DNA of 64,000 nt from an uncultured Acidobacteriota bacterium (GTDB lineage Bacteria; Acidobacteriota; Polarisedimenticolia; JACPZX01): positions 46,699 to 110,698 of the forward strand of contig CAZMRF010000001.1 in assembly GCA_964568735.1 (NCBI GenBank). Reading direction: 5' to 3'. Below the pieces are notes generated by a model that worked only from the letters and a program-made list of their open reading frames with translations, did not search any database and was not told the DNA's origin. Both the position numbers and the translations under genes were made by a program. Positions 1-64,000 of this stretch are shown one piece after another; position 1 is the first letter of the stretch; each line of letters opens with the position of its first letter.

Positions 1-412
1 CCCTGCGGGGCCCGGCCCAGTTCCCGTGGGCCCTCCTATCTGACCGGCCGAGTAGAGGACCTGAGCATCAGACGGTGTAACCGCGAGAGTCAGTGTGACG
101 ACAAGGGCAGCGAACAGGGATACCGGCGCTTCCGCGGAGCAGCGAACGCGCATCCATCCGATCACGCCGGGTGACGCCCTCGAACCGATGAGCGGCTTCC
201 GCCTCCGGCGCTGGGTGCCCCGTGCGGATGCGCGCGTTCAGGAAGGACAGCCGGAGTATACGGATACGCTGTGATCCGAGCAACACAGAATCAGAGAATA
301 CGTATGCGGAGCAGCGACGCTCGAGCCACGGTATCAGCGGTGCGAGGTTCGCCGGCGAATCGCGATTCAGCCGGATGGGCTCAGGTCGGTTGGCGGCGGA
401 ACGAAGGGAAGC

Positions 413-1598
<1,186 letters not shown>

Positions 1599-1599
<1 letters not shown>

Positions 1600-2237
1600 C
1601 AGAGGTCGTCCACGGCCGTGACGATGAGCATGCAGTGCGTGTTGCCGACCCGGAACTCGCTCTTGTCGAAGATCTCGGTCTCCGTGATGCGCCGCTCGTC
1701 CACGAAGGTCCCGTTCGTGCTCCCGAGGTCCTTGAGGAAGTAGCGATCGTCGCGGATCTCGATCAAGGCGTGCCGGCGCGAGATCTCGTCGTCCTGGATG
1801 GGAATGTCCGTCCCGGCCCGGCCGATGACCGCGCGCGAGGTGCTGCAGAGCAGCACCTTACCCGTGTCGGGCCCGCTGAGGAGCGCGAGCGAGATCCGCC
1901 TGTCCCGGGGCATCGGGGGCACGTGATCCACGGGGGCGACCCCCTCGAGCGTGGCGGACTTCTTGACCTTGACCGTTGGAGGGCCCTCGGAATCCGGCAC
2001 GAGTGCGGCGACCGCAGCAGCCTCGCCTGCGGGGATTAGCTGCACCGGCTGCGGAGCGGGTGCCCTGGCTGTGCCCGAGGCGCGTGCAGCGGGGGGCGGC
2101 GCCGGCTCCGGGTTCTGCTTCTCCAGAGTCACGACGCCTCCGCAGGCCGGGCAGCGGACGCGAACACTCGGGCGATCACCGAAGCGCTCGTCGGCGAAGA
2201 CGAAGGGCTTGCTGCACGATGGGCAGACGGCTGTCAT
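1599..2237 (-). CDS. Zinc-ribbon plus FHA-domain protein
   Basis: N-terminal CPSC...CPAC zinc ribbon, a Pro/Ala-rich linker, and a C-terminal FHA fold (GR..TDI.I.D..ISRRHA.I......[12 protein letters not shown]). Confidence 0.7.
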
Positions 2238-3421
2238 GGCGTCCTCGCGGGGGCTGAATGGCGCGCATCACTGCCCGCGCGGGCGGCCCGGCCCCGGGCT
2301 GCCACCTCGCGAAGGGCCTCCAGCAGCGCGTCGACCTCTTCTTCGCGGGTCGATGGCGCGAGGCTGATCCGGACGGAGTCTACCGCCTCCGCGGGAGGGC
2401 ACCCCATGGCTTCGAGAACGTGGGAGGGGCGCGCTGAGCCCGTGGAGCAGGCGGAGCCCGTCGAGATCGCGAAGCCCAGGAGATCGAGCTGAACGACGAG
2501 ATGGCGTCCCGGAAGATCCGGGAGGAAGAAGGAGGTCGTGTTCGGCACCCGGGGCGCACTGCCGCCGTGCACCCGCGCTCCCTCCGAGAGCAGTGGGAGC
2601 TCGGATTCAATGCGGTCCCTCAGGCGGGCCAGCGCACGCGAGCGCTCGAGATCCAGCAGCCGGAGGGCCGCGCTGAAACCCGCGGCGAGGAAGGCGGACT
2701 CGGTGCCCGCTCGCCTCCCCTCTTCCTGCCCGCCCCCCGAGAGCTGCGACACGAGCTTCGTTCCGCGCCCGAGGACGAGGGCGCCGATCCCCGGGGGCCC
2801 ACCGATCTTGTGCGAGGCGAGAGTCACGGCAGAGGCGCCGGGAGCGGCCCCGGTCACGGAGATCTTGCCCGCAGACTGCGCCATGTCGGAGTGAAAGGCC
2901 GCACCGTGGCGCGCGGCCACGGCCGCAAGCTCCTCGAGGGGCTGGATCACTCCCGTCTCGTTGTTCGCGTGCATGATGCTGACGATGTCCGCCCCCTCGC
3001 GGCGAAGCGACGACTCGAGATCTTCCGGATCCACGAGCCCATCCTGGTCGACCCGGAGCAACTCGACCTGCGCGCCTCCCGCTTCCAGCGCCCGGCACGT
3101 CTCGAGGACGGAAGGGTGCTCCACGGCGGAGGTGACGATCCGGACCCGCCTCCCTCGTGCCTGCGCCTGCGCCGTCATGCCCCGCAACGCGAGGTTGTTC
3201 GACTCGGTCCCGCCGCTGGTGAAGATCACCTCCGCGGCCTCCACGCCGGCGAGGCGCGCGATCTCCTCGCGGGCCTCGTCGAGGATCGCGCGCGCGGCCC
3301 GCCCTTCGGCATGCGGGCTGGAGGGGTTCCCCCGGAGCAGGGCTGCCCCGTCGGCCACGGCGCGCCGCACGGCTTCGGGCATGGGCGTCGTGGCGTTGTG
3401 ATCCATGTAGGTGCGTGGCAT
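2234..3421 (-). CDS. Cysteine desulfurase (IscS/NifS family, PLP-dependent)
   Basis: YMDHNATTP N-terminus and a SAHKIGGPPGIGAL PLP-lysine region. Start chosen at the Met that aligns with IscS/NifS N-termini; the ORF extends to 3460. Confidence 0.85.
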   Translation of the reverse strand: MPRTYMDHNATTPMPEAVRRAVADGAALLRGNPSSPHAEGRAARAILDEAREEIARLAGVEAAEVIFTSGGTESNNLALRGMTAQAQARGRRVRIVTSAVEHPSVLETCRALEAGGAQVELLRVDQDGLVDPEDLESSLRREGADIVSIMHANNETGVIQPLEELAAVAARHGAAFHSDMAQSAGKISVTGAAPGASAVTLASHKIGGPPGIGALVLGRGTKLVSQLSGGGQEEGRRAGTESAFLAAGFSAALRLLDLERSRALARLRDRIESELPLLSEGARVHGGSAPRVPNTTSFFLPDLPGRHLVVQLDLLGFAISTGSACSTGSARPSHVLEAMGCPPAEAVDSVRISLAPSTREEEVDALLEALREVAARGRAARAGSDARHSAPARTP

Positions 3422-3574
3422 CGCGCAAGTCCCTGCCGAAGCGGAGGGCGAGTCTAACACTCTGATTCTTAAGGCTTCAACAAGGACCGGGCGAGGCGTG
3501 ATTCCTTGACACTCCGAGGGAGGCCGAAGTAAGGTCAGCGGACTTCTCCCCTACCCGCCCCGGACACCCGGCTC

Positions 3575-6355
3575 ATGACCACCATCGATCTGAAATCCAC
3601 CCTCAACCTGCCTCGCACGTCCTTCAGCATGAAAGCGGATCTGCCCCGGCGGGAGCCCGAGATGATCCGGTGGTGGGAGGAGATCGACCTCTACGGGAGC
3701 CTTCGGAAGGCCCGGAAGGGCTCCCCCTCCTACGTCCTGCACGACGGCCCGCCCTACGCCAACGGGCGGATCCACCTCGGACAGGCACTGAACAAGATCC
3801 TGAAGGACCTCATCGTGAAATCCCGCTCGATGATGGGGATGGACTCCCCCTACGTTCCGGGCTGGGACTGCCACGGGCTCCCCATCGAACTTCAAGTTGA
3901 CAGGGATCTCGGTCAGAAGAAGCGGGAGATGACCGCCCTGCAAGTCCGGGCGGCCTGCCGGAGCTACGCGGAGAAGTTCATCGATCTGCAACGGACGGAC
4001 TTCCGCAGGCTCCTGATCTTCGGAGAGTGGTCGCGGCCCTATCTGACCATCGATCCCTCCTACGAGGCCGCCATCATCCGCGAGCTCGCGGGCTTTCATC
4101 GCGCGGGCAGCGTCTACAAGGGGCTCAAGCCCGTCCACTGGTGTGCCTCCTGCCGGACCGCGCTGGCCGAGGCGGAGGTCGAGTACGAGGAGATCGAGAG
4201 CCCCTCCATCACGGTCCGCTTCCCCATCGACCTCTCGCCCCTTCGCGCCGATCTCCGCGGGCGTCGTTCGTCCGTCCTCATCTGGACCACGACGCCCTGG
4301 ACCCTTCTGGCGAACCTGGCCATCGCGCTGCAGCCGGGAGCCCGCTACGCGCTCGTCGAGATCGGCGGCGAGGTCCTCGTCCTCGCCGAGGACCTCGTGC
4401 CCCAGGTGCTCCGCGGTGCCGGGCTGAAGGGCGAGCGTATCCTCGAGGTCGTCGACGCGGGGAAGCTGGAGGGTCTCAAGGCCCGCCACCCCTTCATCGA
4501 CAGGGAGTCCCCGCTCGTTCTCTCCGACCACGTGACGCTCGACACCGGCACGGGGTTGGTCCATACGGCTCCGGGCCATGGCCACGAAGACTTCGCCGTC
4601 GGCGTGAAGTACGGCCTGCCCGCCTACACGCCCGTGGACGATCGCGGCCGCTTCACGTCCGACGTGCCGGAGTACGAGGGACAGAGCGTCTTCGAGGCCA
4701 ACGACCTGATCATCGCGGCCCTCGCGGCCCGCGGCGCGCTGCTGGCCTCTGGCACCCTGCGCCACCAGTACCCGCATTGCTGGAGGTGCAAGAAGAAGGT
4801 GATCTTCAGAGCCACCGATCAGTGGTTCATCTCGCTCGACAATGCGGGCCTCAGGCAGCGCGCGATCGAGCAGGTGCATGCGGTGAGATGGCTCCCCGCC
4901 TACGGAGAGGAGCGGATGGTCCAGATGCTGGAGAGGCGGCCCGACTGGTGCATCTCCCGGCAGCGCACCTGGGGGGTGCCGATCCCGGCCTTCAAGTGCC
5001 TCGAGTGCGGGAAGAGCCACCTGGACGGGAAGGCGCTCGACCGGGTCGCCGAGGTCTTCTCCCGGGAGGGCTCCGACGCCTGGTGGGCCCGGCCCGCGAG
5101 CGACTTCCTCCCCGACGGGCACGCCTGCCCGAGCTGCTCGGCAAAGGAGATGGAGAAGGAATCCGACATCATCGACGTCTGGTTCGAGTCGGGCGCTTCC
5201 CATGCCGCCGTCCTGGGCCAGCGTGCGGATCTCCCCTGGCCCTCCTCGCTGTACGTCGAGGGGACGGACCAGTATCGGGGCTGGTTCCACAGCAGCCTCC
5301 TCATCGCCGTCGGCAACAGGAACGCGGCGCCCTACTCGGAAGTGGTCTGCCACGGATTCACGCTGGACGGCGAAGGGCGCAAGATGTCGAAGTCCCTTGG
5401 CAACGTCATCTCGCCCCAGGAGGTCGTCGAAAGCCGCGGCGCGGAGGTGCTTCGCCTCTGGGTCGCGATGGTCAACTACACCGACGACATGCGGCTCTCG
5501 CCCGAGATCCTCGAGAGAAACGTCGAGGCCTACCGCAAGATCCGCAACACGTTCCGCTTCCTCCTCGGCAACCTCGACGGCTTCGATCCCGCGCGCGACT
5601 CCGTCGCCACGGCATCCCTCGAGGAGCTGGATCTCTGGATCCTCGACCGTGCCAACTTCCTCATCGAGCGGATGCGCTCCGCCTACGAAGGCTTCGAGTT
5701 CCACCTCTGCCATCAGGCGCTCCACAACTTCTGCGCGGTGGACCTCTCCAGCCTCTACCTGGACATCGTGAAGGACCGGCTCTACATCTCCGCGCCCGCC
5801 AGCGCCGCGCGGCAGGCCGCCCGGACCACCCTGTACCGCATCGCCGAAGCCGTCTGCCGCCTCATGGCACCCATCCTCCCCTTCACGGCGGAGGAGATCT
5901 GGAAGCACCTTCCTCCGGCCGCAGACAGGCTCCCCTCCGTGCATCTCGCGCTCTTCCCCGCGCCCGAGCCTCTCCCCGTGGACGCCGCCTGGCGCGAGGA
6001 GTGGAAGGGCCTCCTCACGATCCGCGAGGCCGTCACGTCGGCCCTCGAGATCGAGCGCAAGGCGGGAAGCATCGGGACCTCGCTCGAGGCTGCGGTCACG
6101 CTCGACGCGCCGGACTCCACGCTCGCGCTCCTGCGCCGGCACGAGGCATTCCTCGCCGATCTCTTCATCGTTTCCCGCGCGGAGCCGGGCAGGGCCGCCG
6201 AGGTGCTCCAGGTCGCGGTCCGCCGGGCGCCCGGGGAGAAGTGCGCGCGCTGCTGGCACCTCAGGGAGGACGTCGGCTCGGACCCCTCCGTGCCAGGGAC
6301 CTGCGCGCGCTGCGCGGCCATCGTGAGGGGTCTCGCGCCGGAGAAGGCCCGGTGA
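3575..6355 (+). CDS. ileS: Isoleucine--tRNA ligase
   Basis: 926 aa. [12 protein letters not shown] (HIGH-like) and KMSKS motifs, plus a C-terminal Cys4 zinc-binding region. Confidence 0.95.
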
Positions 6356-6879
6356 TGCCTCCCTTTCCGGGTCGCCGCATCACGTGGATCGCGGCCGGAA
6401 CGGTGCTTCTTCTCGACCAGGCATCCAAGGCGATCTTCCTCGGGATGTTGGAGCCCGGCCGCCCCGTGACTCTCATCCCCGGCTTCTTCGCTCTCACGCT
6501 CGTCACGAACACCGGCGGCGTCTTCGGGATCCTCCGCGACCTCGACGGCCCGCTCCGCGCCTTCCTCTTCGGACTGCTCCCTGTCGCGGCCATCGCTCTG
6601 ATGATCTGGTACGCCCGCTCCATCGATGACGCGAAGCGATCGCCGCTCGCAGCCGTGGGCATGATCCTGGGCGGGGCGGCCGGCAATCTCGTGGATCGCC
6701 TTCGCTGGGGCCACGTCGTCGACTTCCTGGACGCCTACATCGGCCCGTATCACTGGCCCGCCTTCAACCTCGCCGATTCCGCCATCTGCGTCGGTGTCGC
6801 GCTCCTCCTCCTCGACGGCCTGGCCTCCCGGCGTACGGGGGACGACGCGCGGCCCCTCACGCCCTCCCGCTCATCGTGA
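6355..6879 (+). CDS. lspA: Lipoprotein signal peptidase II
   Basis: About 175 aa with multiple TM segments and an NLVDRL motif. Its start overlaps the ileS stop, the classic ileS-lspA arrangement. Confidence 0.85.
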   Translation: MPPFPGRRITWIAAGTVLLLDQASKAIFLGMLEPGRPVTLIPGFFALTLVTNTGGVFGILRDLDGPLRAFLFGLLPVAAIALMIWYARSIDDAKRSPLAAVGMILGGAAGNLVDRLRWGHVVDFLDAYIGPYHWPAFNLADSAICVGVALLLLDGLASRRTGDDARPLTPSRSS

Positions 6880-7658
6880 AGCCCGTCCTGTTCCAGATCC
6901 CGTTCCTGGGCTTCGGCATGCACACCTACGGCCTTCTCCTCGCGGCCGCATTCCTCCTTGCGCTTCAGATAGCCCTCCGGGGAGCGCGACGAGAAGGAAT
7001 CCCGCGGGATCCCGTCCTCGACCTGTGGATTGCGTCGCTCATCAGCGGGATCGTCGGGGCCAAGCTCCTGCTCTACCTGCTGGACCTGAACTTCTACCTT
7101 TCGAATCCCAGGGCCCTCCTCTGGGGACTCCGCTCCGCGGGTGTCTTCTACGGAGGGCTCGTCGCCGCCATCCTGACCAGCCTCTGGATCGTGCGAAGGA
7201 AGGGGCTCCCCGGCTGGCGGATCGCGGACATCGCGGCCCCGGCCATCGTCCTGGGCCAGGCGGTCGGGAGGCTGGGTTGCTTCGCGGCGGGGTGCTGCTA
7301 CGGCAAGGTGACGGATCTTCCCTGGGCCGTCACCTTCACCGACCCCGAGGCCAACCGGATCACGGGCGTCCCGCTCGGGATCCCTCTCCATCCCTCGCAG
7401 CTCTACCTCTCGCTGGGCGACCTCGTCCTCTTCGGCGTGCTCGTGCTGCTCTCGCGGCGGAAGTCCTACGACGGGCAGGTCTTCCTGTGGTACCTGGTGC
7501 TCTACGGAGTGATGCGCGGGCTCCTGGAGCTCACTCGCGGCGATCCGCGCGGGCAGATCGCGGGTGTCTCCACGTCGCAGATCATCGCGATGTTCGCCAT
7601 CCTGATCGGAGTCGCGCTCATGGCCCGCCGCCGCCGACGCCCCTCCACTCCTCGCTGA
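6876..7658 (+). CDS. lgt: Prolipoprotein diacylglyceryl transferase
   Basis: 260 aa with the Lgt signature G.LGCF and seven predicted TM segments. Confidence 0.9.
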   Translation: MKPVLFQIPFLGFGMHTYGLLLAAAFLLALQIALRGARREGIPRDPVLDLWIASLISGIVGAKLLLYLLDLNFYLSNPRALLWGLRSAGVFYGGLVAAILTSLWIVRRKGLPGWRIADIAAPAIVLGQAVGRLGCFAAGCCYGKVTDLPWAVTFTDPEANRITGVPLGIPLHPSQLYLSLGDLVLFGVLVLLSRRKSYDGQVFLWYLVLYGVMRGLLELTRGDPRGQIAGVSTSQIIAMFAILIGVALMARRRRRPSTPR

Positions 7659-7663
7659 AGCGC

Positions 7664-8635
7664 GTGGGCGGGGAGCGCGCGGAGAAGGTGACCGTGGACG
7701 CCGCGGAGGATCGCACGCGCCTCGATCGGTTCCTCGCGGCCCGGCTGCCCGATCTCAGCCGCGCCAGGATCAGGAAGCTGGCGCTCGAGGGGCGCGTCCT
7801 GGTGGGAGGGAAGGCCGCCCGGCCATCGCGCCTCGTCCGGAAGGGGGAGACCATTGAGGTGACCCTGCCCGCCCCTGTCCCCACCTCGCTCGTGCCGGAG
7901 CCCATCCCGCTCGAGGTTCTCCACGAAGATGGCGACCTCCTCGTCATCGTGAAACCGGCCGGGCTCGTCGTTCATCCTGGAGCCGGAAGGAGGTCGGGGA
8001 CGCTGGTCAACGCGCTGCTCGCCCGTGGGCCCCTGTGGTCCACCATCGGCGGCGAGGAGCGTCCCGGGATCGTCCATCGCCTCGACAGGGGCACCTCCGG
8101 AGTGATGGTCATCGCACGCAACGATCGAAGCCACCGATCGCTCTCAGCCCAGTTCAAGGCGCGAACCGTCGAGAAGGTCTACCTGGCCGTCGTGGGGGGC
8201 CGCCCGTCTCGCCGGGAATTCCGCGTGGATGACCCCCTCGGGCGCGACAGGGTGAGAAGGACGCGCATCAGCTCCCGCACGCGCAGGCCCCGGGAGGCCT
8301 CCACCCTCTTCGAGGTACGCGAGCAGTGGAGCGGCTTCGCCCTGATCGAGGCCAGGCCCCTCACGGGGAGGACCCACCAGATCCGCGCCCACCTGCGCGC
8401 GGTCAATCTCCCCATCCTCGGAGACAGGGAGTATGGCGGCAGGAGCTTCAGGGAGCTTCCGGAGGAGCTGCTCCGCGCGGGCGCGGGCACCATCGACCGG
8501 GTGGCTCTCCATGCCTGGCGGCTCTCCTTCGACCATCCCTCCAGCGGAGAGCGATGCCGCTTCGAGGCCCCCCTGCCCGCGGAGATGATCTTCCTGATCG
8601 GCCTCCTCAGGGGATCGGAGGGCTCCAGGGGATGA
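7664..8635 (+). CDS. RluA-family 23S rRNA pseudouridine synthase (RluD-like)
   Basis: N-terminal S4-like RNA-binding region (RLDRFL...LSR) and the catalytic HRLDRGTSGVMV motif. GTG start inferred. Confidence 0.8.
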   Translation: MGGERAEKVTVDAAEDRTRLDRFLAARLPDLSRARIRKLALEGRVLVGGKAARPSRLVRKGETIEVTLPAPVPTSLVPEPIPLEVLHEDGDLLVIVKPAGLVVHPGAGRRSGTLVNALLARGPLWSTIGGEERPGIVHRLDRGTSGVMVIARNDRSHRSLSAQFKARTVEKVYLAVVGGRPSRREFRVDDPLGRDRVRRTRISSRTRRPREASTLFEVREQWSGFALIEARPLTGRTHQIRAHLRAVNLPILGDREYGGRSFRELPEELLRAGAGTIDRVALHAWRLSFDHPSSGERCRFEAPLPAEMIFLIGLLRGSEGSRG

Positions 8636-9510
8636 GGGTCGCCATCGTCGGGACCGGCAGGGCCGGAGGCGCGCTGGCGCGAGGCCTCGCCGGGCGCCGG
8701 GGCAGCGCGAGCCTGGCCGGCATCCACTCCCGCTCCCTCCGCCGCGCCCGCTCCCTGGTGCGGTCCGCCGGCAGAGGACGCGCCTTCGCGAGCCTCGAAG
8801 ACATGGTTCGACGAAGCGACGTGATCCTCCTGGCCGTGCCCGATGACGCCATCGGCTCCGCGGCCTCGGCCCTGGCCGGAGCAGGACACTTGAAGGGAAG
8901 GTCCATCCTCCACCTCAGCGGAGCGCTCGGCGGCTCTCTCCTCGAGCCCATCCGCCGAGTCGGAGGCGCCGCGGGAGGGATTCACCCTCTGCTCGCCTTC
9001 CCCCCTGCCGGCCGCCCCGCGCCGATCCCACCCGGCTCCTGGTTCGCGATCGGAGGAGATCGCCGCGCCGTGGAAGCCGCCCGGGGGATCGCACGTCACC
9101 TGAGGGGCGAGGTCATCCAGATCGCGGACGAGGCCCGTGCGGCATGGCACCTCGCGGCCGTCCTCGTGGCGAACCACAGCATGGCGCTCGCGGCCATCGC
9201 CGTGGACATCCTCGCGCGAAGGGGCGGCATGTCCGGCCCGCGGATCAGGAGCGCCCTGGCCTCCCTGCTGAGATCGGCAGCCGTCGGCATCGAGGCCCAG
9301 GGGCCGGAGCGTGCGCTCGGCGGCCCTGCAGCAAGAGGCGACGTCGTGACCCTGCAGAAGCATCTGGCTCTCCTCGCTTCGGAGCCCGCGGCGCTTCGCG
9401 GGATCTACCGCGCGCTCTCCTCGGTGGCCGTGGAGCTCGCCCGGGCCCGAGGCGATCTCGATGCCTCAACGGCGCGGCGCCTCCGCAGGGCGCTCGGAGC
9501 CTTTCGCTGA
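8632..9510 (+). CDS. Rossmann-fold oxidoreductase-like protein (DUF2520-type)
   Basis: N-terminal VAIVGTGRAG dinucleotide-binding motif with a C-terminal helical domain. Confidence 0.55.
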   Translation: MRVAIVGTGRAGGALARGLAGRRGSASLAGIHSRSLRRARSLVRSAGRGRAFASLEDMVRRSDVILLAVPDDAIGSAASALAGAGHLKGRSILHLSGALGGSLLEPIRRVGGAAGGIHPLLAFPPAGRPAPIPPGSWFAIGGDRRAVEAARGIARHLRGEVIQIADEARAAWHLAAVLVANHSMALAAIAVDILARRGGMSGPRIRSALASLLRSAAVGIEAQGPERALGGPAARGDVVTLQKHLALLASEPAALRGIYRALSSVAVELARARGDLDASTARRLRRALGAFR

Positions 9511-9640
9511 GCGAGGCGCCCAGCGCGATCCGGCGCCCTCCCGGGGGGGTCGTTGACGCCCTTTCAGCCGTTGACCTAGAATGCGCGGCCTGCGCGTACC
9601 TACCGCTTCAGGCTCGGCCGGCCGGGCACAGGAGAACTGG

Positions 9641-9931
9641 ATGGAAGCTCTCGGGATGGTCGAGACGCGCGGCCTGGTCGGCTCAATCGAAGCTGCCGAC
9701 GCCATGGTCAAGGCCGCCAACGTCGTTCTCATCGGGAAGGAGTACATCGGCGCTGGATACGTCACCGTGATGGTCCGCGGCGACGTCGGCGCCGTGAAGG
9801 CCGCCACGGACGCGGGTGCGGCCGCAGCCCGCAAGGTCGGCGAGCTGGTCTCGGTCCACGTGATTCCACGGCCGCACGCCGATGTCGAAGCGATCCTCCC
9901 GGGGGCGGGCGCCCGGGCGCCCCGGAGCTGA
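9641..9931 (+). CDS. Bacterial microcompartment shell protein, BMC-H (PduA/EutM/CcmK type)
   Basis: [27 protein letters not shown]...[23 protein letters not shown] is the canonical BMC-H fold sequence. AGGAGA lies 6 nt upstream of the ATG. Confidence 0.85.
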
Positions 9932-9993
9932 TCGCGCGAGCCGGGGTTCGGCCCGGGCGCTGACGCGGGCAGGATCCTGGAGGTCTCTTCCCG

Positions 9994-11745
9994 ATGGAGG
10001 ATCTCGATCTCCGGTCGATCTCGGAGGCCCGGCGGCTGCTGCAGGCAGCCTCACGGGCGGCGCCCCTGCTGGCCGGGCTCAGCCAGGAGGCGATCGACGC
10101 CATCGTGGACGCGATCCACCGCGCCGCGGTGCCGCGCGCGGAGGAGTGGGCCCGGCTCGCCGTCGAGGAGACCGGCTTCGGGAACGTGGCCGACAAGACG
10201 GCCAAGAACCTCTTCGCTGCCGTCGACGTCCACAGGCACATACGGCCCATGGCCACCGTGGGCATCCTCTCGCGCGACGAGGAGGCCCGGCTCATCGAGA
10301 TCGCGGCTCCGGCCGGCGTCGTCGCCGCGATCATCCCCTGCACGAACCCCACATCGACCGCCATCAACAAGATCCTGATCGCCCTGAAGGCGGCTTGCCC
10401 CATCGTCGTCTCGCCCCACCCTGCCGCCAGGCGATGTGTCGCGGCCGTCTGCTCCGCACTCTCCGAGGCCGCCGTGGCCGCGGGGGCCCCTGAGGGCTCT
10501 CTCGGCTGCATGACGGAGGTTTCGCTTCCCGGCACGCGCGAGCTGATGCAGCACAGGCTCACCGCGGTCATCCTGGCCACGGGGGGAACGGGGCTCGTGA
10601 GAGCGGCCTACTCATCGGGCAAGCCCGCCTACGGCGTCGGGCCCGGCAACGTGCCGGCCTACGTGGATCGAAGCGCCGACATCCCGAAGGCGGCGCGCGA
10701 CATCGTCAACGGGAAGTGCTTCGATCATGGAGTTCTCTGCTCGGCGGAGAATGCCGTCGTCGTCGACGCCCCGGTCGCAGACGTCCTGCGAGCGGCGATG
10801 CGGGCCGAGGGGGCGCACTTTCTCGACCCCGCCGGGAGCCGCAGGCTCTCGGAGCTGATGGTGCCTCCGTCGGGCGGGCTCAACACGGCCATCGTCGGCC
10901 GCAGCGCCGCCGTCATCGCCCAGATGGCCGGGCTCGAGGTGCCGGAGGGCACCCGCTGCCTCGTCGTGCCTCTCGACTCGGTCGGGCCCGGAGCCGCTCT
11001 CTCAAGGGAGAAGCTCTCTCCAGTCCTCGCCTTCTACGTCGAAGAGGGGTGGGAGAAGGCCTGCATTCGCTGCCTGGAGATTCTCAACTACGGCGGGATG
11101 GGGCATACGATGGCCATCCACGCCCGCGACCGCGATCTGATCCTGCGCTTCGCCCTGACGAAGCCGGTCTTCAGAATCGTGGTGAATACACCGGCGGCCG
11201 TGGGCGCCGTGGGCCTCACGACAGGAGTGGAGCCCTCCATGACGCTCGGTTGCGGGGCTCTCGGCGGGAACATCACCTCCGACAACATCACCCCGCGGCA
11301 CCTGGTCAACGTGAAGAGGCTCGCCTTCGAGACACGGCCCTACGAGCGGCCCGGAAGCCAGCCAGCCATCGCCCGCTCCGTTGTCTCCGCCGCCCTGCCG
11401 CAGCCCCCCGCCCCGGAGGAGCCGAGGAAGGCCCCATCACCCGCAGGCATGGCGCCCCCGGCAGCCCTGACCTCGGCCGCGCTGAAGCGTCGTGTTGAGG
11501 CCCTGCTCGAAGCCCGGGGCGCCCTCGACCCACGTGGGCCGGCGCAGACCTCTCCGCCATCTCAGCCGCACGCACCCGCCAGGAAGCAGCCACGGGCGCC
11601 CAGCTCCCCTGCGTCCTTCGTCTGCGAGGCCGATGTCCGGCAGGCGCTGCTCGATCGCCGGAAGATATCGATCAGCGGGCGCACGATCGTGACCCCTTCC
11701 GCACGCGAGCTCGGAGACACCCACCAGGTATTCGTCGAGATCTGA
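9994..11745 (+). CDS. CoA-acylating aldehyde dehydrogenase (EutE/PduP-like) with an unusual 130-aa C-terminal extension
   Basis: IPCTNPTST and FDHGVLC(S)AEN catalytic motifs. The N-terminus lacks the usual encapsulation peptide. The C-terminus has a Pro/Ala linker, an amphipathic helix (LTSAALKRRVEALLEAR), and a tail (VCEADVRQALLDRRKISISGRTIVTPSARELGD) that resembles the N-terminal motif of EutQ-family BMC proteins. Confidence 0.85.
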   Translation: MEDLDLRSISEARRLLQAASRAAPLLAGLSQEAIDAIVDAIHRAAVPRAEEWARLAVEETGFGNVADKTAKNLFAAVDVHRHIRPMATVGILSRDEEARLIEIAAPAGVVAAIIPCTNPTSTAINKILIALKAACPIVVSPHPAARRCVAAVCSALSEAAVAAGAPEGSLGCMTEVSLPGTRELMQHRLTAVILATGGTGLVRAAYSSGKPAYGVGPGNVPAYVDRSADIPKAARDIVNGKCFDHGVLCSAENAVVVDAPVADVLRAAMRAEGAHFLDPAGSRRLSELMVPPSGGLNTAIVGRSAAVIAQMAGLEVPEGTRCLVVPLDSVGPGAALSREKLSPVLAFYVEEGWEKACIRCLEILNYGGMGHTMAIHARDRDLILRFALTKPVFRIVVNTPAAVGAVGLTTGVEPSMTLGCGALGGNITSDNITPRHLVNVKRLAFETRPYERPGSQPAIARSVVSAALPQPPAPEEPRKAPSPAGMAPPAALTSAALKRRVEALLEARGALDPRGPAQTSPPSQPHAPARKQPRAPSSPASFVCEADVRQALLDRRKISISGRTIVTPSARELGDTHQVFVEI

Positions 11746-11928
11746 GCAGCAGACCACGATTCGTGATCACGACAGATTCCCTGCCACATTGAGCGCGCGG
11801 TGCTCGCCCGCAGCGGACGTCCGGAGGCCGTGTCCCGATGAAGTATGGGGCTCGATCGTCTACGGCCGTAGCCGGGAGCGGAGGGCGAGCACCGCGTGCG
11901 AAGGCCACGCAGAATCGTGATCTTTCGT

Positions 11929-13620
11929 TCAGACGGTGATGGTCCGCGCGGCTGCCATCAAGATCTTGGCCTCCCGGAGGCGCGCCCACCAGCCGGATCT
12001 CCGGATGAGGGCGTCGCAGAGCGAGCGCACCACCGGATCCGACAGGAGCCGCCCCGGCTCGGGGCCGGTGAAGAGGCTCCGCCGCCCGAGGGCTCGCAGG
12101 GCGCCGGCCGCCAGCGGATCCCAGCGTGCGCTCCTCGACAGCTCATTGAGGACTTCCCTCGGGATCGGCGTGCCGAGGAGGCGCCGTGAGAGATCGAGCG
12201 TGGTGCCCAGGCTCCGGCTCGCCGTCCATGAGCGTGCGGACTCCAGGAGGATTCCCCAATCCGGATCCCCGGCGGAATCCACGAGGGCGTCGATGTCGAG
12301 GAGATCCCGAAGCTTGCCGATGAACCGATCCGTGTGCGACAGGTGGATCGCGGCATGGAGGATCTGATCCTCCAGGGAGAGAACGCGGTACTTCCTCCCG
12401 TTCCTTTCGACGACGGCGGCTCTCTCGAGAAGGGGGGCGGGATCCACGTGGAGGCCGGCCGCGGGCCTCGCGAGGCCGCGGTGGATCTCGACCAGCAGCC
12501 GCCCTGCCGAGTCGATCATGGGAACCGCGTGATGGTGGGCATCGTAGAAGTCGCGCCCCCTCGCCGTCCGGATCGCGCGGAACCCCAGCTCTTTCAACAC
12601 CTCGGTGGCGCGCTCGACCTCTTCCTGGCGCACCAGGAGATCGAGATCCTGCATGGGCCGGAGGGCGGGCTGCTCGTAGAGCGTCAATCCGAGGGCCGCG
12701 CCTTTGAGGAGCACCGGCTCGATCCCTGTCCGGCGGAGGGCCTCGACCGTCCGGTCAAGCCCCTCCATCTGGATGGCCATCATGCAGGCGGCTGCGTGGG
12801 CTCCCTTCGCGAGCGCGGCACGCACCGCCGGCGGGACCCGGTCCCTGAGATCGTCCAGGGCAAAGGTGCGGTGCAGGAGGGGTATCAGGCCGAGCGCGGC
12901 GGCGGTGGGGACAAGCCTCTCCCATGCGACATCCTGGAGCAGACTCTCCCGCAGGGCCTCACGCTCCGCGGGAACGAGCCGGACCCTCGCCGCCATGACG
13001 AGCAGCTTCTCTTCCGGCCTGAGGGGGAGTCCTCCCGTCCTGCGCGCTCGATCGGGGCGGCTCTGGTGGTAGAGCAGAGCAGGGAGACTCAGAAGCAGCC
13101 GCGACGCGATCGGCCTTCCCCGCCAGCCTCCGAGGGAGAGGAGCCGCCCCTCCGTCCAGGCGATTGGCCCCGACAAGTAGGCCGCGAGGCGGCCGGCGAC
13201 ACGGCCGGGCAGCGTGTTCGTCAGGACGGCATCTCCATCCGGGCGATGAACCGCGACGACTCTGCCGACGACGTCTTCCACCGGGATCCAGGAGGCTTCG
13301 CGCCAGGAGAGAGGATCCCCCTTGACCTTGAGCCAGCCCCATCGCCGGCCTCTGCGGCCCAGCCCGATCACCCGGTGGGCGACGAGATGCGCTGCGGTCG
13401 TGTAGAGGACCACGTCCCCTTTCGAGAGTCCTTCGCGCCCGAAGCGGACCGTCAGGCTCGAGCCGTGAGGGATGAGCGGTGACATGCTCAGGCCGGAGAC
13501 CGCGATCTCGGCCCACTTCCCCTCGCGTGCCCAGAGGGCGAGGATGCCGAGCGTCAGCTCGCGGGAGAGGTCCCGTCCTGCGCGGACACTGACAACCTTG
13601 CCGGCGGCATCACCGGTCAT
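11929..13620 (-). CDS. Fusion protein: S24/S26 (LexA/signal-peptidase-like) peptidase domain plus an uncharacterised nucleotidyltransferase-family domain
   Basis: N-terminal SGLSMSPLIP...KGDVV matches the S24/S26 Ser-Lys dyad context. The C-terminal region has a nucleotidyltransferase-like DLDLLV motif. GGAG RBS and an 11-nt gap to the upstream gene. Confidence 0.65.
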   Translation of the reverse strand: MTGDAAGKVVSVRAGRDLSRELTLGILALWAREGKWAEIAVSGLSMSPLIPHGSSLTVRFGREGLSKGDVVLYTTAAHLVAHRVIGLGRRGRRWGWLKVKGDPLSWREASWIPVEDVVGRVVAVHRPDGDAVLTNTLPGRVAGRLAAYLSGPIAWTEGRLLSLGGWRGRPIASRLLLSLPALLYHQSRPDRARRTGGLPLRPEEKLLVMAARVRLVPAEREALRESLLQDVAWERLVPTAAALGLIPLLHRTFALDDLRDRVPPAVRAALAKGAHAAACMMAIQMEGLDRTVEALRRTGIEPVLLKGAALGLTLYEQPALRPMQDLDLLVRQEEVERATEVLKELGFRAIRTARGRDFYDAHHHAVPMIDSAGRLLVEIHRGLARPAAGLHVDPAPLLERAAVVERNGRKYRVLSLEDQILHAAIHLSHTDRFIGKLRDLLDIDALVDSAGDPDWGILLESARSWTASRSLGTTLDLSRRLLGTPIPREVLNELSRSARWDPLAAGALRALGRRSLFTGPEPGRLLSDPVVRSLCDALIRRSGWWARLREAKILMAAARTITV

Positions 13621-13631
13621 GGAGGACTCCC

Positions 13632-16600
13632 CTACTGGCCGTAGTGGCCCAGCGGGCCCTGGCCCGTGAGGGGATCGTACGCCACGACGAGGTAGTCGTG
13701 GTCTGGGGCGTCGGCGAAGGCTCCGGCGTGGGTGAAGAGCGGAGATCCGGTCACCCTGACGAGGTGGAAGGGGGCGAAGGTGTCCTTGGGGGTTCCGGCG
13801 TCGTCCGCGACGTAGACCCGGTAGAGCGCGCAGTGGTGCGTGCTCTCGATGTCCCCCCACGTGAGGACGAGGTCAGCACCGGAAGCCGAAGCCTGGACGT
13901 TGCCCAGCTCGGGCAGCGCCGACGTGCAGACGATGTCGTCGCCGCCATGGCCGGCCCTTGGATCGGTCTCACTGCCGTCGCGCCGTCCGTTGAAGTTGCG
14001 GTCCTCGGCGCCGTCCGCGACCCCGCCCCCGTCGGTGTCCGCGTCCGTGGGGTCGGTGGTCGTGTTCGGATCCGCATCGGGCACGAAGAATCCCTGGCCT
14101 ACGTTGGTTCCCGGCTGAGGCACGGTCACTCCCGACTCGGTGCCGTCGAAGATCCCGTCGCCGTCGGAGTCGGGGTCGAGCCCGTTGACGAACCCGTCGC
14201 CGTCCTGGTCGACAGCGAAGGCGGGCTCCAGGCCGTCCCGGAGGCCGTCGTCGTCGCTGTCTCCGTCGAGGGGATCCGTCCCTGCGAGCTCCTCGTCCCG
14301 GTCAATGAGCCCGTCGGCGTCGCTGTCGAGCGCCAGGACCGTGGCCGGGTCGCCGAAGAAGGTCAGCTCCCTGATGTTGTTGAGGTTGGCGGGGTTCAGC
14401 GGCTGGGTGACGGCGGAGATGACCGCCATGGTGGCCGCGCGCCCGAGGACGTACTCGCGGTCGAGGAAGACGTTCCTGAAGAACCAGTCCCCGATGCTGG
14501 AGTAGTCGGAGATGTTCCCGAGGGCGGCGGGGGCCCATGCGGCCATGGCGCCGCTGGAGGGAGCCAGCACCATGGACTCCGCGAGGGAGTAGTCCACGTG
14601 CCCCGGGCCCGCGGCGGCGAGATCGATGAAATAGCCGTTGATGCAGTTCAGCGACGCCACGAAGCTCAGCCGCGAGGTCTGATCGAGGCTGTTCGGATCA
14701 TCGGAGAAGCACGGAGCCACGAAGCCGCTCGCCCAGGGACACTCCGCTGCCCACTGCGTGGTGCTGCCGTGGCCCAGGTAGGCCGTCACCAGGGAGCCGT
14801 CGTCGAAGCCGTCATGGATGAGCGAGCGCATGAGGGTGACACCCACCTGCGCCATGAAGATGTCGTTCGCGGCCATCGTCGGGGGCATGAGGCTGGCGAA
14901 TGAGTTGAGGATGGCCTCGAAGGCGGAATCGTCGTTGTCCGCGACGAACGTCGACTGCGCATTCAGCAGGGAGACGGGCGGAGCCGTCTCGTAGGCGATG
15001 AGCTTCGAGATCATCGCAGCGAGACTCGCACCCGATCGTGCCGGGAGGCGGCCGACGCTCAGCTCGGGCAGGAGGTCGGCGCCCGCGGTCGTCCCGTACT
15101 CGTTGTCGCTGGGGGTCTCGCCGATGGTGGGGAGGACCACCAGCTTCGCCGGTACGAACTGAGGCACGCCCGAGCCGAGGCTGTTCAGGTAGTCCACGTG
15201 GGCATCCCCGGCGAGCAGGACGAACTCAGGCGCCGCGCCGGGGTAGTTGGCCCACGCATTGTCGAGGAAGGCCTCGATCGCCGACGTGTTCAGGACTCCG
15301 AAGTTGAACTCGTCGTAGATGTCCTCGGTCGTCGCGACGAGAGTCCGATAACCCTGCCCCTGCCGGTGCGCCACGAGCGGCGCGAGCGCGGTGAGGAAGG
15401 CGGGATCCGGAGGCGTGATGACGATCCAGTCCGCGCCGTTGGGATCGGCCGCGAGGTTGCTGGGGACGTCCTGCGCGACGCTCACCGGGGGCTTGAGGCC
15501 CGCGACCGTCGCGGCCGCATAAAGGCGATTCGTCGTCAGGCTCTCCTGGAAGGCGATGTCGAAGGGGCCGCTCCCCGTGATTTGTCCCGGCGGGACCGAG
15601 ATCTTCTTGAGGGCGTTGGGATCCGTCACGTCGTAGAGGAGGATCCCAGAGCCGGAGTATCCCGTGAAGGCGAACCTGAACGCGCCCGGCCCCTCCCCGG
15701 CCGCGACGAGGTTGTCGGCCACGACCTTGTAGGTTCTACGGTAGGTGAGCTCGATGAAGTTGAAATAGACCTGATCGATCGGAGAGAAGTCGCCCACCAC
15801 GAACATGCGCACCGTGTTGCCGCCGCTCGACACCGTCGAGCTCGCGAGGTTTACGGAATGGTCGAACGGGATGAAGCCCGTCCAGACCTGATCATCCACC
15901 TGGGGTCCGTTGAGGAAGAGCCGCGTGTGGTGCGTCACGCCGGTCCTCCCCTGCACGTTGGCGCGCAGGTTGATCGTGTGGGGCACCGGCGAGACCTCGG
16001 TGAGCGTGATCGGGTAGGTGAGGTCCTGGCTGTTGGGGTCCCCGGTGTTCTGGCGCTTCCACCACCAGTGATCGATCGCTCCGGGAGGCACGTTCTGGGT
16101 GTAGATCAGGTCATCTTCCCTGTGCACGACCGTTTGGAACGAGGCGGGGGTAGGGGCCGGCGCGCCGAAGGTGCCATCGCGCACCGGGGGCCGGACAGGC
16201 GACCCGTCGAAGTGCAGCCAGTAGACGTTCCTGCGCGTCTGACGACCTGTCGCGGCCTTGCCGTAGAAGACGACCCTGTCGCCGGGATCGAAGACACCAT
16301 CGCTCTCGCCCGTGACGTCGACCGGAATGGGCTGGCCCATCAGCTCCAGCCGGAAGTCCCTCGGGTCGAGCATGCCGACGTTGATCCCCGCGGCCTGGAG
16401 GTCCGCAGCGGCAACTCCGTACAGTCCGTCCGCCTCGACCGTGATCTTGACGGGGGGAATCATCGACCCCGATTCCGTGAAGGCGCGGATCTGGGTCGCC
16501 TCAGCTTCCAATCCCGCGGCTCCGTCCAGCCCCTCCTGGCGGTCCAGGAGGGGGAGGATCTCCGCCGCGTTGAGAATGGCGAGGGACTGGGCCGCCCGGT

Positions 16601-17186
16601 GAATCCGGAGCCTTCCCTCCGGCCGCTCCCTGCGAGGGGGCGTGGCCTTCGCGTCGGGCACGAAGTCGATCCGGACCTCGAGGCGAGGGTGGTGGCGAAG
16701 CTCGTTGCCGGGAGCCGTTCGGACGGGATAGAGCCGGACCTCGGCGATCTGCAAATCCCGCATCCAACCGGTCCAGGCCAGCTCCGCCGACCTGGCGGGA
16801 TAACGCCCGCGGGGAGGAGGCATCGACGCAGCGACTCCGGGCATCTCCTCGTCTTCCAGACCGAAATACCTCACGACGGTCGCTTCGGGCCGGCCGGAGG
16901 GCAAGGCATGGGAGCCGCCTCTTACGCCGCTCAGGACCGGGCGCATGCCTTCGGGGATCCCGATGAGCGCGGAGGCGTAGGGAAGCCGTGGCAGCCAGGG
17001 CTCTTCCAGCTGCTTCAGCCCGGGCAGGCTCACCTGGACCCTCCCTTCCTGCGTCGAGGAGGGGGTCTGGAAGGGCCGCGGTGTCTCCAGGACGAGCGTG
17101 ACGCCGCCCGCGTCGGACGAGGCCAGGCGGACCTCCTGGGCAAGCAGCGCGGTCGAGGTGGCAAGCAGCGTCAGCGCTGCGGCCAT
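13632..17186 (-). CDS. Secreted peptidase C25 (gingipain-family) cysteine protease with thrombospondin-type-3-like Ca-binding repeats
   Basis: Signal peptide MAAALTLLATSTALLAQ. YLGHGSTTQW and SLNCINGYF match the C25 His/Cys catalytic motifs. The C-terminus has D.D.DG..D repeat runs. Confidence 0.8.
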   Translation of the reverse strand: MAAALTLLATSTALLAQEVRLASSDAGGVTLVLETPRPFQTPSSTQEGRVQVSLPGLKQLEEPWLPRLPYASALIGIPEGMRPVLSGVRGGSHALPSGRPEATVVRYFGLEDEEMPGVAASMPPPRGRYPARSAELAWTGWMRDLQIAEVRLYPVRTAPGNELRHHPRLEVRIDFVPDAKATPPRRERPEGRLRIHRAAQSLAILNAAEILPLLDRQEGLDGAAGLEAEATQIRAFTESGSMIPPVKITVEADGLYGVAAADLQAAGINVGMLDPRDFRLELMGQPIPVDVTGESDGVFDPGDRVVFYGKAATGRQTRRNVYWLHFDGSPVRPPVRDGTFGAPAPTPASFQTVVHREDDLIYTQNVPPGAIDHWWWKRQNTGDPNSQDLTYPITLTEVSPVPHTINLRANVQGRTGVTHHTRLFLNGPQVDDQVWTGFIPFDHSVNLASSTVSSGGNTVRMFVVGDFSPIDQVYFNFIELTYRRTYKVVADNLVAAGEGPGAFRFAFTGYSGSGILLYDVTDPNALKKISVPPGQITGSGPFDIAFQESLTTNRLYAAATVAGLKPPVSVAQDVPSNLAADPNGADWIVITPPDPAFLTALAPLVAHRQGQGYRTLVATTEDIYDEFNFGVLNTSAIEAFLDNAWANYPGAAPEFVLLAGDAHVDYLNSLGSGVPQFVPAKLVVLPTIGETPSDNEYGTTAGADLLPELSVGRLPARSGASLAAMISKLIAYETAPPVSLLNAQSTFVADNDDSAFEAILNSFASLMPPTMAANDIFMAQVGVTLMRSLIHDGFDDGSLVTAYLGHGSTTQWAAECPWASGFVAPCFSDDPNSLDQTSRLSFVASLNCINGYFIDLAAAGPGHVDYSLAESMVLAPSSGAMAAWAPAALGNISDYSSIGDWFFRNVFLDREYVLGRAATMAVISAVTQPLNPANLNNIRELTFFGDPATVLALDSDADGLIDRDEELAGTDPLDGDSDDDGLRDGLEPAFAVDQDGDGFVNGLDPDSDGDGIFDGTESGVTVPQPGTNVGQGFFVPDADPNTTTDPTDADTDGGGVADGAEDRNFNGRRDGSETDPRAGHGGDDIVCTSALPELGNVQASASGADLVLTWGDIESTHHCALYRVYVADDAGTPKDTFAPFHLVRVTGSPLFTHAGAFADAPDHDYLVVAYDPLTGQGPLGHYGQ

Positions 17187-17221
17187 GGAGCGGTTGCGCC
17201 GTGCATCTCTCACAGTTTCCC

Positions 17222-18406
17222 CTATTCCCTTACGATCGAGGCGATGGCGATGGCGATGTCCGAAGGGCTGCCCGAGGCGACGCGCCACGCGCTGACCGAC
17301 CCGATCCTCGATGCCAGCTCGAAGACGACGGAAGCCACCCTGCCTCCGTGTGCAGCCATCAGGCGGCCCCCCTCCCCACGGTTGAGCAGGTCACGCACCA
17401 GGAAGACCAGGAGCGAGGAGACGGGAACCTCCTCGATCTCGGGCGGGCCCGGGCGCCGAGGCACTGGCGGCCGGGATTCCTCGATGTAGAGGATCGACTC
17501 CCGATGACGTCCCTGGACGTCGATCAAGTCGGCGGCGGTCCGCCCCGTGCGGGCGAAGCTCACGGCGAGGGTTGGAAACGGGCGAGCGGGCAAGTCCTCT
17601 ATCGTCGAGGCACCTACCCTCAGCAGATCGTCCTTGAGATCTCCGGCAGCACCGGCGGCGAGGGCCATCTCGTAGCGGACATCCCCTTCCGCGCGAGCCG
17701 ACGACCATCCCTCGGGATCCAGGTAGAAGAGGTAGGAAGGAGGGCAGGCGGCGGCCGGCAGCTTCGCGCCGAGTGCCACGGGATCGACGAGCCACCGATG
17801 CGGCAGCTCGAAGGCATCGGGAAGTCCGGCGCGAACCCCTTGCGGCAGCCCGACTCCGCCCGACTTGCGGATTCCCACGGCCCGGGGGTACGGGAGAAGG
17901 AGGCCCGAGCGGCGATCGATCGGAGCGGCATCGTCGCTCAGGAAATCATATCCGCGCCGGATCAGCTCGAGGACGAGGGTCGACTTGCCGGCGAAGGCGG
18001 GCCCGGCGAGAATGATCCCTTGCCCCTTCCGGGAGACAGCGGCGCCGTGGAGAAGCAGGCTCCCCTCGATGCGGTCCATGATCGCGCCCAGGAGGAACAG
18101 GAAGGCCTGGTTCTCGGGTGAGGGTGATCCCCGGAGGTCCGTCACGCGGGAGCCGGCTTCGGCGCGCGCTCCTCCGGATCCAGAGAGCCGGACGTCGAGC
18201 TCGAGAGGATCGCCCGACTCCTCGGGGGGGAACCAGCGCCAGGCGTGATCGAAGAGAGAGAGGATCCGGGGGCTGTCGCTCCGCAGGCGGACGTCCACTC
18301 CCAGGATCCCGAACCTGCTCACGGAGTGAGGCGTCGAGTCCCCTTCGGTCCGGGCATGAAGCGGTCGCTGGATGGCTCCCTCGGATTTCATCGTGCGGGC
18401 GTGCAC
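17222..18406 (-). CDS. HPr kinase/phosphorylase-related P-loop protein (HprK C-terminal-domain-like)
   Basis: HGAAVSRKGQGIILAGPAFAGKSTLVLELIRRGYDFLSDD is an HprK-like Walker-A region. No HprK N-domain is present. Confidence 0.7.
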   Translation of the reverse strand: MHARTMKSEGAIQRPLHARTEGDSTPHSVSRFGILGVDVRLRSDSPRILSLFDHAWRWFPPEESGDPLELDVRLSGSGGARAEAGSRVTDLRGSPSPENQAFLFLLGAIMDRIEGSLLLHGAAVSRKGQGIILAGPAFAGKSTLVLELIRRGYDFLSDDAAPIDRRSGLLLPYPRAVGIRKSGGVGLPQGVRAGLPDAFELPHRWLVDPVALGAKLPAAACPPSYLFYLDPEGWSSARAEGDVRYEMALAAGAAGDLKDDLLRVGASTIEDLPARPFPTLAVSFARTGRTAADLIDVQGRHRESILYIEESRPPVPRRPGPPEIEEVPVSSLLVFLVRDLLNRGEGGRLMAAHGGRVASVVFELASRIGSVSAWRVASGSPSDIAIAIASIVRE

Positions 18407-18508
18407 CGTCTCTCCCGAAGGAGCAGGAGGCTGGAAGCGACTAAAGGGCCGACGAGGCGTCCGATCCCGCCGGTGCCGAAGGTCCCGATCCCCCAGCTCC
18501 GGCCCGGC

Positions 18509-18814
18509 CTACCCTTCCAGTAATCCTCGCTCGGAGAAGTTCGCGAGAATGTGGAGCACATCGGCTCCCAGTTCAAGCTGCCGGCCGCCGCTGAAGGCCT
18601 GGTTCAGCGCTTCGGCGATCCCCGACGGGTCTCGCGTTCCGTCGCAGAGCTTCCAGGTGAAGAGGGCCGTCCGGTTCAGGATGTGGACCATCCCCGCCTC
18701 CCGATCGTAGAGGAGTCCCTCCTCTCCAACCTCCTGGAGCGCAAGGTCGCGTCGCGCCCTCGGCCGGGCCTGGGAGACACCCTCCCCAGGCCCGGTGGCG
18801 CCCTGCGGGGACAT
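18509..18814 (-). CDS. PqqD-family protein (RiPP recognition element-like)
   Basis: LYDREAGMVHILNRTALFTWKLCDGTRDPSGIAEAL matches the PqqD fold consensus. About 100 aa. Confidence 0.75.
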   Translation of the reverse strand: MSPQGATGPGEGVSQARPRARRDLALQEVGEEGLLYDREAGMVHILNRTALFTWKLCDGTRDPSGIAEALNQAFSGGRQLELGADVLHILANFSERGLLEG

Positions 18815-18822
18815 CCGGTCCG

Positions 18823-20211
18823 TCAGTCCTCGACGACGAGGAACCAGGTCTGACTGTTGAGCGTGCCGCCCTGTGCCGAGCGGCCGACGACCTTCCAGTA
18901 GACCCCGCCCTCGCCGGCCACGGCCATCTGGTGCACCTCAGAGCGCTCGTGCGGGCTGAGCCTCCGGGTGCGCCCCGCTCCCGCCGGGATCTCCATCGTG
19001 GACTCCTGCGGGAACGTCGGATCCGCCGACATGAGGACTCTCGTGGGGACGGGCTGGTCGGACTGCCACTTGAGGGTCACGACGCGGCCGGCCTTCGAGT
19101 CGTAGGCGGGCTGCACGAGCCGCAGCGGAGGCGCCGGCGGGTTCGGTACCGTCCGCTCTGGCGGATGGATCGTGTTGAAGCCGCCGAGATCGAAGTCCTC
19201 GAGCATGTAGTGGTACTTCACGCCGTTGACCGCCGTCATGTCTTCGAAGCTGTAGGAGGCCCCGCTGACGTCGCTTCCCAGCCCCGGGAGCAGCGCGTTG
19301 GTGACTCGCTCGAACCTGCCCGAGCGCGCTTCCTGTCTCAGAACCGCGAAGCCGGCGTTGTCGATCTCCGAAGAGGTGTCCCACCGGACCGTGACTCTGC
19401 CGTCGCCCGGCTCCACGGAGAAGGACGAAAGCGAGATGAGGAGATCTCCGGGGCCGCAGGGGGTGATGAACCCGCTGCCGCCCTGGACTCCGGCCTGGAA
19501 GCGCGCCACGGCGATCATGACCTTGTCCCCCGGCGGGATGATGGAGGGCAGGGAGGTGAAGGAGCATGCCGTGTAGCTGCTGATGTTCCCGGCGACCTGG
19601 ATCGTGAAGGTGACGCTCTGGCCGGCAAGGATCTCGAGCGGATTGCCACCGCTGGCGCCCGTCGAAATCCCCTTGTTGGCGAGGAGGACGTTGAAGGCCC
19701 CCATACCATCCATCTTGAGGTTCTTCAAGGAAGAGGAGGGGTGCGAGTCGACGACGTTGTCCGTCCGGTTGCTGTCGAAGGCGCGCTCCCAGACGAGAGC
19801 TCCCGTCTCTGACAGCAAGGTCATTCCCGTCACACCCGGAGGCGTGTTGAAGGAGAGGCCGGTGAGGCTGGCGGTGGTCGTCGTTCGGTTGAAGACCTGG
19901 AGGGTCAGGATGCCGGTAGTCCGGGTGTAGGAGAAGACGAAATCGGCCTCGGCGATCGTCCCGTCATCAAGTCGGCCGGGGTTGCTGAAGGCCGAGCCAT
20001 TGCTCGAGAGGGAGCCCTGGCCGCCCAGCTGCATCCCGCTCACCGTGGTGTCCTGGCTGGGACAGTTGTTCTGAGTCGGGACGCACAATCGCTGTGCCCA
20101 GGCCGGGCTGGAAGCGACCGAGATCAGTCCGATCGCGAAGATGACCATGACGAGAAGCCGTACCTTGGTGCCACCGACGTCGATCGACATCTTGGGTATC
20201 CCCAGGCGCAT
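18823..20211 (-). CDS. Secreted protein of unknown function
   Basis: Cleavable signal peptide (MSIDVGGTKVRLLVMVIFAIGLISVASSPAWAQ) followed by a 430-aa Ser/Thr/Gly-rich beta-type sequence. It is tightly packed with the PqqD gene (8-nt gap). Start ambiguous (20211 or 20190). Confidence 0.55.
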   Translation of the reverse strand: MRLGIPKMSIDVGGTKVRLLVMVIFAIGLISVASSPAWAQRLCVPTQNNCPSQDTTVSGMQLGGQGSLSSNGSAFSNPGRLDDGTIAEADFVFSYTRTTGILTLQVFNRTTTTASLTGLSFNTPPGVTGMTLLSETGALVWERAFDSNRTDNVVDSHPSSSLKNLKMDGMGAFNVLLANKGISTGASGGNPLEILAGQSVTFTIQVAGNISSYTACSFTSLPSIIPPGDKVMIAVARFQAGVQGGSGFITPCGPGDLLISLSSFSVEPGDGRVTVRWDTSSEIDNAGFAVLRQEARSGRFERVTNALLPGLGSDVSGASYSFEDMTAVNGVKYHYMLEDFDLGGFNTIHPPERTVPNPPAPPLRLVQPAYDSKAGRVVTLKWQSDQPVPTRVLMSADPTFPQESTMEIPAGAGRTRRLSPHERSEVHQMAVAGEGGVYWKVVGRSAQGGTLNSQTWFLVVED

Positions 20212-20338
20212 CCTCCGGGCCGCGGAGAGCGCAGTTACTTTCGTTGACGCTCCGGCGTGGCCCCTGCCGGTATGCCGGGACCGCCGAGGCCTCCTCACCC
20301 CTCCGCCGGGCTCACCTCGCGCGGCGGGACCTTCTCAC

Positions 20339-20470
20339 TCAGAATCCGAAGGGAACGGTGCCTGTGTACGCCTGAGCGGGACCCATCGCCTCGAGGATCT
20401 CCGATTCGCTCACCGTCCGTATCTGAGGAGCCACGTATTCGATCCGGTCCATTCCGTCTGTGCGGTTCAT
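20339..20470 (-). CDS. Candidate 43-aa precursor peptide (MNRTDGMDRIEYVAPQIRTVSESEILEAMGPAQAYTGTVPFGF)
   Basis: GGAGG lies 10 nt upstream of the ATG. It sits in a lower-GC intergenic stretch at the head of the PqqD operon. It has a YxxP (YVAP) leader-like motif and atypical codon usage (aca, ata, gga, gtt). Confidence 0.4.
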   Translation of the reverse strand: MNRTDGMDRIEYVAPQIRTVSESEILEAMGPAQAYTGTVPFGF

Positions 20471-20916
20471 TTTCTGCCTGCCTCCATGTCCATGATGTCC
20501 ATGCGTCGCAGAGCGCCGCGCGGGGTCGTCTCGGGGAGATTCGAGTTCAACCGATGGCTCTCCGGCACGATGCATGGAGAGTCAGGGGCCGCAGCGGATC
20601 CTGCGCCACCGGCAGATGGCGGGCGCACCGTAAGGAATCGAAGCGGGATTCCCCTCTCACGCTTCGTCCTGTCAGGCAGTCAGGCAGGTAGGACTGGTTC
20701 ACCCCTCGTTTTGTGCTGGGCCAGAAGTGCTCTGAAAATACTCAAACTCCTCGCACTCGTCAAGGGCTTGCCATGGGTTAATTGCTCATGGCTACAGGGA
20801 ATCCGGCCCGTGCGGACGATTGGTGCCATTCGGAAAGGTGATCGCGGTCCGCCTTAGTGGATGACCGATCTGTCTGTTATGGATTGTCGAGCGGCCGGGA
20901 ACTCGAGAAGGCTGGA

Positions 20917-21567
20917 TCAGTTGGAGAGGAGGGTACCACCCGGGTAGGCGCCTCCCCCGAGGATGTGAGTCGTGGTCGCCTGGGTGGAGGGATCCAGGAA
21001 GAAAAGAGCCGTGCCCGAGCTGCTGTCGGTCCCGACGAAGCCTATGGGACTGGTGACGCCCTTCTGCGTGATGTTGAAGGTGACTCGCACCACGGTTGCC
21101 CGGCCCGATCCGCCGACCTTCACGAACGCCGGTGGGGTCAGCGTGATCGTCCCGAGGACATCGCCCCCGCTCAAGGTGCAGGCCGGAGTTCCAGCCAGGA
21201 GCTGGTTGCCCGGGAAGAAACTTCCGGCTGTACAGCCGACGAAGTTCGCCACCGTTGAATCGAAGGAAATCTCGAAGGCCAGGCCGCTCACGCTCATGGA
21301 GGCATCGCAATCGGTGACGACGATCTCCAGCTCCACACCAGAGCCGACGACCCTGCCCAGCTGGAGCGAGACCTGGTCCGCGATCGGGCAGTCGGCCGAT
21401 GCCGCGGGCGTGAAGACCGCATTGGGGGTCGTCCCGGCGATCGCGGAAGGGAGATCGACTTCTTCGTCGCCCGTATTGCAGCCGGGGACGAGAGCCACCG
21501 CCAGAAGCACCGCTCCGGCGATGGCGCCCCGTCGCAGATTCGTCTCGACGCGAGCAAGGTTCATCAC
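20917..21567 (-). CDS. Lipoprotein of unknown function
   Basis: Signal peptide with lipobox LVPGC, and a Thr/Gly/Ser-rich beta-type body. Its start overlaps the upstream gene stop. Confidence 0.55.
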   Translation of the reverse strand: MMNLARVETNLRRGAIAGAVLLAVALVPGCNTGDEEVDLPSAIAGTTPNAVFTPAASADCPIADQVSLQLGRVVGSGVELEIVVTDCDASMSVSGLAFEISFDSTVANFVGCTAGSFFPGNQLLAGTPACTLSGGDVLGTITLTPPAFVKVGGSGRATVVRVTFNITQKGVTSPIGFVGTDSSSGTALFFLDPSTQATTTHILGGGAYPGGTLLSN

Positions 21568-22382
21568 GGGAATGGGCCCACCCTGCCGAAGTTGGCGAAA
21601 AAGATGGCGATGTCAGCCCCATTAATGCGTCCGTCGACGTCGAGGTCGTTTCCGACGACGTAGATGCCGTCGCCGGATACCGATGGATAGGTCAGAAGCA
21701 GGATGATGAGATCCCCATTGTCGATCCGGTTGGAGCCATCCAGGTCCAGGCGGGCCAGATTCACCGTGACGCTGAAGCCGTTGGGCTTGGAGCCCACCCC
21801 TCCTCCGACGTTGGTCACTGACACGGTCCGAGTCGCCACCTGCGCCAGAGGATCCGCGCTCAACGTCGTCACGAGCGTGCTCGGCGCTCCCGTGGAGTTC
21901 ACGGCCCCGACGGTGATGCCGGCGCCGAAGCTCACGGTGGCGCCCGCAGAGAAGTTGTCGCCGGAGATCGTCACGCTCAGAGCGGACTGCCCCTGACGCA
22001 TCGAGGTCTGCGAAAGGGTCCGGACGGTCGGGGTCAGGCTGGGCGTGGTGCTCCGGACCGTGGAGAAGCCGCTCTCGTTCCCGCTCAGATCGAATGCTGT
22101 GAGGGCGAGGAACCAGGTCTGGCCCGCGGTGAGCTGGAGGCTCGCGCTCGTCGCAGCAGGCCCCAGGGTCACGAACCGATCCGCCACAGCCGCCGCCTGC
22201 GCCGGGAGCAGGTTGAAGATGTTGGGGTCGATGTCCGCGTAGAGCCTGTACCCGGCCAGATCGGGCTCCACGTTTGCCGTCCAGACGACGTTGACGGTGC
22301 CCTGGAGCTGCGCCAGGGCGGGTGTCGCCACGGCGCATGCGAGCGCCAGGGAGACGAGGGCGCTGCGCAGGCGGCTACTCAA
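21564..22382 (-). CDS. Secreted FN3-like domain protein with a C-terminal type-I dockerin
   Basis: Signal peptide ALACAVATPALAQ. C-terminal duplicated Ca-binding segments DLDGSNRIDNGDL and DVDGRINGADIAIF with dockerin spacing. Confidence 0.65.
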   Translation of the reverse strand: MSSRLRSALVSLALACAVATPALAQLQGTVNVVWTANVEPDLAGYRLYADIDPNIFNLLPAQAAAVADRFVTLGPAATSASLQLTAGQTWFLALTAFDLSGNESGFSTVRSTTPSLTPTVRTLSQTSMRQGQSALSVTISGDNFSAGATVSFGAGITVGAVNSTGAPSTLVTTLSADPLAQVATRTVSVTNVGGGVGSKPNGFSVTVNLARLDLDGSNRIDNGDLIILLLTYPSVSGDGIYVVGNDLDVDGRINGADIAIFFANFGRVGPFP

Positions 22383-23079
22383 GGTGAAGATCCCCGACCG
22401 CGAGCGTCCATGGCATGTCGCGGCCTTCGATATCGAGCAGGCGCACCTCCGTGAGCCCGAGCGGCACCGGTCCGGTCGTCAGGATCTCGAACTCGAGCTC
22501 GACGAGCGTCTCGACGGAATCGAAGCCCCCGGGCAAGGCGGAGCGGTAGATGCTCACGAGGCCCGGCACCGACGGGGACTCGCGGGCGAGAAGGGCGCCC
22601 CGCCCCGTCGGGCGGAACCCTGTATATCGGATCTGCGAGGGATCGGCTCCTATGTCGAAGGACGCGTGCTGCAGGCCCTCGAGGCCGTCGAAGAGGGTCA
22701 CCTTGAGGACGACGAGACCCCCCGCACCGGGCTGGACAATCGAGGCATCGAGCCTCACCTGCGGCACGGCGTCCGCGATCCCCTCAGGGTTCCGGATCGC
22801 GCGGCGGTTCTGGAACCTACGGCCAGCCTTGCCCTGGCGCGTCTTCGCTGCTGCGGCCGAAGCCCTGATCCCGGCGCGGCCCGGGTCCTCCGGCGGCGCC
22901 GCGGACCCGGCCCCGGCAAGGCCTATCGCCGCCGCGGCGAGCCCTGCCAGTAGCCACCGGAGCGCGATCGTCTTGAAGCCTCCCGGTTTCAATGGGACCT
23001 CATCAGGGGACGACCATGAATCCCGCCGGGGCAGCAGGGGCCATGCTGTCGGCGAGTGTGAAGGAGTACGGTGGATCAT
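22375..23079 (-). CDS. Secreted protein with a putative cohesin-like beta-sandwich domain
   Basis: Signal peptide (LLAGLAAAAIGLAGA) and beta-strand-pattern sequence (VVLKVTLFDGLEGLQHASFDIGADPSQIRYTG...VELEFEILTTG). Assignment tentative and start uncertain. Confidence 0.35.
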   Translation of the reverse strand: MIHRTPSHSPTAWPLLPRRDSWSSPDEVPLKPGGFKTIALRWLLAGLAAAAIGLAGAGSAAPPEDPGRAGIRASAAAAKTRQGKAGRRFQNRRAIRNPEGIADAVPQVRLDASIVQPGAGGLVVLKVTLFDGLEGLQHASFDIGADPSQIRYTGFRPTGRGALLARESPSVPGLVSIYRSALPGGFDSVETLVELEFEILTTGPVPLGLTEVRLLDIEGRDMPWTLAVGDLHLE

Positions 23080-25663
23080 TGAGAACGTTCGGCGGTGAGT
23101 CGAGATCCGCGGCAGTGATCAGCACGTACACGGTGCTGCCGGAGGGAAACGCCGCGGGAGCCGGCGTGAAGGTTACGACGAACTCCTGAGAGGTCGTGCC
23201 CACCTGGCTGATCTGAGGGCTGACGATCGTGTTAGGATCGGTCGCGATCGTGCCGGGATTGAGGCCGAGGCGCATCTGGATGGTGGCGCTGTCCACGCCC
23301 AGCCCGAAGTCCACGACGTGAGCCGAGACCGTAGCACCCGGGATCACTCCGAGGGCGCCGGGGGCGGGATTCTGCTGCGTCAGCACGGGCGCCTGCGGCT
23401 CGGATGAAACCCGCACGCGGAACCCGTTGTGCGACCAGCTCCCCATCACGTTCTGGTGCTGGTCCCGTTGCCGGACGCGCACGTAGTAGTCCCCGGGAGG
23501 GAGCGTGCTGATGTCAGGGAGGGTGTACCCTTGTGTCCCCGTGGTGATCTCGCCGCTTCCGAACCTCGGCCGCGAGCCATTGACGCTGTCGAAGGTGGGG
23601 ACGATGTCCACCTGCACCTCGAAGGCTCCCTGCGAGTCCGTGCCGGGATAGAGGACCGGGTCGAAGGCATTCAGAAGGGTGTCGGGGTCGACGATGGTCC
23701 ACGTGAACCCCGGCGTGCTGTCCCCGAGCGTGGCAGAGGGCTGGAAGGTGTAGGGCGGAGGAGCCACACCGGCCTCAAGCGCCCCCGCGTCCCGGATGGC
23801 GCCTCCCCCGAGGGGAACGGGCAGATCCACCCTGTTGGGGTCGGCCGGCTCTATGGCAGGGCTGCCGGCGCCCAGACGGAAGTCGTCCCCCGCGCTGTTG
23901 ACGAACAACGGATCGCAGGCGGGATTGGAGCTGCCGGTCGAGGTCAGCGCAACGGGGCAGTTCCTGGCAAACACTATTACATTCGCGTCCTGAGGGTAGG
24001 CCAGGATGACGTCATTGTTGTTGCTGAATAGGAAGTTGTCCTCGATAACGATGCCCGCGGCGGCGGAGAACTGCGCTGGAGGGCTGATGCGCGCATCTGA
24101 GAAATCCATCGCAATGTTGTTGTCCACGAAGATGTTGTTCCGGACCGTCGTGAACTTGGTGTGATGGCCGAAGCTGATCCCGTACTGGCACCTGACGAAA
24201 GTGTTGTTCTCGATATGGATTTTCCCCGAGCGGAGAAGCAGGAATCCCGCCCCGAATCCGGCCGATCCACTCACGTCGTAGACGAGGTTGTTTCGGGCCA
24301 CGGCTGAGTCCGAGGAAAGGTAGAAGGCAACGGTCCCGGAAGAGGGCGCGCCGTTGTGAAAGACGTTGTCCTCGAGGAGGGCCCCCTCGTCGCCGCTGTT
24401 GTGGATCTGGATGGCCGTGTGCCCGTTGAAGTTCGAGAACTCGTTCCCGCGGATCTCCACGTGCCTGGAGCCTGCGACATCGATGTGATCGAACATCTCC
24501 GTGGCGAAGATGGAGTCCAGAATCCTGTTGCCTTCGCCGCCGCCCACGAGCTGAACGCCGGTGGCCGCGGCGTTGAAGGTGGCGGAGAAGGTGAGGTTGC
24601 GCAGCGTGATGAAATCGGCGTTGTTGATGTAGACGCCTACCTGGAGCCCGGAGCCCTTGATCTCGACGCCATCGATGGTCCAATAGGAGACGCGGGAAGG
24701 CGAGCCGATGAAGGCAATGGCTGAGAAGGGCTGGCTTCCGGCCGCGGGCCCCTCGATGGTGGCCAGCTCGCCCGGGAAGCTCCGGATGGTGATCGGATTG
24801 CCGGGAGTGCCGCTCCGGGCTCCCCCGCTTGGCACGATCCGCACATTCTCCCGGTAGGTTCCCGCTCTCAGGTTGAGGAAGTCCCCCGGAAAGAGATCCC
24901 GAATCCCCCGGTTCACGGTCTTGAAGGGGCTGGCCTGGGTTCCGGTGTTGGTGTCAAGGCCCGTGGGGGAGACGAAGAGCTGCGTCGGGGCGGGGTTCAA
25001 CGCGGGGAAGGCGAAACCGGGAATGGCGCCCGGGAGCGCGTCCGAGGCCGCGGCAAGGCCGTTCGGAGCGAGAGGGACCTGGTTCATCTTGAAGACGCCC
25101 GTAGAGAAGTTGGCCGGCGAGGCCGTCCAGGAGGCGTCGCCGTTCGCCTGCACCCGCATCCGCCAGTAGATCAGATTCGCCCGGCTGTCGATCGGAAGAC
25201 GGTTCCCGGACGAGTTGCCGGTCGGAACGGTGGGGTTCCCGTAGCTGGTGGTCGTCGCCGCGTTCAGCGCCCCCTTGTCATTCGTCCCGCTCTCCCAGAA
25301 CCAGAAGGGGCTGCCGAACCCGGGATCGTCGTCGACCTGGATCTGCCAGTTCGTCTGGCTCCCGGGGCCAGGGAAGACCCAGCTGAAGTCGGGGACCTTG
25401 TTCGTGAGGCGCAGATTGTTGACGACGCCGGCTACCCGCATCGTATTGGGATCGACGACGGGCTGCGCCCAAGCCGGAAAGCAGCCCGACGCTAGGAGCG
25501 TCAGGATCGCGAGGACTTGCAGGGTTCGATTGACGGCACCGGCTGGCGCGTCGTCCCGGTCGTGAGCGCGCGGACACTCCCGCCCACCCGAAAGCCGCGC
25601 CGACCGCGAGCTACCCGACATCCTCCTCCCTGTGTCGGCCATAAGTCCTCTTACCCTAGCCAC
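23003..25663 (-). CDS. Secreted right-handed parallel beta-helix (pectate-lyase-fold) protein with C-terminal Ig-like domains
   Basis: Signal peptide LAILTLLASGCFPAWAQ. Repeated N..F..N.I motifs (NNTFVRCQYGISF, RNNIFVDNNIAMDF) typical of beta-helix repeats. Confidence 0.7.
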   Translation of the reverse strand: MARVRGLMADTGRRMSGSSRSARLSGGRECPRAHDRDDAPAGAVNRTLQVLAILTLLASGCFPAWAQPVVDPNTMRVAGVVNNLRLTNKVPDFSWVFPGPGSQTNWQIQVDDDPGFGSPFWFWESGTNDKGALNAATTTSYGNPTVPTGNSSGNRLPIDSRANLIYWRMRVQANGDASWTASPANFSTGVFKMNQVPLAPNGLAAASDALPGAIPGFAFPALNPAPTQLFVSPTGLDTNTGTQASPFKTVNRGIRDLFPGDFLNLRAGTYRENVRIVPSGGARSGTPGNPITIRSFPGELATIEGPAAGSQPFSAIAFIGSPSRVSYWTIDGVEIKGSGLQVGVYINNADFITLRNLTFSATFNAAATGVQLVGGGEGNRILDSIFATEMFDHIDVAGSRHVEIRGNEFSNFNGHTAIQIHNSGDEGALLEDNVFHNGAPSSGTVAFYLSSDSAVARNNLVYDVSGSAGFGAGFLLLRSGKIHIENNTFVRCQYGISFGHHTKFTTVRNNIFVDNNIAMDFSDARISPPAQFSAAAGIVIEDNFLFSNNNDVILAYPQDANVIVFARNCPVALTSTGSSNPACDPLFVNSAGDDFRLGAGSPAIEPADPNRVDLPVPLGGGAIRDAGALEAGVAPPPYTFQPSATLGDSTPGFTWTIVDPDTLLNAFDPVLYPGTDSQGAFEVQVDIVPTFDSVNGSRPRFGSGEITTGTQGYTLPDISTLPPGDYYVRVRQRDQHQNVMGSWSHNGFRVRVSSEPQAPVLTQQNPAPGALGVIPGATVSAHVVDFGLGVDSATIQMRLGLNPGTIATDPNTIVSPQISQVGTTSQEFVVTFTPAPAAFPSGSTVYVLITAADLDSPPNVLNDPPYSFTLADSMAPAAPAGFMVVP

Positions 25664-25750
25664 TTAGCGCGACCCAGTCAAGGGGAAACAGCGCGACGGT
25701 CCCTTCGCACCGACTGGAGGCGCCACGGCCGTACCAGGGTTGCCCGTGCA

Positions 25751-26890
25751 TCAGCGGCCCGGCGCCCTGGAGCGCAATGCGCGGATCGCCAGGGCGAGAT
25801 GTCGGGGACGGAGCCGGATGAGCCAACGCCCGAGGATCCCCAGGTGCCCCCGGCGGAGGTGGTGCACGAAGACCTCCCACTGGTGCGAAACGGTACGGCG
25901 CGAGGTGGAACCCGCGACTCCCCCGCTGAGCGACAGGTCACCCGAGAGCGGAGCGGAGATCTCCTCGAGGCGACTCAGGACCGCACGGGCGGAGTCCCCC
26001 TCCAGCGTCACGGGGAAGAGACCGCGGCCCGCAAGCGTCGCCCTGAGCTCCACGGAGGCCGCGCGCTTGCCTTCGAGCACGACGCGGAAGACGGCCGCCT
26101 CGCGGCGGATCTCCGCCGCGGAACGGTTCACGACGAATCCAGAAGCTGGATCGAAGAGGAACTCCCCCAGCGAGTAGGCGATCACCGCATCTCCGCGGCG
26201 CTCGACGCCCTGCATGACGTGAGGATGGTGGCCGAGAATGACGGAGGCCCCTCCCTCACAAATCCTCCGGGCCAGCGCCTGGTCCTCGGGGCGCGGATAG
26301 TCCGAGTACACCAGTCCAAAATGAAGCGAGACGATGACCGCGTCGCAGAGCCGGGCCAGCGCGCGGATGTCCTCCAGGATGAGCGACTCCCGCAGAGGCG
26401 CGGCCCCGGGGCGGTTCTCCGAGGCGGAGTGCCGCCCCTCGGCCGCGTAGGCCAGGAAGCCCGCCCGGAATCCGCCCCTCTCGATGACGACCGGAAGGCG
26501 CGCGCTGCGGAGATCCTCCCCCGCTCCGACGGCGAGGATCCCCTCGCCTCGCAGGGCGGCCAGCGTCGCTCGAAGCCCTTCAGGCCCGTAGTCCATGACG
26601 TGGTTGTTGGCGAGAGAGACGATCTCGAAGCCGGCGGCCGAAAGGCGCCGGGCGTGCCCGGGTGCGCCCGCGAAGCCCTCCCTCACCTCCGGGAGCGCGG
26701 GTCTGATCCCGTCCGGGACGAGCGGAGTCTCCAGGTTTGCGAAGAGCAGGTCGGCCCCTCGGAGTGAGGAGGCCGCGGCCGCGAAGGGATCCTCACCATG
26801 CGACGGGGAGGCCGCTCGACGGAGGCTTCCGCCGAAGCCGATGTCGCCCACCGCATGGAGCGCCAGGCGGCGGGGCCCGCCGGTGCTCAT
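25751..26890 (-). CDS. CapA/PgsA-family metallophosphatase (poly-gamma-glutamate/capsule biosynthesis protein-like)
   Basis: GDIGFGG and NLETPL N-terminal motifs, and NNHVMDYG and GHHPHV metal-binding motifs. Confidence 0.75.
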   Translation of the reverse strand: MSTGGPRRLALHAVGDIGFGGSLRRAASPSHGEDPFAAAASSLRGADLLFANLETPLVPDGIRPALPEVREGFAGAPGHARRLSAAGFEIVSLANNHVMDYGPEGLRATLAALRGEGILAVGAGEDLRSARLPVVIERGGFRAGFLAYAAEGRHSASENRPGAAPLRESLILEDIRALARLCDAVIVSLHFGLVYSDYPRPEDQALARRICEGGASVILGHHPHVMQGVERRGDAVIAYSLGEFLFDPASGFVVNRSAAEIRREAAVFRVVLEGKRAASVELRATLAGRGLFPVTLEGDSARAVLSRLEEISAPLSGDLSLSGGVAGSTSRRTVSHQWEVFVHHLRRGHLGILGRWLIRLRPRHLALAIRALRSRAPGR

Positions 26891-27993
26891 GCGGTCGCCG
26901 TCCGCCGTCCGGCTTCGAGCGAGCCCGCCCCCACCAGCGCGCGGTAGGCGTCGAGAAAACGGGCCATGTTCCTCTTCCATGATGCGGAGGCGACGATCTT
27001 CTCCCGGTTGACGCGGCGGGCCTCACGCCTCCACTCGAGGTCCTTCCACGCCGTGACGATCGCCCGCGCGTAGCCCTCCGTGTCGCGCGCCGGTACCAGG
27101 CGGCCACCCTCACCGTCGTGAATCCAGCAGCGGTTCGGCGCGTTGTCCGTCACGACGGGTACCACTCCGCAGGCCATCGCCTCGAGCAGCGACGACGAGG
27201 TCCCGTCGGTAGGCACCGCGGAGACGTAGAGGTGAGCGCTCCGGAGGAGCGAGGGCAGCTCGGCCCGGGCGACCGCGCCGAGGAACCGCACGGCGCCTTC
27301 GAGCCCGCCGCGGCGGCTCGCCGCTTCCAGCTCCTCGCGGGCTCCGCCCTCCCCCGCCAGCAGGTAGCGCACCTCCGGGACCTCCCGCCGAACCAGACGG
27401 ACCGCCTCCAGCAACGTCGCGAAGTTGTAGTAGCGCTCGAGCTGCCGGGTGCTGACCAGCGTGAGCGGAGGAGGCGGCATCTCGCCGGCGCTGAAGTGGT
27501 CGTCGTCGACCCCGCGAGGGAGCACCAGGATCTTCTCGCGGGCGGCTCCCAGTCGGACCAGGCTTTCGGCCATGGGAGGTGCCCAGGCATGGATGAGGTC
27601 GGCTCGCCGGGCCGCCCTGCGTGCGAAGACCCGGAAGAAGCCCGGCGTCTCGGGCGAGACGATGAACTGTCCCTGCGCCGCCAGCACCAGCGGATGGAAT
27701 CCCGTCAGCGAGGCGCTGAACCCGTAGGAGACGACCCTGTAGGCGACCAGGAGATCCGGGGCGACGCGGCGCAAGGCGCGCTTCAGCGAGGGTACGCAAG
27801 CAAAGAAGGCAGCCCGTCCGCGCATCCCCCCGGCCGACACCCGGTGGAAGGTGACTCCCTCGACGTCGGCCGGTGCGCCGGGCAGCACGAGCGCATGGAC
27901 CTCCACTCCCGGGCACGCGGCGAGCCAGGCGATCCACTCCCTGGTCCCGACGTAGGCCGTGTCACCGAAGAAGGCAATTCTCACTGGATGCAT
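26887..27993 (-). CDS. Glycosyltransferase family 4
   Basis: GT-B fold with a C-terminal E..E/GG motif region (LLAGEGGAREELE...VPTDGTSSSLLEAMACGVPVV). Confidence 0.75.
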   Translation of the reverse strand: MHPVRIAFFGDTAYVGTREWIAWLAACPGVEVHALVLPGAPADVEGVTFHRVSAGGMRGRAAFFACVPSLKRALRRVAPDLLVAYRVVSYGFSASLTGFHPLVLAAQGQFIVSPETPGFFRVFARRAARRADLIHAWAPPMAESLVRLGAAREKILVLPRGVDDDHFSAGEMPPPPLTLVSTRQLERYYNFATLLEAVRLVRREVPEVRYLLAGEGGAREELEAASRRGGLEGAVRFLGAVARAELPSLLRSAHLYVSAVPTDGTSSSLLEAMACGVVPVVTDNAPNRCWIHDGEGGRLVPARDTEGYARAIVTAWKDLEWRREARRVNREKIVASASWKRNMARFLDAYRALVGAGSLEAGRRTATA

Positions 27994-28102
27994 GCTCCGA
28001 AATGATCTGCCACGACTCGCTCCCGGAGGCGAAGCGCGGCCGGCTCGATCATGGTCTCCCCTCCCCACCTGGGCAACATTCCCGCGACTCCCGAACTTCC
28101 AT

Positions 28103-28882
28103 TCAGCTGCCGACCGTCGTCGTGCCGGCCTCGCGGTGGCGCGCGAAGAGATCCAGGAGCCCTTCGTCGCGGACGGGCGGAAGCGCGTGCTCCACCCTGG
28201 GCCTGCCCAGCAACAAGATGCGCGGCGCTCTCACGAGCACGAGGAGCACCGTTCTGAGAATAATCATCATGTCCCCCGCCACCGACCAATTGCGCACGTA
28301 CTGAAGATCTACGGCGACCCTCCTGGGGAGCTGGTCGCGGAAATAGAACTCCTGGGGCTCCATGCCCTCCGGGATGATCTCATTCGTCATGTCGGGGAAG
28401 ACGAGGATCTGGAGAAGGCCCGTCAGCCCGGGGCGGGCCCGGAGGATCTCCCGGCGCACCGGCACGGGGTAGTGGAGGTCGAGAACCTCCGCCTCTTCGG
28501 GGCGAGGCCCCACGATGGACATCTCCCCGCGCAGGACGTTGAAGACCTGGGGAAGCTCGTCGAGCTTCGTGGTTCTCAGGAAGCGCCCCGGTCGTGTGAT
28601 GCGCGCGTCGTCGGCTTCGGTGATCTTCGGCCCTCCGCCTCCAGAAGCCACGCGCATCGTCCTGAACTTCACGATCTCGAAGACGCTCCCCCGGTAGCCC
28701 GCCCTGCGCGCCCGGTACAAAATCGGACCCGGGGAGGAGAGGCGGACCGCCGCGGCCACGACCAGGAAGAGCGGGGCGAGGACAAACAGGGAGGGGACCG
28801 CGAGGACCAGATCGAACCATCGCTTGGCCGCTCCTCCTACGGGCCCTGCCTCGCCTTCCCCGGGCCCGGCGGGATCCGTCAT
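28103..28882 (-). CDS. Undecaprenyl-phosphate sugar phosphotransferase (bacterial sugar transferase, WbaP/PglC-like priming enzyme)
   Basis: KRWFDL...PILYRARRAGYRGSVFEIVKFRTM...DELPQVFNVLRGEMSIVGPRP is the canonical motif set. Its start overlaps the upstream gene stop. Confidence 0.8.
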   Translation of the reverse strand: MTDPAGPGEGEAGPVGGAAKRWFDLVLAVPSLFVLAPLFLVVAAAVRLSSPGPILYRARRAGYRGSVFEIVKFRTMRVASGGGGPKITEADDARITRPGRFLRTTKLDELPQVFNVLRGEMSIVGPRPEEAEVLDLHYPVPVRREILRARPGLTGLLQILVFPDMTNEIIPEGMEPQEFYFRDQLPRRVAVDLQYVRNWSVAGDMMIILRTVLLVLVRAPRILLLGRPRVEHALPPVRDEGLLDLFARHREAGTTTVGS

Positions 28883-30228
28883 CACGGCGCCCCCCCACCG
28901 CGAGCGGTCTGCGGCTCGCTTTCCCGAGCGGCGATCTCGGAGATGACGAAGCGGTACTTCCCCGAGGCGGCGCGCGGGATGCCGGGGATCTGCTCCCAGG
29001 AGATCACGAAGCCGGGGTCGCCATGGCTCCGGATGGCGTTTTCCATCTTCGCCATCTCCGGAGCGGAAAGGGCGCCCGGAGGGGCGATCCGGATAAGGAG
29101 CTCGCTCCTGGAGCGCTGGATGACCTGGAACTCCCTGACGTTTCCCTGCCCGTAGAAGAGATGAGTGAAGAACTCGCCGTGGATCGAGCGTCCCGAGGGG
29201 GAGAGCACCAGGTCGCTCCTGCGGCCGATGACCTTCGCGATGAGCGGCAGCTGCCGGCCGCACGGGCAGCCGCCGCCCCCGGCATCCACGAGGTCGTCGT
29301 TCCGGTAGCGGATCAGGGGCATCGAGTAGTTCGTCAGCAGCGTGACCAGGAGCCGCCCCTCCGGGTCGGTTTCCACGATGACGTTCTCGGCATTGACGTG
29401 CCAGCCCGATCCCGAGCCGCACTCGTGCGCGATGACCCCCGCCTCGCGGCATCCGTAGCGATCCAGCACGGCGCAGCCGAAGGCGCTCGCGATGTCGCGG
29501 CGCACCTCCGGCATGAGCACTTCGGCCGAGCTCTCCACGGCCCGGAGGCGCGGCCCGCCGCCGCGGCGAAGCGCGTGGCGCGCCAGCAGGGCGAGCGATG
29601 AGGCGTACCCGACGAGCAGGACCCTGCCCGACTGATCGAGCTGCTCCAGGAAGCGATCCATGTCCTCCGCCGTCACCGAGAAGGCGTTGAGCCACTTGAC
29701 GCCCAGCAGGGCATCCCTCAGCGCCCCCTTCCCGCGGTGGTGGCGGGAGTCCACGTCCGATCCCCACAGGTAGGCCAGCGGATCCCCGATCTCCCATCCG
29801 CACCAGAGGAAGCCGCGGTACATCGCCGCCTGGTTGCGTCTCCAGTGTTCCGGGTCCTGAAGAAAGGTGAGAGGTGTCCCGGTCGACCCCCCGGTGGCGC
29901 TCTCGTAAGCCCCTCGCCGGGCGGCATCCTCCGATGCGAGCTCCGAGCGGCGGGCCCGGAGGCTCTCGCGCGAGAGAGGAGGGAGCGCGGCCAGGATCTC
30001 CCGAGGCGCCGCCGCGCGGGGATCGACCCCGAGCCTGCCGAAGAGATCGCGGTAGAAGGGGACGCGGGCGGCGGAATGCGCGAGGAGCGCCCCGAGGCGC
30101 AGATCTTGATGCCGCCTGATCTCCTCCCCGCTCGACCACTCCGAGCGCTGGAGCGCGGCGAGCGCCCCGAGGACACCCCTCCGGCGCGTGCTCAGCCAGG
30201 CCCTGTGAGCGAGCCGGTTCAGGAACAA
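28882..30228 (-). CDS. Phenylacetate-CoA-ligase-like adenylate-forming enzyme (CapK / coenzyme F390 synthetase family)
   Basis: TGGSTGTPL P-loop-like motif, and a C-terminal GKYRF with PaaK-family length and order. Confidence 0.7.
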   Translation of the reverse strand: MFLNRLAHRAWLSTRRRGVLGALAALQRSEWSSGEEIRRHQDLRLGALLAHSAARVPFYRDLFGRLGVDPRAAAPREILAALPPLSRESLRARRSELASEDAARRGAYESATGGSTGTPLTFLQDPEHWRRNQAAMYRGFLWCGWEIGDPLAYLWGSDVDSRHHRGKGALRDALLGVKWLNAFSVTAEDMDRFLEQLDQSGRVLLVGYASSLALLARHALRRGGGPRLRAVESSAEVLMPEVRRDIASAFGCAVLDRYGCREAGVIAHECGSGSGWHVNAENVIVETDPEGRLLVTLLTNYSMPLIRYRNDDLVDAGGGGCPCGRQLPLIAKVIGRRSDLVLSPSGRSIHGEFFTHLFYGQGNVREFQVIQRSRSELLIRIAPPGALSAPEMAKMENAIRSHGDPGFVISWEQIPGIPRAASGKYRFVISEIAARESEPQTARGGGAP

Positions 30229-30273
30229 GAGTCCTCTCCATGGCAGCGGCGCCGGGATGCGCCCGCTCTTGTC

Positions 30274-31428
30274 TCAGCGCCGGTGGGTCCGGACCACGTC
30301 GCTGACGGCATCGATCACCTGCGCGACCTCCTCGTCCGTCATCGCCGAAAAGAGGGGAAGGCTGATGATCGTGCGGAAGACTTCGTCCGCCACCGGGAAC
30401 TGCCCGGCGCTCAGGCCGAGGCGGCGCTGGTAGTGCGGATGCATGTGGAGCGGGATGAAGTGCACGCTCGTCCCTATGCCTCTTTCAGCCAGCTCCTTGA
30501 TGAAGTCGCCCCTCCCGATGCGGAGCAGCGGCTCCTTGATCCGGATGATGTAGAGGTGCCAGGCGTGCTCGACGCCTGCTCTCGTGCCGGGCAGGGTGAG
30601 TGCCTCGAGCCGGCCGAAGGCCTCGTCGTAGGCAGCGACGATCTCCCGGCGGCGCCGCTGCATGCCCTCGAGGCGTTCGAGCTGCTTCAGGCCGATCGCG
30701 GCCGCCAGGTCCGGAAAGTTGTACTTGTAGCCGTGCTCCACGATCTCGTAGTACCAGGCGCCTCGGTCACGGTAGCGGCGCCAGCCGTCCCGGCTCATCC
30801 CGTGGTAGCCGATGGTGCGGACGCGCTCCCGGAGGCCGGGGTCCCGGCCCGTGATCATCCCGCCTTCCCCCGTCGTCAGGTTCTTCGTGGCGTAGAAGGA
30901 GAAGCAGGTGAGGTCGGAGATGGACCCGATCGTCCTTCCGTGGTAGGTGGAAGGGAGGGCATGGGCGGCATCCTCGATGACCTTCGCTCCCGCCTTCGAG
31001 GCGATCTGGAGGATCGGATCCATGTCGCAGGGATGGCCGGCGATGTGCACGGGGAGAATGGCCCGGGTGCGCGGGGTCACGGCCGCCTCCACGAGCGCGG
31101 GGTTCAGATTGAAGGTGTCCGGATCGATATCGACGAGGACGGGGATCGCCCTCGCCTGGAGGATCGACGCCGCCGTGGCCGTGAAGGTGTTCACGGTGGT
31201 GATCACTTCGCAGCCCTCCCCCACCCCCGCCGCCTCGAGCGAGAGATGAAGGCCCGCCGTGCATGACGAGACGGCCACGGCCCAGGGGGCGTTGACGCTC
31301 TCGGCGAATGCCGCTTCGAACTGCTCGCTCCTCGGACCCGTGGTGATCCACCCCGACCTCAGCGCGGCCACGACCTCGGAGATCTCCGCCTCACCGATGT
31401 CGGGGCGGCAGAACGGAACGCTCTTCAT
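30274..31428 (-). CDS. DegT/DnrJ/EryC1/StrS-family sugar aminotransferase (PLP-dependent)
   Basis: SFYATKNLTTGEGGM has the PLP-lysine context, over a full-length DegT fold. Confidence 0.85.
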   Translation of the reverse strand: MKSVPFCRPDIGEAEISEVVAALRSGWITTGPRSEQFEAAFAESVNAPWAVAVSSCTAGLHLSLEAAGVGEGCEVITTVNTFTATAASILQARAIPVLVDIDPDTFNLNPALVEAAVTPRTRAILPVHIAGHPCDMDPILQIASKAGAKVIEDAAHALPSTYHGRTIGSISDLTCFSFYATKNLTTGEGGMITGRDPGLRERVRTIGYHGMSRDGWRRYRDRGAWYYEIVEHGYKYNFPDLAAAIGLKQLERLEGMQRRRREIVAAYDEAFGRLEALTLPGTRAGVEHAWHLYIIRIKEPLLRIGRGDFIKELAERGIGTSVHFIPLHMHPHYQRRLGLSAGQFPVADEVFRTIISLPLFSAMTDEEVAQVIDAVSDVVRTHRR

Positions 31429-32585
31429 GACGACAGGCTCCCTCCCTCGCTCTTCCTCTGATCCCAGTGGCGCTGGAGCGGTCCCCCCGAGGTGAGATCT
31501 TCATAAAGCTGCTCGTGGCGCGTCACGAGATGATTCACTCCGAAGATGGCCATGACTCGCTCCCTTCCCGCCTCTCCCATCCGCCGGGCCTGTTCGCGAT
31601 CCGAGCAGATCTTCACGACCGCGGTGGCGAGCGCCTCGGGGTTCCCCCGGGGCACGACGAGCCCCGTCCTGCCTTCGTCGATCACCTCCGGGTTGCCCCC
31701 GGCGTCGGAGACGACCACGGGCAGGCCCGTCGACATCCCCTCCAGCGCCGCGTTCGCGAACCCCTCGTTGAGCGAGGGCAGGACCAGGAGGTCCATGCCC
31801 GCGAGCACCGCGGGGATGTCGCGCCGGTCGCCCAGCAGGCTCACGTGGTCCGCGACGCCGCTCTCGGCCACGGCGCGCTCCAGCTCCGCCCGCTGGGGGC
31901 CCTCCCCTGCCATGACGATTCTCGCTCCGGGCAGCGACTCGACGATCCGCCGGGCCGCGCGGGCGAGGACGACCTGTCCCTTGTCGGGATGGAGGCGGCC
32001 GACACAGCCCACGACAGGCCCCTGGGCGTCGCGGCTCCGGGCTCCCGAGCCGTTCCTGAAGGGGAACTTCGCCGTGTCGACCCCCCCGTAAATGATGCCG
32101 ATCCTCGAGGGATGCAACCGGTCCCTTTCGACGAGAATGCGCCGCACGGCCTCGCAGTTGACGAGGACCACGTCCGCCGCACGGTAGTAGAACCATCTCC
32201 CGGCATCGGCGCGAAGACTTTCAGGCCCGTACAGCCCCTGCTCGCAGACCACGAGGCGCAGCCGGCGCCGCATCAGCTTGAGCAGCGCTCCGTAGAGATT
32301 GCCGTGGAAGTGGAAGCCGTGGAGGATGCCGATGGAGCGCTCGTCGATCCACCGGGTCAGCGAGCGGAAGAAGCGCGCCGCCCGCACGGTGAAGAGGGAA
32401 TCGAATCCCGCCTCCCGGATCTCGACCCCCAGCTCCTCCACGAGGGGCAGGAGGCCCCCCTCCTTCCTGAAGCAGAGCACGTAGGGGCGGAACTTCCGCC
32501 GATCCATGCGCCTCAGGATCTCGAGGAGCTGCGTTTCGGTCCCGCCGCTCTTGAACGAGCTGACGATGTAGAGCACTCCGGTCAT
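31425..32585 (-). CDS. Glycosyltransferase family 4
   Basis: LPSLNEGFANAALEGMSTGLPVVVSD...G E(X7)E-type GT-B C-terminal motif. Confidence 0.8.
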   Translation of the reverse strand: MTGVLYIVSSFKSGGTETQLLEILRRMDRRKFRPYVLCFRKEGGLLPLVEELGVEIREAGFDSLFTVRAARFFRSLTRWIDERSIGILHGFHFHGNLYGALLKLMRRRLRLVVCEQGLYGPESLRADAGRWFYYRAADVVLVNCEAVRRILVERDRLHPSRIGIIYGGVDTAKFPFRNGSGARSRDAQGPVVGCVGRLHPDKGQVVLARAARRIVESLPGARIVMAGEGPQRAELERAVAESGVADHVSLLGDRRDIPAVLAGMDLLVLPSLNEGFANAALEGMSTGLPVVVSDAGGNPEVIDEGRTGLVVPRGNPEALATAVVKICSDREQARRMGEAGRERVMAIFGVNHLVTRHEQLYEDLTSGGPLQRHWDQRKSEGGSLSS

Positions 32586-33625
32586 CGTGCCGCGCTCCTT
32601 CCCGGAGGCCGGTCGAGCCCGGGAGATCGGCCTCCCATCGAGGCCAGCGCGCCGGCCAGGAAGCCAAACCCGTAGGCCAGGTGCAGGGCGAGCGTAGCGA
32701 CGGGGACGAGGAGCCAGGCGCCGGGATCCTTCAGCCCCCCGGGCAGGCTGAGAGCGAGGCTGAGGCCCGCATGAACGAGCAGGAGGAGGACGAGCAGACC
32801 GGCGGCCCGGGGAGACACGAGAGCGGCCATCACGAGCGCGAGGAGGGCGACGGCGAAGCCCGACGGGATGAGGTGCCTGGGCCGCACCATGCCCGGGTGC
32901 AGAGCGGCGACACGGATCTTGTAGTAGCCGTACTGGAAGTACTGCCTGAAGAGGGCCCGGATGGACTCACGGGGGCAGTAGCTGGAGCGCATCGAGGGAA
33001 CGAGATAGACCCGGCCGCCGCTGGCCCTCACCCGGTAGTTGAACTCGTCGTCCTGGTTCCGCACCAGCCCCTCGTCGAACCAGCCGAACCGGTCGAAGAC
33101 GTCGCGGCGGAAGGTGCCCATGTAGGCGCTCTCCGCTTCCTCCTCGGACGCCGCGTAGTGGAAGCGCGATCCCCCGACGCCCATCGGGTTGCTCGTCGCC
33201 ATGGCCACGGCGCGTCCGACGGAGCCGCGCCCCCGCGCGGTCATGTTCCCTCCCACGACGTCGGCGCCCGTCCGGGCGAGAGCGTTCACCGCCTCGCGGA
33301 CATAGTCGGGCTCGACGATCGTGTGCCCGTCGATCCTGACGATGACCTCGCCGGCGCAGGCGCGGATCGCCGCGTTGAGGCCCGTGGGTACGATCCGGCC
33401 GGGGTTGTCGACGATGCGGATCCGGCCATCCCTCGCGGCGAGATCCGAGACCACCCGGCGCGTCGAGTCCTCGGAGAGACCGTCGGCTACGAGCACCTCG
33501 AGGCGCTCTCTCGGGTAGTCCTGGGCGAGCACCGCCTCCAGGCAGGGACCGATGTGCGCGGCCTCGTTGCGAATGGGGAGGACGACGCTCACCATCGGGA
33601 TCGACGAGGGCCCGTCACCGCTCAT
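32582..33625 (-). CDS. Glycosyltransferase family 2 with C-terminal TM helices
   Basis: VSVVLPIRNEA...DGLSEDST...RIDGHT (DXD/GT-A motifs). Its start overlaps the upstream gene stop. Confidence 0.8.
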   Translation of the reverse strand: MSGDGPSSIPMVSVVLPIRNEAAHIGPCLEAVLAQDYPRERLEVLVADGLSEDSTRRVVSDLAARDGRIRIVDNPGRIVPTGLNAAIRACAGEVIVRIDGHTIVEPDYVREAVNALARTGADVVGGNMTARGRGSVGRAVAMATSNPMGVGGSRFHYAASEEEAESAYMGTFRRDVFDRFGWFDEGLVRNQDDEFNYRVRASGGRVYLVPSMRSSYCPRESIRALFRQYFQYGYYKIRVAALHPGMVRPRHLIPSGFAVALLALVMAALVSPRAAGLLVLLLLVHAGLSLALSLPGGLKDPGAWLLVPVATLALHLAYGFGFLAGALASMGGRSPGLDRPPGRSAAR

Positions 33626-34773
33626 GGGGAGGCGGCCCCGCGGGCGCGCCCTGCCGAAGCGCTCGACTGGAGCAGCCGGGCGTAGAGCTCCTGTGTCGTC
33701 CCGACCATCCGCTCGAGCGAGAATCGCTCCCTGACGAGCTGGAGGCCCGCACCACCCATCTTCCGCCCCTTCTCCGGGTCGCCCACGACATCGAGCAGGG
33801 CGCGTGTGTAGGCCTCCGAGTCCCGGATCGGCACCAGGCGACCCGTCAGGCCGTCCTTGACGAGCTGATCCGTCCCGCCCGCCTCCGTGGCAACCACGGG
33901 CAGGCCGCTCGCCATGGCCTCCAGCACGACGTTGGGACAGCCCTCCCGATCGGAACAGAGGGCGAGCACGTCGATGTTGCGCAGCAGCTCGGGGATGTCG
34001 CGCCTGATGCCCAGGAGGCGGAAGGCGGACCCCATCCCCAGCTCGTCGATCCGCTTCTGCACCTCCTCGCGCAACGGCCCGTCTCCGGCGATGAAGAAGC
34101 GCGCCGAGGGGATCTGCTTCACGACGCGCGCCGCGGATTCCACCATGAGCAGGGGGTTCTTCTTCGGCAGGAGGCTCATCACCGCGCCCACGATCCGGAT
34201 CCCGTCTTCGGGCCAGAGCTCCCTGCGAACCGGACCGGGGCCGTCGGCGGGCGGGTGGTAGACGCCGAGATTCACGCCGTTGGGGATCATCGCGAGCCGG
34301 TCGGGGCGGACCTTGATCCTCTCCGCGAGGAATTGCCCGATCCTGGGAGCCTCGTAGATGACGGCATCGGCCGCGTGGGTCGCCCAGCGCTCCATCGCCC
34401 TCCGGATCGGGCCCATCCACACTCCCAGGTTCCCGACGAACTGGACGGTGAGGGGGACGCCGCTCAGGCGCCCCGCCAGCGCGCCGCGCCAGTTCGACGG
34501 AAAGAGATAGGTGTGGAGGATCACGGGGCGGACCTTCCGGATCAGCGTCGCCAGCAAAGCGAGGACCTTCACCTCCGTGCTCCGTGTCTTGTGGAGCACG
34601 TGCACCGGGCAGAGAGCGGCGAACTCCCGCTCGAGCTGTCCGCCCCTCCTGAACGTGACGACTTCGGCGGAATAACGGGATCGGTCGAGCCCTTCGATGA
34701 GCTGGAAGAGCTGCCTCTCGCCGCCGCCGACACCGAGCTGGCCGATGACGTACAGGACTTTCGTCGCGCTCAT
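33622..34773 (-). CDS. Glycosyltransferase family 4
   Basis: LALCSDREGCPNVVLEAMASGLPVVATEAGG GT-B motif. Confidence 0.8.
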   Translation of the reverse strand: MSATKVLYVIGQLGVGGGERQLFQLIEGLDRSRYSAEVVTFRRGGQLEREFAALCPVHVLHKTRSTEVKVLALLATLIRKVRPVILHTYLFPSNWRGALAGRLSGVPLTVQFVGNLGVWMGPIRRAMERWATHAADAVIYEAPRIGQFLAERIKVRPDRLAMIPNGVNLGVYHPPADGPGPVRRELWPEDGIRIVGAVMSLLPKKNPLLMVESAARVVKQIPSARFFIAGDGPLREEVQKRIDELGMGSAFRLLGIRRDIPELLRNIDVLALCSDREGCPNVVLEAMASGLPVVATEAGGTDQLVKDGLTGRLVPIRDSEAYTRALLDVVGDPEKGRKMGGAGLQLVRERFSLERMVGTTQELYARLLQSSASAGRARGAASP

Positions 34774-36203
34774 GACACCAGCTCGTAGAGGGGCCTCCCC
34801 TCGCTCGGGGCCTCCACGGGGAGAGCCTCCGGGATGGGCCGTGCCGCCGCGAAGGTCGAGGCCTGGCTCACCACGGCCGCGAGAACCCAGAACTGTCCAT
34901 TCACCTCGACCTGGAAGAAGATGTCGATGCCCAGAGCCCCGATCGCGAGCGCCACCGTATACCCCAGCATCCCCACCCCCAGGGCCCTGATCTCCGGGTC
35001 TCCCCTCACCCGACCCGCCCGGATGCTGTCCCGGCAGAACAGGGCCACAAGGGCGAGCAGGCAGAGGAGAGCCGGGATTCCCGCTTCGGTGACCGTCTTG
35101 AGGTAGATATTATGGCTGGCTTTCCAGCGTACGACCTCCGAGTAGTTGTGGAGATAGAAGGGGAAGACCCCAAAGCCGACGCCCAGAGGGTAGTCCAGCA
35201 TCATCTTGTAGCCGGCTTCCCACACCACCAGCCTTCCCTGCAGGGAAGGATCGAGCCGCATCGCCGCGTGCCCCTGGGCCGCATCCGCCGTGTTCTCGGC
35301 GATCTCCTCGCTGACCATCGCCAGCAAGGCGGACTCCTGGTCCCCCCGGCCGTCCTTGAATCTCCAGAACTCCTGTTCCTTGGTGATGAGGGTCTCGTCG
35401 AGGCGCCCCTTGACGCTGTCGGGCACCCACAGGCCCCCAAGGGCCAGCGCGACGGAGGCCAGGACGAGCACGCGCTTGTTCACCCAGAGCGTCACGATGG
35501 CGAAGCCGATCAGCGCCGAGAGCCAGGCCCCCCGGCTGAGCGTGCCCACGAGCCCCAGCGTGGAGACGCCGAGCCCCAGGGCCAGCTCCCGCCAGCGTGG
35601 ATTGGGGCGGGGCAGGAGGAGCAGGAGCGCGAGGAGGAGCGCGACCGAGCTGGCCAGGAAGGCCCCCATGTTGTTGGGCTCCGCGAGGTGCCCCGTGACC
35701 CGGCCGGGGTGCAGCACGATCCACTCGAAACAGGCATATCCGGCCTCCACGATGATGCCGGCGACGGTGGCCCGCACGACATCGATCATCTCCTCCCGGC
35801 TCCGGATGAAGTGGCCCACGAGCGCGTAGATCAACAGGCACAGGATGAGCGCGCGGAAGACCATGATGTTGCGGTAGGGATCCCAGAGGCCCGGGTAGAA
35901 GTCGGGCTCGAAGGTCATCACCGTGTTGATGAACGCCGCCGTGAAGAAGATGCTCAGGGCCGTGAGCAGCGGCCAGTGCTTGATCGTCCCGCCCGGCACT
36001 CCCTTCGGCGCCGGATCTCTCGCGCACGAGAAGAGCGCCACGACGAAGAGGATGTTCTGGTAGTTCAGCAGGGGAATCGGAAGGGCTGGAAGCCTCCTCG
36101 ACAGGGGAAGCGAGAAGGCCAGCACCATGAGGGCCCAGCGCCGGCTGCGAAGGGCCATCCCCAGCAAGACCAGCTCGAGGATCCAGTAGGCGTACTCGCT
36201 CAT
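34770..36203 (-). CDS. O-antigen ligase / Wzy-like polysaccharide polymerase family membrane protein
   Basis: About 10-12 TM helices with a central periplasmic loop (TLGLVGTLSRGAWLS) typical of the O-antigen-ligase family. Confidence 0.65.
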   Translation of the reverse strand: MSEYAYWILELVLLGMALRSRRWALMVLAFSLPLSRRLPALPIPLLNYQNILFVVALFSCARDPAPKGVPGGTIKHWPLLTALSIFFTAAFINTVMTFEPDFYPGLWDPYRNIMVFRALILCLLIYALVGHFIRSREEMIDVVRATVAGIIVEAGYACFEWIVLHPGRVTGHLAEPNNMGAFLASSVALLLALLLLLPRPNPRWRELALGLGVSTLGLVGTLSRGAWLSALIGFAIVTLWVNKRVLVLASVALALGGLWVPDSVKGRLDETLITKEQEFWRFKDGRGDQESALLAMVSEEIAENTADAAQGHAAMRLDPSLQGRLVVWEAGYKMMLDYPLGVGFGVFPFYLHNYSEVVRWKASHNIYLKTVTEAGIPALLCLLALVALFCRDSIRAGRVRGDPEIRALGVGMLGYTVALAIGALGIDIFFQVEVNGQFWVLAAVVSQASTFAAARPIPEALPVEAPSEGRPLYELVS

Positions 36204-37354
36204 GGCCTGCCCGCCCGGCGCGCGCGGGCTCCCCTGGCGGGGGGCGCGTATCTCGCGAGGATCTCGGAGACGATGCGACGGGAGGCCCGGCCGTCACCGT
36301 ACGGATTGGCCCGGCGGGCCATGGCGCGCCAGGCGGCCCGGCTCCGGAGCAGTCGCAGGACCTCCCCCTCGATGACCTTCTCGTCCGTTCCCACGAGCCG
36401 TGAAACCCCTGCCTCGACACCCTCGGGCCGCTCCGTCGTCCGGCGTGCCACGAGGACAGGGACCCCCAGGGAGGGGGCCTCCTCCTGGACTCCGCCCGAG
36501 TCCGTGAGGATCAGGTACGCGCGGCTCATGAGATGCACGAAGGGAATGTAGTCCAGCGGCGGGAGGAGGACGATGCGCTCCCGCGCGGCCAGGAGCCGCC
36601 GGACGGGCCCGTCCACGTTCGGGTTCCGGTGCAGCGGCAGGATCACGTGGAGGTCCGGGACGGCGGCCACGACCCTGAGGATTGCCCTGCAGATGTTCGC
36701 GAGGGGCTCGTTGAAGTTCTCGCGCCGGTGGGTGGTCACGAGGAGGATCCGCCCTTCCGGAAGGCGCAGGGCAGCCTTCCCCCGCGGCGGGGCCCGGTGC
36801 CTCAGGATCCAGAAGAGAGCATCGATGACGGTGTTCCCGCTCACGAAGATGGTGGCCGGATCGACCCCTTCGCGCAGGAGGTTCTCTCGCGAGAGGCTGG
36901 TCGGCGCGAGGTGGAGCGAGGTGAGCGCGGTGGTCAGGCGCCTGCACATCTCCTCGGGGAATGGGTTGTACCTGTCGCTGGTTCGGAGCCCCGCCTCGAC
37001 GTGGGCGACGGGGATCTTGTGGAGGAAGGCGGCCATCGCCGCCGCGAAGGTGGTGGCGGTGTCACCCTGCACCACGACGAGGTCGGGCCGGATCTCGCCG
37101 AGGACGGGATCGAGGCCGGTCAGGATCCGCGCCGTGACCTCGCCGGGGCTCTGCCCCGGCCTCATCACATCGAGGTCGCGCCCGGGCCGGATGCGGAAGG
37201 TCCTGAGCACCTGGTCCAGCATGTCCCGGTGCTGCGCCGTCACGACGACGCTGGTGGAGATCCCGCTGCGGCGCTTCATCTCCATGATGAGCGGAGCCAG
37301 CTTGATGGCCTCGGGGCGCGTGCCGAAGATGGTGGCCACCCTGAGGCGCCTCAC
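36200..37354 (-). CDS. wecB: UDP-N-acetylglucosamine 2-epimerase (non-hydrolysing)
   Basis: N-terminal FGTRPEAIKLAPL and an internal HVEAGLRT, both WecB signatures. Confidence 0.85.
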   Translation of the reverse strand: MRRLRVATIFGTRPEAIKLAPLIMEMKRRSGISTSVVVTAQHRDMLDQVLRTFRIRPGRDLDVMRPGQSPGEVTARILTGLDPVLGEIRPDLVVVQGDTATTFAAAMAAFLHKIPVAHVEAGLRTSDRYNPFPEEMCRRLTTALTSLHLAPTSLSRENLLREGVDPATIFVSGNTVIDALFWILRHRAPPRGKAALRLPEGRILLVTTHRRENFNEPLANICRAILRVVAAVPDLHVILPLHRNPNVDGPVRRLLAARERIVLLPPLDYIPFVHLMSRAYLILTDSGGVQEEAPSLGVPVLVARRTTERPEGVEAGVSRLVGTDEKVIEGEVLRLLRSRAAWRAMARRANPYGDGRASRRIVSEILARYAPPARGARARRAGRP

Positions 37355-38853
37355 GGGCGCGCCCCGCGCGCACCCTGCCCCGGCTTGCCCGGGTGCTCCG
37401 CGCGCAGCGTGATCAGCGTGACCTCCGGCGGCGCCAGGAAGCGGAAAGGCACCCTCGTCGTTCCGATCCCCCGGCTGATGTAGAGCTGCGAGCCTCCCTG
37501 CGAGAAGAGCCCCGACGCGTAGCCCCTGCCGAGAGTCGTGTCGGTGGTCAGCGCTCCGATGAAGGGAAGCTGGATCTGTCCCCCTTGCGTGTGCCCGGCC
37601 AGGACCAGGGGCCAGCCCATCTCGGCGGCCAGCGGGAAGAGGTCGGGGCTGTGCGAGAGCACGATGGGGAAGCTCCCTCGAGGGATCTGCTCGGCCACGG
37701 CCAGGATGAAGTCGGGGGCGCGGGGCGCCGCCCAGTCCTGCTCATCCGGAGGGCCGGCCCCGAGCGGGAGGGTCCGTCCGCCCTCTTCGAGTACCAGGTT
37801 GCGGAATTCCTTGCGTCCGGGCCCCGCGCCCCACAGGCCCACCGTGCCCGAATCGAGCCTCGTATCCGTGGCATCGAGGCAGTCGATCCTCCAGTCCTCG
37901 GGCTCCTGCTCCGCCGATGGCCAGACGCGCGCCCGAACCCGGGTTCCATCCGGCGCGCTCGCGACCTCCACCTTGAAGGCGTACCACCGCCCGGGCCAGG
38001 TCACGCCGGCGTAGGCCGACCTTCCTTCGCTGAAGACAGTTCCGTGCGGTGACAGGTGCATTTCCTTTTTCGGGCCGGTCCGGCGAAGGCGATAGAAGGC
38101 GTCCCGGTCCTCCGGCATGTGGCTGTAGAAGGTGACGCCGATTCCGCTTCGATCGGAGCTGAAGAGCATCTCTCCGCTCAGACGGTAGTTCTGGAGCTTC
38201 TCCGCCCCCGGGCTGACCAGGTTCAGGTAGCTTCCCGCCAGGGAGCTCTCGTTCTGGAAGAAGTGCCCCCCTTCCCGGCCGAAAGGAACACCCCGGGCGA
38301 CGGAGTGAAGCCCGAGCCCCACGATGGACAGGCTCGTCCCGCCGGCGGAAAGCGTCACCACCTGGTCCCTGAGGTAGACAACCCCGCGGGCGCCCAATGT
38401 CTCGGCCGTCTGGCGGCCGGCCGCGAGGGCGACCCTCTCACCGTGCCCTTCCACGAAGAATGTGCCCAGCCGTGACGGCAAGCCGGCAAGCATCGCCGCC
38501 GCCTCGGCCGTCGCACGCTCCCGCGCAGGCCCCTCGAGGGACTTTGCCACGAGATCACCCGTCATGACCACGAGGTCGGCGCGGGCTTTCTCGCCGATCT
38601 CGGCAACCTGCCGCTCCCTCACGCCGACCCCCGTGCTCTCCAGGTCGGACAGATGGAGGATCTTGAGTCCCTCGAGCCCCTCGGGGAGGCCCGCAAGGAC
38701 GATCTCGACCTCGTCGAAGCGGATCCTGTACGGCTCGACAAGCCCCGCATAGACGATCACCGCTCCCAGCACCGCCACCCCCACGGCGGCCCAGGTGATC
38801 GGGCTGCGGGCTGTCAGTCCTTGCGCGCTGCGATTCGGTTGGTATCCAGCCAA
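37351..38853 (-). CDS. Membrane-anchored calcineurin-like metallophosphoesterase
   Basis: N-terminal TM helix, with LHLSDLE, MTGDLV and GHTQGG metal-binding motifs. About 500 aa with a long insertion. Confidence 0.6.
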   Translation of the reverse strand: MAGYQPNRSAQGLTARSPITWAAVGVAVLGAVIVYAGLVEPYRIRFDEVEIVLAGLPEGLEGLKILHLSDLESTGVGVRERQVAEIGEKARADLVVMTGDLVAKSLEGPARERATAEAAAMLAGLPSRLGTFFVEGHGERVALAAGRQTAETLGARGVVYLRDQVVTLSAGGTSLSIVGLGLHSVARGVPFGREGGHFFQNESSLAGSYLNLVSPGAEKLQNYRLSGEMLFSSDRSGIGVTFYSHMPEDRDAFYRLRRTGPKKEMHLSPHGTVFSEGRSAYAGVTWPGRWYAFKVEVASAPDGTRVRARVWPSAEQEPEDWRIDCLDATDTRLDSGTVGLWGAGPGRKEFRNLVLEEGGRTLPLGAGPPDEQDWAAPRAPDFILAVAEQIPRGSFPIVLSHSPDLFPLAAEMGWPLVLAGHTQGGQIQLPFIGALTTDTTLGRGYASGLFSQGGSQLYISRGIGTTRVPFRFLAPPEVTLITLRAEHPGKPGQGARGARP

Positions 38854-39029
38854 CGGATCAGCTCGGCCTTCTTGTAGCGCAGCGCCGACGTCCGCCCATC
38901 TCCGATGCGGTACGCCGGCAGGCTGCCGTCCTTGGTGAGCGCCCAGAGCTTGGTCCGGCCGATCTTCAGAAGGCGCTGCGCCTCCCTGCTGGTCAGGATC
39001 TCGTCCTTCTCCAGCTCATGATTAGCCAT
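38814..39029 (-). CDS. Small helix-turn-helix DNA-binding protein (excisionase/MerR-superfamily-like)
   Basis: 71 aa. ILTSREAQRLLKIGRTKLWALTKDGSLPAYRIG is the Xis/AlpA-type HTH. Confidence 0.55.
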   Translation of the reverse strand: MANHELEKDEILTSREAQRLLKIGRTKLWALTKDGSLPAYRIGDGRTSALRYKKAELIRWLDTNRIAARKD

Positions 39030-39053
39030 CTGGTGTTGCTCCTCCTCCCGTTC

Positions 39054-39839
39054 CTAGGTTCGATCATTCGTCGAGGCGGTGGTCCCCTCTTCCCTGTAGG
39101 GGTAGTAGTAGGCGGCGACCCCCCGCTCCGAGACTGCGTTGAGTACGAAACCGATGAGCTTGTTGCGGTCGATGGCCGCGAGCGTCTCCGAGACCGCGTG
39201 CCGCGGCGTCCGTCCCGCGCGCACGACGACGAGCACTCCGTCGGCGAGCCGCGCCAGCGCGGCGGTGTCCGCGATGGGAAGCACCGGGGGCGCGTCGCAG
39301 ACGATCAGGTCGTAGGTGTCGCGGAGCCTCGAGAAGAGCGTGCGTATCCGCTCGATGGGCATCGGATCGAACCTCCGCCCCAGGCCCGGCGGAAGCGCAT
39401 AGACGTCGAGCGGCACGACCTCGGTCCTCTCGACCGCCGAAGCCAGCGTGGCCGATCCGGTGAGGACCGCCAGGAGACCCCTGCGCGGCGACTTCTCGAA
39501 GAGGGAATGGATCTTCGGGTTGCGAAAGTCGCCGTCCACGAGGGCTACCTGCCGCCCCTCCTCCCGCGCCAGCGTGACCGCGAGGTTGGCGGCCGTGGTG
39601 GTCTTGCCGTCGCCCATCAGGGGGCTCGTGACGACCACGAGCTTCATGCTGCCCGCGAGCGTCTCGTTGAGCGCCTCGATCTTGAGCCCGAGCTTCCGGT
39701 ACTGCTCGCCGGCCAGGCTCGTGTGGTCGTTGAGCGCGGCGAGGACGTCGGAGCTCTTCCAGGCGAGGCGCGCGTCCGCCGCCGATTCGCTCGATGCGTC
39801 CCATCGTCCCTCCGGCGGCGCCACGCTGGACCTCTTCAC
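39054..39839 (-). CDS. Polysaccharide biosynthesis tyrosine autokinase (BY-kinase, CpsD/Wzc C-terminal-type)
   Basis: Walker A GDGKTT and Walker B-type IVCDAPP. Confidence 0.8.
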   Translation of the reverse strand: MKRSSVAPPEGRWDASSESAADARLAWKSSDVLAALNDHTSLAGEQYRKLGLKIEALNETLAGSMKLVVVTSPLMGDGKTTTAANLAVTLAREEGRQVALVDGDFRNPKIHSLFEKSPRRGLLAVLTGSATLASAVERTEVVPLDVYALPPGLGRRFDPMPIERIRTLFSRLRDTYDLIVCDAPPVLPIADTAALARLADGVLVVVRAGRTPRHAVSETLAAIDRNKLIGFVLNAVSERGVAAYYYPYREEGTTASTNDRT

Positions 39840-39849
39840 GGATCCTCCC

Positions 39850-41358
39850 CTACCTGCCCGTCACGAGGAAGAGGAAGAGGAGAAGGCCGATGGCCGCCGC
39901 CGCGATCCCCGAACCGATGAGGAGCCTCACCCTGCGCACGGCCTTGCGCCGGTTCTCCTCGCTCAGGAGAGTCGGTATCGCCGCCAGCACGGGTATGTTG
40001 AAGGCGGCGAGGAGCTCCTGCTCCCGGCGGAAGCGAGGACGGAAGAGGTCGAGCGAAATCGCGGCCGCGGAGCCCAGGATGAGCCCCAGGGCGCTCCCGA
40101 AGGCCATGATCTGGGTGGGGTTCGGCTTGAAGGGAATCGAGGGCGGGATGGCCCTGTCCACGACATTGAACTGCTCGCCGCGCCGCTCCTCCTCGAGCTT
40201 GCCCGCGAGGTCGGCCTCCAGCTTCTTGTTGAGGAGCGACTGGTAGTTGGCCGCGAGGTTCTGGTAGTCCCTGGTGAGGGTGCTCAGGATGGCCTCGTTG
40301 CGCGGAGCGCTCTCGACCCTTTCCTGGTACCGGGCAATGTCCTGGCGGAGCTGCTGCTCCTCCGCGACGTAGCCCTTGATCTCCGCGTCGACGGCCTGAA
40401 CGTCGACCCTCAACCGGCCCGCGTAGAGGGAGGTGTTGGAGGCGTTCCCCTGCGCCCCAGCTCCGCCGGCGGGATCGGGCTCCGGCTGGGCCGTCAGCAG
40501 CGCCTCGAGCCGCTCGACCTCCTTCCTCTGCATGGCCACGTCCGGGTGCTTCTCCGTGTACCTATCTTGAAGCTCGAGCATCTTCGCCCGGGCCTGCTCC
40601 AGCTGGAGCTCGAGCTGGCTCACGCTGGTCCCGCCGGCGGGTAGCTCGGCGAGCTGGTTCTCGAGGAGGAGCCTCCTGTCACGAGCCCGGCTCAGCGACT
40701 CCCCTACCGCGCGCAGCCTCTGCTGCAGCGCCTCGAGCGTCCTGAGATTGGCATCCGCCTGCTCGGGCAGCTCTCCCAGGTGCTCGCGCTTGAAGCGCGC
40801 GATGTTGTCCTCCTCCTCCTGGAGCTGCAGCTTCACTCGCTCCTGCTCGCGTTCCAGGAACTTGCTCGTGCTGTCGGCCTCGCGCTGCCGCGCCGCGGTG
40901 TTCTCCTCGATGACCAGGTCGGCCATCTTGTTCGCGACGATGGCCACCTGCTTCGGGTCGAGGCCCTCGTAGATGATCCTGAAGGAGTTGGTTCCGCGGA
41001 TGTCGAGCTTCGTTCGCGCGGCCACCCTTCCGACGAGGAACTCCAGGGGCACCGAATCGATCTCGTCGGGGAAGAGGTTCAGCTCGCGGATCACCCTCTC
41101 GACCCTGCTCCGGCTCGTGATCTGCTGCTGCAGGGAGCGGAGCCGATCCTCGATGCTCATCGTAACGGTCGGGCGGACATAGGCGACGGGGATCTTCTGG
41201 GGCTCCACGAGGATGAGCGTGCTGGCCCGGTAGACCCTGGGCAGGCGATCCGCTATGACCACGGCTGCCGCCGCGCCCAGGACGAGGCCGGCGATCGGCA
41301 TCCACCACCGGCGCTTCAGGCTCGAGAGGAGGCTCGTCAGATTGAGGATGTCTTCCAC
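39850..41358 (-). CDS. Polysaccharide chain-length determinant protein (Wzz/GumC family, Wzc N-terminal-type)
   Basis: N- and C-terminal TM helices flank a long coiled-coil periplasmic region. A 10-nt gap separates it from the BY-kinase gene. Confidence 0.75.
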   Translation of the reverse strand: MEDILNLTSLLSSLKRRWWMPIAGLVLGAAAAVVIADRLPRVYRASTLILVEPQKIPVAYVRPTVTMSIEDRLRSLQQQITSRSRVERVIRELNLFPDEIDSVPLEFLVGRVAARTKLDIRGTNSFRIIYEGLDPKQVAIVANKMADLVIEENTAARQREADSTSKFLEREQERVKLQLQEEEDNIARFKREHLGELPEQADANLRTLEALQQRLRAVGESLSRARDRRLLLENQLAELPAGGTSVSQLELQLEQARAKMLELQDRYTEKHPDVAMQRKEVERLEALLTAQPEPDPAGGAGAQGNASNTSLYAGRLRVDVQAVDAEIKGYVAEEQQLRQDIARYQERVESAPRNEAILSTLTRDYQNLAANYQSLLNKKLEADLAGKLEEERRGEQFNVVDRAIPPSIPFKPNPTQIMAFGSALGLILGSAAAISLDLFRPRFRREQELLAAFNIPVLAAIPTLLSEENRRKAVRRVRLLIGSGIAAAAIGLLLFLFLVTGR

Positions 41359-41367
41359 GCCATCACC

Positions 41368-42720
41368 TCAATTGAACCGCGCCGTGAGGGAGAGTCCGAA
41401 GCGCCAGTCGTCGATCTTCTGCCTCTCCACGACCTGAATCTGCTGGCCGCTCATGTTCAGGCGACTGACCTCGACATCGCTCCACTGGGCGTTGCGAGAG
41501 TAGGAGAGCGATCCTGCGAAGCCCGCCCTGAAGGCAACATCGAGCGACCCCGTGCCGCTCCTGGCGAGCGTCTCGTCGTCCTGCTGCGACTCTGCCCCGC
41601 GCGAAGTGGACTGGTTGGCGTAGAGCGATCCGCCCAGGATCCGGTTGAAGGTGACCCTCGTTCCAGTGAACCAGGTCTCCGTCCGGCTGACGGCGAAGGA
41701 TCCGCTTCCCGTCGAGAGCTGCTGGTTGTAGCCCGCCTCCGCGTTGACGGATCGTCCCGTCCACTGGATCGCGGTCTCCGCGTGGGTGCCGCTGCTCGGG
41801 GAGAGGGAGGCATCGTCGGGCACGACGACGTCGTATCCGAAGAGGCCTCGCGCCGAGAGGCGCGTGCCCATCCCCAGCCGCCCGCCAGCGCTCAGGTTGT
41901 AGGTCTGGTTCTCCCGGCGCAGCGTGCGGAGTACAAGGGTCGGGGCGTTCGGGTCGATGGGACGATTCTCCTCCACGAATTCTCGCTGCTTGAACTGGTT
42001 GGTTGCCGCCCGCGCGCTCAGGTCGAGACCCGACCTCGTACTCAGCTCCCGCGTCCAGCGCACGTTGAGTCCCACCCCCGTGAAGTCCACGAGGTTCGGG
42101 TCGCTGAAGGACTGGAATGCATGCTCGACCTCGGTTCTCAGCGCGCTCGAGACCCCGAGCTGATGGTCGAGCTGCGCGCCGGCGCGATTGCCCCTCCGAT
42201 CGGTGAACTGCGTGAGCACGACAGGCCCCGTGACGTTGGTGGCGCTCGCGCCCTGTTCCGGCGTGTAGGCGAAGGCATCCGAAAGGGTGAAGCGGGTCCT
42301 GGGCGAGAGACGCCAGTTGCTGCGGAGCTGGCCGACGTGCGAGAGGCGGTTCAGGCCCGTCCTATCCCGGTAGAAGGTACCGAGGGGCGAGTAGCTTCCG
42401 TTGAAGCTCCAGAGGTTTCCCGTCCGATCCGCGGTGCCGGTGAGCCGGAGCTCGCTGGCCAAGTCTCCGTCCGGACCGCGAGCCCTGCATTTCTGGGGAG
42501 TGGTCGAGGGCGGACATGTGCTCGAGCTGTAATCCACGTTGTCGGCCCAGGTGCTGCGCAACCCCGCCGAGCTCGAGAGATCCCATTGGGCGGAGGCGGG
42601 GGTCCACGCGGCCGCCCCGAAGAGGAGCGCCACGACGGTCCTGCCTTGGAGCGCGCTTGGAATCCGCGCGCTGCGCACTCGCTGGCCGCGCCCTCGTGGG
42701 GCCTGCATGACGTCGCTCAT
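41368..42720 (-). CDS. Putative outer-membrane beta-barrel protein of the EPS locus
   Basis: Signal peptide, then an alternating-hydrophobic beta-strand pattern throughout and a C-terminal aromatic-rich end. Confidence 0.5.
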   Translation of the reverse strand: MSDVMQAPRGRGQRVRSARIPSALQGRTVVALLFGAAAWTPASAQWDLSSSAGLRSTWADNVDYSSSTCPPSTTPQKCRARGPDGDLASELRLTGTADRTGNLWSFNGSYSPLGTFYRDRTGLNRLSHVGQLRSNWRLSPRTRFTLSDAFAYTPEQGASATNVTGPVVLTQFTDRRGNRAGAQLDHQLGVSSALRTEVEHAFQSFSDPNLVDFTGVGLNVRWTRELSTRSGLDLSARAATNQFKQREFVEENRPIDPNAPTLVLRTLRRENQTYNLSAGGRLGMGTRLSARGLFGYDVVVPDDASLSPSSGTHAETAIQWTGRSVNAEAGYNQQLSTGSGSFAVSRTETWFTGTRVTFNRILGGSLYANQSTSRGAESQQDDETLARSGTGSLDVAFRAGFAGSLSYSRNAQWSDVEVSRLNMSGQQIQVVERQKIDDWRFGLSLTARFN

Positions 42721-43388
42721 GGGATGAAAATCGTGTCTCCCGGGTGCAGGAGGAGGTTCTGCTCCGGGCGATCACCCGACATGACTTTCTTGAAATTGAT
42801 TTCGTGCCGGACCTCCATGTGTCCGGTCTGCCGCAGCAGGACGATCTTGTCGGGATGGGCGAAGGCCGAGAAGCCGCCCGCGAGGGAGATGGCCTGGGCC
42901 AGGGAAGTCCTGTCTTTCAGCCTCAGCTCGCCGGGTCGCACGACCTCACCGACGAGGAAAACCTTGTAGCTGTTGATCTCCTGGACGATCACGGAGACCT
43001 CCGGCTCGCTGACGTAGAGCTTCCACTTCTCCGTCAACGCGTCCTTGAGCTGGACCGGAGTCAGCCCGGCGGCCTGCACGTCGTCGATGAGCGGCAGCGA
43101 GATCTTCCCGTCGGGACGCACGGGAACGGTCAGCGATAGGTCAGGCGTCTTCCAGACGGCGATCTGGAGGACATCCTCGATGCCGATCACGTAGTCGCCG
43201 GCGTAGGGTCCGGCGGGTTCGGGCGGCGCGGATGGAATGTCGGCGGAATCGGCCGCCATCCCGGGCCTGCAGGCGACGAGGATCACCAGCAACGCGGCTG
43301 ACAGGGCGGCCCAACCCGGAAGCACTCTAATCCTCACCGGCTCTGTTCTCCTCTGCCCCAGGAAGACCGGGATTCCGAACGAGATCAT
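42717..43388 (-). CDS. Polysaccharide export protein (Wza-like, short form with polysaccharide-export and SLBB domains)
   Basis: Lipobox LVAC, and the YVIGIEDVLQIAVWKTPDLS...LVGEVVRPG...HPGDTIFIP Wza periplasmic motifs. Confidence 0.75.
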   Translation of the reverse strand: MISFGIPVFLGQRRTEPVRIRVLPGWAALSAALLVILVACRPGMAADSADIPSAPPEPAGPYAGDYVIGIEDVLQIAVWKTPDLSLTVPVRPDGKISLPLIDDVQAAGLTPVQLKDALTEKWKLYVSEPEVSVIVQEINSYKVFLVGEVVRPGELRLKDRTSLAQAISLAGGFSAFAHPDKIVLLRQTGHMEVRHEINFKKVMSGDRPEQNLLLHPGDTIFIP

Positions 43389-43671
43389 CGCCGGGGGATC
43401 GGATCCCCCGCCGGACCGGGCCTAATCGCCCGATGACCGGGCCTCTGCCGGCGCGCGGAAACCTCCGCCTTCCGACCGGCGGCCTGCCCGGACGGAGGGT
43501 TCCGTCGATGAGCCTTGGATGGATGCCATCATATACGGTGAGCCCCGGTGCCCGTCAAGCCAAAACGAACCCCTGCGAACAAAGAGCCCGGATCCTCGCC
43601 AGGGCGTTGGAGGCCACAGGAGGCGGAGAATCCCGGGAAAGGCACCGCACCACGGCGGATCAGGAGAGGCT

Positions 43672-45543
43672 TCAGCGAGGCTCGGGCGGCGGGGTCTGGC
43701 GGCTGGCCACGACCCGTCCCCCCGATGCTGCGAATTCCGGCACGAGCTCCGCCAGCGCCAGGCGAACGGGCCCGTCGGTCATCTCGATCCCGCCGCTTCC
43801 CCGGCCGCGAAGGGCCGCGAGCCGGGTGAGGAGATCGCTCTCCGCCGTGCCCTCCTCCCGGCATTTCAGGATCTTCTCGTGGCTGGTCGCCTGGATATCC
43901 TCGCGGTTGAGATGAAGCTCTTCGTGGAGCTTCTCGCCGGGGCGTAGTCCCGTGAAGACGATCTCGATGTCGCTGCCGGGCGCGAACCCGGAGAGATCGA
44001 TCAGGTTGCGCGCGAGATCGACGATCCGGATCGCCTGCCCCATGTCGAGGATGTAGACCTCTCCTCCCTGCCCCATCGTCCCCGCCTGCAGGACGAGCTG
44101 CACCGCTTCCGGGATGGTCATGAAGTAGCGCGTGACGTCGGGGTGAGTGACGGTCACGGGACCGCCCTCCGCGATCTGCTTCTTGAAGAGCGGGACGACG
44201 GATCCATCGCTGCCCAGCACGTTGCCGAACCTGACCGAGACGAATCGGGTCGAACCCCGGTTCATGCTCTGGACCACGAGCTCGGCGACTCGCTTCGTGG
44301 CCCCCATGACGCTCACCGGGTTGACCGCCTTGTCCGTGGAGATGAGGACGAATCGCTCGCAGCCGTGCGACTCCGCCTCCCGTGCCGTGATCCAGGTCCC
44401 GATGACGTTGTTCTTGAAGGCTTCCGCCGCGTTCAGCTCCATCAACGGCACGTGCTTGTAGGCGGCGGCGTGGAAGACCGTGTGCGGACGATACAACCCG
44501 AAGACCTCCTCCATCCTCGGCTGATCCGTGATGTCGGCGACGACCGCCTCGAGCGCGAGCGTCGGGAACCGCTTCCTGAGCTCGAGCTCCACGAAATACA
44601 TGTTGTTCTCGTTGCGGTCGAGGAGGATGAGCTGCTCGGGCTCGAACTCCGCCACCTGCCGCGCGAGCTCACGCCCGATCGAGCCCCCTCCTCCCGTGAC
44701 GAGCACTCGTTTCCCTTGGAGGTAGGATCCGATGGCCGCGAGATCCACCTTGACCGGGTCCCGCCCCAGGAGATCCTCGAGCTCCACGTCGCGGACCTGG
44801 CTCAGGTGCACCTGGCCGTCGATGAGCTGCTTCATGGGCGGAAGGGTCCGGGTCCGGAGCCCGGCGCGCTGGCAGTACTTGTAGACCTCCGCCAGATCGC
44901 TCCCCGACGCGGAGGGTATGGCGACGACGACCTCGCGGACCTGCCGCTCGGCAGCCACCCTGGGAATCTCCTCGTGGCCCCCGAGGACAGGGACTCCGTG
45001 GATCCTCACCCCCCACTTCGCGGCGTCGTCATCGATGAAGCCGACGGGGTTGTAGTCCATCCGCTGGTTGTTCCTCATCTCGCGCAGGATGATCTCGCCT
45101 GCGTCCCCCGCTCCCACGATGAGGATCGGTCTGCGCGTCTTGAGGACTCGCGCCTGGCTCAGCTCCTTCTGCATCCGGGTCAGGAAGCGGACTCCGCCCA
45201 CGAGGCCGAAGACGATCATGGCGTCGATCAGGACCACCGAGCGGGGCATCCCGCGGTCGTAACCCAGGAGGATGAACAGAGCGACCAGCAGGATGCTCCT
45301 GGCCCCCACCGACTTGAGGATCAGGAGCAGATCCGTGACGCTCGCGTAACGCCAGATGCCCCGGTAGAGCCCGGTTGCGTAGAAGGCGAGCGGCGTGACG
45401 ACGAGATCGATGACGAGCCACTGCTCGAAATGGACGAAGGCGGAGGGGAACGGCGTGTCGAACCGGAGATAGTTGGCCGCAAGGCTGGCCAGCACGACGG
45501 CGACCATGTCGGCCACCAGAAGCACTGCCGACTTGCGGTTCAT
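43672..45543 (-). CDS. Membrane-bound nucleotide-sugar 4,6-dehydratase/epimerase (CapD/PglF/WbpM family)
   Basis: Four N-terminal TM helices, then two Rossmann motifs (ILIVGAGDAG; VLVTGGGGSIG) and the YKHVP catalytic region. Confidence 0.85.
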   Translation of the reverse strand: MNRKSAVLLVADMVAVVLASLAANYLRFDTPFPSAFVHFEQWLVIDLVVTPLAFYATGLYRGIWRYASVTDLLLILKSVGARSILLVALFILLGYDRGMPRSVVLIDAMIVFGLVGGVRFLTRMQKELSQARVLKTRRPILIVGAGDAGEIILREMRNNQRMDYNPVGFIDDDAAKWGVRIHGVPVLGGHEEIPRVAAERQVREVVVAIPSASGSDLAEVYKYCQRAGLRTRTLPPMKQLIDGQVHLSQVRDVELEDLLGRDPVKVDLAAIGSYLQGKRVLVTGGGGSIGRELARQVAEFEPEQLILLDRNENNMYFVELELRKRFPTLALEAVVADITDQPRMEEVFGLYRPHTVFHAAAYKHVPLMELNAAEAFKNNVIGTWITAREAESHGCERFVLISTDKAVNPVSVMGATKRVAELVVQSMNRGSTRFVSVRFGNVLGSDGSVVPLFKKQIAEGGPVTVTHPDVTRYFMTIPEAVQLVLQAGTMGQGGEVYILDMGQAIRIVDLARNLIDLSGFAPGSDIEIVFTGLRPGEKLHEELHLNREDIQATSHEKILKCREEGTAESDLLTRLAALRGRGSGGIEMTDGPVRLALAELVPEFAASGGRVVASRQTPPPEPR

Positions 45544-45649
45544 GAAGCTCCCCCCGGGTGGCGGCCTCGCGCAAGAGCCCGGCGGACGGGAAGATTCGGG
45601 CCATGAGTGCGAGAGACGAGGAGTATATACGTCCCGTTCTCGAACCCTG

Positions 45650-46264
45650 TCAACGCCCGAGCCGGCGGGTCCAGGCGATGATGAATCGGAAGGCGTCGGG
45701 CGCAATGCCGAAGGTGGACCAGGTCGTGTACTGCCCCTCGAATCTGAGCCAGCTTCGCTTCCCGAGCGACATGTGCCCTCCCACCCCCAGCGCATAGGCT
45801 ACGCCCACGTCGCTGTCCGCCTCCGAGCGGGCGCTGATGGGGCCCGTCTGAGTGGAGATCACCGCTTCGTCCGTGCCGACCTGATCGAAAGCGACGCCGG
45901 CCCCGAAGAAGCCGTAGGGCCGCGTTCGCTGGTCGCGCTCGGACCGGAAGGTGAGGGTTCCGCGCACCGTGAGGAAGGTGAGGGTCTCGTCGGGCCCGTT
46001 CTCGATGGAGCCGGGGTAGCGATCCAGGCCGAACCCGACGGACCAGTAGGGTCTGAAGTGGAATGCTCCGAAGGCTCCGGCCCCCCACGTCGGCTCGAGC
46101 CCCCCTTCGTCCCCCGGCAGGAGGTAGGCCGTGCTACCGCCGACCTCCCAGCAGCCCTCGCAGATCTCGGCGCCTGAGGCGAACGGGATGGCGGTGCTCA
46201 CCGCCAGGAGAGCGGCAGCGAGCCAGCGGGCGCCGGCCACGAGCCGCCTACCGGCGGCCGCCAA
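45650..46264 (-). CDS. Small outer-membrane beta-barrel protein (OmpA-N-barrel / OmpW-like)
   Basis: Signal peptide. Aromatic/Gly-rich amphipathic beta-strands; the C-terminal segment ends in RFEGQYTTWSTF. Confidence 0.5.
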   Translation of the reverse strand: MAAAGRRLVAGARWLAAALLAVSTAIPFASGAEICEGCWEVGGSTAYLLPGDEGGLEPTWGAGAFGAFHFRPYWSVGFGLDRYPGSIENGPDETLTFLTVRGTLTFRSERDQRTRPYGFFGAGVAFDQVGTDEAVISTQTGPISARSEADSDVGVAYALGVGGHMSLGKRSWLRFEGQYTTWSTFGIAPDAFRFIIAWTRRLGR

Positions 46265-46994
46265 GAATGAAGGTCGCTCCGGCGGTAGCCTCGAAGGCGT
46301 CCTGGTTCTGATCGAAGGTGTCGTGGTGGTAGTACCGCACTTCGTATCTCACCGCGAACCAGTCGTTGAAGAACGTGCGTGCCCCGAGCCCGACGGTCAG
46401 GAGCACCCCGCTGTCCTGCTCGTTGAGGTGGGTCTGCCAGGAGACCTCTTCTTCGGGATTGGGGATGTTCTGGTTCGGGTCCTTGACGTGACCGTCCGGG
46501 GTGATGTCGCTGCAAGCGACGGCACCTGCCGCATTGGGATCGGGATCCGGCTGCAGATCGAGGCAGAACTGGGAGGCGGCCCGATCCTCCACGACCGACC
46601 CCAGGCCGACGGAGAGGTAGGGGATCGTGGCGCTGTCCGACTCGGTAAGGAAGTTCGCGGTAAGTCCCATGCTGACGTAGAGGAAGTCCGTGCCTGCCTC
46701 GTTCGAGAAGGGGACCTGGTTGGCCGGCTGGGAGGGGTCGCCGGCGAAGCCGGTGACCTCGTGGCTGGTGTCGTATTTGTCGACGCCCAGCTCGATCATG
46801 ATCCGCTGGGAGATCGCGTAGCCGAACGTGAACCCATAGGTCGAATCTGACCTGACGGCCTGCTTGTTGTCCCCGCTCTGGACCCCTCCATGGATGCCGA
46901 TCTCGAAGCTCTTGTCGTAGATGCCCGCGACGGCGGGGAGGGAGGCACACCACGCGAGAAGCCCGCAGCCCATGAAGATCCGGCACGATCTCAT
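46248..46994 (-). CDS. Small outer-membrane beta-barrel protein (paralogous arrangement to the previous gene)
   Basis: Signal peptide with beta-barrel strand periodicity. The C-terminal segment ends in AGATFILGGRR. Confidence 0.5.
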   Translation of the reverse strand: MRSCRIFMGCGLLAWCASLPAVAGIYDKSFEIGIHGGVQSGDNKQAVRSDSTYGFTFGYAISQRIMIELGVDKYDTSHEVTGFAGDPSQPANQVPFSNEAGTDFLYVSMGLTANFLTESDSATIPYLSVGLGSVVEDRAASQFCLDLQPDPDPNAAGAVACSDITPDGHVKDPNQNIPNPEEEVSWQTHLNEQDSGVLLTVGLGARTFFNDWFAVRYEVRYYHHDTFDQNQDAFEATAGATFILGGRR

Positions 46995-47169
46995 CGAGGT
47001 CCACTCCGCAGGCCGGAGGGGAGATCCGGCCGGTCCGCAGCCTTACGCAGGTCGCTCGTCGAATCGGGAGGCGGCATTATATCGGCCTCCCTCTCGAAGT
47101 CAACGAGAGGGCGCCCGCCGCGGGCGCTCGGGCCGCGCGGATCCGGGGGTTCCGCTACAATGCGCGCCT

Positions 47170-48330
47170 ATGCGCCGTACCTTCGCACGCCGGACCGAGG
47201 GGCTCACACAATCGGAGATCCGGCGCATGAGCCGCGAGTGCGAGATCGCGGGAGGCGTCAACCTCGGCCAGGGCATCTGCGACCTGCCGATCGAGGAGGG
47301 CATCAAGAGAGGGGTCGCCCGCGCCATCGAATCCGGGCACAGCCAGTACTCGAAGTTCGAAGGCATCGATCCCCTCCGCGCCGGCATTGCCGGGAAAGCG
47401 GCTTCCTACAACGGCATCTCCTGCAACCCTGACACGCAGGTGGTCGTGACGGTTGGCTCCACGGGGGGCTTCGCCCTGGCCTGCCTCGCCCTTCTGGATC
47501 CGGGGGACGAGGCGATCGTGTTCACCCCCTACTACGCCTATCACGTGAACATGATCCGCCTCTGCGGAGCCATGCCCGTCTTCGTCCCCCTCCTGCCGCC
47601 GGAGTGGGACTTCGACGACGCCGCGCTGCAGGCCGCCTTCACTCCCAGGACACGCATGGTCGTCGTCAACACGCCGTGCAATCCGTGCGGGAAGGTCTTC
47701 ACCTCCGGGGAGCTGCAGAGGATCGGCTCGCTCTGCAGCGAAGCGGGAGCCGTGGCCGTCACCGACGAGATCTACGAGTACATCCTCTTCGACGGGCGCC
47801 GCCACGTCAGCCTGGCCTCGCTCCCCGGGATGGCGGAGCACACGGTGACGCTGTCCGGCTTCTCGAAAACCTACAGCATGACGGGATGGAGGCTCGGCTA
47901 CGCGCTCGGGCCGGAGGCGGTCATCGAGCGGATGGGGCTCCTCAACGACCTGATCTATGTCTGCGCCCCGACGCCTCTGCAGCACGGCGTCCTCGAGGCG
48001 CTCGCACTCCCGCCGGGCTACTACGAGGAGCTCCGGACCACCTACGCGGCCAAGCGCGACATGCTCGTGGACGCCTGCCGCAGGGCGCGGATCGAGCCGT
48101 GGATACCACGAGGGGCCTACTATTTCCTCGCCGACGTTTCGGCCCTCGGCTGCCCCGACGACGGCGCCGCCGCCGCGAAGCTGCTCAGGGAGGCGGGAGT
48201 GGCCACGGTGCCCGGCGGGGCCTTCTTCCCCGACCCGGCGCAGGGGCGCCGGCTCGTGCGATTCTGCTTCGCGAAGGAGCTCAGCGCCCTGGAGATGGCG
48301 GGCCGCGGCCTCGAACGGCTCCGGGCATGA
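47170..48330 (+). CDS. Class I/II PLP-dependent aminotransferase (aspartate/aromatic/MtnE-like)
   Basis: SGFSKTYSMTGWRLGY contains the PLP-lysine, over the full fold. Confidence 0.85.
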   Translation: MRRTFARRTEGLTQSEIRRMSRECEIAGGVNLGQGICDLPIEEGIKRGVARAIESGHSQYSKFEGIDPLRAGIAGKAASYNGISCNPDTQVVVTVGSTGGFALACLALLDPGDEAIVFTPYYAYHVNMIRLCGAMPVFVPLLPPEWDFDDAALQAAFTPRTRMVVVNTPCNPCGKVFTSGELQRIGSLCSEAGAVAVTDEIYEYILFDGRRHVSLASLPGMAEHTVTLSGFSKTYSMTGWRLGYALGPEAVIERMGLLNDLIYVCAPTPLQHGVLEALALPPGYYEELRTTYAAKRDMLVDACRRARIEPWIPRGAYYFLADVSALGCPDDGAAAAKLLREAGVATVPGGAFFPDPAQGRRLVRFCFAKELSALEMAGRGLERLRA

Positions 48331-49403
48331 AGCGCGCCGAGCTGGCGCGGAACCTCGCCCTCTCGGCGGGCGTGACGGTACTCCTGCTCGGGCTCATCGA
48401 AGGCGGAGTCCGCCTCGCGGGACTCGCCCCCCCCCGATCCCTCGCCTTCCCCGACATCGAGACCTGGGAGTCCAATCCCGGGCCCTTCGAGCCCAACCAG
48501 CAGTTCGTCGATCGGATGGTGCCCCGGCTCCCCCATCGGATCACCATCAACTCACACGGGTTCCGTGGCGGGCCCTTCGAGCTGCCGAAGCCTGCGGGGA
48601 CGGCTCGCGTTCTCTGCCTGGGGGACTCCTATACGTTCGGCGACTACGTGAACGACGACGAGACCTTCCCTGCGGCCCTCCAGGCAAACCTCAAACGCCT
48701 CATCCCGGAGCGGCCCACGGAAGTCATCAACGCAGGAGTCAACGGCTACACCATCGTCGACGAGCGGGAGTTTGCGGAAGAGAAGGGCTTCGCCCTGCAC
48801 CCGGATGTGATCGTCCTAGGGTTCGTGATGAACGACCTCGCCGACCTCACCCGGCGGGTCTCAACGCGCGAGAATCAGAAGACCGAGGCCGAGCGGATGT
48901 CCGTCTCGCTCCTGACTCCCATCAAGCGCATCCTGCGGCAGACCGCGACCTACAACTGGCTCTTCAAGCTCAAGGCGCAGGCCCTGGCGCGCGCCGGCAC
49001 GGACCCGACTCTCCAGGCCCTTCCGCAATATCACCTTCTCCGTCCGCCGTTCGATGAGGAGACGGAGGCGCTCTTCGTCAGGTACGCCAGTGAGCTGGGG
49101 CAGCTCGCGGACTCCGCGAGGCAGGCAAGGGTTCCGCTCCTCCTGGTGCTCTTCCCCTTCTACGAGCAGGTGGCGCGGGGCGCGACTGCAGTGGCCCAGG
49201 CGAGGATCGGCGAGATCGCAAAGGCCTCGGGAGTCCCCTGGGTGGACCTCCTTCCTGCCTTTCTGGGGCAGGGCCAGGAGGCGGGAAAGCTCTTCCTGAT
49301 GCCGCGCAACCACCATCCCTCGGCCGAGGGGTACCGGGTGGCCGCCGATGCGGTCGGGAGAGCCATCGCGGCGATTCTGAGCGGCGAAGCACGCCAGCCC
49401 TGA
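48327..49403 (+). CDS. SGNH/GDSL-family hydrolase with N-terminal membrane anchor
   Basis: CLGDSYTFG block I, GVNGYT and DxxH-type late blocks. Its start overlaps the aminotransferase stop (ATGA). Confidence 0.65.
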   Translation: MKRAELARNLALSAGVTVLLLGLIEGGVRLAGLAPPRSLAFPDIETWESNPGPFEPNQQFVDRMVPRLPHRITINSHGFRGGPFELPKPAGTARVLCLGDSYTFGDYVNDDETFPAALQANLKRLIPERPTEVINAGVNGYTIVDEREFAEEKGFALHPDVIVLGFVMNDLADLTRRVSTRENQKTEAERMSVSLLTPIKRILRQTATYNWLFKLKAQALARAGTDPTLQALPQYHLLRPPFDEETEALFVRYASELGQLADSARQARVPLLLVLFPFYEQVARGATAVAQARIGEIAKASGVPWVDLLPAFLGQGQEAGKLFLMPRNHHPSAEGYRVAADAVGRAIAAILSGEARQP

Positions 49404-49426
49404 ACCGCGGCGCCCGCCGCCGGGCG

Positions 49427-50704
49427 TCAGGAAACCTGGCTGACGCTGTCCTTCTTGCCGGCCGATCCCGGCGAGCTCTTCATCCAGGAAGGGAGCGATA
49501 TCCGCGGGAGGTAGTCCCAGGTGCGATCGTTCAGCTTGCAGCACCTGGAGCACTTCGGAAGGAGAGCGTGGTCCTTGATGAGCTTCCTGAACTCCCGGTA
49601 GGGCTCGTCGTTCCAGATCTTCCTGAAAGACTTGTCCCGGACGTTGCCGAGCCAGGTGTCGATCTGGCAGGAGTAGATGTCCCCGAAGGGATTCACCCGC
49701 GTCTCGTACCAGGGAAGGAAGCACTTGTTCGTGTAGAAGTACATCGGATCGTTGAACCGCGACTCCAGCTCGTGGTCTTCGAGGGGCGGATTGAACTCGA
49801 GCTGGATGCCCTTCTCCGCCGCCTTCGCCCGGGCCTTCCGAAGCTGGTCCTTCATGATCGCCACGCTCATCTTGCGGAGATGCGCGGGAATCGCCTGGTC
49901 GCCGTAGTTGGCCTGCCCCCTCAGGGTGATGAGGTCGGTGGCCTTGTTGATGGGCTCGTCGCCGAAGAAGAGATAGCCGTAGTTCACCAGCCGGATCCCG
50001 CACTCCTCGGCCACGTCGATGATCTCCGCGATGTGCTCCTGATTCAGGGCGGAGACCGCGCAGCTGAATGAGATCTTGGGGCGGTCCTTTCCCTTCCGCT
50101 CCTTCCAGGCCTGCAGCTTCTTGACGTTCTTGACCAGGCGGGCGTAGCCCGTGTCCGACCCGCGCACCTCGTTGTGCACCAGCTCGGGCCCGTCCAGCGA
50201 GATCGTCAGGGCATCCACCTTCGACTCGACGAAGGCATCGCAGATCTCGTCCGTCATTACCGTGCCGTTGCTGATCATGGAGACCCAGAAGCCGTTCTTC
50301 TTCGCGTGGCGCATGATGGAGGCCGCGTTCTTCTTGATGAGCGGCTCGCCCCCGGTGATGTTCACCTTCCGAACGCCGAAGGCCTTCAGCTCGTCGAAGA
50401 GCTTGACGTAGTCCTCGTATTCCAGCTCGGACCCGCGGACCTCCTTGGGGTCGGCGCCCTCCGGGCCGCGGTTCATCGGAAAGCCTCCGTCCACGACGGC
50501 ATTACTGACGACGAAGCTGCACATCTGGCAGCGGAGATTGCACCTGTAGGTCAGCTCGATGTTGACGTTGGTGGGGGGAAGGGCGTATCCGAGGCCGAAG
50601 TTGTAAGGCACCCAGTAGTAGGGAACCAGGAGGCGCTTGGAGGTGAGCCCCACCAGCTTGAGGGCGCGATAGGTGGTGTGAAGCACCTTGTTGGTGGCGA
50701 TCAT
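49427..50704 (-). CDS. Radical SAM enzyme with C-terminal SPASM/twitch Cys cluster
   Basis: Core CNLRCQMC (CX3CX2C), ITGGEPL, and a C-terminal CFLPW...CQ...C..CC Cys-rich domain. Confidence 0.8.
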   Translation of the reverse strand: MIATNKVLHTTYRALKLVGLTSKRLLVPYYWVPYNFGLGYALPPTNVNIELTYRCNLRCQMCSFVVSNAVVDGGFPMNRGPEGADPKEVRGSELEYEDYVKLFDELKAFGVRKVNITGGEPLIKKNAASIMRHAKKNGFWVSMISNGTVMTDEICDAFVESKVDALTISLDGPELVHNEVRGSDTGYARLVKNVKKLQAWKERKGKDRPKISFSCAVSALNQEHIAEIIDVAEECGIRLVNYGYLFFGDEPINKATDLITLRGQANYGDQAIPAHLRKMSVAIMKDQLRKARAKAAEKGIQLEFNPPLEDHELESRFNDPMYFYTNKCFLPWYETRVNPFGDIYSCQIDTWLGNVRDKSFRKIWNDEPYREFRKLIKDHALLPKCSRCCKLNDRTWDYLPRISLPSWMKSSPGSAGKKDSVSQVS

Positions 50705-50921
50705 GAAATGTGGGCTCCAGGAGTGGGCGCGTGCGGGGCAGGAGGCAGATCCTGACGTGGCGTTCCACCCCGCGGCTCCGGCTGCTGCCGTGCTGAGCGG
50801 CCCCTGTGGCTGAGGCCTCCGTGGAGCAGGTCCCCCCGAATGCCGTGAATATACCCGGGGAACCCTGCGGGAGCAAGGCAGTCGGCCGGAAGGGCCTGTC
50901 GTGCGGGGCCGCTGGTGCGAT

Positions 50922-52568
50922 TCACCCCGTCGAGGGGCGGCCGGCCCCCGTTCGAGGCCCCGACGGAGCCGACAGGGGCGAATCGCCGCCAGGCCCCGCT
51001 CCGGCGCCCGGGAGAGCCGCGGAATCATCGATCCGCTCCGTCCAGAGCCGGCAGTTCCCGTTGAGGCACTCCCCCGTCGTCAGGTCGAACCGGTAGTGGT
51101 GGTTGAGGCAGGTGATGATCGTGCCCTCTACCGGAGCGCCCTCCAGTGAAGCGCCCGCATGGGGGCACTTCCGGGCGATCCGGAAGCGCCCTTCGGAGGT
51201 CTCGACGACAATCGACTCGCCTTCCGAGGGGCGCGTCTCGTACTTCTCGATCGCGGCGAGGGCCTCCGAATCGGCCCACTTCAGCCAGGCGAGGAGGTGA
51301 TCGTTGTAGACGTCCGGATCGCGCCGCGCCGAGAACCTCAGCGACAGGAAGAAGTCCTCCCAGGGGAGGTCGTGCGCGAGGATCCGGTGGAGCCAGATCG
51401 CGTCGAGGCGGATCGTGTAGTTCGCCTGCTCGCCCTCGTAGCGCTTCACCTCGAAGCGACGGGGCCGGCACCGGACCAGGTAGTCCCCCCCATGCCGCCC
51501 CTCCGCCACGAAGCGGAGGTCCATGTCGATCCGGCGGAGGAAGTAGTCGCTCATGCTCCCCAGCTTCGTGAAGTAGGCCCGGAGATCCTCGAAGAGGTCT
51601 CTTTCCGGCCCCTCGATCGCGGCGACGTGCGCCTCGATCGAAGGCCTCATCCTGCGCGCGTAGTCCTCCAGGTAGGCCTCCTTCCGATCGAAGGAGAACT
51701 CGTCGTGCATCCGCGCATCCGGCTCGTGGAGCCCGCTCGCCAGATCGAGCCCGTCACCCGGAAGGAGGATCTCAAGCCGGCCGGCATACCCGCGTCCCGC
51801 GAGCCATTCCACGCTTTCCTTCTGGTCGGGGAAGATCCCGCTTCCCGCCATTCCGTCGTTGCAGTGGAAGATCGGCGCGTCGAGGAATGCCGCGGGGCCC
51901 GCCGCGGGCAGCCCGATGCGGGGCTCGAACCTCTCGAGCATCCGGTAGGCGTACTCCAGCTTGACCCGTCTCTTCTCGGCGGAGTGCTCGACCATGCGTG
52001 CCGGCTCGTACTCGTAGCAGATGGGATACCAGCTCGCGCCCGCGCACTGGAGCAGCAGCCCGTCGACTTTCCCTCCGACACGCTCCTTGAGCTGGTCGAC
52101 CTGCTGCACCGTCAGGCGCGCATCGTTCATGTCCACGAAGACCGAGTCGGGGCCGAGGATCGAAATGACCGCGTCCTGGTTGGTCGGAGACTCCTCGAGC
52201 GTGAAGATCACGCGCAGCCCATCACCGAGCACGTGCTCCCTCCCCTCCTCGACCTCGATGACGGGGTTCCCGCACACCGCGGAGAGCTTCCGCCTCAGGT
52301 TGCTGGAGGGGTAGGCGGGGACCACGACGGGGGTCTGCGGCGGGAGCTTCGCTGTAAGGAAGTGGGGATCGAGGTGATCCAGGTGCTCGTGCGAGAGGAC
52401 GACGGCGGCGAGGTCCGTGTAGTCGCGATCCCAGAGGTGGTGATTGCAGGGGAACTGGAGCCAGGCCGCGTGGTAGGCGCCCAGGGGCGAGAGCCAGGGA
52501 TCACAGGCCACGCGGGTCCTCCCCGAGGAGGCGATGAAGCCGGCATGGCCGAGAAACTCTATGCGCAT
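50922..52568 (-). CDS. Fusion of an MBL-fold metallo-hydrolase domain with a C-terminal Rieske [2Fe-2S] domain
   Basis: SHEHLDHLD is the MBL zinc motif. The C-terminal CPHAGASL...CLNHHYRFD is a Rieske CXH...CXXH arrangement. Confidence 0.75.
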   Translation of the reverse strand: MRIEFLGHAGFIASSGRTRVACDPWLSPLGAYHAAWLQFPCNHHLWDRDYTDLAAVVLSHEHLDHLDPHFLTAKLPPQTPVVVPAYPSSNLRRKLSAVCGNPVIEVEEGREHVLGDGLRVIFTLEESPTNQDAVISILGPDSVFVDMNDARLTVQQVDQLKERVGGKVDGLLLQCAGASWYPICYEYEPARMVEHSAEKRRVKLEYAYRMLERFEPRIGLPAAGPAAFLDAPIFHCNDGMAGSGIFPDQKESVEWLAGRGYAGRLEILLPGDGLDLASGLHEPDARMHDEFSFDRKEAYLEDYARRMRPSIEAHVAAIEGPERDLFEDLRAYFTKLGSMSDYFLRRIDMDLRFVAEGRHGGDYLVRCRPRRFEVKRYEGEQANYTIRLDAIWLHRILAHDLPWEDFFLSLRFSARRDPDVYNDHLLAWLKWADSEALAAIEKYETRPSEGESIVVETSEGRFRIARKCPHAGASLEGAPVEGTIITCLNHHYRFDLTTGECLNGNCRLWTERIDDSAALPGAGAGPGGDSPLSAPSGPRTGAGRPSTG

Positions 52569-52775
52569 GGCGATCTAACCCCTCGGTTCCCTTCGACAAC
52601 GGTACTCATCGGGCCGCGCGCGGGGCTCGCGCTCCGCTCCCGGCTACGGCCGTAGGTGATCGAGCTTCATCCCGCACCGGGGCGCGGCCTCCGGACGTCC
52701 GCTCCGCGCAAGCCCCGCGCGCTTCGGATGGGCCAGATCGCCTTCAGTCCAGTCGAAACCGGAAGTTTGGGGGCA

Positions 52776-54623
52776 CTACCGAGAGGTGTCAAGGGAAAGC
52801 GACGCCTCAAGGGCTTCTCGGAGGGATGGGTCCGAGGCGGTCAGCGGTCCGTGGCGCTCCCAGGAGAGCTTCCCCTCGGAGTCGTAGAGGAAGGAGGCGG
52901 GGAGCGTGGCGGCGCCGAAGAGCGTGGCGGCCTTCCCCGAGGTGTCGTGGAGGATGTCGTAGGGAATGGCTTCCTTCTCGACGAACCGCCGAATGTCCTC
53001 TGCCGCTCCGGGCGCATCCAGGCTGAGTCCCACGACCCTCAGGCCGCGGGCAGCGAACTCCTCATGGAGGCGAGCGAGGTCGGGCATCTCCGCGCGGCAG
53101 GGAGCGCACCAGGTCGCCCACAGGTTCAGGAGGAGGGGTCGTCCGGTGAGATCTCCGAGATCCCGGTGACTACCTCCCAGGTCCGTCACGCTGAGAGAAG
53201 GAAGGTGAGAGCCGGGCTCCGCAGCGTCACCCGGGATCGATGCCCGGCTCCCGTTGCGCTCCGTCACCGGCGGCAGACGTGGGGCGTCGAGCCAGGCCGA
53301 ATGGACGTGCGACGGAGTCTCCGCATCCGTCCAGGCGACGACGATGCGGCGTCCTGCAACCGCAGTGCGTGGGAATCCCGCGGCGCGCGACTTCAGAGTC
53401 CGTGCGAGATCGAAGGTTGCGCCCACGGAACCGTCCGGACTCACCCGCCGCACACGGATGACGCCCTCCTCTTCCGAGGATGCGATCCATGTCACGACCG
53501 CGTCACCCTCCGGGAGGAGATCCACGTCCACACGCCCCATCGGCGCATCGCCATCGATCTCGACCGGCGATCCCCAGCTCTCCCCCGCGCTCTCGGAGAA
53601 GGCTGCGAGCACCCGGCCTTCGTTCCCCGGCGCCGTGTACCAGGCCACGGCGACCCGGTCGCCCGAGGCCGCCAGCGCGGGGCCGTTCACCGGGCATCCG
53701 GGCACTTCCCATCCATCCTCGTGGATCCTGAGCGGCTCGCTCCACCCGGCGCCTTCACGCCGCACGATCGCGATGTCCCTGATCTCGCTCTCCGACCGGT
53801 CCCGGTAGGCGACGAGCGGGCCTCGCGCGGTCAGCGCAGCCGCCGTCTGACAGCACTCGCAGGTGCGGGGATCGAGGAGCGTGCTGGGGCCGATCGTCTC
53901 AGCAATGAGTGCGGTCCTCAACCCCATACTGCCCGCGCCGTGACCCCCTTCGTCGTGACCCTCCCCCGCTCCCATATCACGACCATCCAGCCAGAAGGCC
54001 CTCACGCCCCCGCCTTCTTCCACGAAGGAAACGAAGCCGTGCTCGGCAGCAACCGAGTCGTCATTGAGCTTTCCCGCAGGCTCCCATGCCTTCCCTCCAT
54101 CCCGCGAGCGCGCCATGAAGACGTCATAGGCATAGGTGTCCTCGCCGCTCTTCTGCAGCCAGTGGGCGAAGATCGTCCCATCACGGGAGCGGGCCGCGGC
54201 GGGGAAGTCGGCCCAGTTCACGAAGAAGCTGTCGCCGGAGGCTACCGTTCTCGCATCGCTCCACCTGTTTCCATCGAGGATGGCGAACCGAAGCCGGTGG
54301 CGCGCGCCGCCCTTCCCGTCGTGCTCCGGCTCGGGCTCCAGCCAGGTCGCAAGGGTCTCTTCGCCGGCCACCGCGAGCTGCGCCGCCATCGAGCCCGTCC
54401 CCGCAGGCGGATCGATGGCCAGCCAGCTCAGGGGCGGAACCTCGCGCGCAAGTACAGCGGACTCCATCGGAGGGGGCTCCGGAGGATCGCCGGGAGCGCA
54501 TCCCGCTGAAAGCACCGTCACGAGTACCAGCAGGGCGCACATCGCGCGCGTGAAGATGTCACCCACCATTCGTGTGAGGCTCCCGGCAACCTGTCCGGCG
54601 ATTCCGATCGCTTCCGAGATCAT
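52776..54623 (-). CDS. Lipoprotein fusing a BNR/sialidase-like beta-propeller with a C-terminal TlpA/ResA-type thioredoxin
   Basis: Lipobox LSAGC. The propeller has repeated S.D.G..W motifs. C-terminal WATWCAPC with a thioredoxin fold. Confidence 0.65.
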   Translation of the reverse strand: MISEAIGIAGQVAGSLTRMVGDIFTRAMCALLVLVTVLSAGCAPGDPPEPPPMESAVLAREVPPLSWLAIDPPAGTGSMAAQLAVAGEETLATWLEPEPEHDGKGGARHRLRFAILDGNRWSDARTVASGDSFFVNWADFPAAARSRDGTIFAHWLQKSGEDTYAYDVFMARSRDGGKAWEPAGKLNDDSVAAEHGFVSFVEEGGGVRAFWLDGRDMGAGEGHDEGGHGAGSMGLRTALIAETIGPSTLLDPRTCECCQTAAALTARGPLVAYRDRSESEIRDIAIVRREGAGWSEPLRIHEDGWEVPGCPVNGPALAASGDRVAVAWYTAPGNEGRVLAAFSESAGESWGSPVEIDGDAPMGRVDVDLLPEGDAVVTWIASSEEEGVIRVRRVSPDGSVGATFDLARTLKSRAAGFPRTAVAGRRIVVAWTDAETPSHVHSAWLDAPRLPPVTERNGSRASIPGDAAEPGSHLPSLSVTDLGGSHRDLGDLTGRPLLLNLWATWCAPCRAEMPDLARLHEEFAARGLRVVGLSLDAPGAAEDIRRFVEKEAIPYDILHDTSGKAATLFGAATLPASFLYDSEGKLSWERHGPLTASDPSLREALEASLSLDTSR

Positions 54624-54734
54624 GTCATATCGCCCGCGGGGATCGGTCGATTCTGGGCCGGGTGCGGTCCCGCGGCAGGGTGAACCCAGAGGCCTGCGTA
54701 AGCGCACGCACGATCCGCTTGAGCGGCTGCGGCA

Positions 54735-55115
54735 CTACGTTCGCCATTCGTCAAGATAGCGCTTGACGATTGGCGGGAGAGGCACCGGAAACGCAAACTC
54801 GCCTCGGGGTATCTCGCGCGGCGGCCGAAGCTGGGGGCGCCAGTGGTACTTGAGCAGGACGCTCTCAACCGTTCCGCGAGCGAGACAATCTTCAACAAAG
54901 AGCTGCACCGCCTCCAGGAGGTTCGCCATCGCCTCGCCGTCCGTCTTCCCCTGCGTGACGACGGGCAGCGCGATGCACTCGGCGACATACCAGTCGCCCT
55001 CCATCCGGACCGTCCCGTTGAGGTAGATGTTCACCTTCCGAATCACCGAGTGGCCTCCGTTGATAGACTTGACGGACGTGAATACACGCCTCCGGCCCCA
55101 GAGCGGCAACGCCAT
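54735..55115 (-). CDS. HicB-like (UPF0150) domain protein, orphan with no adjacent hicA detected
   Basis: IYLNGTVRMEGDWYVAECIALPVVTQGKTDGEAMANLLEAVQLFVED matches the HicB N-terminal fold pattern. Start uncertain. Confidence 0.45.
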   Translation of the reverse strand: MALPLWGRRRVFTSVKSINGGHSVIRKVNIYLNGTVRMEGDWYVAECIALPVVTQGKTDGEAMANLLEAVQLFVEDCLARGTVESVLLKYHWRPQLRPPREIPRGEFAFPVPLPPIVKRYLDEWRT

Positions 55116-55173
55116 GCTCGGGGGACACTGGCGGTCTCTCGGGATTCTGCGATGACCGAAGCGCACCCGTTCG

Positions 55174-55262
55174 GTGCCCCTTCTCTACAAGCTGACGAAC
55201 GGCTTCATCCTTGGATTCGGGCGAGTATCGCTGCTGGCTCACGGGGAGTCCTCGGATAGGCT
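55174..55262 (-). pseudogene. Remnant of an IS3-family transposase OrfA N-terminus (about 30 codons, no intact ORF)
   Basis: A translated fragment RYSPESKDEAVRQLVEKGH resembles the IS3 OrfA N-terminal HTH (RxFSPEFKxEAVRLV) but then degenerates. Confidence 0.25.
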
Positions 55263-55404
55263 CAATTCTAGCCTCCGGGGCGTCCACGAGATCGCGGGAA
55301 GCCCAGTTTTTTCTCAGGGAGGTCAGAAATCTTCATCGATCCGCCTGGCGAATTCCTCACAACCTGGGCTCTTCAGAACGGCCGACAGGCCTCCGAGGGG
55401 AAGA

Positions 55405-55460
55405 AAGTCCCCGCCCAACGGAACTTGAATCCGTGTTGCAACTGCTAGTCCTCAGTACAG
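55405..55460 (-). repeat. Degenerate partial copy of tRNA-Glu (D-arm fragment plus T-arm, with the anticodon loop deleted), a direct repeat of the tRNA-Glu 1 kb away
   Basis: ...aacggaacttgaatccgtgttgca... versus tRNA ...aacgggatttgaacccgtgttgca.... The T-stem is kept by compensatory changes and about 10 nt of the anticodon region are absent. Confidence 0.5.
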
Positions 55461-56270
55461 TGGCTCTCCTCGCAGCGAGGATTCCTGGAGGGGAATCCGT
55501 AGGCTGTAGCGGGCGAGTAGGGCCTGCACCGTTTCCTCGAAATCAGGCTTCGCGTATGGCGATACGATGATCGCATCGACGAATGACTCAAGATCGTCGA
55601 TCGGACAGGTCAGTCCGTCCGGAGGCGAGTGCATCTCGGCCGGTGCCGCGGGAACCCACCATACGACTACACGGACCTCAGATTCGTGCTCGTATGCTCG
55701 TCGCTTAAAGAAGAAGGGACCGAACGGCAACGCACCGGCCTCAGGGATGTAGTCCTTCTGATAGTCACCATAACGAACGACACCGACCGTTGAGAAGGGC
55801 GCGGTCAGATCCCGCAGCTTGCGGTATGTAGAACGAATGCATATCGTTGTTTCGCGGTCGTCGTAGTGGTGCCAGAAGTCGCTCTCATGGTTCCGCATAT
55901 GCCAGCATGAGATGAACATCCGCCTCGGTAGGGTCTTACCGAATGACTCCTGGCTTGAGAGAATCTCGGCCTTCACTTTCGCGCGGCGCTCTTCTAGTTC
56001 GGGGTATCTAGGAAGCGCCTTCTCGATCTGATCCTCCCGGATTCTGATGTTCGCAAGTGGCATCGCGCCCTCGAATCGATCTCCGAGGTCATCGGCTCGC
56101 GAAAAGTAGAGGCTCTTGGTCTCGAGCAAGTCTGACAACCTCTCGAACTTCATGAACCTCCAAATCGTGCTACCAGGGTCTCCTGGAGGATTCACCTCCC
56201 TAGGAATCTGGCCACCGCGCATGAGCACACCAACTGTCGCAATCTTCTTGTGAGCGCGCTCATCCATCAT
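55452..56270 (-). CDS. DUF2971-family protein
   Basis: IWRFMKFERLSDLLETKSLYFSRADDLGDRFEG matches the DUF2971 N-terminal signature. The gene is visibly lower in GC than its flanks and lies between tRNA-Glu and its partial repeat. Confidence 0.55.
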   Translation of the reverse strand: MMDERAHKKIATVGVLMRGGQIPREVNPPGDPGSTIWRFMKFERLSDLLETKSLYFSRADDLGDRFEGAMPLANIRIREDQIEKALPRYPELEERRAKVKAEILSSQESFGKTLPRRMFISCWHMRNHESDFWHHYDDRETTICIRSTYRKLRDLTAPFSTVGVVRYGDYQKDYIPEAGALPFGPFFFKRRAYEHESEVRVVVWWVPAAPAEMHSPPDGLTCPIDDLESFVDAIIVSPYAKPDFEETVQALLARYSLRIPLQESSLRGEPLY

Positions 56271-56438
56271 CGGGCAGTTATCTCCATAGGACTGAACATC
56301 CCCCTGCCTGGGCAAACGAGAAAAAGGCTCTGAATCGTCCCTCTCCCAGCCGATATGAAGCCTTCCCGCCTCGATGGACCAGATCGGACGGACCGTTAGC
56401 CACCAACGCGACCTCCACACTCGCGGGAGGAGGAAAGT

Positions 56439-56516
56439 TGGCGTCCCCAACGGGATTTGAACCCGTGTTGCAGCCTTGAAAGGGCTGAGTCCTAGGCCGA
56501 GCTAGACGATGGGGAC
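56439..56516 (-). tRNA. tRNA-Glu (anticodon TTC)
   Basis: Reverse complement GTCCCCATCGTCTAGCTCGGCCTAGGACTCAGCCCTTTCAAGGCTGCAACACGGGTTCAAATCCCGTTGGGGACGCCA. It has a GTCCCC...GGGGAC acceptor, a CTTTCAA anticodon loop and an encoded CCA. Confidence 0.8.
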
Positions 56517-56596
56517 GCGCGGGCCGTTGCCGGGGGCCTGTCCGAGTGGGGGCGCATTCTAGATCCGCGCTCCCGGCGCGTCTATCATCGCGGGCC

Positions 56597-57610
56597 ATGT
56601 CCCTGGGAACGGACGACCATCCCCTCCTCATCACCGGCGCGGCGGGATTCATCGGAGGCGAGATGGCCCGCCACTTCGCCTCCAGGAGACTCCGCGTCGT
56701 GGGCTCCGATCTGCACGGGAAGCCCGCCGATCACCTGTCCCCATTCGGAGTGCCACTCCTCCCGGGAGATGTCACGCGCCGCGAGGACTGCGACCGGCTC
56801 CTGCGCGAGACGCAGCCCCGCGCCATCGTCCACTGCGCCGCCGCGATGGGAGGAGCGGTCCCGCGTGAGGAGTTCATGCGGGTCAACCTGGGCGGGACGA
56901 AGGTTCTGCTCGAATCTGCCGTGGCCGCCGGGGTCCGCCGATTCGTCTTCATCAGCAGCGTGACCGTCCACGGGATGCCCTCCCGGTCGGGTGTCACGGA
57001 GGAATCGGGCTACCGCTCCATCGGCCTCCCCTACGCCGACAGCAAGATCGCCACCGAGGAGCTGCTGCGGGCGCACCACGGGCGCGGCGACCTCGAGGTG
57101 ACGATCCTGCGCCCCGCCGACGTCTATGGCCCGCGCTCGGGCGAATGGGTCGTGAAGCTCGTGGAGGCGCTGCGATCCCGGAAGATGGTCCTCATCGGCG
57201 GAGGGCGGGGTCTCATCAACCTCACCTACGTCGACAACCTCTCGGACGCCGTCCTCGCCTGCCTGGCCGCGCCCTCGACCGCCGGCCGGGACTACCTCGT
57301 CACGGACGGAGCCCCCGTGACCTGGAGGCGCTACCTCGCCGATCTGGCGAGGGCAGCGGAGGCGCCGCCGCCGCGAGTGTCGGTCCCCCTCGCGCTGGCC
57401 TGGCCGCTCGTGCTGGCGATGGAGGCGGCTCTCCCTCTCGTGGGGCGGAAACCGCCCCTGGGTCGGATGGGATTGAAGCTGCTCTCCTCCCGCACCAGCT
57501 ACTCCATCGAGAAGGCCCGGCGCGAGCTGAGCTGGAGCCCCGCCGTCGATTACACCGAAGGGATGAAGAGAGTCGTCACCTGGATCCGAGAGGCCATGCC
57601 GCGGGGGTGA
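56597..57610 (+). CDS. NAD-dependent epimerase/dehydratase (extended SDR family)
   Basis: N-terminal ITGAAGFIGGEM Rossmann motif, and a YADSK catalytic Tyr/Lys region. Confidence 0.8.
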   Translation: MSLGTDDHPLLITGAAGFIGGEMARHFASRRLRVVGSDLHGKPADHLSPFGVPLLPGDVTRREDCDRLLRETQPRAIVHCAAAMGGAVPREEFMRVNLGGTKVLLESAVAAGVRRFVFISSVTVHGMPSRSGVTEESGYRSIGLPYADSKIATEELLRAHHGRGDLEVTILRPADVYGPRSGEWVVKLVEALRSRKMVLIGGGRGLINLTYVDNLSDAVLACLAAPSTAGRDYLVTDGAPVTWRRYLADLARAAEAPPPRVSVPLALAWPLVLAMEAALPLVGRKPPLGRMGLKLLSSRTSYSIEKARRELSWSPAVDYTEGMKRVVTWIREAMPRG

Positions 57611-57612
57611 GG

Positions 57613-57688
57613 TGGTGAGCCGTGCAGGACTCGAACCTGCGACCCTCGGGTTAAAAGCCCGACGCTCTACCAGCTGAGCTAACGGCCC
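57613..57688 (-). tRNA. tRNA-Lys (anticodon TTT)
   Basis: Reverse complement GGGCCGTTAGCTCAGCTGGTAGAGCGTCGGGCTTTTAACCCGAGGGTCGCAGGTTCGAGTCCTGCACGGCTCACCA. It starts 3 nt after the epimerase stop. Confidence 0.85.
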
Positions 57689-57728
57689 CCGGAACCGAGA
57701 TTACTCCACGAACGCCGGGGCTCACAAC

Positions 57729-59704
<1,976 letters not shown>

Positions 59705-59712
<8 letters not shown>

Positions 59713-60301
59713 GATAAGAATGACGAGAGTGACGCGATCTGGACGGGCTCCCATTCTCCTCGCGCTTCTCGGGCTGCTCTCCATCTGCGCGTGCGCGGGT
59801 CGAAGCGAGGACGGCCTCTCGGTCACTTTCAACGTCCAGGAGCTGCCACCCCCACCTCCTCCCGAGCCGGCGCCGGCCTATGTCCCCCCGCCTCCGCCGC
59901 CCCCTTCCCCGCCTCCCGAGGATCCCCGGGCCCTTCTGCTGAAGCGGTTGAGCGAGATCAACGGCCGCCTGCGGCCGGTCTACTTCGCCGCAGACAGCTT
60001 CGAGGTCAGCGCCGATTCTGCAGCGACAGTCCAGGCCAATGCGGCCGTCCTCGGCGGGCTCGGCCCCTTCAGGGCCTCGGTCGAGGGTCACACCGACGGG
60101 AAGGGATCCGAGGGCTACAACCACTGGCTGGGCTTGTGGCGCGCGAAGGCTGTCAAGGACAAGCTGAGGGATCTCGCTCTCGACCCCTCGCGGTTCACGC
60201 TCCGTACGCGGGGTGCCGATGTCCCCGTGGCTCCGCCGGGCGAGGACGGGGATCAGCCCCTGAACCGCCGCGTCGAGATCATCGTCACGTCGCTCGACTA
60301 G
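59705..60301 (+). CDS. OmpA-family lipoprotein (Pal-like; OmpA/MotB C-terminal peptidoglycan-binding domain)
   Basis: Lipobox LSICAC, a proline-rich linker (PPPPPPEPAPAYVPPPPPPPSPPPE), and C-terminal NRRVEI. Confidence 0.75.
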
Positions 60302-60885
60302 TTCGCGAGCGCGGCGACGCCGAGGAGCCCGCCGAGGAAGATCAGGAACTCCGCCCTCTTCCTGCTGGGCTCCAGCGGCGGGCGGGGCTCTGTGGGGATG
60401 AGCTTCACGTCTTCCGAGGTGGTCCGGATCTTCAGATCCTTTTCGGTGAGCTTCGACCCTACGGTGAAGTCCATCACCCATCTCCTGCCCGTGGCCTCTT
60501 CGCGGAAGGAACCGCTGCTCCGGTAGACCTTCCTGCCGACCTGGATGTCCACGATGTACTCCCCCTCGGGCAGGTCGATCTCGTACTTGCCGTCCTTTCC
60601 CGTGGAGGTCTGGAAGCTCTCGCCCGACGCCTCGTTGATGAAGATCACGAGCGCCTCGGGCACGGGCTTTCCGGATCGCCGGTCGGTCACGGTTCCACGG
60701 TAGATGCCGAGCCTGACTTCCTCTCCCCCGGCCGCGGCCTTCTCAGCTCCGGCCCCGCCCGAGGCGCTCGCTTCCGCCTCCGGATCGGGTGGCCATGGGG
60801 CCGCCCCGGGGAGGAGGAGAAGGCAGGCCGCGAGGATCGCGAGCCGGCTCTGCCGGCGGACGCTCGACTTCCATCGCTCATTCAT
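60298..60885 (-). CDS. Membrane-anchored carboxypeptidase-regulatory-like (transthyretin-fold) domain protein
   Basis: Signal peptide. GTVTDRRSGKPVPEALVIFINEASGESFQTSTGKDGKYEIDLPEGEYIV is the CarboxypepD_reg-like pattern. C-terminal TM helix. Confidence 0.5.
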   Translation of the reverse strand: MNERWKSSVRRQSRLAILAACLLLLPGAAPWPPDPEAEASASGGAGAEKAAAGGEEVRLGIYRGTVTDRRSGKPVPEALVIFINEASGESFQTSTGKDGKYEIDLPEGEYIVDIQVGRKVYRSSGSFREEATGRRWVMDFTVGSKLTEKDLKIRTTSEDVKLIPTEPRPPLEPSRKRAEFLIFLGGLLGVAALAN

Positions 60886-63800
60886 CGATTGAGGTCCTCT
60901 GTGGCCGGCCCCGGGCCACGCGGCTCCCGCCCCCCCTGCCGGGGGTGGGGCCGGCCGTTCCCGTACCGCAGAGCCCCTCGCTGGGCCTGAGGTGGCCCTG
61001 GCCGTCCACGCCCAGCGGACCCTCCATCCCATCGAGAACCTCCGCCACGAGGTAGAAGACGACCTTACCCGCAAGCGGATCGTAGCCGTCGTCAAAGCTG
61101 CTCCCCGTAATCCCGCATTGAAGCTCCGCATCTCCGACGCTCACGGGATCCTGCGTGTAGACGCCCGTGTCAGCCAGGACCTCGAGGTCGCCCCGGTACA
61201 GGTTGTAGCGCGGGCTGCCCCCGCCGGGCGGAGCAGGTGCCGGCGACCAGACGAGCACCCCTCCCGCCTCGACCTCGAGGAGCGGATCGAAGACGGGCGG
61301 GGGCGTGCCGGGAACAGCGTCCACCTCGAACTCGGCCACGAAGGCGACCGCGACCTGATTGGGATCCCCCGTCGGCAGCTCCGAGGGGCTGTCACAGACC
61401 CCTCCGGGGCAGCGGCCGTCCAGATCGTTGGCGGCAGTGTCCGTGGCGCCCGCCAGCCTGACGCGATAGGTCGCATCCGGAAGCGGACCACTCGGAAGGA
61501 AGGTCGCCTCGAGCCCGCCGGCGTCGTAGGTGATCGTGCCCGCGATCGCCGTATTCGGATCGGCCGTGTCGAAGAGCATCCAGTGGTTCGGATCCTCGAT
61601 GCTCGGCTCCGACATCGCCTGATCGAAGGTGACCACGATCGCCACGTTGGGATCCGCGGAGGGCATGTTGGGATCGAGCGAGGGCGCGAAAGCGACGACC
61701 TGGGGCAGCGCGTCGGCGTCCATGACGAAGCTCGTGGTGAAGTCGCCGCCGGGAGAGCCGTTGCCGTCGCCATCCAGCGCCACGCCCGCCGCGTCCGTCG
61801 CGAAGGTCGCGCTGTTCGGATCGCCTTCCAGGGTGACCGAATAGGTGTCGTCGGGCAGCGCCCCGGAGGGCGTGAAGGTCACCGCGAGCGTGTTCGGGTC
61901 GTAGCTGATCGACCCCGCCGCCACCGGGCCGGCCGTCCCCGACACGCTCCAGTTGGCGGCGTTCTCGACGCTCGAGGCGTTCATGTCCTGGTCGAAGGTC
62001 AGGACGATGACCGCGTTCGGATCCGTGGATGGCGTATTCGGATCGGGCGCCGACGCGGTGACGACCGGGGGGACGGCCACGGTGAAGGTCGAGGTGAAGT
62101 TCCCGCCCAGGGTGTTGGGATCGGCATCTCCGTCGAGCGGATTGCCCGCGAGGTCGGCTGCGGGCGCGGGCGCATTCGGGTCTCCGACGAGCGTCACCGA
62201 ATAGGTATCGTCCGGGAAGCCGGCCGCCCGGGCGCAGGTGAGAATCGAGGTCTTCGTGTTCGGGTCGAGGGTCGCCACGGGTCCCGAGTCGCAGGGGAAG
62301 CTGACGTTCGGGTCGGAGCCGACGATGGAGAGGTTGTTCGGATCCTGGATCGTGGCTGCGGCCATGATCTGATCGAAGGTGAAGACCACCGACGTCACGC
62401 CGGTGTTCGACGTGAAGCCTTTCGGCGGGGTGACTGTCGTGACGTTCGGCCGCGGATCGGCGTCCTGGACGAAGATCGCGCGATAGTTCCCTCCCGCGGT
62501 GCCATTCCCGGAGGCCGCCGAGACGTTGGGATCGATCTCCGTGGCCTCGCAGGAGTTCGGATCGACGCCCCCCGGGCAGTCCCCGTCGAGGCGGTGTCCC
62601 TCGAGGTCCCTCACGTCGAGGGCCGCTCCGTCGCTGTCGAGGATGACGGTGTAGGTCTCGTCGGGGAAGCCCGCCGCGCGGTTGAAGGCCACCGAGAAGG
62701 TGTTCGGATCCAGCGTCAACGAGTCCGCGGAGAGCCCGCCCAGGATCGATCCGCTCACCGTGAAGGTTCCGGTCGTGATCGTGGCGCCGTCCATGACCTG
62801 ATCGAAAAAGACCGAAACGCTCGTGATGGGCGCGGCGGACGTCGCTCCCGGCGGCGGCGCCATCTCGGCGACCTGGGGCACTTGATCCACATCGACGGTG
62901 AAGCTCAGCGTGAAGTTGCCCCCCGCGCTGCCGTTGCCGTTCCCGTCGAGAGCGTTGCCCAGGGGCTGCGTGTTCGGGTCCACGATGCTGTGATCGCGCA
63001 CCGCCGAGCCCGCCGGGTTGCTGAAGAGCGTCAAGGTGTAGTCGTCATCGGGGAGCGGGACCGTGGAGGGGGTCAGCGTAGCCACGCGCGTCGCCGGATT
63101 GAAGGAAACGGTGAGCGTCACCGCACCCACGTGGCTCCCGACGAGCGTGACCGTCGTGCCCGGCACGAAGGTGTTCGGGTCCATTCTCTGGTCGAAGGTC
63201 ACCCGCACCTCGTCGGCGTCGTTCGGATCGGTCACGGTCGCCGCGGCGGCGGGGAAGGTGCCCGTGACGACGGGCACTTCGTCGTCGTCGATGAAGAACG
63301 AGTAGACGAAGTCCCCTCCGTTGAAGCCGTTCCCCGAGATTACGCCCGTGCAGGAGACGGTGCAGGGATTCTCCCCGTCCAGGAAGTTGGCAGGGTCGCC
63401 CTGCGCATAGATGCGCAGATTGGGATCGCCCGGGTCGCTCTTGATGATGACGGTATACCGGTCGTCCGCCAGCGCGGTCGAGAGGCCCGTACAGTCGATC
63501 TTGTCCTTGTTCGAGCCTCCGCGGCGGCTGGCCGTGCAGGGTTCGTAGGTATTGGGATCGCCCAGCGTCGAGGTCGAGTCGATCAGGAAGTAGGTCGTGC
63601 CGTCGACGGAGCCATCCTCGAGGTTGTTCGTGAAATCCGCGTCGAGGTCGTTGCCCTGCACGTCGTTGTCGTGGATGACCTCGTTCACGGCCGGACCCAC
63701 CGACTGCAGGCGCAGTGTCGCTGTGGACTGAACCGCGAAGGAGGCCGTGAAGTCTCCGCCCGTGAGGAGATTGCCCGCCACGTCCGCGGTCCCGGTGTTC

Positions 63801-64000
63801 GGATCGCTGCTCTGGACCCTGATCTCGTAGTTCCCGTTCCCGATGTCGAAGTCAGGATCGAAGGTGGCCTCGAGGGAGTTCGGATCGTAGGAGACCACCC
63901 CGGAGACGACGACCTCGTTGTTGGGATCCGAGACGTCCACGATCTCCACCGTGGCTCCGCTGATCCGTGAGGCGTTCATCGCCTCCGAGAAGGTGATGGT
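60878..64000 (-). CDS. 3' portion of a giant secreted/surface protein made of tandem bacterial Ig-like domains (DPN-containing repeats). It continues beyond the window end
   Basis: Over 1030 aa of repeated 90-100-aa beta-sandwich units (…V.F.Q.M….…DPN…..G…). The C-terminal domain has conserved Cys (LQCGITG…GLCGTG). The ORF is open to the window edge. Confidence 0.7.
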   Translation of the reverse strand, partial: TITFSEAMNASRISGATVEIVDVSDPNNEVVVSGVVSYDPNSLEATFDPDFDIGNGNYEIRVQSSDPNTGTADVAGNLLTGGDFTASFAVQSTATLRLQSVGPAVNEVIHDNDVQGNDLDADFTNNLEDGSVDGTTYFLIDSTSTLGDPNTYEPCTASRRGGSNKDKIDCTGLSTALADDRYTVIIKSDPGDPNLRIYAQGDPANFLDGENPCTVSCTGVISGNGFNGGDFVYSFFIDDDEVPVVTGTFPAAAATVTDPNDADEVRVTFDQRMDPNTFVPGTTVTLVGSHVGAVTLTVSFNPATRVATLTPSTVPLPDDDYTLTLFSNPAGSAVRDHSIVDPNTQPLGNALDGNGNGSAGGNFTLSFTVDVDQVPQVAEMAPPPGATSAAPITSVSVFFDQVMDGATITTGTFTVSGSILGGLSADSLTLDPNTFSVAFNRAAGFPDETYTVILDSDGAALDVRDLEGHRLDGDCPGGVDPNSCEATEIDPNVSAASGNGTAGGNYRAIFVQDADPRPNVTTVTPPKGFTSNTGVTSVVFTFDQIMAAATIQDPNNLSIVGSDPNVSFPCDSGPVATLDPNTKTSILTCARAAGFPDDTYSVTLVGDPNAPAPAADLAGNPLDGDADPNTLGGNFTSTFTVAVPPVVTASAPDPNTPSTDPNAVIVLTFDQDMNASSVENAANWSVSGTAGPVAAGSISYDPNTLAVTFTPSGALPDDTYSVTLEGDPNSATFATDAAGVALDGDGNGSPGGDFTTSFVMDADALPQVVAFAPSLDPNMPSADPNVAIVVTFDQAMSEPSIEDPNHWMLFDTADPNTAIAGTITYDAGGLEATFLPSGPLPDATYRVRLAGATDTAANDLDGRCPGGVCDSPSELPTGDPNQVAVAFVAEFEVDAVPGTPPPVFDPLLEVEAGGVLVWSPAPAPPGGGSPRYNLYRGDLEVLADTGVYTQDPVSVGDAELQCGITGSSFDDGYDPLAGKVVFYLVAEVLDGMEGPLGVDGQGHLRPSEGLCGTGTAGPTPGRGGGSRVARGRPQRTSIDE

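Follow-up and report, generated by a model that had tools for sequence, protein, structure and literature searches.

As described by Sutter et al. (2021, Nat Commun 12:3809; PMC8217296), the ACI microcompartment (BMC) of Acidobacteria, which can account for up to 60% of soil bacterial communities, has its aldehyde dehydrogenase (AldDh) encoded in a satellite locus, where a BMC-H gene is often its neighbour, and is reported mainly from subdivisions 4 and 6. The AldDh is consistently found on the satellite, the main locus not being listed with one, and bears, towards the C-terminus, an encapsulation peptide and, after it, a "~50 aa domain of unknown function" (PMC8217296, Supplementary Data 2). 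Of the ACI enzymes, the AldDh is placed beside that of MIC3 and the aldolase beside those of HO and MIC3 (PMC8217296). The PVM, HO and MIC3 metabolosomes are alike in pairing an AldDh with a class II aldolase bearing a C-terminal encapsulation peptide; however, their AldDh is encoded within the main locus and has no terminal mini-domain of the kind discussed below.

A second point of comparison is EutQ from Salmonella, where Yang et al. (2025, Sci Adv 11:eadx9774; PMC12487888) assigned shell binding to the helices H1/H2. EutQ without residues 9-41 (H1/H2) stays with the cargo aggregate, away from the shell, so that shell and cargo are parted, and EutQ without residues 62-99 (H3/H4) but keeping H1/H2 colocalises with shell assemblies, residues 1-99 being sufficient for targeting GFP to Eut BMCs. 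The basis of this assignment is formed by deletion phenotypes and binding assays with full-length EutQ rather than by a structure of the isolated module (PMC12487888).

The BMC-H and AldDh gene pair

The window, meaning the whole 64-kb stretch of DNA analysed here, carries a gene for a BMC-H shell hexamer followed by one for a CoA-acylating AldDh, both intact and, as all features given below, on the forward strand. The BMC-H gene (9641..9931) encodes 96 residues with a single BMC domain (PF00936, E 1.3e-28), the EutM-like model NF012018 being the top NCBIfam match (131.5 bits), and the product has 70% identity to E. coli EutM when residues 1-90 are compared without gaps. It belongs to the basal BMC-H proteins, defined by KAAN and (P/A)RPH as inter-hexamer motifs (PMC8217296), as it presents KAAN at residue 24 and PRPH at residue 76. 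Regarding the start of the gene, the preliminary description had placed it at 9581, a position that belongs to a promoter-like site, where it falls within the -10 hexamer. The true start is almost certainly the ATG at 9641, because an AGGAGA ribosome-binding site, read from the sequence, lies 5 nt upstream of it (9630..9635) and the orthologues of relatives (loci L001, L090 and L091) are annotated at 96-98 residues. The promoter-like site, a sigma-70-like candidate TTGACG-18-TAGAAT (9553..9582) resting on consensus matching only, is located in the 130-nt gap downstream of a DUF2520 gene and agrees at 10 of 12 positions, with one site observed against 0.0 expected in 50 shuffles.

The AldDh gene (9994..11745; 583 residues plus stop) follows after a gap of 62 nt, its ribosome-binding site GGAGG (9979..9983, likewise read from the sequence) being 10 nt upstream of the start codon. 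A weak hairpin had been proposed within this gap, at 9935-9960, as possibly setting a shell-to-cargo ratio; however, the RNA between the genes folds no more stably than its shuffles (z = 0.34, with 126 of 200 shuffles folding equally well or better), leaving neither the hairpin nor its regulatory role with support, and an attenuator was rejected for the same reason. No terminator-like site was found.

The catalytic domain of the AldDh comprises residues 1-448 (9994..11337), with Cys249, in the motif GVLCSAEN, invariant in 107 of 107 aligned sequences; more than 100 homologues have full-length coverage. In the AF2 model, the block-mean pLDDT of this region is mostly above 80, residues 405-441 falling below 50. 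The protein matches PF00171, and its best-scoring family is TIGR02518 (546 bits, residues 3-448 against profile positions 1-446). The enzyme and shell identities first proposed for the pair both hold. As the TIGR02518 alignment begins at profile position 1, there is no N-terminal extension, and the AF2 N-terminal helix is part of the core, in agreement with the earlier statement that an N-terminal encapsulation peptide is lacking. With its encapsulation peptide at the C-terminus and none at the N-terminus, according to both profile and AF2 model, the enzyme is of type I, sharing with the type I BMC AldDhs (IPR013357/TIGR02518, dominated by EUT2) its best family match, a collinear core and a C-terminal targeting element. 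Nevertheless, its tail exceeds theirs by ~90 residues and includes an additional folded domain, and its 546 bits stay below the TIGR02518 trusted cut-off of 620.1. Thus, the enzyme is related to the EUT2 acetaldehyde dehydrogenase but does not qualify as an equivalog of it. Ethanolamine-derived acetaldehyde is probably not its substrate. The closest non-Acidobacterial AldDhs in the sample are those of SPU6-like Chloroflexi (~49-56% identity), and the look-up among records returned no exact match to this sequence.

Genomic surroundings and relation to the ACI satellite

A six-frame scan of the window detected no BMC-P, no further BMC domain or AldDh and no class II aldolase, and neither a PduL-type phosphotransacylase nor an Fe-ADH was present among the 52 ORFs searched with Pfam. 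The absence of other BMC genes and the unrelated nature of the flanking genes, both pointed out previously, are therefore sustained, with the reservation that the phosphotransacylase and Fe-ADH are judged from those 52 ORFs. The flanks are housekeeping and envelope genes, which would suit a cytosolic acetaldehyde dehydrogenase and an orphan shell gene that lie together by chance, having no functional link. This is extremely improbable and effectively refuted, because the pair is kept across Acidobacteriota classes in differing contexts and the AldDh tail bears two BMC-specific elements. About 30 Acidobacterial species-representative loci, whose flanks represent at least five unrelated contexts, have a BMC-H gene with a tail-bearing AldDh directly after it, and the GTDB loci with this pair belong to Acidobacteriota without exception. 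The named AldDh homologues listed are also almost all from Acidobacteriota (Polarisedimenticolia, Vicinamibacterales), and synteny, seen with the Polarisedimenticolia MAG GCA_036505635.1, is kept down to 60% AldDh identity.

Judging from sequence, there is a good probability that the gene pair is the AldDh satellite of an ACI-type BMC in a Polarisedimenticolia-like acidobacterium. The features of the ACI satellite found here are the phylum, an AldDh beside a BMC-H gene and apart from aldolase, BMC-P and other BMC genes, a tail with a helix and then a folded domain, and no N-terminal peptide. It differs in that the lineage appears to be Polarisedimenticolia-like instead of subdivisions 4 or 6, and the fourth BMC-P seen in Pyrinomonadaceae loci such as L074 is absent. 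Of the two options offered by the preliminary description, the satellite is the one backed by the literature, which describes this exact architecture as such (PMC8217296, Supplementary Data 2). For the same reason, the "minimal two-gene microcompartment module" loses its novelty, the architecture being already catalogued; the pair adds a lineage to the catalogued ACI satellites and is no new kind of module. A main locus encoding a second aldehyde dehydrogenase, which had been expected to mark a satellite, is not what the ACI listing describes.

The main locus itself was never recovered. A search of genome contigs with the BMC-H returned 80 loci, spanning many phyla because BMC-H is so conserved, in which the Acidobacterial matches are all satellites. 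The BMC-H homologue search, together with the contigs with P0450 and P0438, likewise gave only satellites of BMC-H and AldDh, and a class II aldolase seed from a Chloroflexi SPU6-like locus retrieved only Anaerolineae-type matches and no ACI main locus. The Anaerolineae loci were considered as MIC3 and rejected; they are SPU6-like, because they have a DeoC-type gene and a EutQ-like protein of ~120 residues. Such failures could indicate a stand-alone reduced system lacking any main locus, where BMC-H and AldDh act alone with sheets, tubes or vertex-less shells as scaffold. It would also agree with the stable embedding of the pair among housekeeping genes, with the lineage being outside the subdivisions where ACI is mainly reported (PMC8217296), and with the absence of BMC-P or other BMC genes from the 64 kb and from ~10 kb around the pair in L001, L090 and L091. 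This reading is nonetheless quite unlikely, since distance from the main locus is the defining trait of the ACI satellite (PMC8217296) and the conserved encapsulation helix implies further partners; in addition, the failed searches, which were seeded with BMC-H and a Chloroflexi instead of an ACI aldolase and covered less than whole genomes, do not amount to negative evidence.

The C-terminal tail and its EutQ-like mini-domain

The AldDh continues after its catalytic domain with a variable, Pro/Ala-rich linker predicted as disordered, like the second one (residues 449-493, 11338..11472; AF2 pLDDT below 50 at 456-492), which leads to an amphipathic encapsulation-peptide helix (residues 494-507, SAALKRRVEALLEA, 11473..11514; block-mean pLDDT 73-83). 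A second linker, Pro-rich and also variable (residues 508-540, 11515..11613; pLDDT below 50 at 514-532), separates this helix from a C-terminal mini-domain (residues 541-583, 11614..11742) with the order strand-helix-strand-strand-helix-strand. The extension, of ~135 residues, is kept in 106 of 106 aligned homologues (554-607 aa) and in every Acidobacterial locus with the AldDh 3' end inside the contig, while the tail domain is absent from the AldDhs of the sampled non-Acidobacterial BMC loci.

The amphipathic helix that had been noticed in the tail proves to be conserved and is predicted as a helix by AF2. On the helix face, the conserved residues in 107 sequences are L497 (98), R500 (95), L505 (94) and R508 (84), in addition to I, V or L at position 501 in all of them and a conserved F or L at 504. 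The helix matches the encapsulation peptide near the C-terminus described by Sutter et al.; a C-terminal targeting signal cannot be claimed as novel, as type I AldDhs with C-terminal peptides, and this very tail, are already catalogued.

The mini-domain is predicted with high confidence by itself (AF2 pLDDT 97.4), and F542, E545, D547, A551, T567 and P568 are invariant in the alignment. The proposed likeness of the last ~40 residues to EutQ was confirmed by profile-profile comparison against EutQ N-termini (hhalign, 97.6% probability, E 4.4e-12, ~38 columns, 26% identity), aligning residues 542-579 to residues 4-43 of E. coli EutQ, and a second, local run gave 96.8%. The profile HMMs are also reciprocal, as a model built only from EutQ N-termini matches the C-termini of ACI AldDhs, the tail of this AldDh being a weak match (E 0.027). 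Common to both are the signature xDVRxA...I...xIxTPxARD/ELxxxxxh and a flexible linker to the remainder of the protein. All six EutQ (cupin-domain) homologues in the sampled loci have the module at the N-terminus, two of them being confirmed with PF06249; on the AldDh and its tail, PF06249 or a cupin was sought and gave no match. As only the N-terminal H1/H2-like module is in common, the AldDh is not a EutQ protein. Furthermore, the module is N-terminal on a cupin acetate kinase in EutQ and C-terminal on an AldDh here, where the H3/H4 peptide-binding helices are missing and an encapsulation helix lies upstream, and the AF2 model gives an alpha/beta mini-domain in contrast to the helices described for EutQ. 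The new point is that the end domain of the ACI AldDh shares homology, by these profile comparisons, with the N-terminus through which EutQ binds the shell.

Due to this homology to EutQ H1/H2, the mini-domain most likely docks on shell proteins. It may instead be no shell anchor within the ACI satellite, the helix alone targeting the enzyme and the mini-domain serving in cargo-cargo oligomerisation, regulation of the dehydrogenase or attachment of a partner enzyme. Sutter et al. attribute targeting to the encapsulation peptide and leave the domain unexplained (PMC8217296), and a C-terminal peptide is all that other type I AldDhs have for targeting, such as those of ~488 residues in L071 and similar SPU6-like loci. 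Foldseek found nothing better than E 0.5 for the mini-domain in the PDB, and all four EutQ helices are required in Salmonella (PMC12487888), so H1/H2 may not act autonomously. This alternative is rather unlikely, as it has to face the parting of EutQ from the shell upon loss of residues 9-41 (PMC12487888) and the distribution of the module, which recurs on the free ends of at least five BMC-associated protein families unrelated to one another and is more in line with a portable tag for localisation or docking than with a regulator specific to one enzyme.

Regarding this distribution, related copies occur N-terminally on EutT, as in EutQ, and C-terminally on a PduL-type phosphotransacylase and on flavoproteins, besides those of small SPU6-type proteins. 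The short EutQ-like proteins of Chloroflexi SPU6 loci (~130 residues; e.g. L071 12002-12361), listed by Sutter et al. (PMC8217296, Supplementary Data 2), have the same module, a linker and an amphipathic helix resembling an encapsulation peptide; however, they are free-standing, with the module N-terminal and the helix C-terminal, whereas in the AldDh the order is reversed and fused to the enzyme. PF15953 (PDU_like) was considered as the family of the module and rejected, giving a single sub-threshold match on a flavoprotein and none on the AldDh. A survey of tail-domain architectures in 1.84 billion representatives yielded 713 matches, of which all 150 listed align at the C-terminal end of the protein. 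The 17 inspected all have an ACI-type tail, most of them with AldDh catalytic sequence and a few looking chimeric or frameshifted, and thus no new architectures emerged from this search.

Returning to the shell-docking reading, the 43-residue domain could tentatively be seen as a portable docking module, equal to EutQ H1/H2, placed on the ends of unrelated BMC proteins, the ACI AldDh possibly being a shell-cargo tether and the adjacent BMC-H its dedicated docking partner. Such a partnership would explain the joint travel of both genes as a satellite.

Proposed working and meaning

The proposed working derives, in all its steps, from sequence and homology. Both genes probably share one transcript, started at a promoter of their own, and the EutM-like BMC-H hexamer would join the shell facets. 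The remaining shell, composed of a further BMC-H and a triplet of BMC-P vertex proteins, as well as the signature enzymes, a class II aldolase (PF00596) with a C-terminal encapsulation peptide and a hydroxyacid dehydrogenase (PF00389/PF02826), would be expected at a main locus outside the window. The AldDh would oxidise an aldehyde made in the compartment to acyl-CoA, this aldehyde being, by analogy with aldolase-containing BMCs, possibly derived from a sugar phosphate, such as lactaldehyde. Its recruitment would depend on the tail, from the first linker and the encapsulation helix through the second linker to the compact end domain, which may dock on shell proteins, so that the AldDh would tether itself and possibly other peptide-bearing cargo too. 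If so, the AldDh, presumably oligomeric and having both helix and anchor, would fill the role of EutQ, CcmN, CsoS2 and the PduB N-terminus.

The ACI "domain of unknown function" may now tentatively be read as a EutQ-type shell anchor, which, if true, would give a concrete and testable model for the tethering of ACI cargo. For the loading of engineered shells, it also points to a small tag, predicted with confidence and possibly folding independently, that is distinct from the usual amphipathic peptides.

The shell gene, the aldehyde dehydrogenase and their surroundings

In the window (G+C of 68%), a BMC-domain gene, BMC-H (9641-9931), is followed on the + strand by an aldehyde dehydrogenase (AldDH) gene (9994-11745). 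The BMC-H product matches PF00936 (Pfam, E 1.3e-28) and has EutM as its best NCBIfam match. Its first 90 residues, compared without gaps, show 70% identity to E. coli EutM, and both inter-hexamer motifs, KAAN and PRPH, are present. The ATG at 9641 (+) is almost certainly the start codon, given AGGAGA at 9630-9635 and orthologues called at 96-98 aa in relatives; the start at 9581 in the preliminary description sits within the -10 hexamer of a candidate promoter, TTGACG-18-TAGAAT (9553-9582), which matches the consensus at 10/12 positions, with 0 expected in shuffles. The hairpin placed between the genes (9935-9960) is not retained either: the 71-nt RNA folds at -30.4 kcal/mol and its shuffled versions at -31.5 on average (z = 0.34). 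No terminator-like site was found in this intergenic sequence.

The AldDH (583 aa) scores 546 bits against TIGR02518, under the equivalog cut-off of this model, which we take to be the counterpart of IPR013357. Because profile position 1 aligns to its third residue, the enzyme has no N-terminal extension, as first read, and no Pfam or NCBIfam model matched the ~135 residues after the catalytic core. As described by Sutter et al. (2021, PMC8217296), BMC AldDhs are of two types, type I (IPR013357) with a C-terminal encapsulation peptide and type II with an N-terminal one. Regarding the substrate, a sugar-phosphate-derived aldehyde might be proposed, only by analogy with aldolase-bearing BMCs. 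One AldDH homologue (P0016, 627 aa) has an internal insertion of ~50 residues (alignment A1, columns 301-351) repeating the catalytic-cysteine segment (…DIITGKTFDHGVLCSSENAVIAD…), apparently through tandem duplication or an assembly error.

The described isolation of the pair is supported by a six-frame scan of the window, in which BMC-H and AldDH each turned up once and neither BMC-P nor a class II aldolase was seen; neither a PduL-type PTAC nor an Fe-ADH occurs among the 52 window ORFs submitted to Pfam. The genes on the upstream side have housekeeping roles: MnmA, an FHA protein, a NifS-like protein, IleRS, Lgt, an RluD-like protein and a DUF2520 protein (IleRS, and likewise LspA, were named by synteny with L001, a sampled locus of another organism). 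Downstream, on the opposite strand, a gene set convergent with AldDH (11929-20298, -) keeps its synteny with AldDH in the Polarisedimenticolia-like lineage. It comprises a PF14907 nucleotidyltransferase with a weak signal-peptidase-like N-terminal region, a peptidase C25 (1218 aa, named by synteny with L001), an HprK-related kinase (weak TIGR04352), a PqqD-family chaperone (weak TIGR04353) and a 491-aa protein with no assigned function. The set is similar to 'HPr-rel-A', an uncharacterised peptide-modification system. Further on is a large exopolysaccharide or capsule cluster (23003-47000, mostly - strand), with a beta-helix/NosD protein, PGA_cap, several GT4 glycosyltransferases, a DegT aminotransferase, Wzy, a UDP-GlcNAc 2-epimerase, a Wzz/GNVR protein with a ParA-like tyrosine-kinase module, Poly_export/SLBB, Polysacc_synt_2 and two OMP beta-barrel proteins. 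Two adjacent genes at 49427-52568 (-) encode a 533-aa radical SAM/SPASM protein and a 548-aa protein that combines metallo-beta-lactamase, SCP2-like and Rieske domains; together they may act in the maturation of a peptide or cofactor.

Conservation of the pair and its probable place in the ACI system

AldDH homologues number in the thousands; the 120 best have lengths of 554-607 aa with few exceptions and cover 97-100% of the query, hence the C-terminal extension is conserved, and the named ones among them are almost all from Acidobacteriota (Polarisedimenticolia, Vicinamibacterales). Three relatives share the entire neighbourhood that runs from MnmA across BMC-H and AldDH to the nucleotidyltransferase and the C25 peptidase: two MAGs with AldDH identities of 87% and 68% and a Polarisedimenticolia MAG with 60%. 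On this basis the window belongs to the Polarisedimenticolia or close to that class. With quite different flanks, the bare pair occurs in Vicinamibacterales-like genomes, Terriglobales, Pyrinomonadaceae and a lineage with contigs of 1.3-3.9 Mb. When species-representative genomes were scanned with BMC-H as query (80 loci), AldDH directly followed BMC-H in every Acidobacterial locus, and the tail was present on every Acidobacterial AldDH whose 3' end lay inside the contig; the AldDHs of Firmicutes, Chloroflexi, Actinobacteria and Spirochaete BMC loci had no tail.

Three Acidobacterial MAGs have AldDH split over two or three frames (L013 10397-12434, L029 10334-12218, L059 10717-12267), either by assembly frameshifts or as pseudogenes; their final frame retains a recognisable tail domain. 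In Pyrinomonadaceae (L074 12433-16221 (+); also L043, L045, L055, L058 and L059), the pair is extended by BMC-P, an ACT-domain protein, a zinc-ribbon protein, a DUF711 (PF05167) protein, a 188-aa protein and a second BMC-H, with a two-component system on the opposite strand; the ACI description consulted (PMC8217296) does not mention ACT or DUF711 as microcompartment neighbours. A conserved ORF of 150-183 aa without Pfam match lies right after AldDH in some lineages (L084-L089 12339-12807 (+), L091 11655-12206 (+)), has no equivalent in the window and could be an extra satellite component.

The Acidobacteria-type microcompartment (ACI) is known from 125 loci, in Acidobacteria only (Sutter et al. 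2021, PMC8217296). Its main locus comprises a PF00596 aldolase with a C-terminal encapsulation peptide, a hydroxyacid dehydrogenase, three unknown proteins, BMC-H and a BMC-P triplet, and its AldDh, in a satellite apart from that locus, is sometimes accompanied by BMC-H and occasionally by a fourth BMC-P (PMC8217296). The window agrees with the ACI satellite in taxon, gene pair and tail architecture; therefore, the "minimal two-gene module" and the "C-terminal targeting signal" were already catalogued, and the preliminary description, accurate in its sequence reading, set their novelty too high. Searches with the available seeds for an ACI main locus of this genome or its relatives gave only satellites or Chloroflexi loci. 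The satellite reading is based on the published account of ACI and the exact architectural match, and a pair that truly stands alone in this lineage seems rather improbable. The locus is real, well conserved and part of a described system, a further ACI satellite from a lineage outside those of the main ACI reports.

Anatomy of the tail and its resemblance to EutQ

Alignments of 20 and 107 sequences both show two conserved elements set apart by two variable Pro/Ala-rich stretches. The first forms a short helix, conserved along one face (n = 107: L497 in 98, R500 in 95, I/V/L501 in 107/107, F/L504, L505 in 94, R508 in 84). The second, the last 43 residues, has the consensus FVCEaDVRqA....RKI.I..RTIVTPsARDLG..HrVFV, with F542, E545, D547, A551, T567 and P568 invariant. 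AlphaFold2 gives the full AldDH pLDDT <50 at 456-492 and 514-532, a helix at 494-507 (block-mean pLDDT 73-83), bearing out the helix proposed for the tail, and a strand-helix-strand-strand-helix-strand arrangement at 541-583 (pLDDT 90-97). Predicted alone, 541-583 reaches pLDDT 97.4, consistent with a mini-domain that would fold independently; Foldseek retrieved no solved structure for it better than E 0.5.

The proposed likeness of the tail end to the EutQ N-terminus was upheld by profile-profile alignment (AldDH 542-579 vs E. coli EutQ 4-43, 38 columns, 97.6% probability, E 4.4e-12) and by HMM matches in both directions. The tail HMM matches the N-termini of two Pfam-confirmed EutQ ORFs (cupin ~aa 73-217), and the motif is N-terminal in 6/6 EutQ (cupin-domain) homologues of the sampled loci. 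Conversely, an HMM built from only seven EutQ N-termini and run on 17,049 ORFs matches the extreme C-termini of most ACI AldDHs, 36/44 at E below 0.001 (best E 6e-7; the window's own tail weakly, E 0.027).

The same HMM matches the C-termini of a PduL-type phosphotransacylase (PF06130, L018 5193-6215 (+)) and of ~250-280-aa PF02441 flavoproteins (L012 13303-14076, L024 12381-13217, L042 11720-12454 and, weakly, L007 11087-11836, all +), in Clostridia, Propionibacteria-like and Poribacteria BMC loci. In Anaerolineae SPU6-like loci, it matches the N-termini of ~120-aa proteins just upstream of a BMC-P pair (L071 12002-12361 (+); similar ORFs in L037, L063, L072, L076, L080 and L082). Here a Pro-rich linker joins the EutQ-N-like module to an encapsulation-peptide-like helix at the C-terminus; the two elements are those of the ACI AldDh tail, but in reverse order and free-standing. 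Of the 16 E. coli Eut proteins, just two are matched by the tail profile, EutQ (aa 7-39) and EutT (aa 3-41). In its N-terminus (E. coli K-12, L083 19157-19306 (-), MKDFITEAWLRANHTLSEGAEIHLPADSRLTPSARELLESRHL), EutT has the heptapeptide TPSAREL in common with window 11614-11742 (hhalign 89%, E 2e-6); this adenosyltransferase may use the module as well. An incomplete literature search found no paper connecting these occurrences, and no priority is claimed.

A possible shell anchor in the terminal domain

As described by Yang et al. (2025, PMC12487888), EutQ helices H1 (residues 9-21) and H2 (22-41) interact with the shell, with the EutM-EutL interface as the proposed site. The encapsulation peptides of EutC and EutE are bound by H3/H4, and EutQ 1-99 suffices for targeting GFP to Eut BMCs. 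Most economically, we infer that ACI AldDh combines in cis an encapsulation helix with a shell anchor of EutQ type. Sutter et al. (2021, PMC8217296) gave the terminal domain of ACI AldDh no family assignment, and the remaining value of the locus is a specific hypothesis on this so far unexplained domain, namely that it may be a portable shell anchor of the EutQ H1/H2 type. If so, AldDh would be a self-tethering cargo, which could account for its travelling with its own BMC-H.

Follow-up and report, generated by a model that had tools for sequence, protein, structure and literature searches.

A putative RiPP operon related to the linear polyphosphorylated peptide pathway at the end of an acidobacterial exopolysaccharide locus

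Linear polyphosphorylated peptides (LPPs) are encoded by lppA-K-B-S-D-N clusters that lie within capsule loci and have been described as restricted to Bacillota (Popov et al., Nat Commun 2026, PMC13381572). Besides a precursor whose leader bears YxxP, the set comprises an RRE encoded as a discrete protein, an HprK-like kinase, a leader peptidase of the SipW type and an NTP_transf_5 enzyme. LppK polyphosphorylates Ser3 of the core and tolerated neither Thr nor Tyr there; the SipW-type peptidase LppS removes the leader and requires the RRE; the tyrosine of the YxxP motif is found at position -16; and LppN was inactive in the sole test of any LPP nucleotidyltransferase (PMC13381572). In lasso peptides that become phosphorylated and glycosylated (paeninodin, pseudomycoidin), the ribosomal peptide is likewise acted on by both an NTP_transf_5 enzyme and an HprK-like kinase, a PqqD-type protein binds its YxxP/WxxP leader, and no hexose is added to phosphoserine without the NTP transferase PsmN, which was modelled on ANT(2'') (PMC6993621).

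Here we compare these systems with a locus in a 64,000-nucleotide stretch of DNA (the window) from an uncultured Acidobacteriota bacterium. The closest characterised system is the LPP family of Bacillota: as in LPP clusters, the window combines a short precursor bearing a YxxPx[V/I] leader with a discrete PqqD-type recognition protein, an HprK-like kinase, a cytoplasmic SipW-type Ser/His/Asp peptidase (all by prediction) and an NTP_transf_5 enzyme, lacks a macrolactam cyclase and is embedded in a polysaccharide locus. An earlier note on this DNA had called the locus RiPP-like but not a lasso system, which is supported by the conserved precursor-like peptide and the absence of lasso cyclase and B2 peptidase; its statement that substrate and chemistry are not known is partly out of date, since the related LPP pathway of Bacillota was characterised in 2026 (PMC13381572).

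Operon layout and conservation

The six-gene operon is real, with both its gene set and its tight spacing borne out: pep43, sec491 and the genes for the PqqD-like, HprK-like, C25 and S24-NTase fusion proteins share the minus strand (6/6; Table 1). The gap between sec491 and PqqD is 8 nt, as read from the sequence, and that between C25 and S24-NTase is 11 nt, with about 102 nt between PqqD and HprK and about 148 nt between pep43 and sec491. The C25 signal peptide begins at GTG 17213, 8 nt past the kinase stop, and the 36 nt given previously for this gap (alongside 8 and 11 nt, all of which are present) hold for ATG 17186.

Table 1. Features of the operon and its upstream neighbours, in window positions
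Feature	Position	Strand	Basis
S24-NTase fusion, 563 aa	11929..13620 (ORF extends to 13860)	-	TIGR02228, 2e-8 (N-terminal); PF14907, 2e-50 (C-terminal)
PorU-like C25 cysteine peptidase, secreted	13632..17213 (ORF extends to 17288)	-	PF01364, E = 1e-60
HprK-like P-loop protein, putative peptide kinase	17222..18406	-	PF07475, E = 1.4e-7
PqqD-like peptide-recognition protein (RRE), discrete	18509..18814	-	PF05402, E = 8e-10
sec491 secreted partner	18823..20190 (ORF extends to 20298)	-	signal peptide and three β-sandwich domains
pep43 precursor peptide, 43 aa	20339..20470	-	RBS GGAGG 10 nt upstream of ATG; homologues
Promoter-like site TTGACG-17-TATTTT, predicted	20735..20763	-	heads conserved 5' leader of ~260 nt
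Upstream accessory genes (four)	20917..25663	-	each with signal peptide; Pfam/NCBIfam matches
Cohesin-like lipoprotein	20917-21567	-	upstream accessory, signal peptide
Choice-of-anchor-Z repeat and dockerin-like protein	21564-22382	-	upstream accessory, signal peptide
234-aa protein	22375-23079	-	upstream accessory, signal peptide
β-helix pectate-lyase-like protein	23003-25663	-	upstream accessory, signal peptide

At least 12 further loci carry the same gene set, their proteins being 30-90% identical, and a DNA-pattern search with the peptide motif gave 24 metagenome matches, every one of them (24/24) a short ORF of pep43 design; the arrangement is thus well beyond chance. Unlike the LPP clusters of Bacillota, the labelled relatives come mostly from Acidobacteriota or Polarisedimenticolia. 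Most close loci are syntenic, belong to one lineage and share the same downstream genes, so that part of the co-conservation reflects vertical inheritance. In one relative, L082, the gene set is surrounded by entirely different flanking genes, and there the peptidases accompany the kinase although no PqqD gene is present within 10 kb. The earlier note had named a lack of co-conservation, for example PqqD and the HprK-like gene travelling apart from the peptidases, as what would speak against it; the set is co-conserved, and this test therefore does not refute it.

The note's unit (11929-20470) stands as a group of six genes, whilst the true unit is larger: the operon is the tail end of a ~34 kb exopolysaccharide locus, with four secreted-protein genes upstream. 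These accessory genes are kept in most close loci, but L002 and L059 either lack them or have them rearranged, which places them outside the strict core. The putative promoter is the sole sigma-70-like match across 11.6-21.1 kb, and its TTGAC block and later blocks of the 5' leader are conserved in L053, L074 and L051. The genes that we profiled in the 11.9-45.8 kb interval gave no match to an asparagine-synthetase-like cyclase, a transglutaminase-like peptidase or an ABC transporter.

The precursor peptide and its putative cytoplasmic enzymes

The translation of pep43 is MNRTDGMDRIEYVAPQIRTVSESEILEAMGPAQAYTGTVPFGF. Judged by 29 distinct relatives with an identical C-terminal motif, the 43-codon ORF is a real gene for a conserved precursor-like peptide, and its earlier nomination as candidate precursor gains from the fixed geometry of these homologues: all 29 unique sequences keep the spacing of a near-invariant 9-mer, Y-[TS]-G-x-Φ-P-F-x-F, with the stop codon immediately past the final F. 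The leader (residues 1-34) carries a YVAPQI recognition-type motif, an acidic stretch and the GPAQA junction, and the core (residues 35-43) reads YTGTVPFGF. We placed the junction here because distant relatives keep a leader ending in GPAQA and then continue into different cores; in L081, L085 and L086 the sequences part directly past GP[AVG]Q[AL]. All 29 YTG/YSG peptides have Ser or Thr at core position 2, and so do L082 and, with their CSP cores, L081 and L086, the only exception being the Ala of L085. This Ala, together with the GQL that replaces AQA before the Tyr in L082, indicates that the classical small-residue -1/-3 rule is not universal. Orphan copies of the peptide gene occur among housekeeping genes in L065 and L070.

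The domain assignments made previously (PqqD, HprK-like, C25 and S24/S26-nucleotidyltransferase) hold in profile searches, and the peptide, PqqD, kinase and fusion proteins are each predicted to lack a signal peptide or transmembrane segment. By comparison, the YxxPx[IV] leader motif is of the type bound by PqqD-type recognition proteins; the PqqD-like protein itself is weakly related to the LPP, cluster-3 and lasso RRE profiles (12-33 bits) and distant from the LppB profile (12-26 bits). In the HprK-like protein, GPAFAGKST and SDD are invariant across 24 homologues, and the Walker A and DD motifs align with the solved HprK structures 1ko7 and 2qmh; the match to TIGR04352 (1e-14) lies under its cut-off.

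The N-terminal domain of the fusion protein appears to be a SipW/Sec11-type Ser-His-Asp peptidase and putative leader peptidase, with Ser in GLSMSP, His in AHRV and Asp in KGDP, and the C-terminal domain is predicted to be an NTP_transf_5 enzyme of nucleotidyltransferase fold: GxSMxP, AHRV, KGDP, MxDxDLLV and HHH are all invariant. Its AF2 model (pLDDT 82.9, pTM 0.83) returned ANT(2'')/LnuA nucleotidyltransferases and SpsB, SipA, SEC11C and LexA as Foldseek matches, the ANT(2'') structures being those used in the modelling of PsmN. The N-domain shares 35% identity with LppS across 115 residues and scores 46.5 bits with the LppS profile and 54.8 bits with one built from RRE-linked homologues of other phyla, with no match to the true-SipW profile; no transmembrane segment is predicted in the fusion protein (maximum 19-residue hydropathy 1.36).

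Several features set the window apart from LPP clusters: peptidase and nucleotidyltransferase form one polypeptide, an MsbA-like ABC exporter is missing, and the leader lacks HQxIxFET, matching the LPP consensus only in YxxPx[IV]. LPP spacing applied to pep43 would put the cut after residue 27 instead of 34. Whereas LPP cores vary, span 10-170 residues and carry Ser at position 3, that of pep43 is a fixed 9-mer whose position 2 is Thr/Ser. Further, a PorU-like C25 peptidase and a secreted three-β-sandwich protein always adjoin the window-type operon.

Secreted partners and alternative readings

The C25 peptidase was described earlier as secreted and calcium-repeat-bearing, in agreement with its signal peptide and its CglD-like, Asp-rich calcium-type repeats. 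It resembles the type IX secretion sortase PorU, likewise of the C25 family, in also being secreted, in aligning with PorU models over ~700 residues that extend to the N-terminal side of the catalytic domain, and in conserving the YLGHG (His840) and LNCINGY (Cys882) motifs. A curated-level PorU was rejected (NF033707, 157 bits versus a cut-off of 420), and the NF052324 score of 176 bits is also under cut-off. Unlike PorU, the window protein bears the calcium-type repeats and a distinct, conserved C-terminal β domain ending in GPLGHYGQ, its gene shows translational coupling to that of a cytoplasmic kinase inside a peptide-modification operon, and no T9SS genes were seen. In case of sec491, a hydrophobic signal stands at the N-terminus, and neither a Pfam or NCBIfam match nor an enzyme fold was found.

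The C25 gene follows the kinase gene in L080, L082, L086 and L087, and the two genes overlap or nearly abut in related loci. As distant relatives pair both with radical SAM/SPASM enzymes and Cys-containing cores, kinase and C25 form the deeper conserved unit. The radical SAM/SPASM sister systems (L081, L086, L087) share with pep43 the leader family YxxPx[IV]...[ED][IL]L..[LI]GPxQA, and with the operon the full-length HprK-like protein and C25 neighbour, with an S24 peptidase in L087; they carry a radical SAM/SPASM maturase and Cys-containing cores where the window has the NTP_transf_5 domain and YTG core, and none attains the Scm (SynChlorMet, ScmC/ScmD) equivalog cut-offs.

An alternative would be that two unrelated modules have been interleaved by history: a cytoplasmic LPP-like module (peptide, PqqD, kinase, S24-NTase), and a surface module in which the C25 peptidase processes sec491 and the upstream cohesin/dockerin-like proteins for a polysaccharide or biofilm matrix, the peptide never meeting the C25 protein. 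Different predicted compartments with no encoded exporter, the synteny of most close loci within one lineage and the PorU-like architecture (PorU acts on secreted proteins) all suit this reading, which we nonetheless hold to be unlikely: the genes are interleaved (sec491, PqqD, peptide, kinase, C25, S24-NTase), only 8 nt at most separate the C25 frame from that of the kinase where the two do not overlap, this pair is kept both beside radical SAM/SPASM enzymes (L080, L086, L087) and between different flanks (L082), and a sec491 paralogue often directly precedes the peptide gene. Still less probable is that the HprK-like protein serves as a constant processing or hand-over ATPase of the leader family, comparable to shared export/cleavage machinery, with the chemistry coming only from the variable enzyme (NTP_transf_5 or radical SAM/SPASM). 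The full-length family (209 representatives in an exhaustive search, E <= 1e-30) does pair with very different modifying enzymes and cores, L085 lacks Ser/Thr at core position 2, and the Pfam domain of ScmC, a protein without known function, matches weakly; against this, the invariant Walker A and HprK-type DD motifs align with true HprK kinases, all studied HprK-like proteins of peptide clusters (LppK, PsmK, PadeK) are kinases, and Ser/Thr is kept at position 2 in all variants but one.

The HprK-related kinase and PqqD families named in the earlier note did not hold up: the best NCBIfam matches of both proteins are to these families, but HprK_rel_A reaches 54.4 bits against a cut-off of 200 and PqqD_rel_X 22.1 against 35, and for the SynChlorMet cassette ScmC reaches 18.1 against 125 and ScmD 21.6 against 100, with no ScmE/F-type radical SAM gene adjacent. 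With all scores far under the curated cut-offs, membership at equivalog level is rejected and either assignment is very improbable. A degenerate or atypical lasso cluster is effectively refuted and carries next to no weight with us, even though the YxxP leader, discrete PqqD, HprK-like kinase and NTP_transf_5 enzyme are typical paeninodin-type accessories and a PGA_cap protein encoded nearby shows family-level similarity to the lasso epimerase MslH: neither cyclase nor B2 peptidase was found among the profiled window genes or called in a related locus, and the 9-residue core offers no Asp or Glu for a macrolactam. The kinases of the phosphorylated lasso peptides act on a C-terminal Ser (PMC6993621), whereas pep43 ends in Phe.

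A proposed LPP-like pathway

We thus consider that the locus is probably a RiPP operon related to the LPP pathway. In the cytoplasm, the PqqD-like protein would hold the pep43 leader whilst the HprK-like protein transfers phosphate to the Ser/Thr that occupies position 2 of the core (Thr36 here); the SipW-type domain of the fusion may then cut at or near GPAQA|Y, and its NTP_transf_5 domain could, by analogy with PsmN, add a further group to the phosphate or the neighbouring Tyr. Least certain is the later part outside the cytoplasm, where the C25 peptidase and sec491 might act on the peptide after its export, either processing it or attaching it to the polysaccharide or to a protein of the cell surface. 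Every step, including chemistry, export route and C25 role, is one that we infer from homology and conservation. Counting against this mechanism are the two secreted partners without an encoded exporter, which leaves the compartments with no obvious connection; the rejection of Thr/Tyr by LppK, the Ala of L085, the lack of PqqD in L082 and the orphan peptides; and the inactivity of LppN, the departure of pep43 from LPP consensus and spacing and the partly vertical co-conservation. In spite of this, the likeliest role of the operon is the modification of a very small and nearly invariant peptide, and it differs from LPP in its fused enzymes and two secreted partners.

Gene content, conservation and surroundings

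The ORF map and Pfam/NCBIfam profiles bore out the earlier note's description of the operon: six minus-strand reading frames (11929-20470), in a window of approximately 68% G+C, carry the domains it had assigned. Judged by homologues and ribosome-binding sites, the longest open reading frames were too long for three of these genes: the gene for the S24-NTase fusion starts at the ATG at 13620, 11 nt past the C25 stop, and the gene for the C25 peptidase most likely at the GTG at 17213, 8 nt past the kinase stop, which yields a normal signal peptide. Signal peptides or transmembrane segments were predicted for sec491, C25 and four upstream proteins, and none for the fusion, the kinase, PqqD or pep43.

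Features of the operon and its surroundings in the window
Feature	Coordinates	Strand	Description
pep43	20339-20470	-	candidate precursor, encodes MNRTDGMDRIEYVAPQIRTVSESEILEAMGPAQAYTGTVPFGF; GGAGG box 10 nt before ATG
sec491	18823-20190	-	secreted partner; strongly hydrophobic N-terminus; no Pfam or NCBIfam match
PqqD	18509-18814	-	PF05402, 8e-10
HprK-like	17222-18406	-	PF07475, 1.4e-7; best NCBIfam match HprK_rel_A
C25	13632-17213	-	PF01364, 1e-60; CglD-like Asp-rich repeat block
C25 C-terminus	13632-13660	-	GPLG[HA]YG[QR]
S24-NTase fusion	11929-13620	-	N-terminus TIGR02228, 2e-8 (archaeal-type signal peptidase I); C-terminus PF14907, 2e-50 (NTP_transf_5)
5' region	20471-20767	-	~300 nt; blocks TTGAC, CTGGCCCAG, CCTGCCTGAC, AGAGGGGAA, CTGCCGGCGGCGCAG
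Sigma-70-like match	20763-20735	-	TTGACG-17-TATTTT; only one in 11.6-21.1 kb; 265 nt upstream of pep43
Small secreted trio	20917-23079	-	cohesin-like lipoprotein; choice-of-anchor-Z repeat + dockerin-like protein; 234-aa protein
PGA_cap	25751-26980	-	
Polysaccharide locus	~45.8 to 25.7 kb	-	
500-aa protein	37351-38853	-	in polysaccharide cluster; no Pfam match
BMC-domain shell protein, aldehyde dehydrogenase	9581-11745	+	directly downstream of operon; dehydrogenase with long Pro/Ala-rich tail
Radical SAM/SPASM protein	49427-51028	-	
Metallo-β-lactamase/Rieske/SCP2 fusion	50922-52568	-	adjoins radical SAM/SPASM gene

The set of sec491, PqqD, peptide, kinase, C25 and S24-NTase fusion is found again in order, with 35-90% protein identity, on all related contigs whose length suffices to show it. 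The downstream genes (aldehyde dehydrogenase, BMC-domain protein, DUF2520, pseudouridine synthase and Lgt) are common to most of these loci as well, so that part of this conservation reflects vertical descent within one lineage. The question of co-conservation is settled by three further loci (L082-L084), since these retain the sec491-like, peptide, kinase, C25 and S24-NTase genes (the kinase and C25 genes overlapping as ATGA) despite a kinase of approximately 30% identity and entirely different flanking genes. Thus, the recurrence by which the earlier note had proposed to check its operon was found, including where the surroundings are unrelated. No PqqD gene was found within 10 kb at these three loci, family HMM included: PqqD is dispensable in one lineage (L082). 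Where relatives carry a label, it is mostly Acidobacteriota or Candidatus Polarisedimenticolia; the locus L002 and the protein P0075 bear the labels 'Patescibacteria group' and 'Candidatus Saccharimonadales'. L002 has the full operon, its close relative L059 retains the downstream genes of Acidobacteriota-labelled loci, and the deviating labels are probably binning errors.

The operon closes a polysaccharide locus on the same strand, which encodes, in order, a Polysacc_synt_2 dehydratase, Wza-like exporter, Wzz/GNVR protein, UDP-GlcNAc 2-epimerase, Wzy-like polymerase, GT2 and GT4 glycosyltransferases, DegT aminotransferase, polyprenyl glycosylphosphotransferase and PGA_cap, with genes for one β-helix protein and three proteins of cohesin/dockerin-like type thereafter. 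In the small secreted trio, the extreme C-termini of the cohesin-like lipoprotein (LGxxxYAGGxxxSN) and the choice-of-anchor-Z/dockerin-like protein (ADLAIFFxxFGxxxPFP) are strongly conserved, and the trio may form a cohesin-dockerin-type surface assembly. The C-terminus of the 500-aa protein scores approximately 84 bits to LpxG/YaeI-type metallophosphodiesterases, under cut-offs. Downstream, the BMC/dehydrogenase pair also lies beside the operon in two related loci (L051, L053) and the dehydrogenase in three more (L052, L054, L059). In the 5' region of the operon, the TTGAC box and the blocks following it are conserved in L053 and L074 and partly in L051; a structured RNA in this leader was rejected, with a fold z-score of -0.28 and no Rfam match.

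Precursor peptide, leader and sister systems

A homologous peptide is present in six of the seven loci reached via kinase homology (L001, L002, L051 and L053-L055; not L052), with two copies each in L001 and L054. When metagenome-collection DNA was scanned with a pattern encoding GPA[QR]AY[TS]GxxPF, all 24 matches were short ORFs sharing features that the pattern leaves open: a YxxPx[IVF] motif precedes the Gly by exactly 18 residues, Thr/Ser occurs at +7, Glu/Asp at +10 and Leu at +14, and the stop codon comes directly after a terminal x-Phe. The family comprises 29 distinct sequences, and this conservation rules out a chance ORF: the small ORF that the earlier note had put forward as candidate precursor is a real conserved gene. 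Its position varies, being upstream of sec491 in the window, in the PqqD-kinase interval in L002, L057, L059 and L079 and at both places in L001 and L054, and it remains within the cluster in all of these. A few copies are orphans that lie among housekeeping genes, for example in L065 (810-947) and L070 (7023-7142), with AddAB-type helicase-nuclease, Na/Pi-cotransporter-like, Usp and dihydrolipoamide dehydrogenase genes as neighbours and none of the operon enzymes on the same contig. A second peptide with the GPAxA[YFW] junction motif was not found in the window.

When the kinase alignment was used for an exhaustive profile search, 209 representatives matched end to end at E <= 1e-30, against 27 matches from a word-indexed search. 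A scan of a genome collection listed at least two close loci among distant HprK-like genes. Among the related loci are sister systems (L080, L081, L085-L087), none of which reaches a curated NCBIfam cut-off.

Gene content of sister systems and junctions of the related peptides
Locus	Genes	Leader end	Core
Window		...YVAPQIRTVSESEILEAMGPAQA	YTGTVPFGF
L082		...YEAPALRVVTEEEILAQLGPGQL	YTGALPFDF
L085	PqqD, 57-aa ORF, HprK-like, signal-peptide protein	...YETPTIRSYTEQELLAQIGPAQL	YAAGGMGMGDMPYPM
L081	56-aa ORF, radical SAM/SPASM, HprK-like, FG-GAP protein (C-terminal half homologous to sec491)	...YEPPKIITYSGDEILDELGPAQA	CSPVSSVCPFPG
L086	PqqD, 51-aa ORF, radical SAM/SPASM, HprK-like, C25-like N-terminus	...YEPPKVVTYSGDELLAELGPVQA	CSPFGVI
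L087	radical SAM/SPASM, HprK-like, C25, stand-alone S24 peptidase		
L080	SPASM domain, HprK-like, C25		

The leader is common to the window peptide and the sister small ORFs, and its Tyr is separated from the Gly of GP by the same spacing of 18 residues throughout. Beyond GPxQ[AL], similarity among the window, L082, L085, L081 and L086 peptides ends, which is the best available evidence for a leader/core boundary at this point and leaves a 9-residue core in the window. The residues ahead of the Tyr are not always small (L082, L085). Ser/Thr occupies core position 2 everywhere except in L085, which fits a kinase acting beside the junction by analogy with LppK, the kinase of the linear polyphosphorylated peptide (LPP) family, on Ser3. 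Taken together, the gene orders and the shared leader point to a constant part (leader, HprK-like protein and C25 or secreted partner) and a variable one (NTP_transf_5 versus radical SAM/SPASM), with S24 also in the constant set in L087. In this last locus (6857-12264), the kinase-C25-S24 trio is followed by VanZ-like, glycosyltransferase, second radical SAM/SPASM and phosphodiesterase/sulfatase-like genes, which may be further tailoring genes. The window has a radical SAM/SPASM gene as well, beside the metallo-β-lactamase/Rieske/SCP2 fusion.

Comparison with characterised peptide-modification systems

The nearest characterised system is the LPP family (lppA-K-B-S-D-N), whose clusters are located in capsule loci and were stated in 2026 to be restricted to Bacillota (PMC13381572). 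They encode a discrete peptide-recognition protein (RRE) LppB, the HprK-like LppK, the SipW-type LppS, the NTP transferase LppN and an MsbA-like pump: LppK places several phosphates on core Ser3 and rejects Thr, LppS (catalytic S29, H68 and D93) requires LppB for its cut after T-1, and LppN displayed no activity when tested (PMC13381572). In pseudomycoidin, the addition of hexose to phosphoserine depends on PsmN, a related NTP transferase (PMC6993621).

In the HprK-like protein, GPAFAGKST and SDD are invariant among aligned homologues and coincide in alignment with the P-loop and DD motifs of HprK proteins of solved structure; on these motifs and its PF07475 match, it is a putative kinase of the kind found in LPP clusters. 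The peptidase domain displays invariant GxSMxP, AHRV and KGDP, the Ser/His/Asp arrangement of SipW/Sec11-type peptidases, and is by the same token a putative SipW-type leader peptidase. With profiles built from the sequences in Supplementary Data 1 of PMC13381572, this domain scored 46.5 bits against the LppS type (35% identity to LppS itself) and 54.8 bits against cluster 3, which is uncharacterised in that paper and comprises RRE-linked homologues of, among others, Acidobacteriota, Myxococcota and Chloroflexota, and gave no match to the genuine-SipW profile. As in LPP clusters there is a discrete PqqD-like RRE gene, which is absent from the related L082; its product scored 12-26 bits with the LppB profile and 12-33 bits across LPP, lasso and cluster-3 RRE profiles, values that are weak and do not discriminate. 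Sequence searches of the PDB with PqqD and the fusion gave no useful relatives, and LppB was not reached.

The NTP_transf_5 domain, with MxD[LI]DLLV and HHH conserved across aligned homologues, is a further likeness to LPP, but unlike in LPP it is fused to the peptidase; no such fusion occurs in the sequence dataset of the LPP paper. The AlphaFold2 model of the fusion (pLDDT 82.9, pTM 0.83) matches SpsB, SipA, human SEC11C and LexA with its N-terminal part and ANT(2'')-Ia, LnuA and other nucleotidyltransferases with its C-terminal part. The fusion family has approximately 28 members at 90% clustering, beyond which only stand-alone NTP_transf_5 proteins were found. An MsbA-like ABC exporter is also missing, with no ABC_tran match in the genes profiled from 11.9 to 45.8 kb and none called in related loci. 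The LPP precursor consensus is YxxPxVLxHQxIxFETxxS, with cleavage after T-1 and phospho-Ser at +3 (PMC13381572); only YxxPx[IV] is common to both, whereas the window family continues x[TS][LVM]x[ED]x[ED][ILV]L[ED]x[LIVM]GPA[QR]A with an invariant Gly at Y+18, and LPP spacing would put the cut in pep43 seven residues earlier. Moreover, the fixed, near-invariant 9-mer core differs from the variable LPP cores. The locus would work most like LPP; it lacks an exporter and matches the precursor consensus only in part, and it has new parts in addition.

Other known systems fit less well. A lasso cluster was rejected: neither the asparagine-synthetase-like cyclase nor the transglutaminase-like B2 peptidase is present among the window genes profiled or in related loci, and a lasso core needs Asp/Glu at position 7-9, whereas acidic residues are not conserved anywhere in the core Y[TS]GxΦPFxF. 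The reading of the locus as RiPP-like and not lasso is supported in substance. A lasso-like feature nearby is PGA_cap, whose only solved relatives are MslH structures (8GQ9 and others) and which NCBIfam matches solely to MslH, the lasso C-terminal Trp epimerase (66 bits, cut-off 700). A C-terminal epimerase role is conceivable given the invariant aromatic residue at the end of the peptide, but we rejected PGA_cap as a dedicated peptide epimerase: the likeness is at family level only, and adjacency is limited to the window, L051, L054 and L055. The HprK-related class suggested in the earlier note did not hold up either, with 54.4 bits for HprK_rel_A (TIGR04352, cut-off 200) and 22.1 bits for PqqD_rel_X (TIGR04353, cut-off 35), below both curated equivalog cut-offs of the HPr-rel-A system. 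A SynChlorMet cassette is contradicted by ScmC (18.1 against 125) and ScmD (21.6 against 100) and by the lack of an adjacent radical SAM gene, the nearest lying approximately 30 kb off; scores for GeoRSP were likewise under cut-offs.

The C25 protein keeps the clan-CD dyad, YLGHG (His840) and LNCINGY (Cys882), in all full-length homologues. Although this dyad is present, membership of the T9SS sortase PorU was rejected, as the matches to the PorU (NF033707, 157 bits, cut-off 420) and PorU2 (NF052324, 176 bits, cut-off 450) models are partial and under cut-off; of the window genes profiled, none stood out as a T9SS component. The C25 C-terminal motif occurs in all homologues and loosely resembles GPAQAYTG of the peptide, which may be coincidence: a motif uniting peptide, C25 and cohesin-like protein (G[PG]xx[AGH]Y[ATSG]G) failed when written strictly. 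The sec491 model (pLDDT 84.8) comprises three β-sandwich domains; an enzyme fold was rejected, and since its structural neighbours are FN3-type only, sec491 offers no catalytic clue.

Proposed maturation and its implications

The best-supported reading is an RRE-guided, LPP-like cytoplasmic maturation: the recognition protein would bind the leader, the kinase would phosphorylate Thr36, the SipW-type domain would remove the leader, and the fused NTase domain would elaborate the phosphate or the neighbouring Tyr; a later extracytoplasmic step would involve the PorU-like C25 protein and sec491. The first four steps are proposed because of homology to LppB, LppK, LppS and PsmN together with conservation, the last because of persistent gene linkage only. 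That leader peptidase and NTP_transf_5 reside in one protein argues for physical coupling of their steps. The weak points are that no exporter is encoded, that the cut predicted from LPP spacing lies seven residues earlier, that small residues do not always precede the Tyr, that LppK rejects Thr, that LppN was inactive when tested and that one lineage does without PqqD. A more far-reaching proposal, which we regard as improbable, is that the YxxP...GPAQA leader and the HprK-like, PorU-like C25 and S24 proteins form a hitherto unrecognised, reusable platform for peptide maturation with different chemistries, NTP_transf_5 here and radical SAM/SPASM in the sister systems. The sortase-like C25 would then attach the short modified peptide to exopolysaccharide or to a secreted β-sandwich protein, where it would serve as a covalent tag or anchor of envelope or matrix and not as a free natural product.

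Given the LPP precedent, the locus is less surprising than it would otherwise be. Still unexpected are that its phylum is not Bacillota, that peptidase and NTase are fused, that the 9-mer core is invariant, that a PorU-like protein is among the partners and that a shared leader links it to radical SAM systems. Because the core is near-invariant, unlike variable LPP cores and most antimicrobial peptides, its fixed length and sequence suggest a conserved cellular role; a link of this role to the adjacent polysaccharide machinery or matrix is speculation. A core conserved over approximately 30 variants sets the family apart from typical antimicrobial RiPPs, and the sister systems provide a comparative handle that marks the leader end and the constant machinery. 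The coupling of a PorU-like clan-CD peptidase to a peptide-modification operon, for which we found no precedent (including no paper that places C25/PorU-like enzymes in clusters for peptide modification or describes them from Acidobacteria), may represent a new use of a sortase-like enzyme. If the LPP-like pathway holds, LPP-type modification would not be confined to Bacillota, contrary to its 2026 description.
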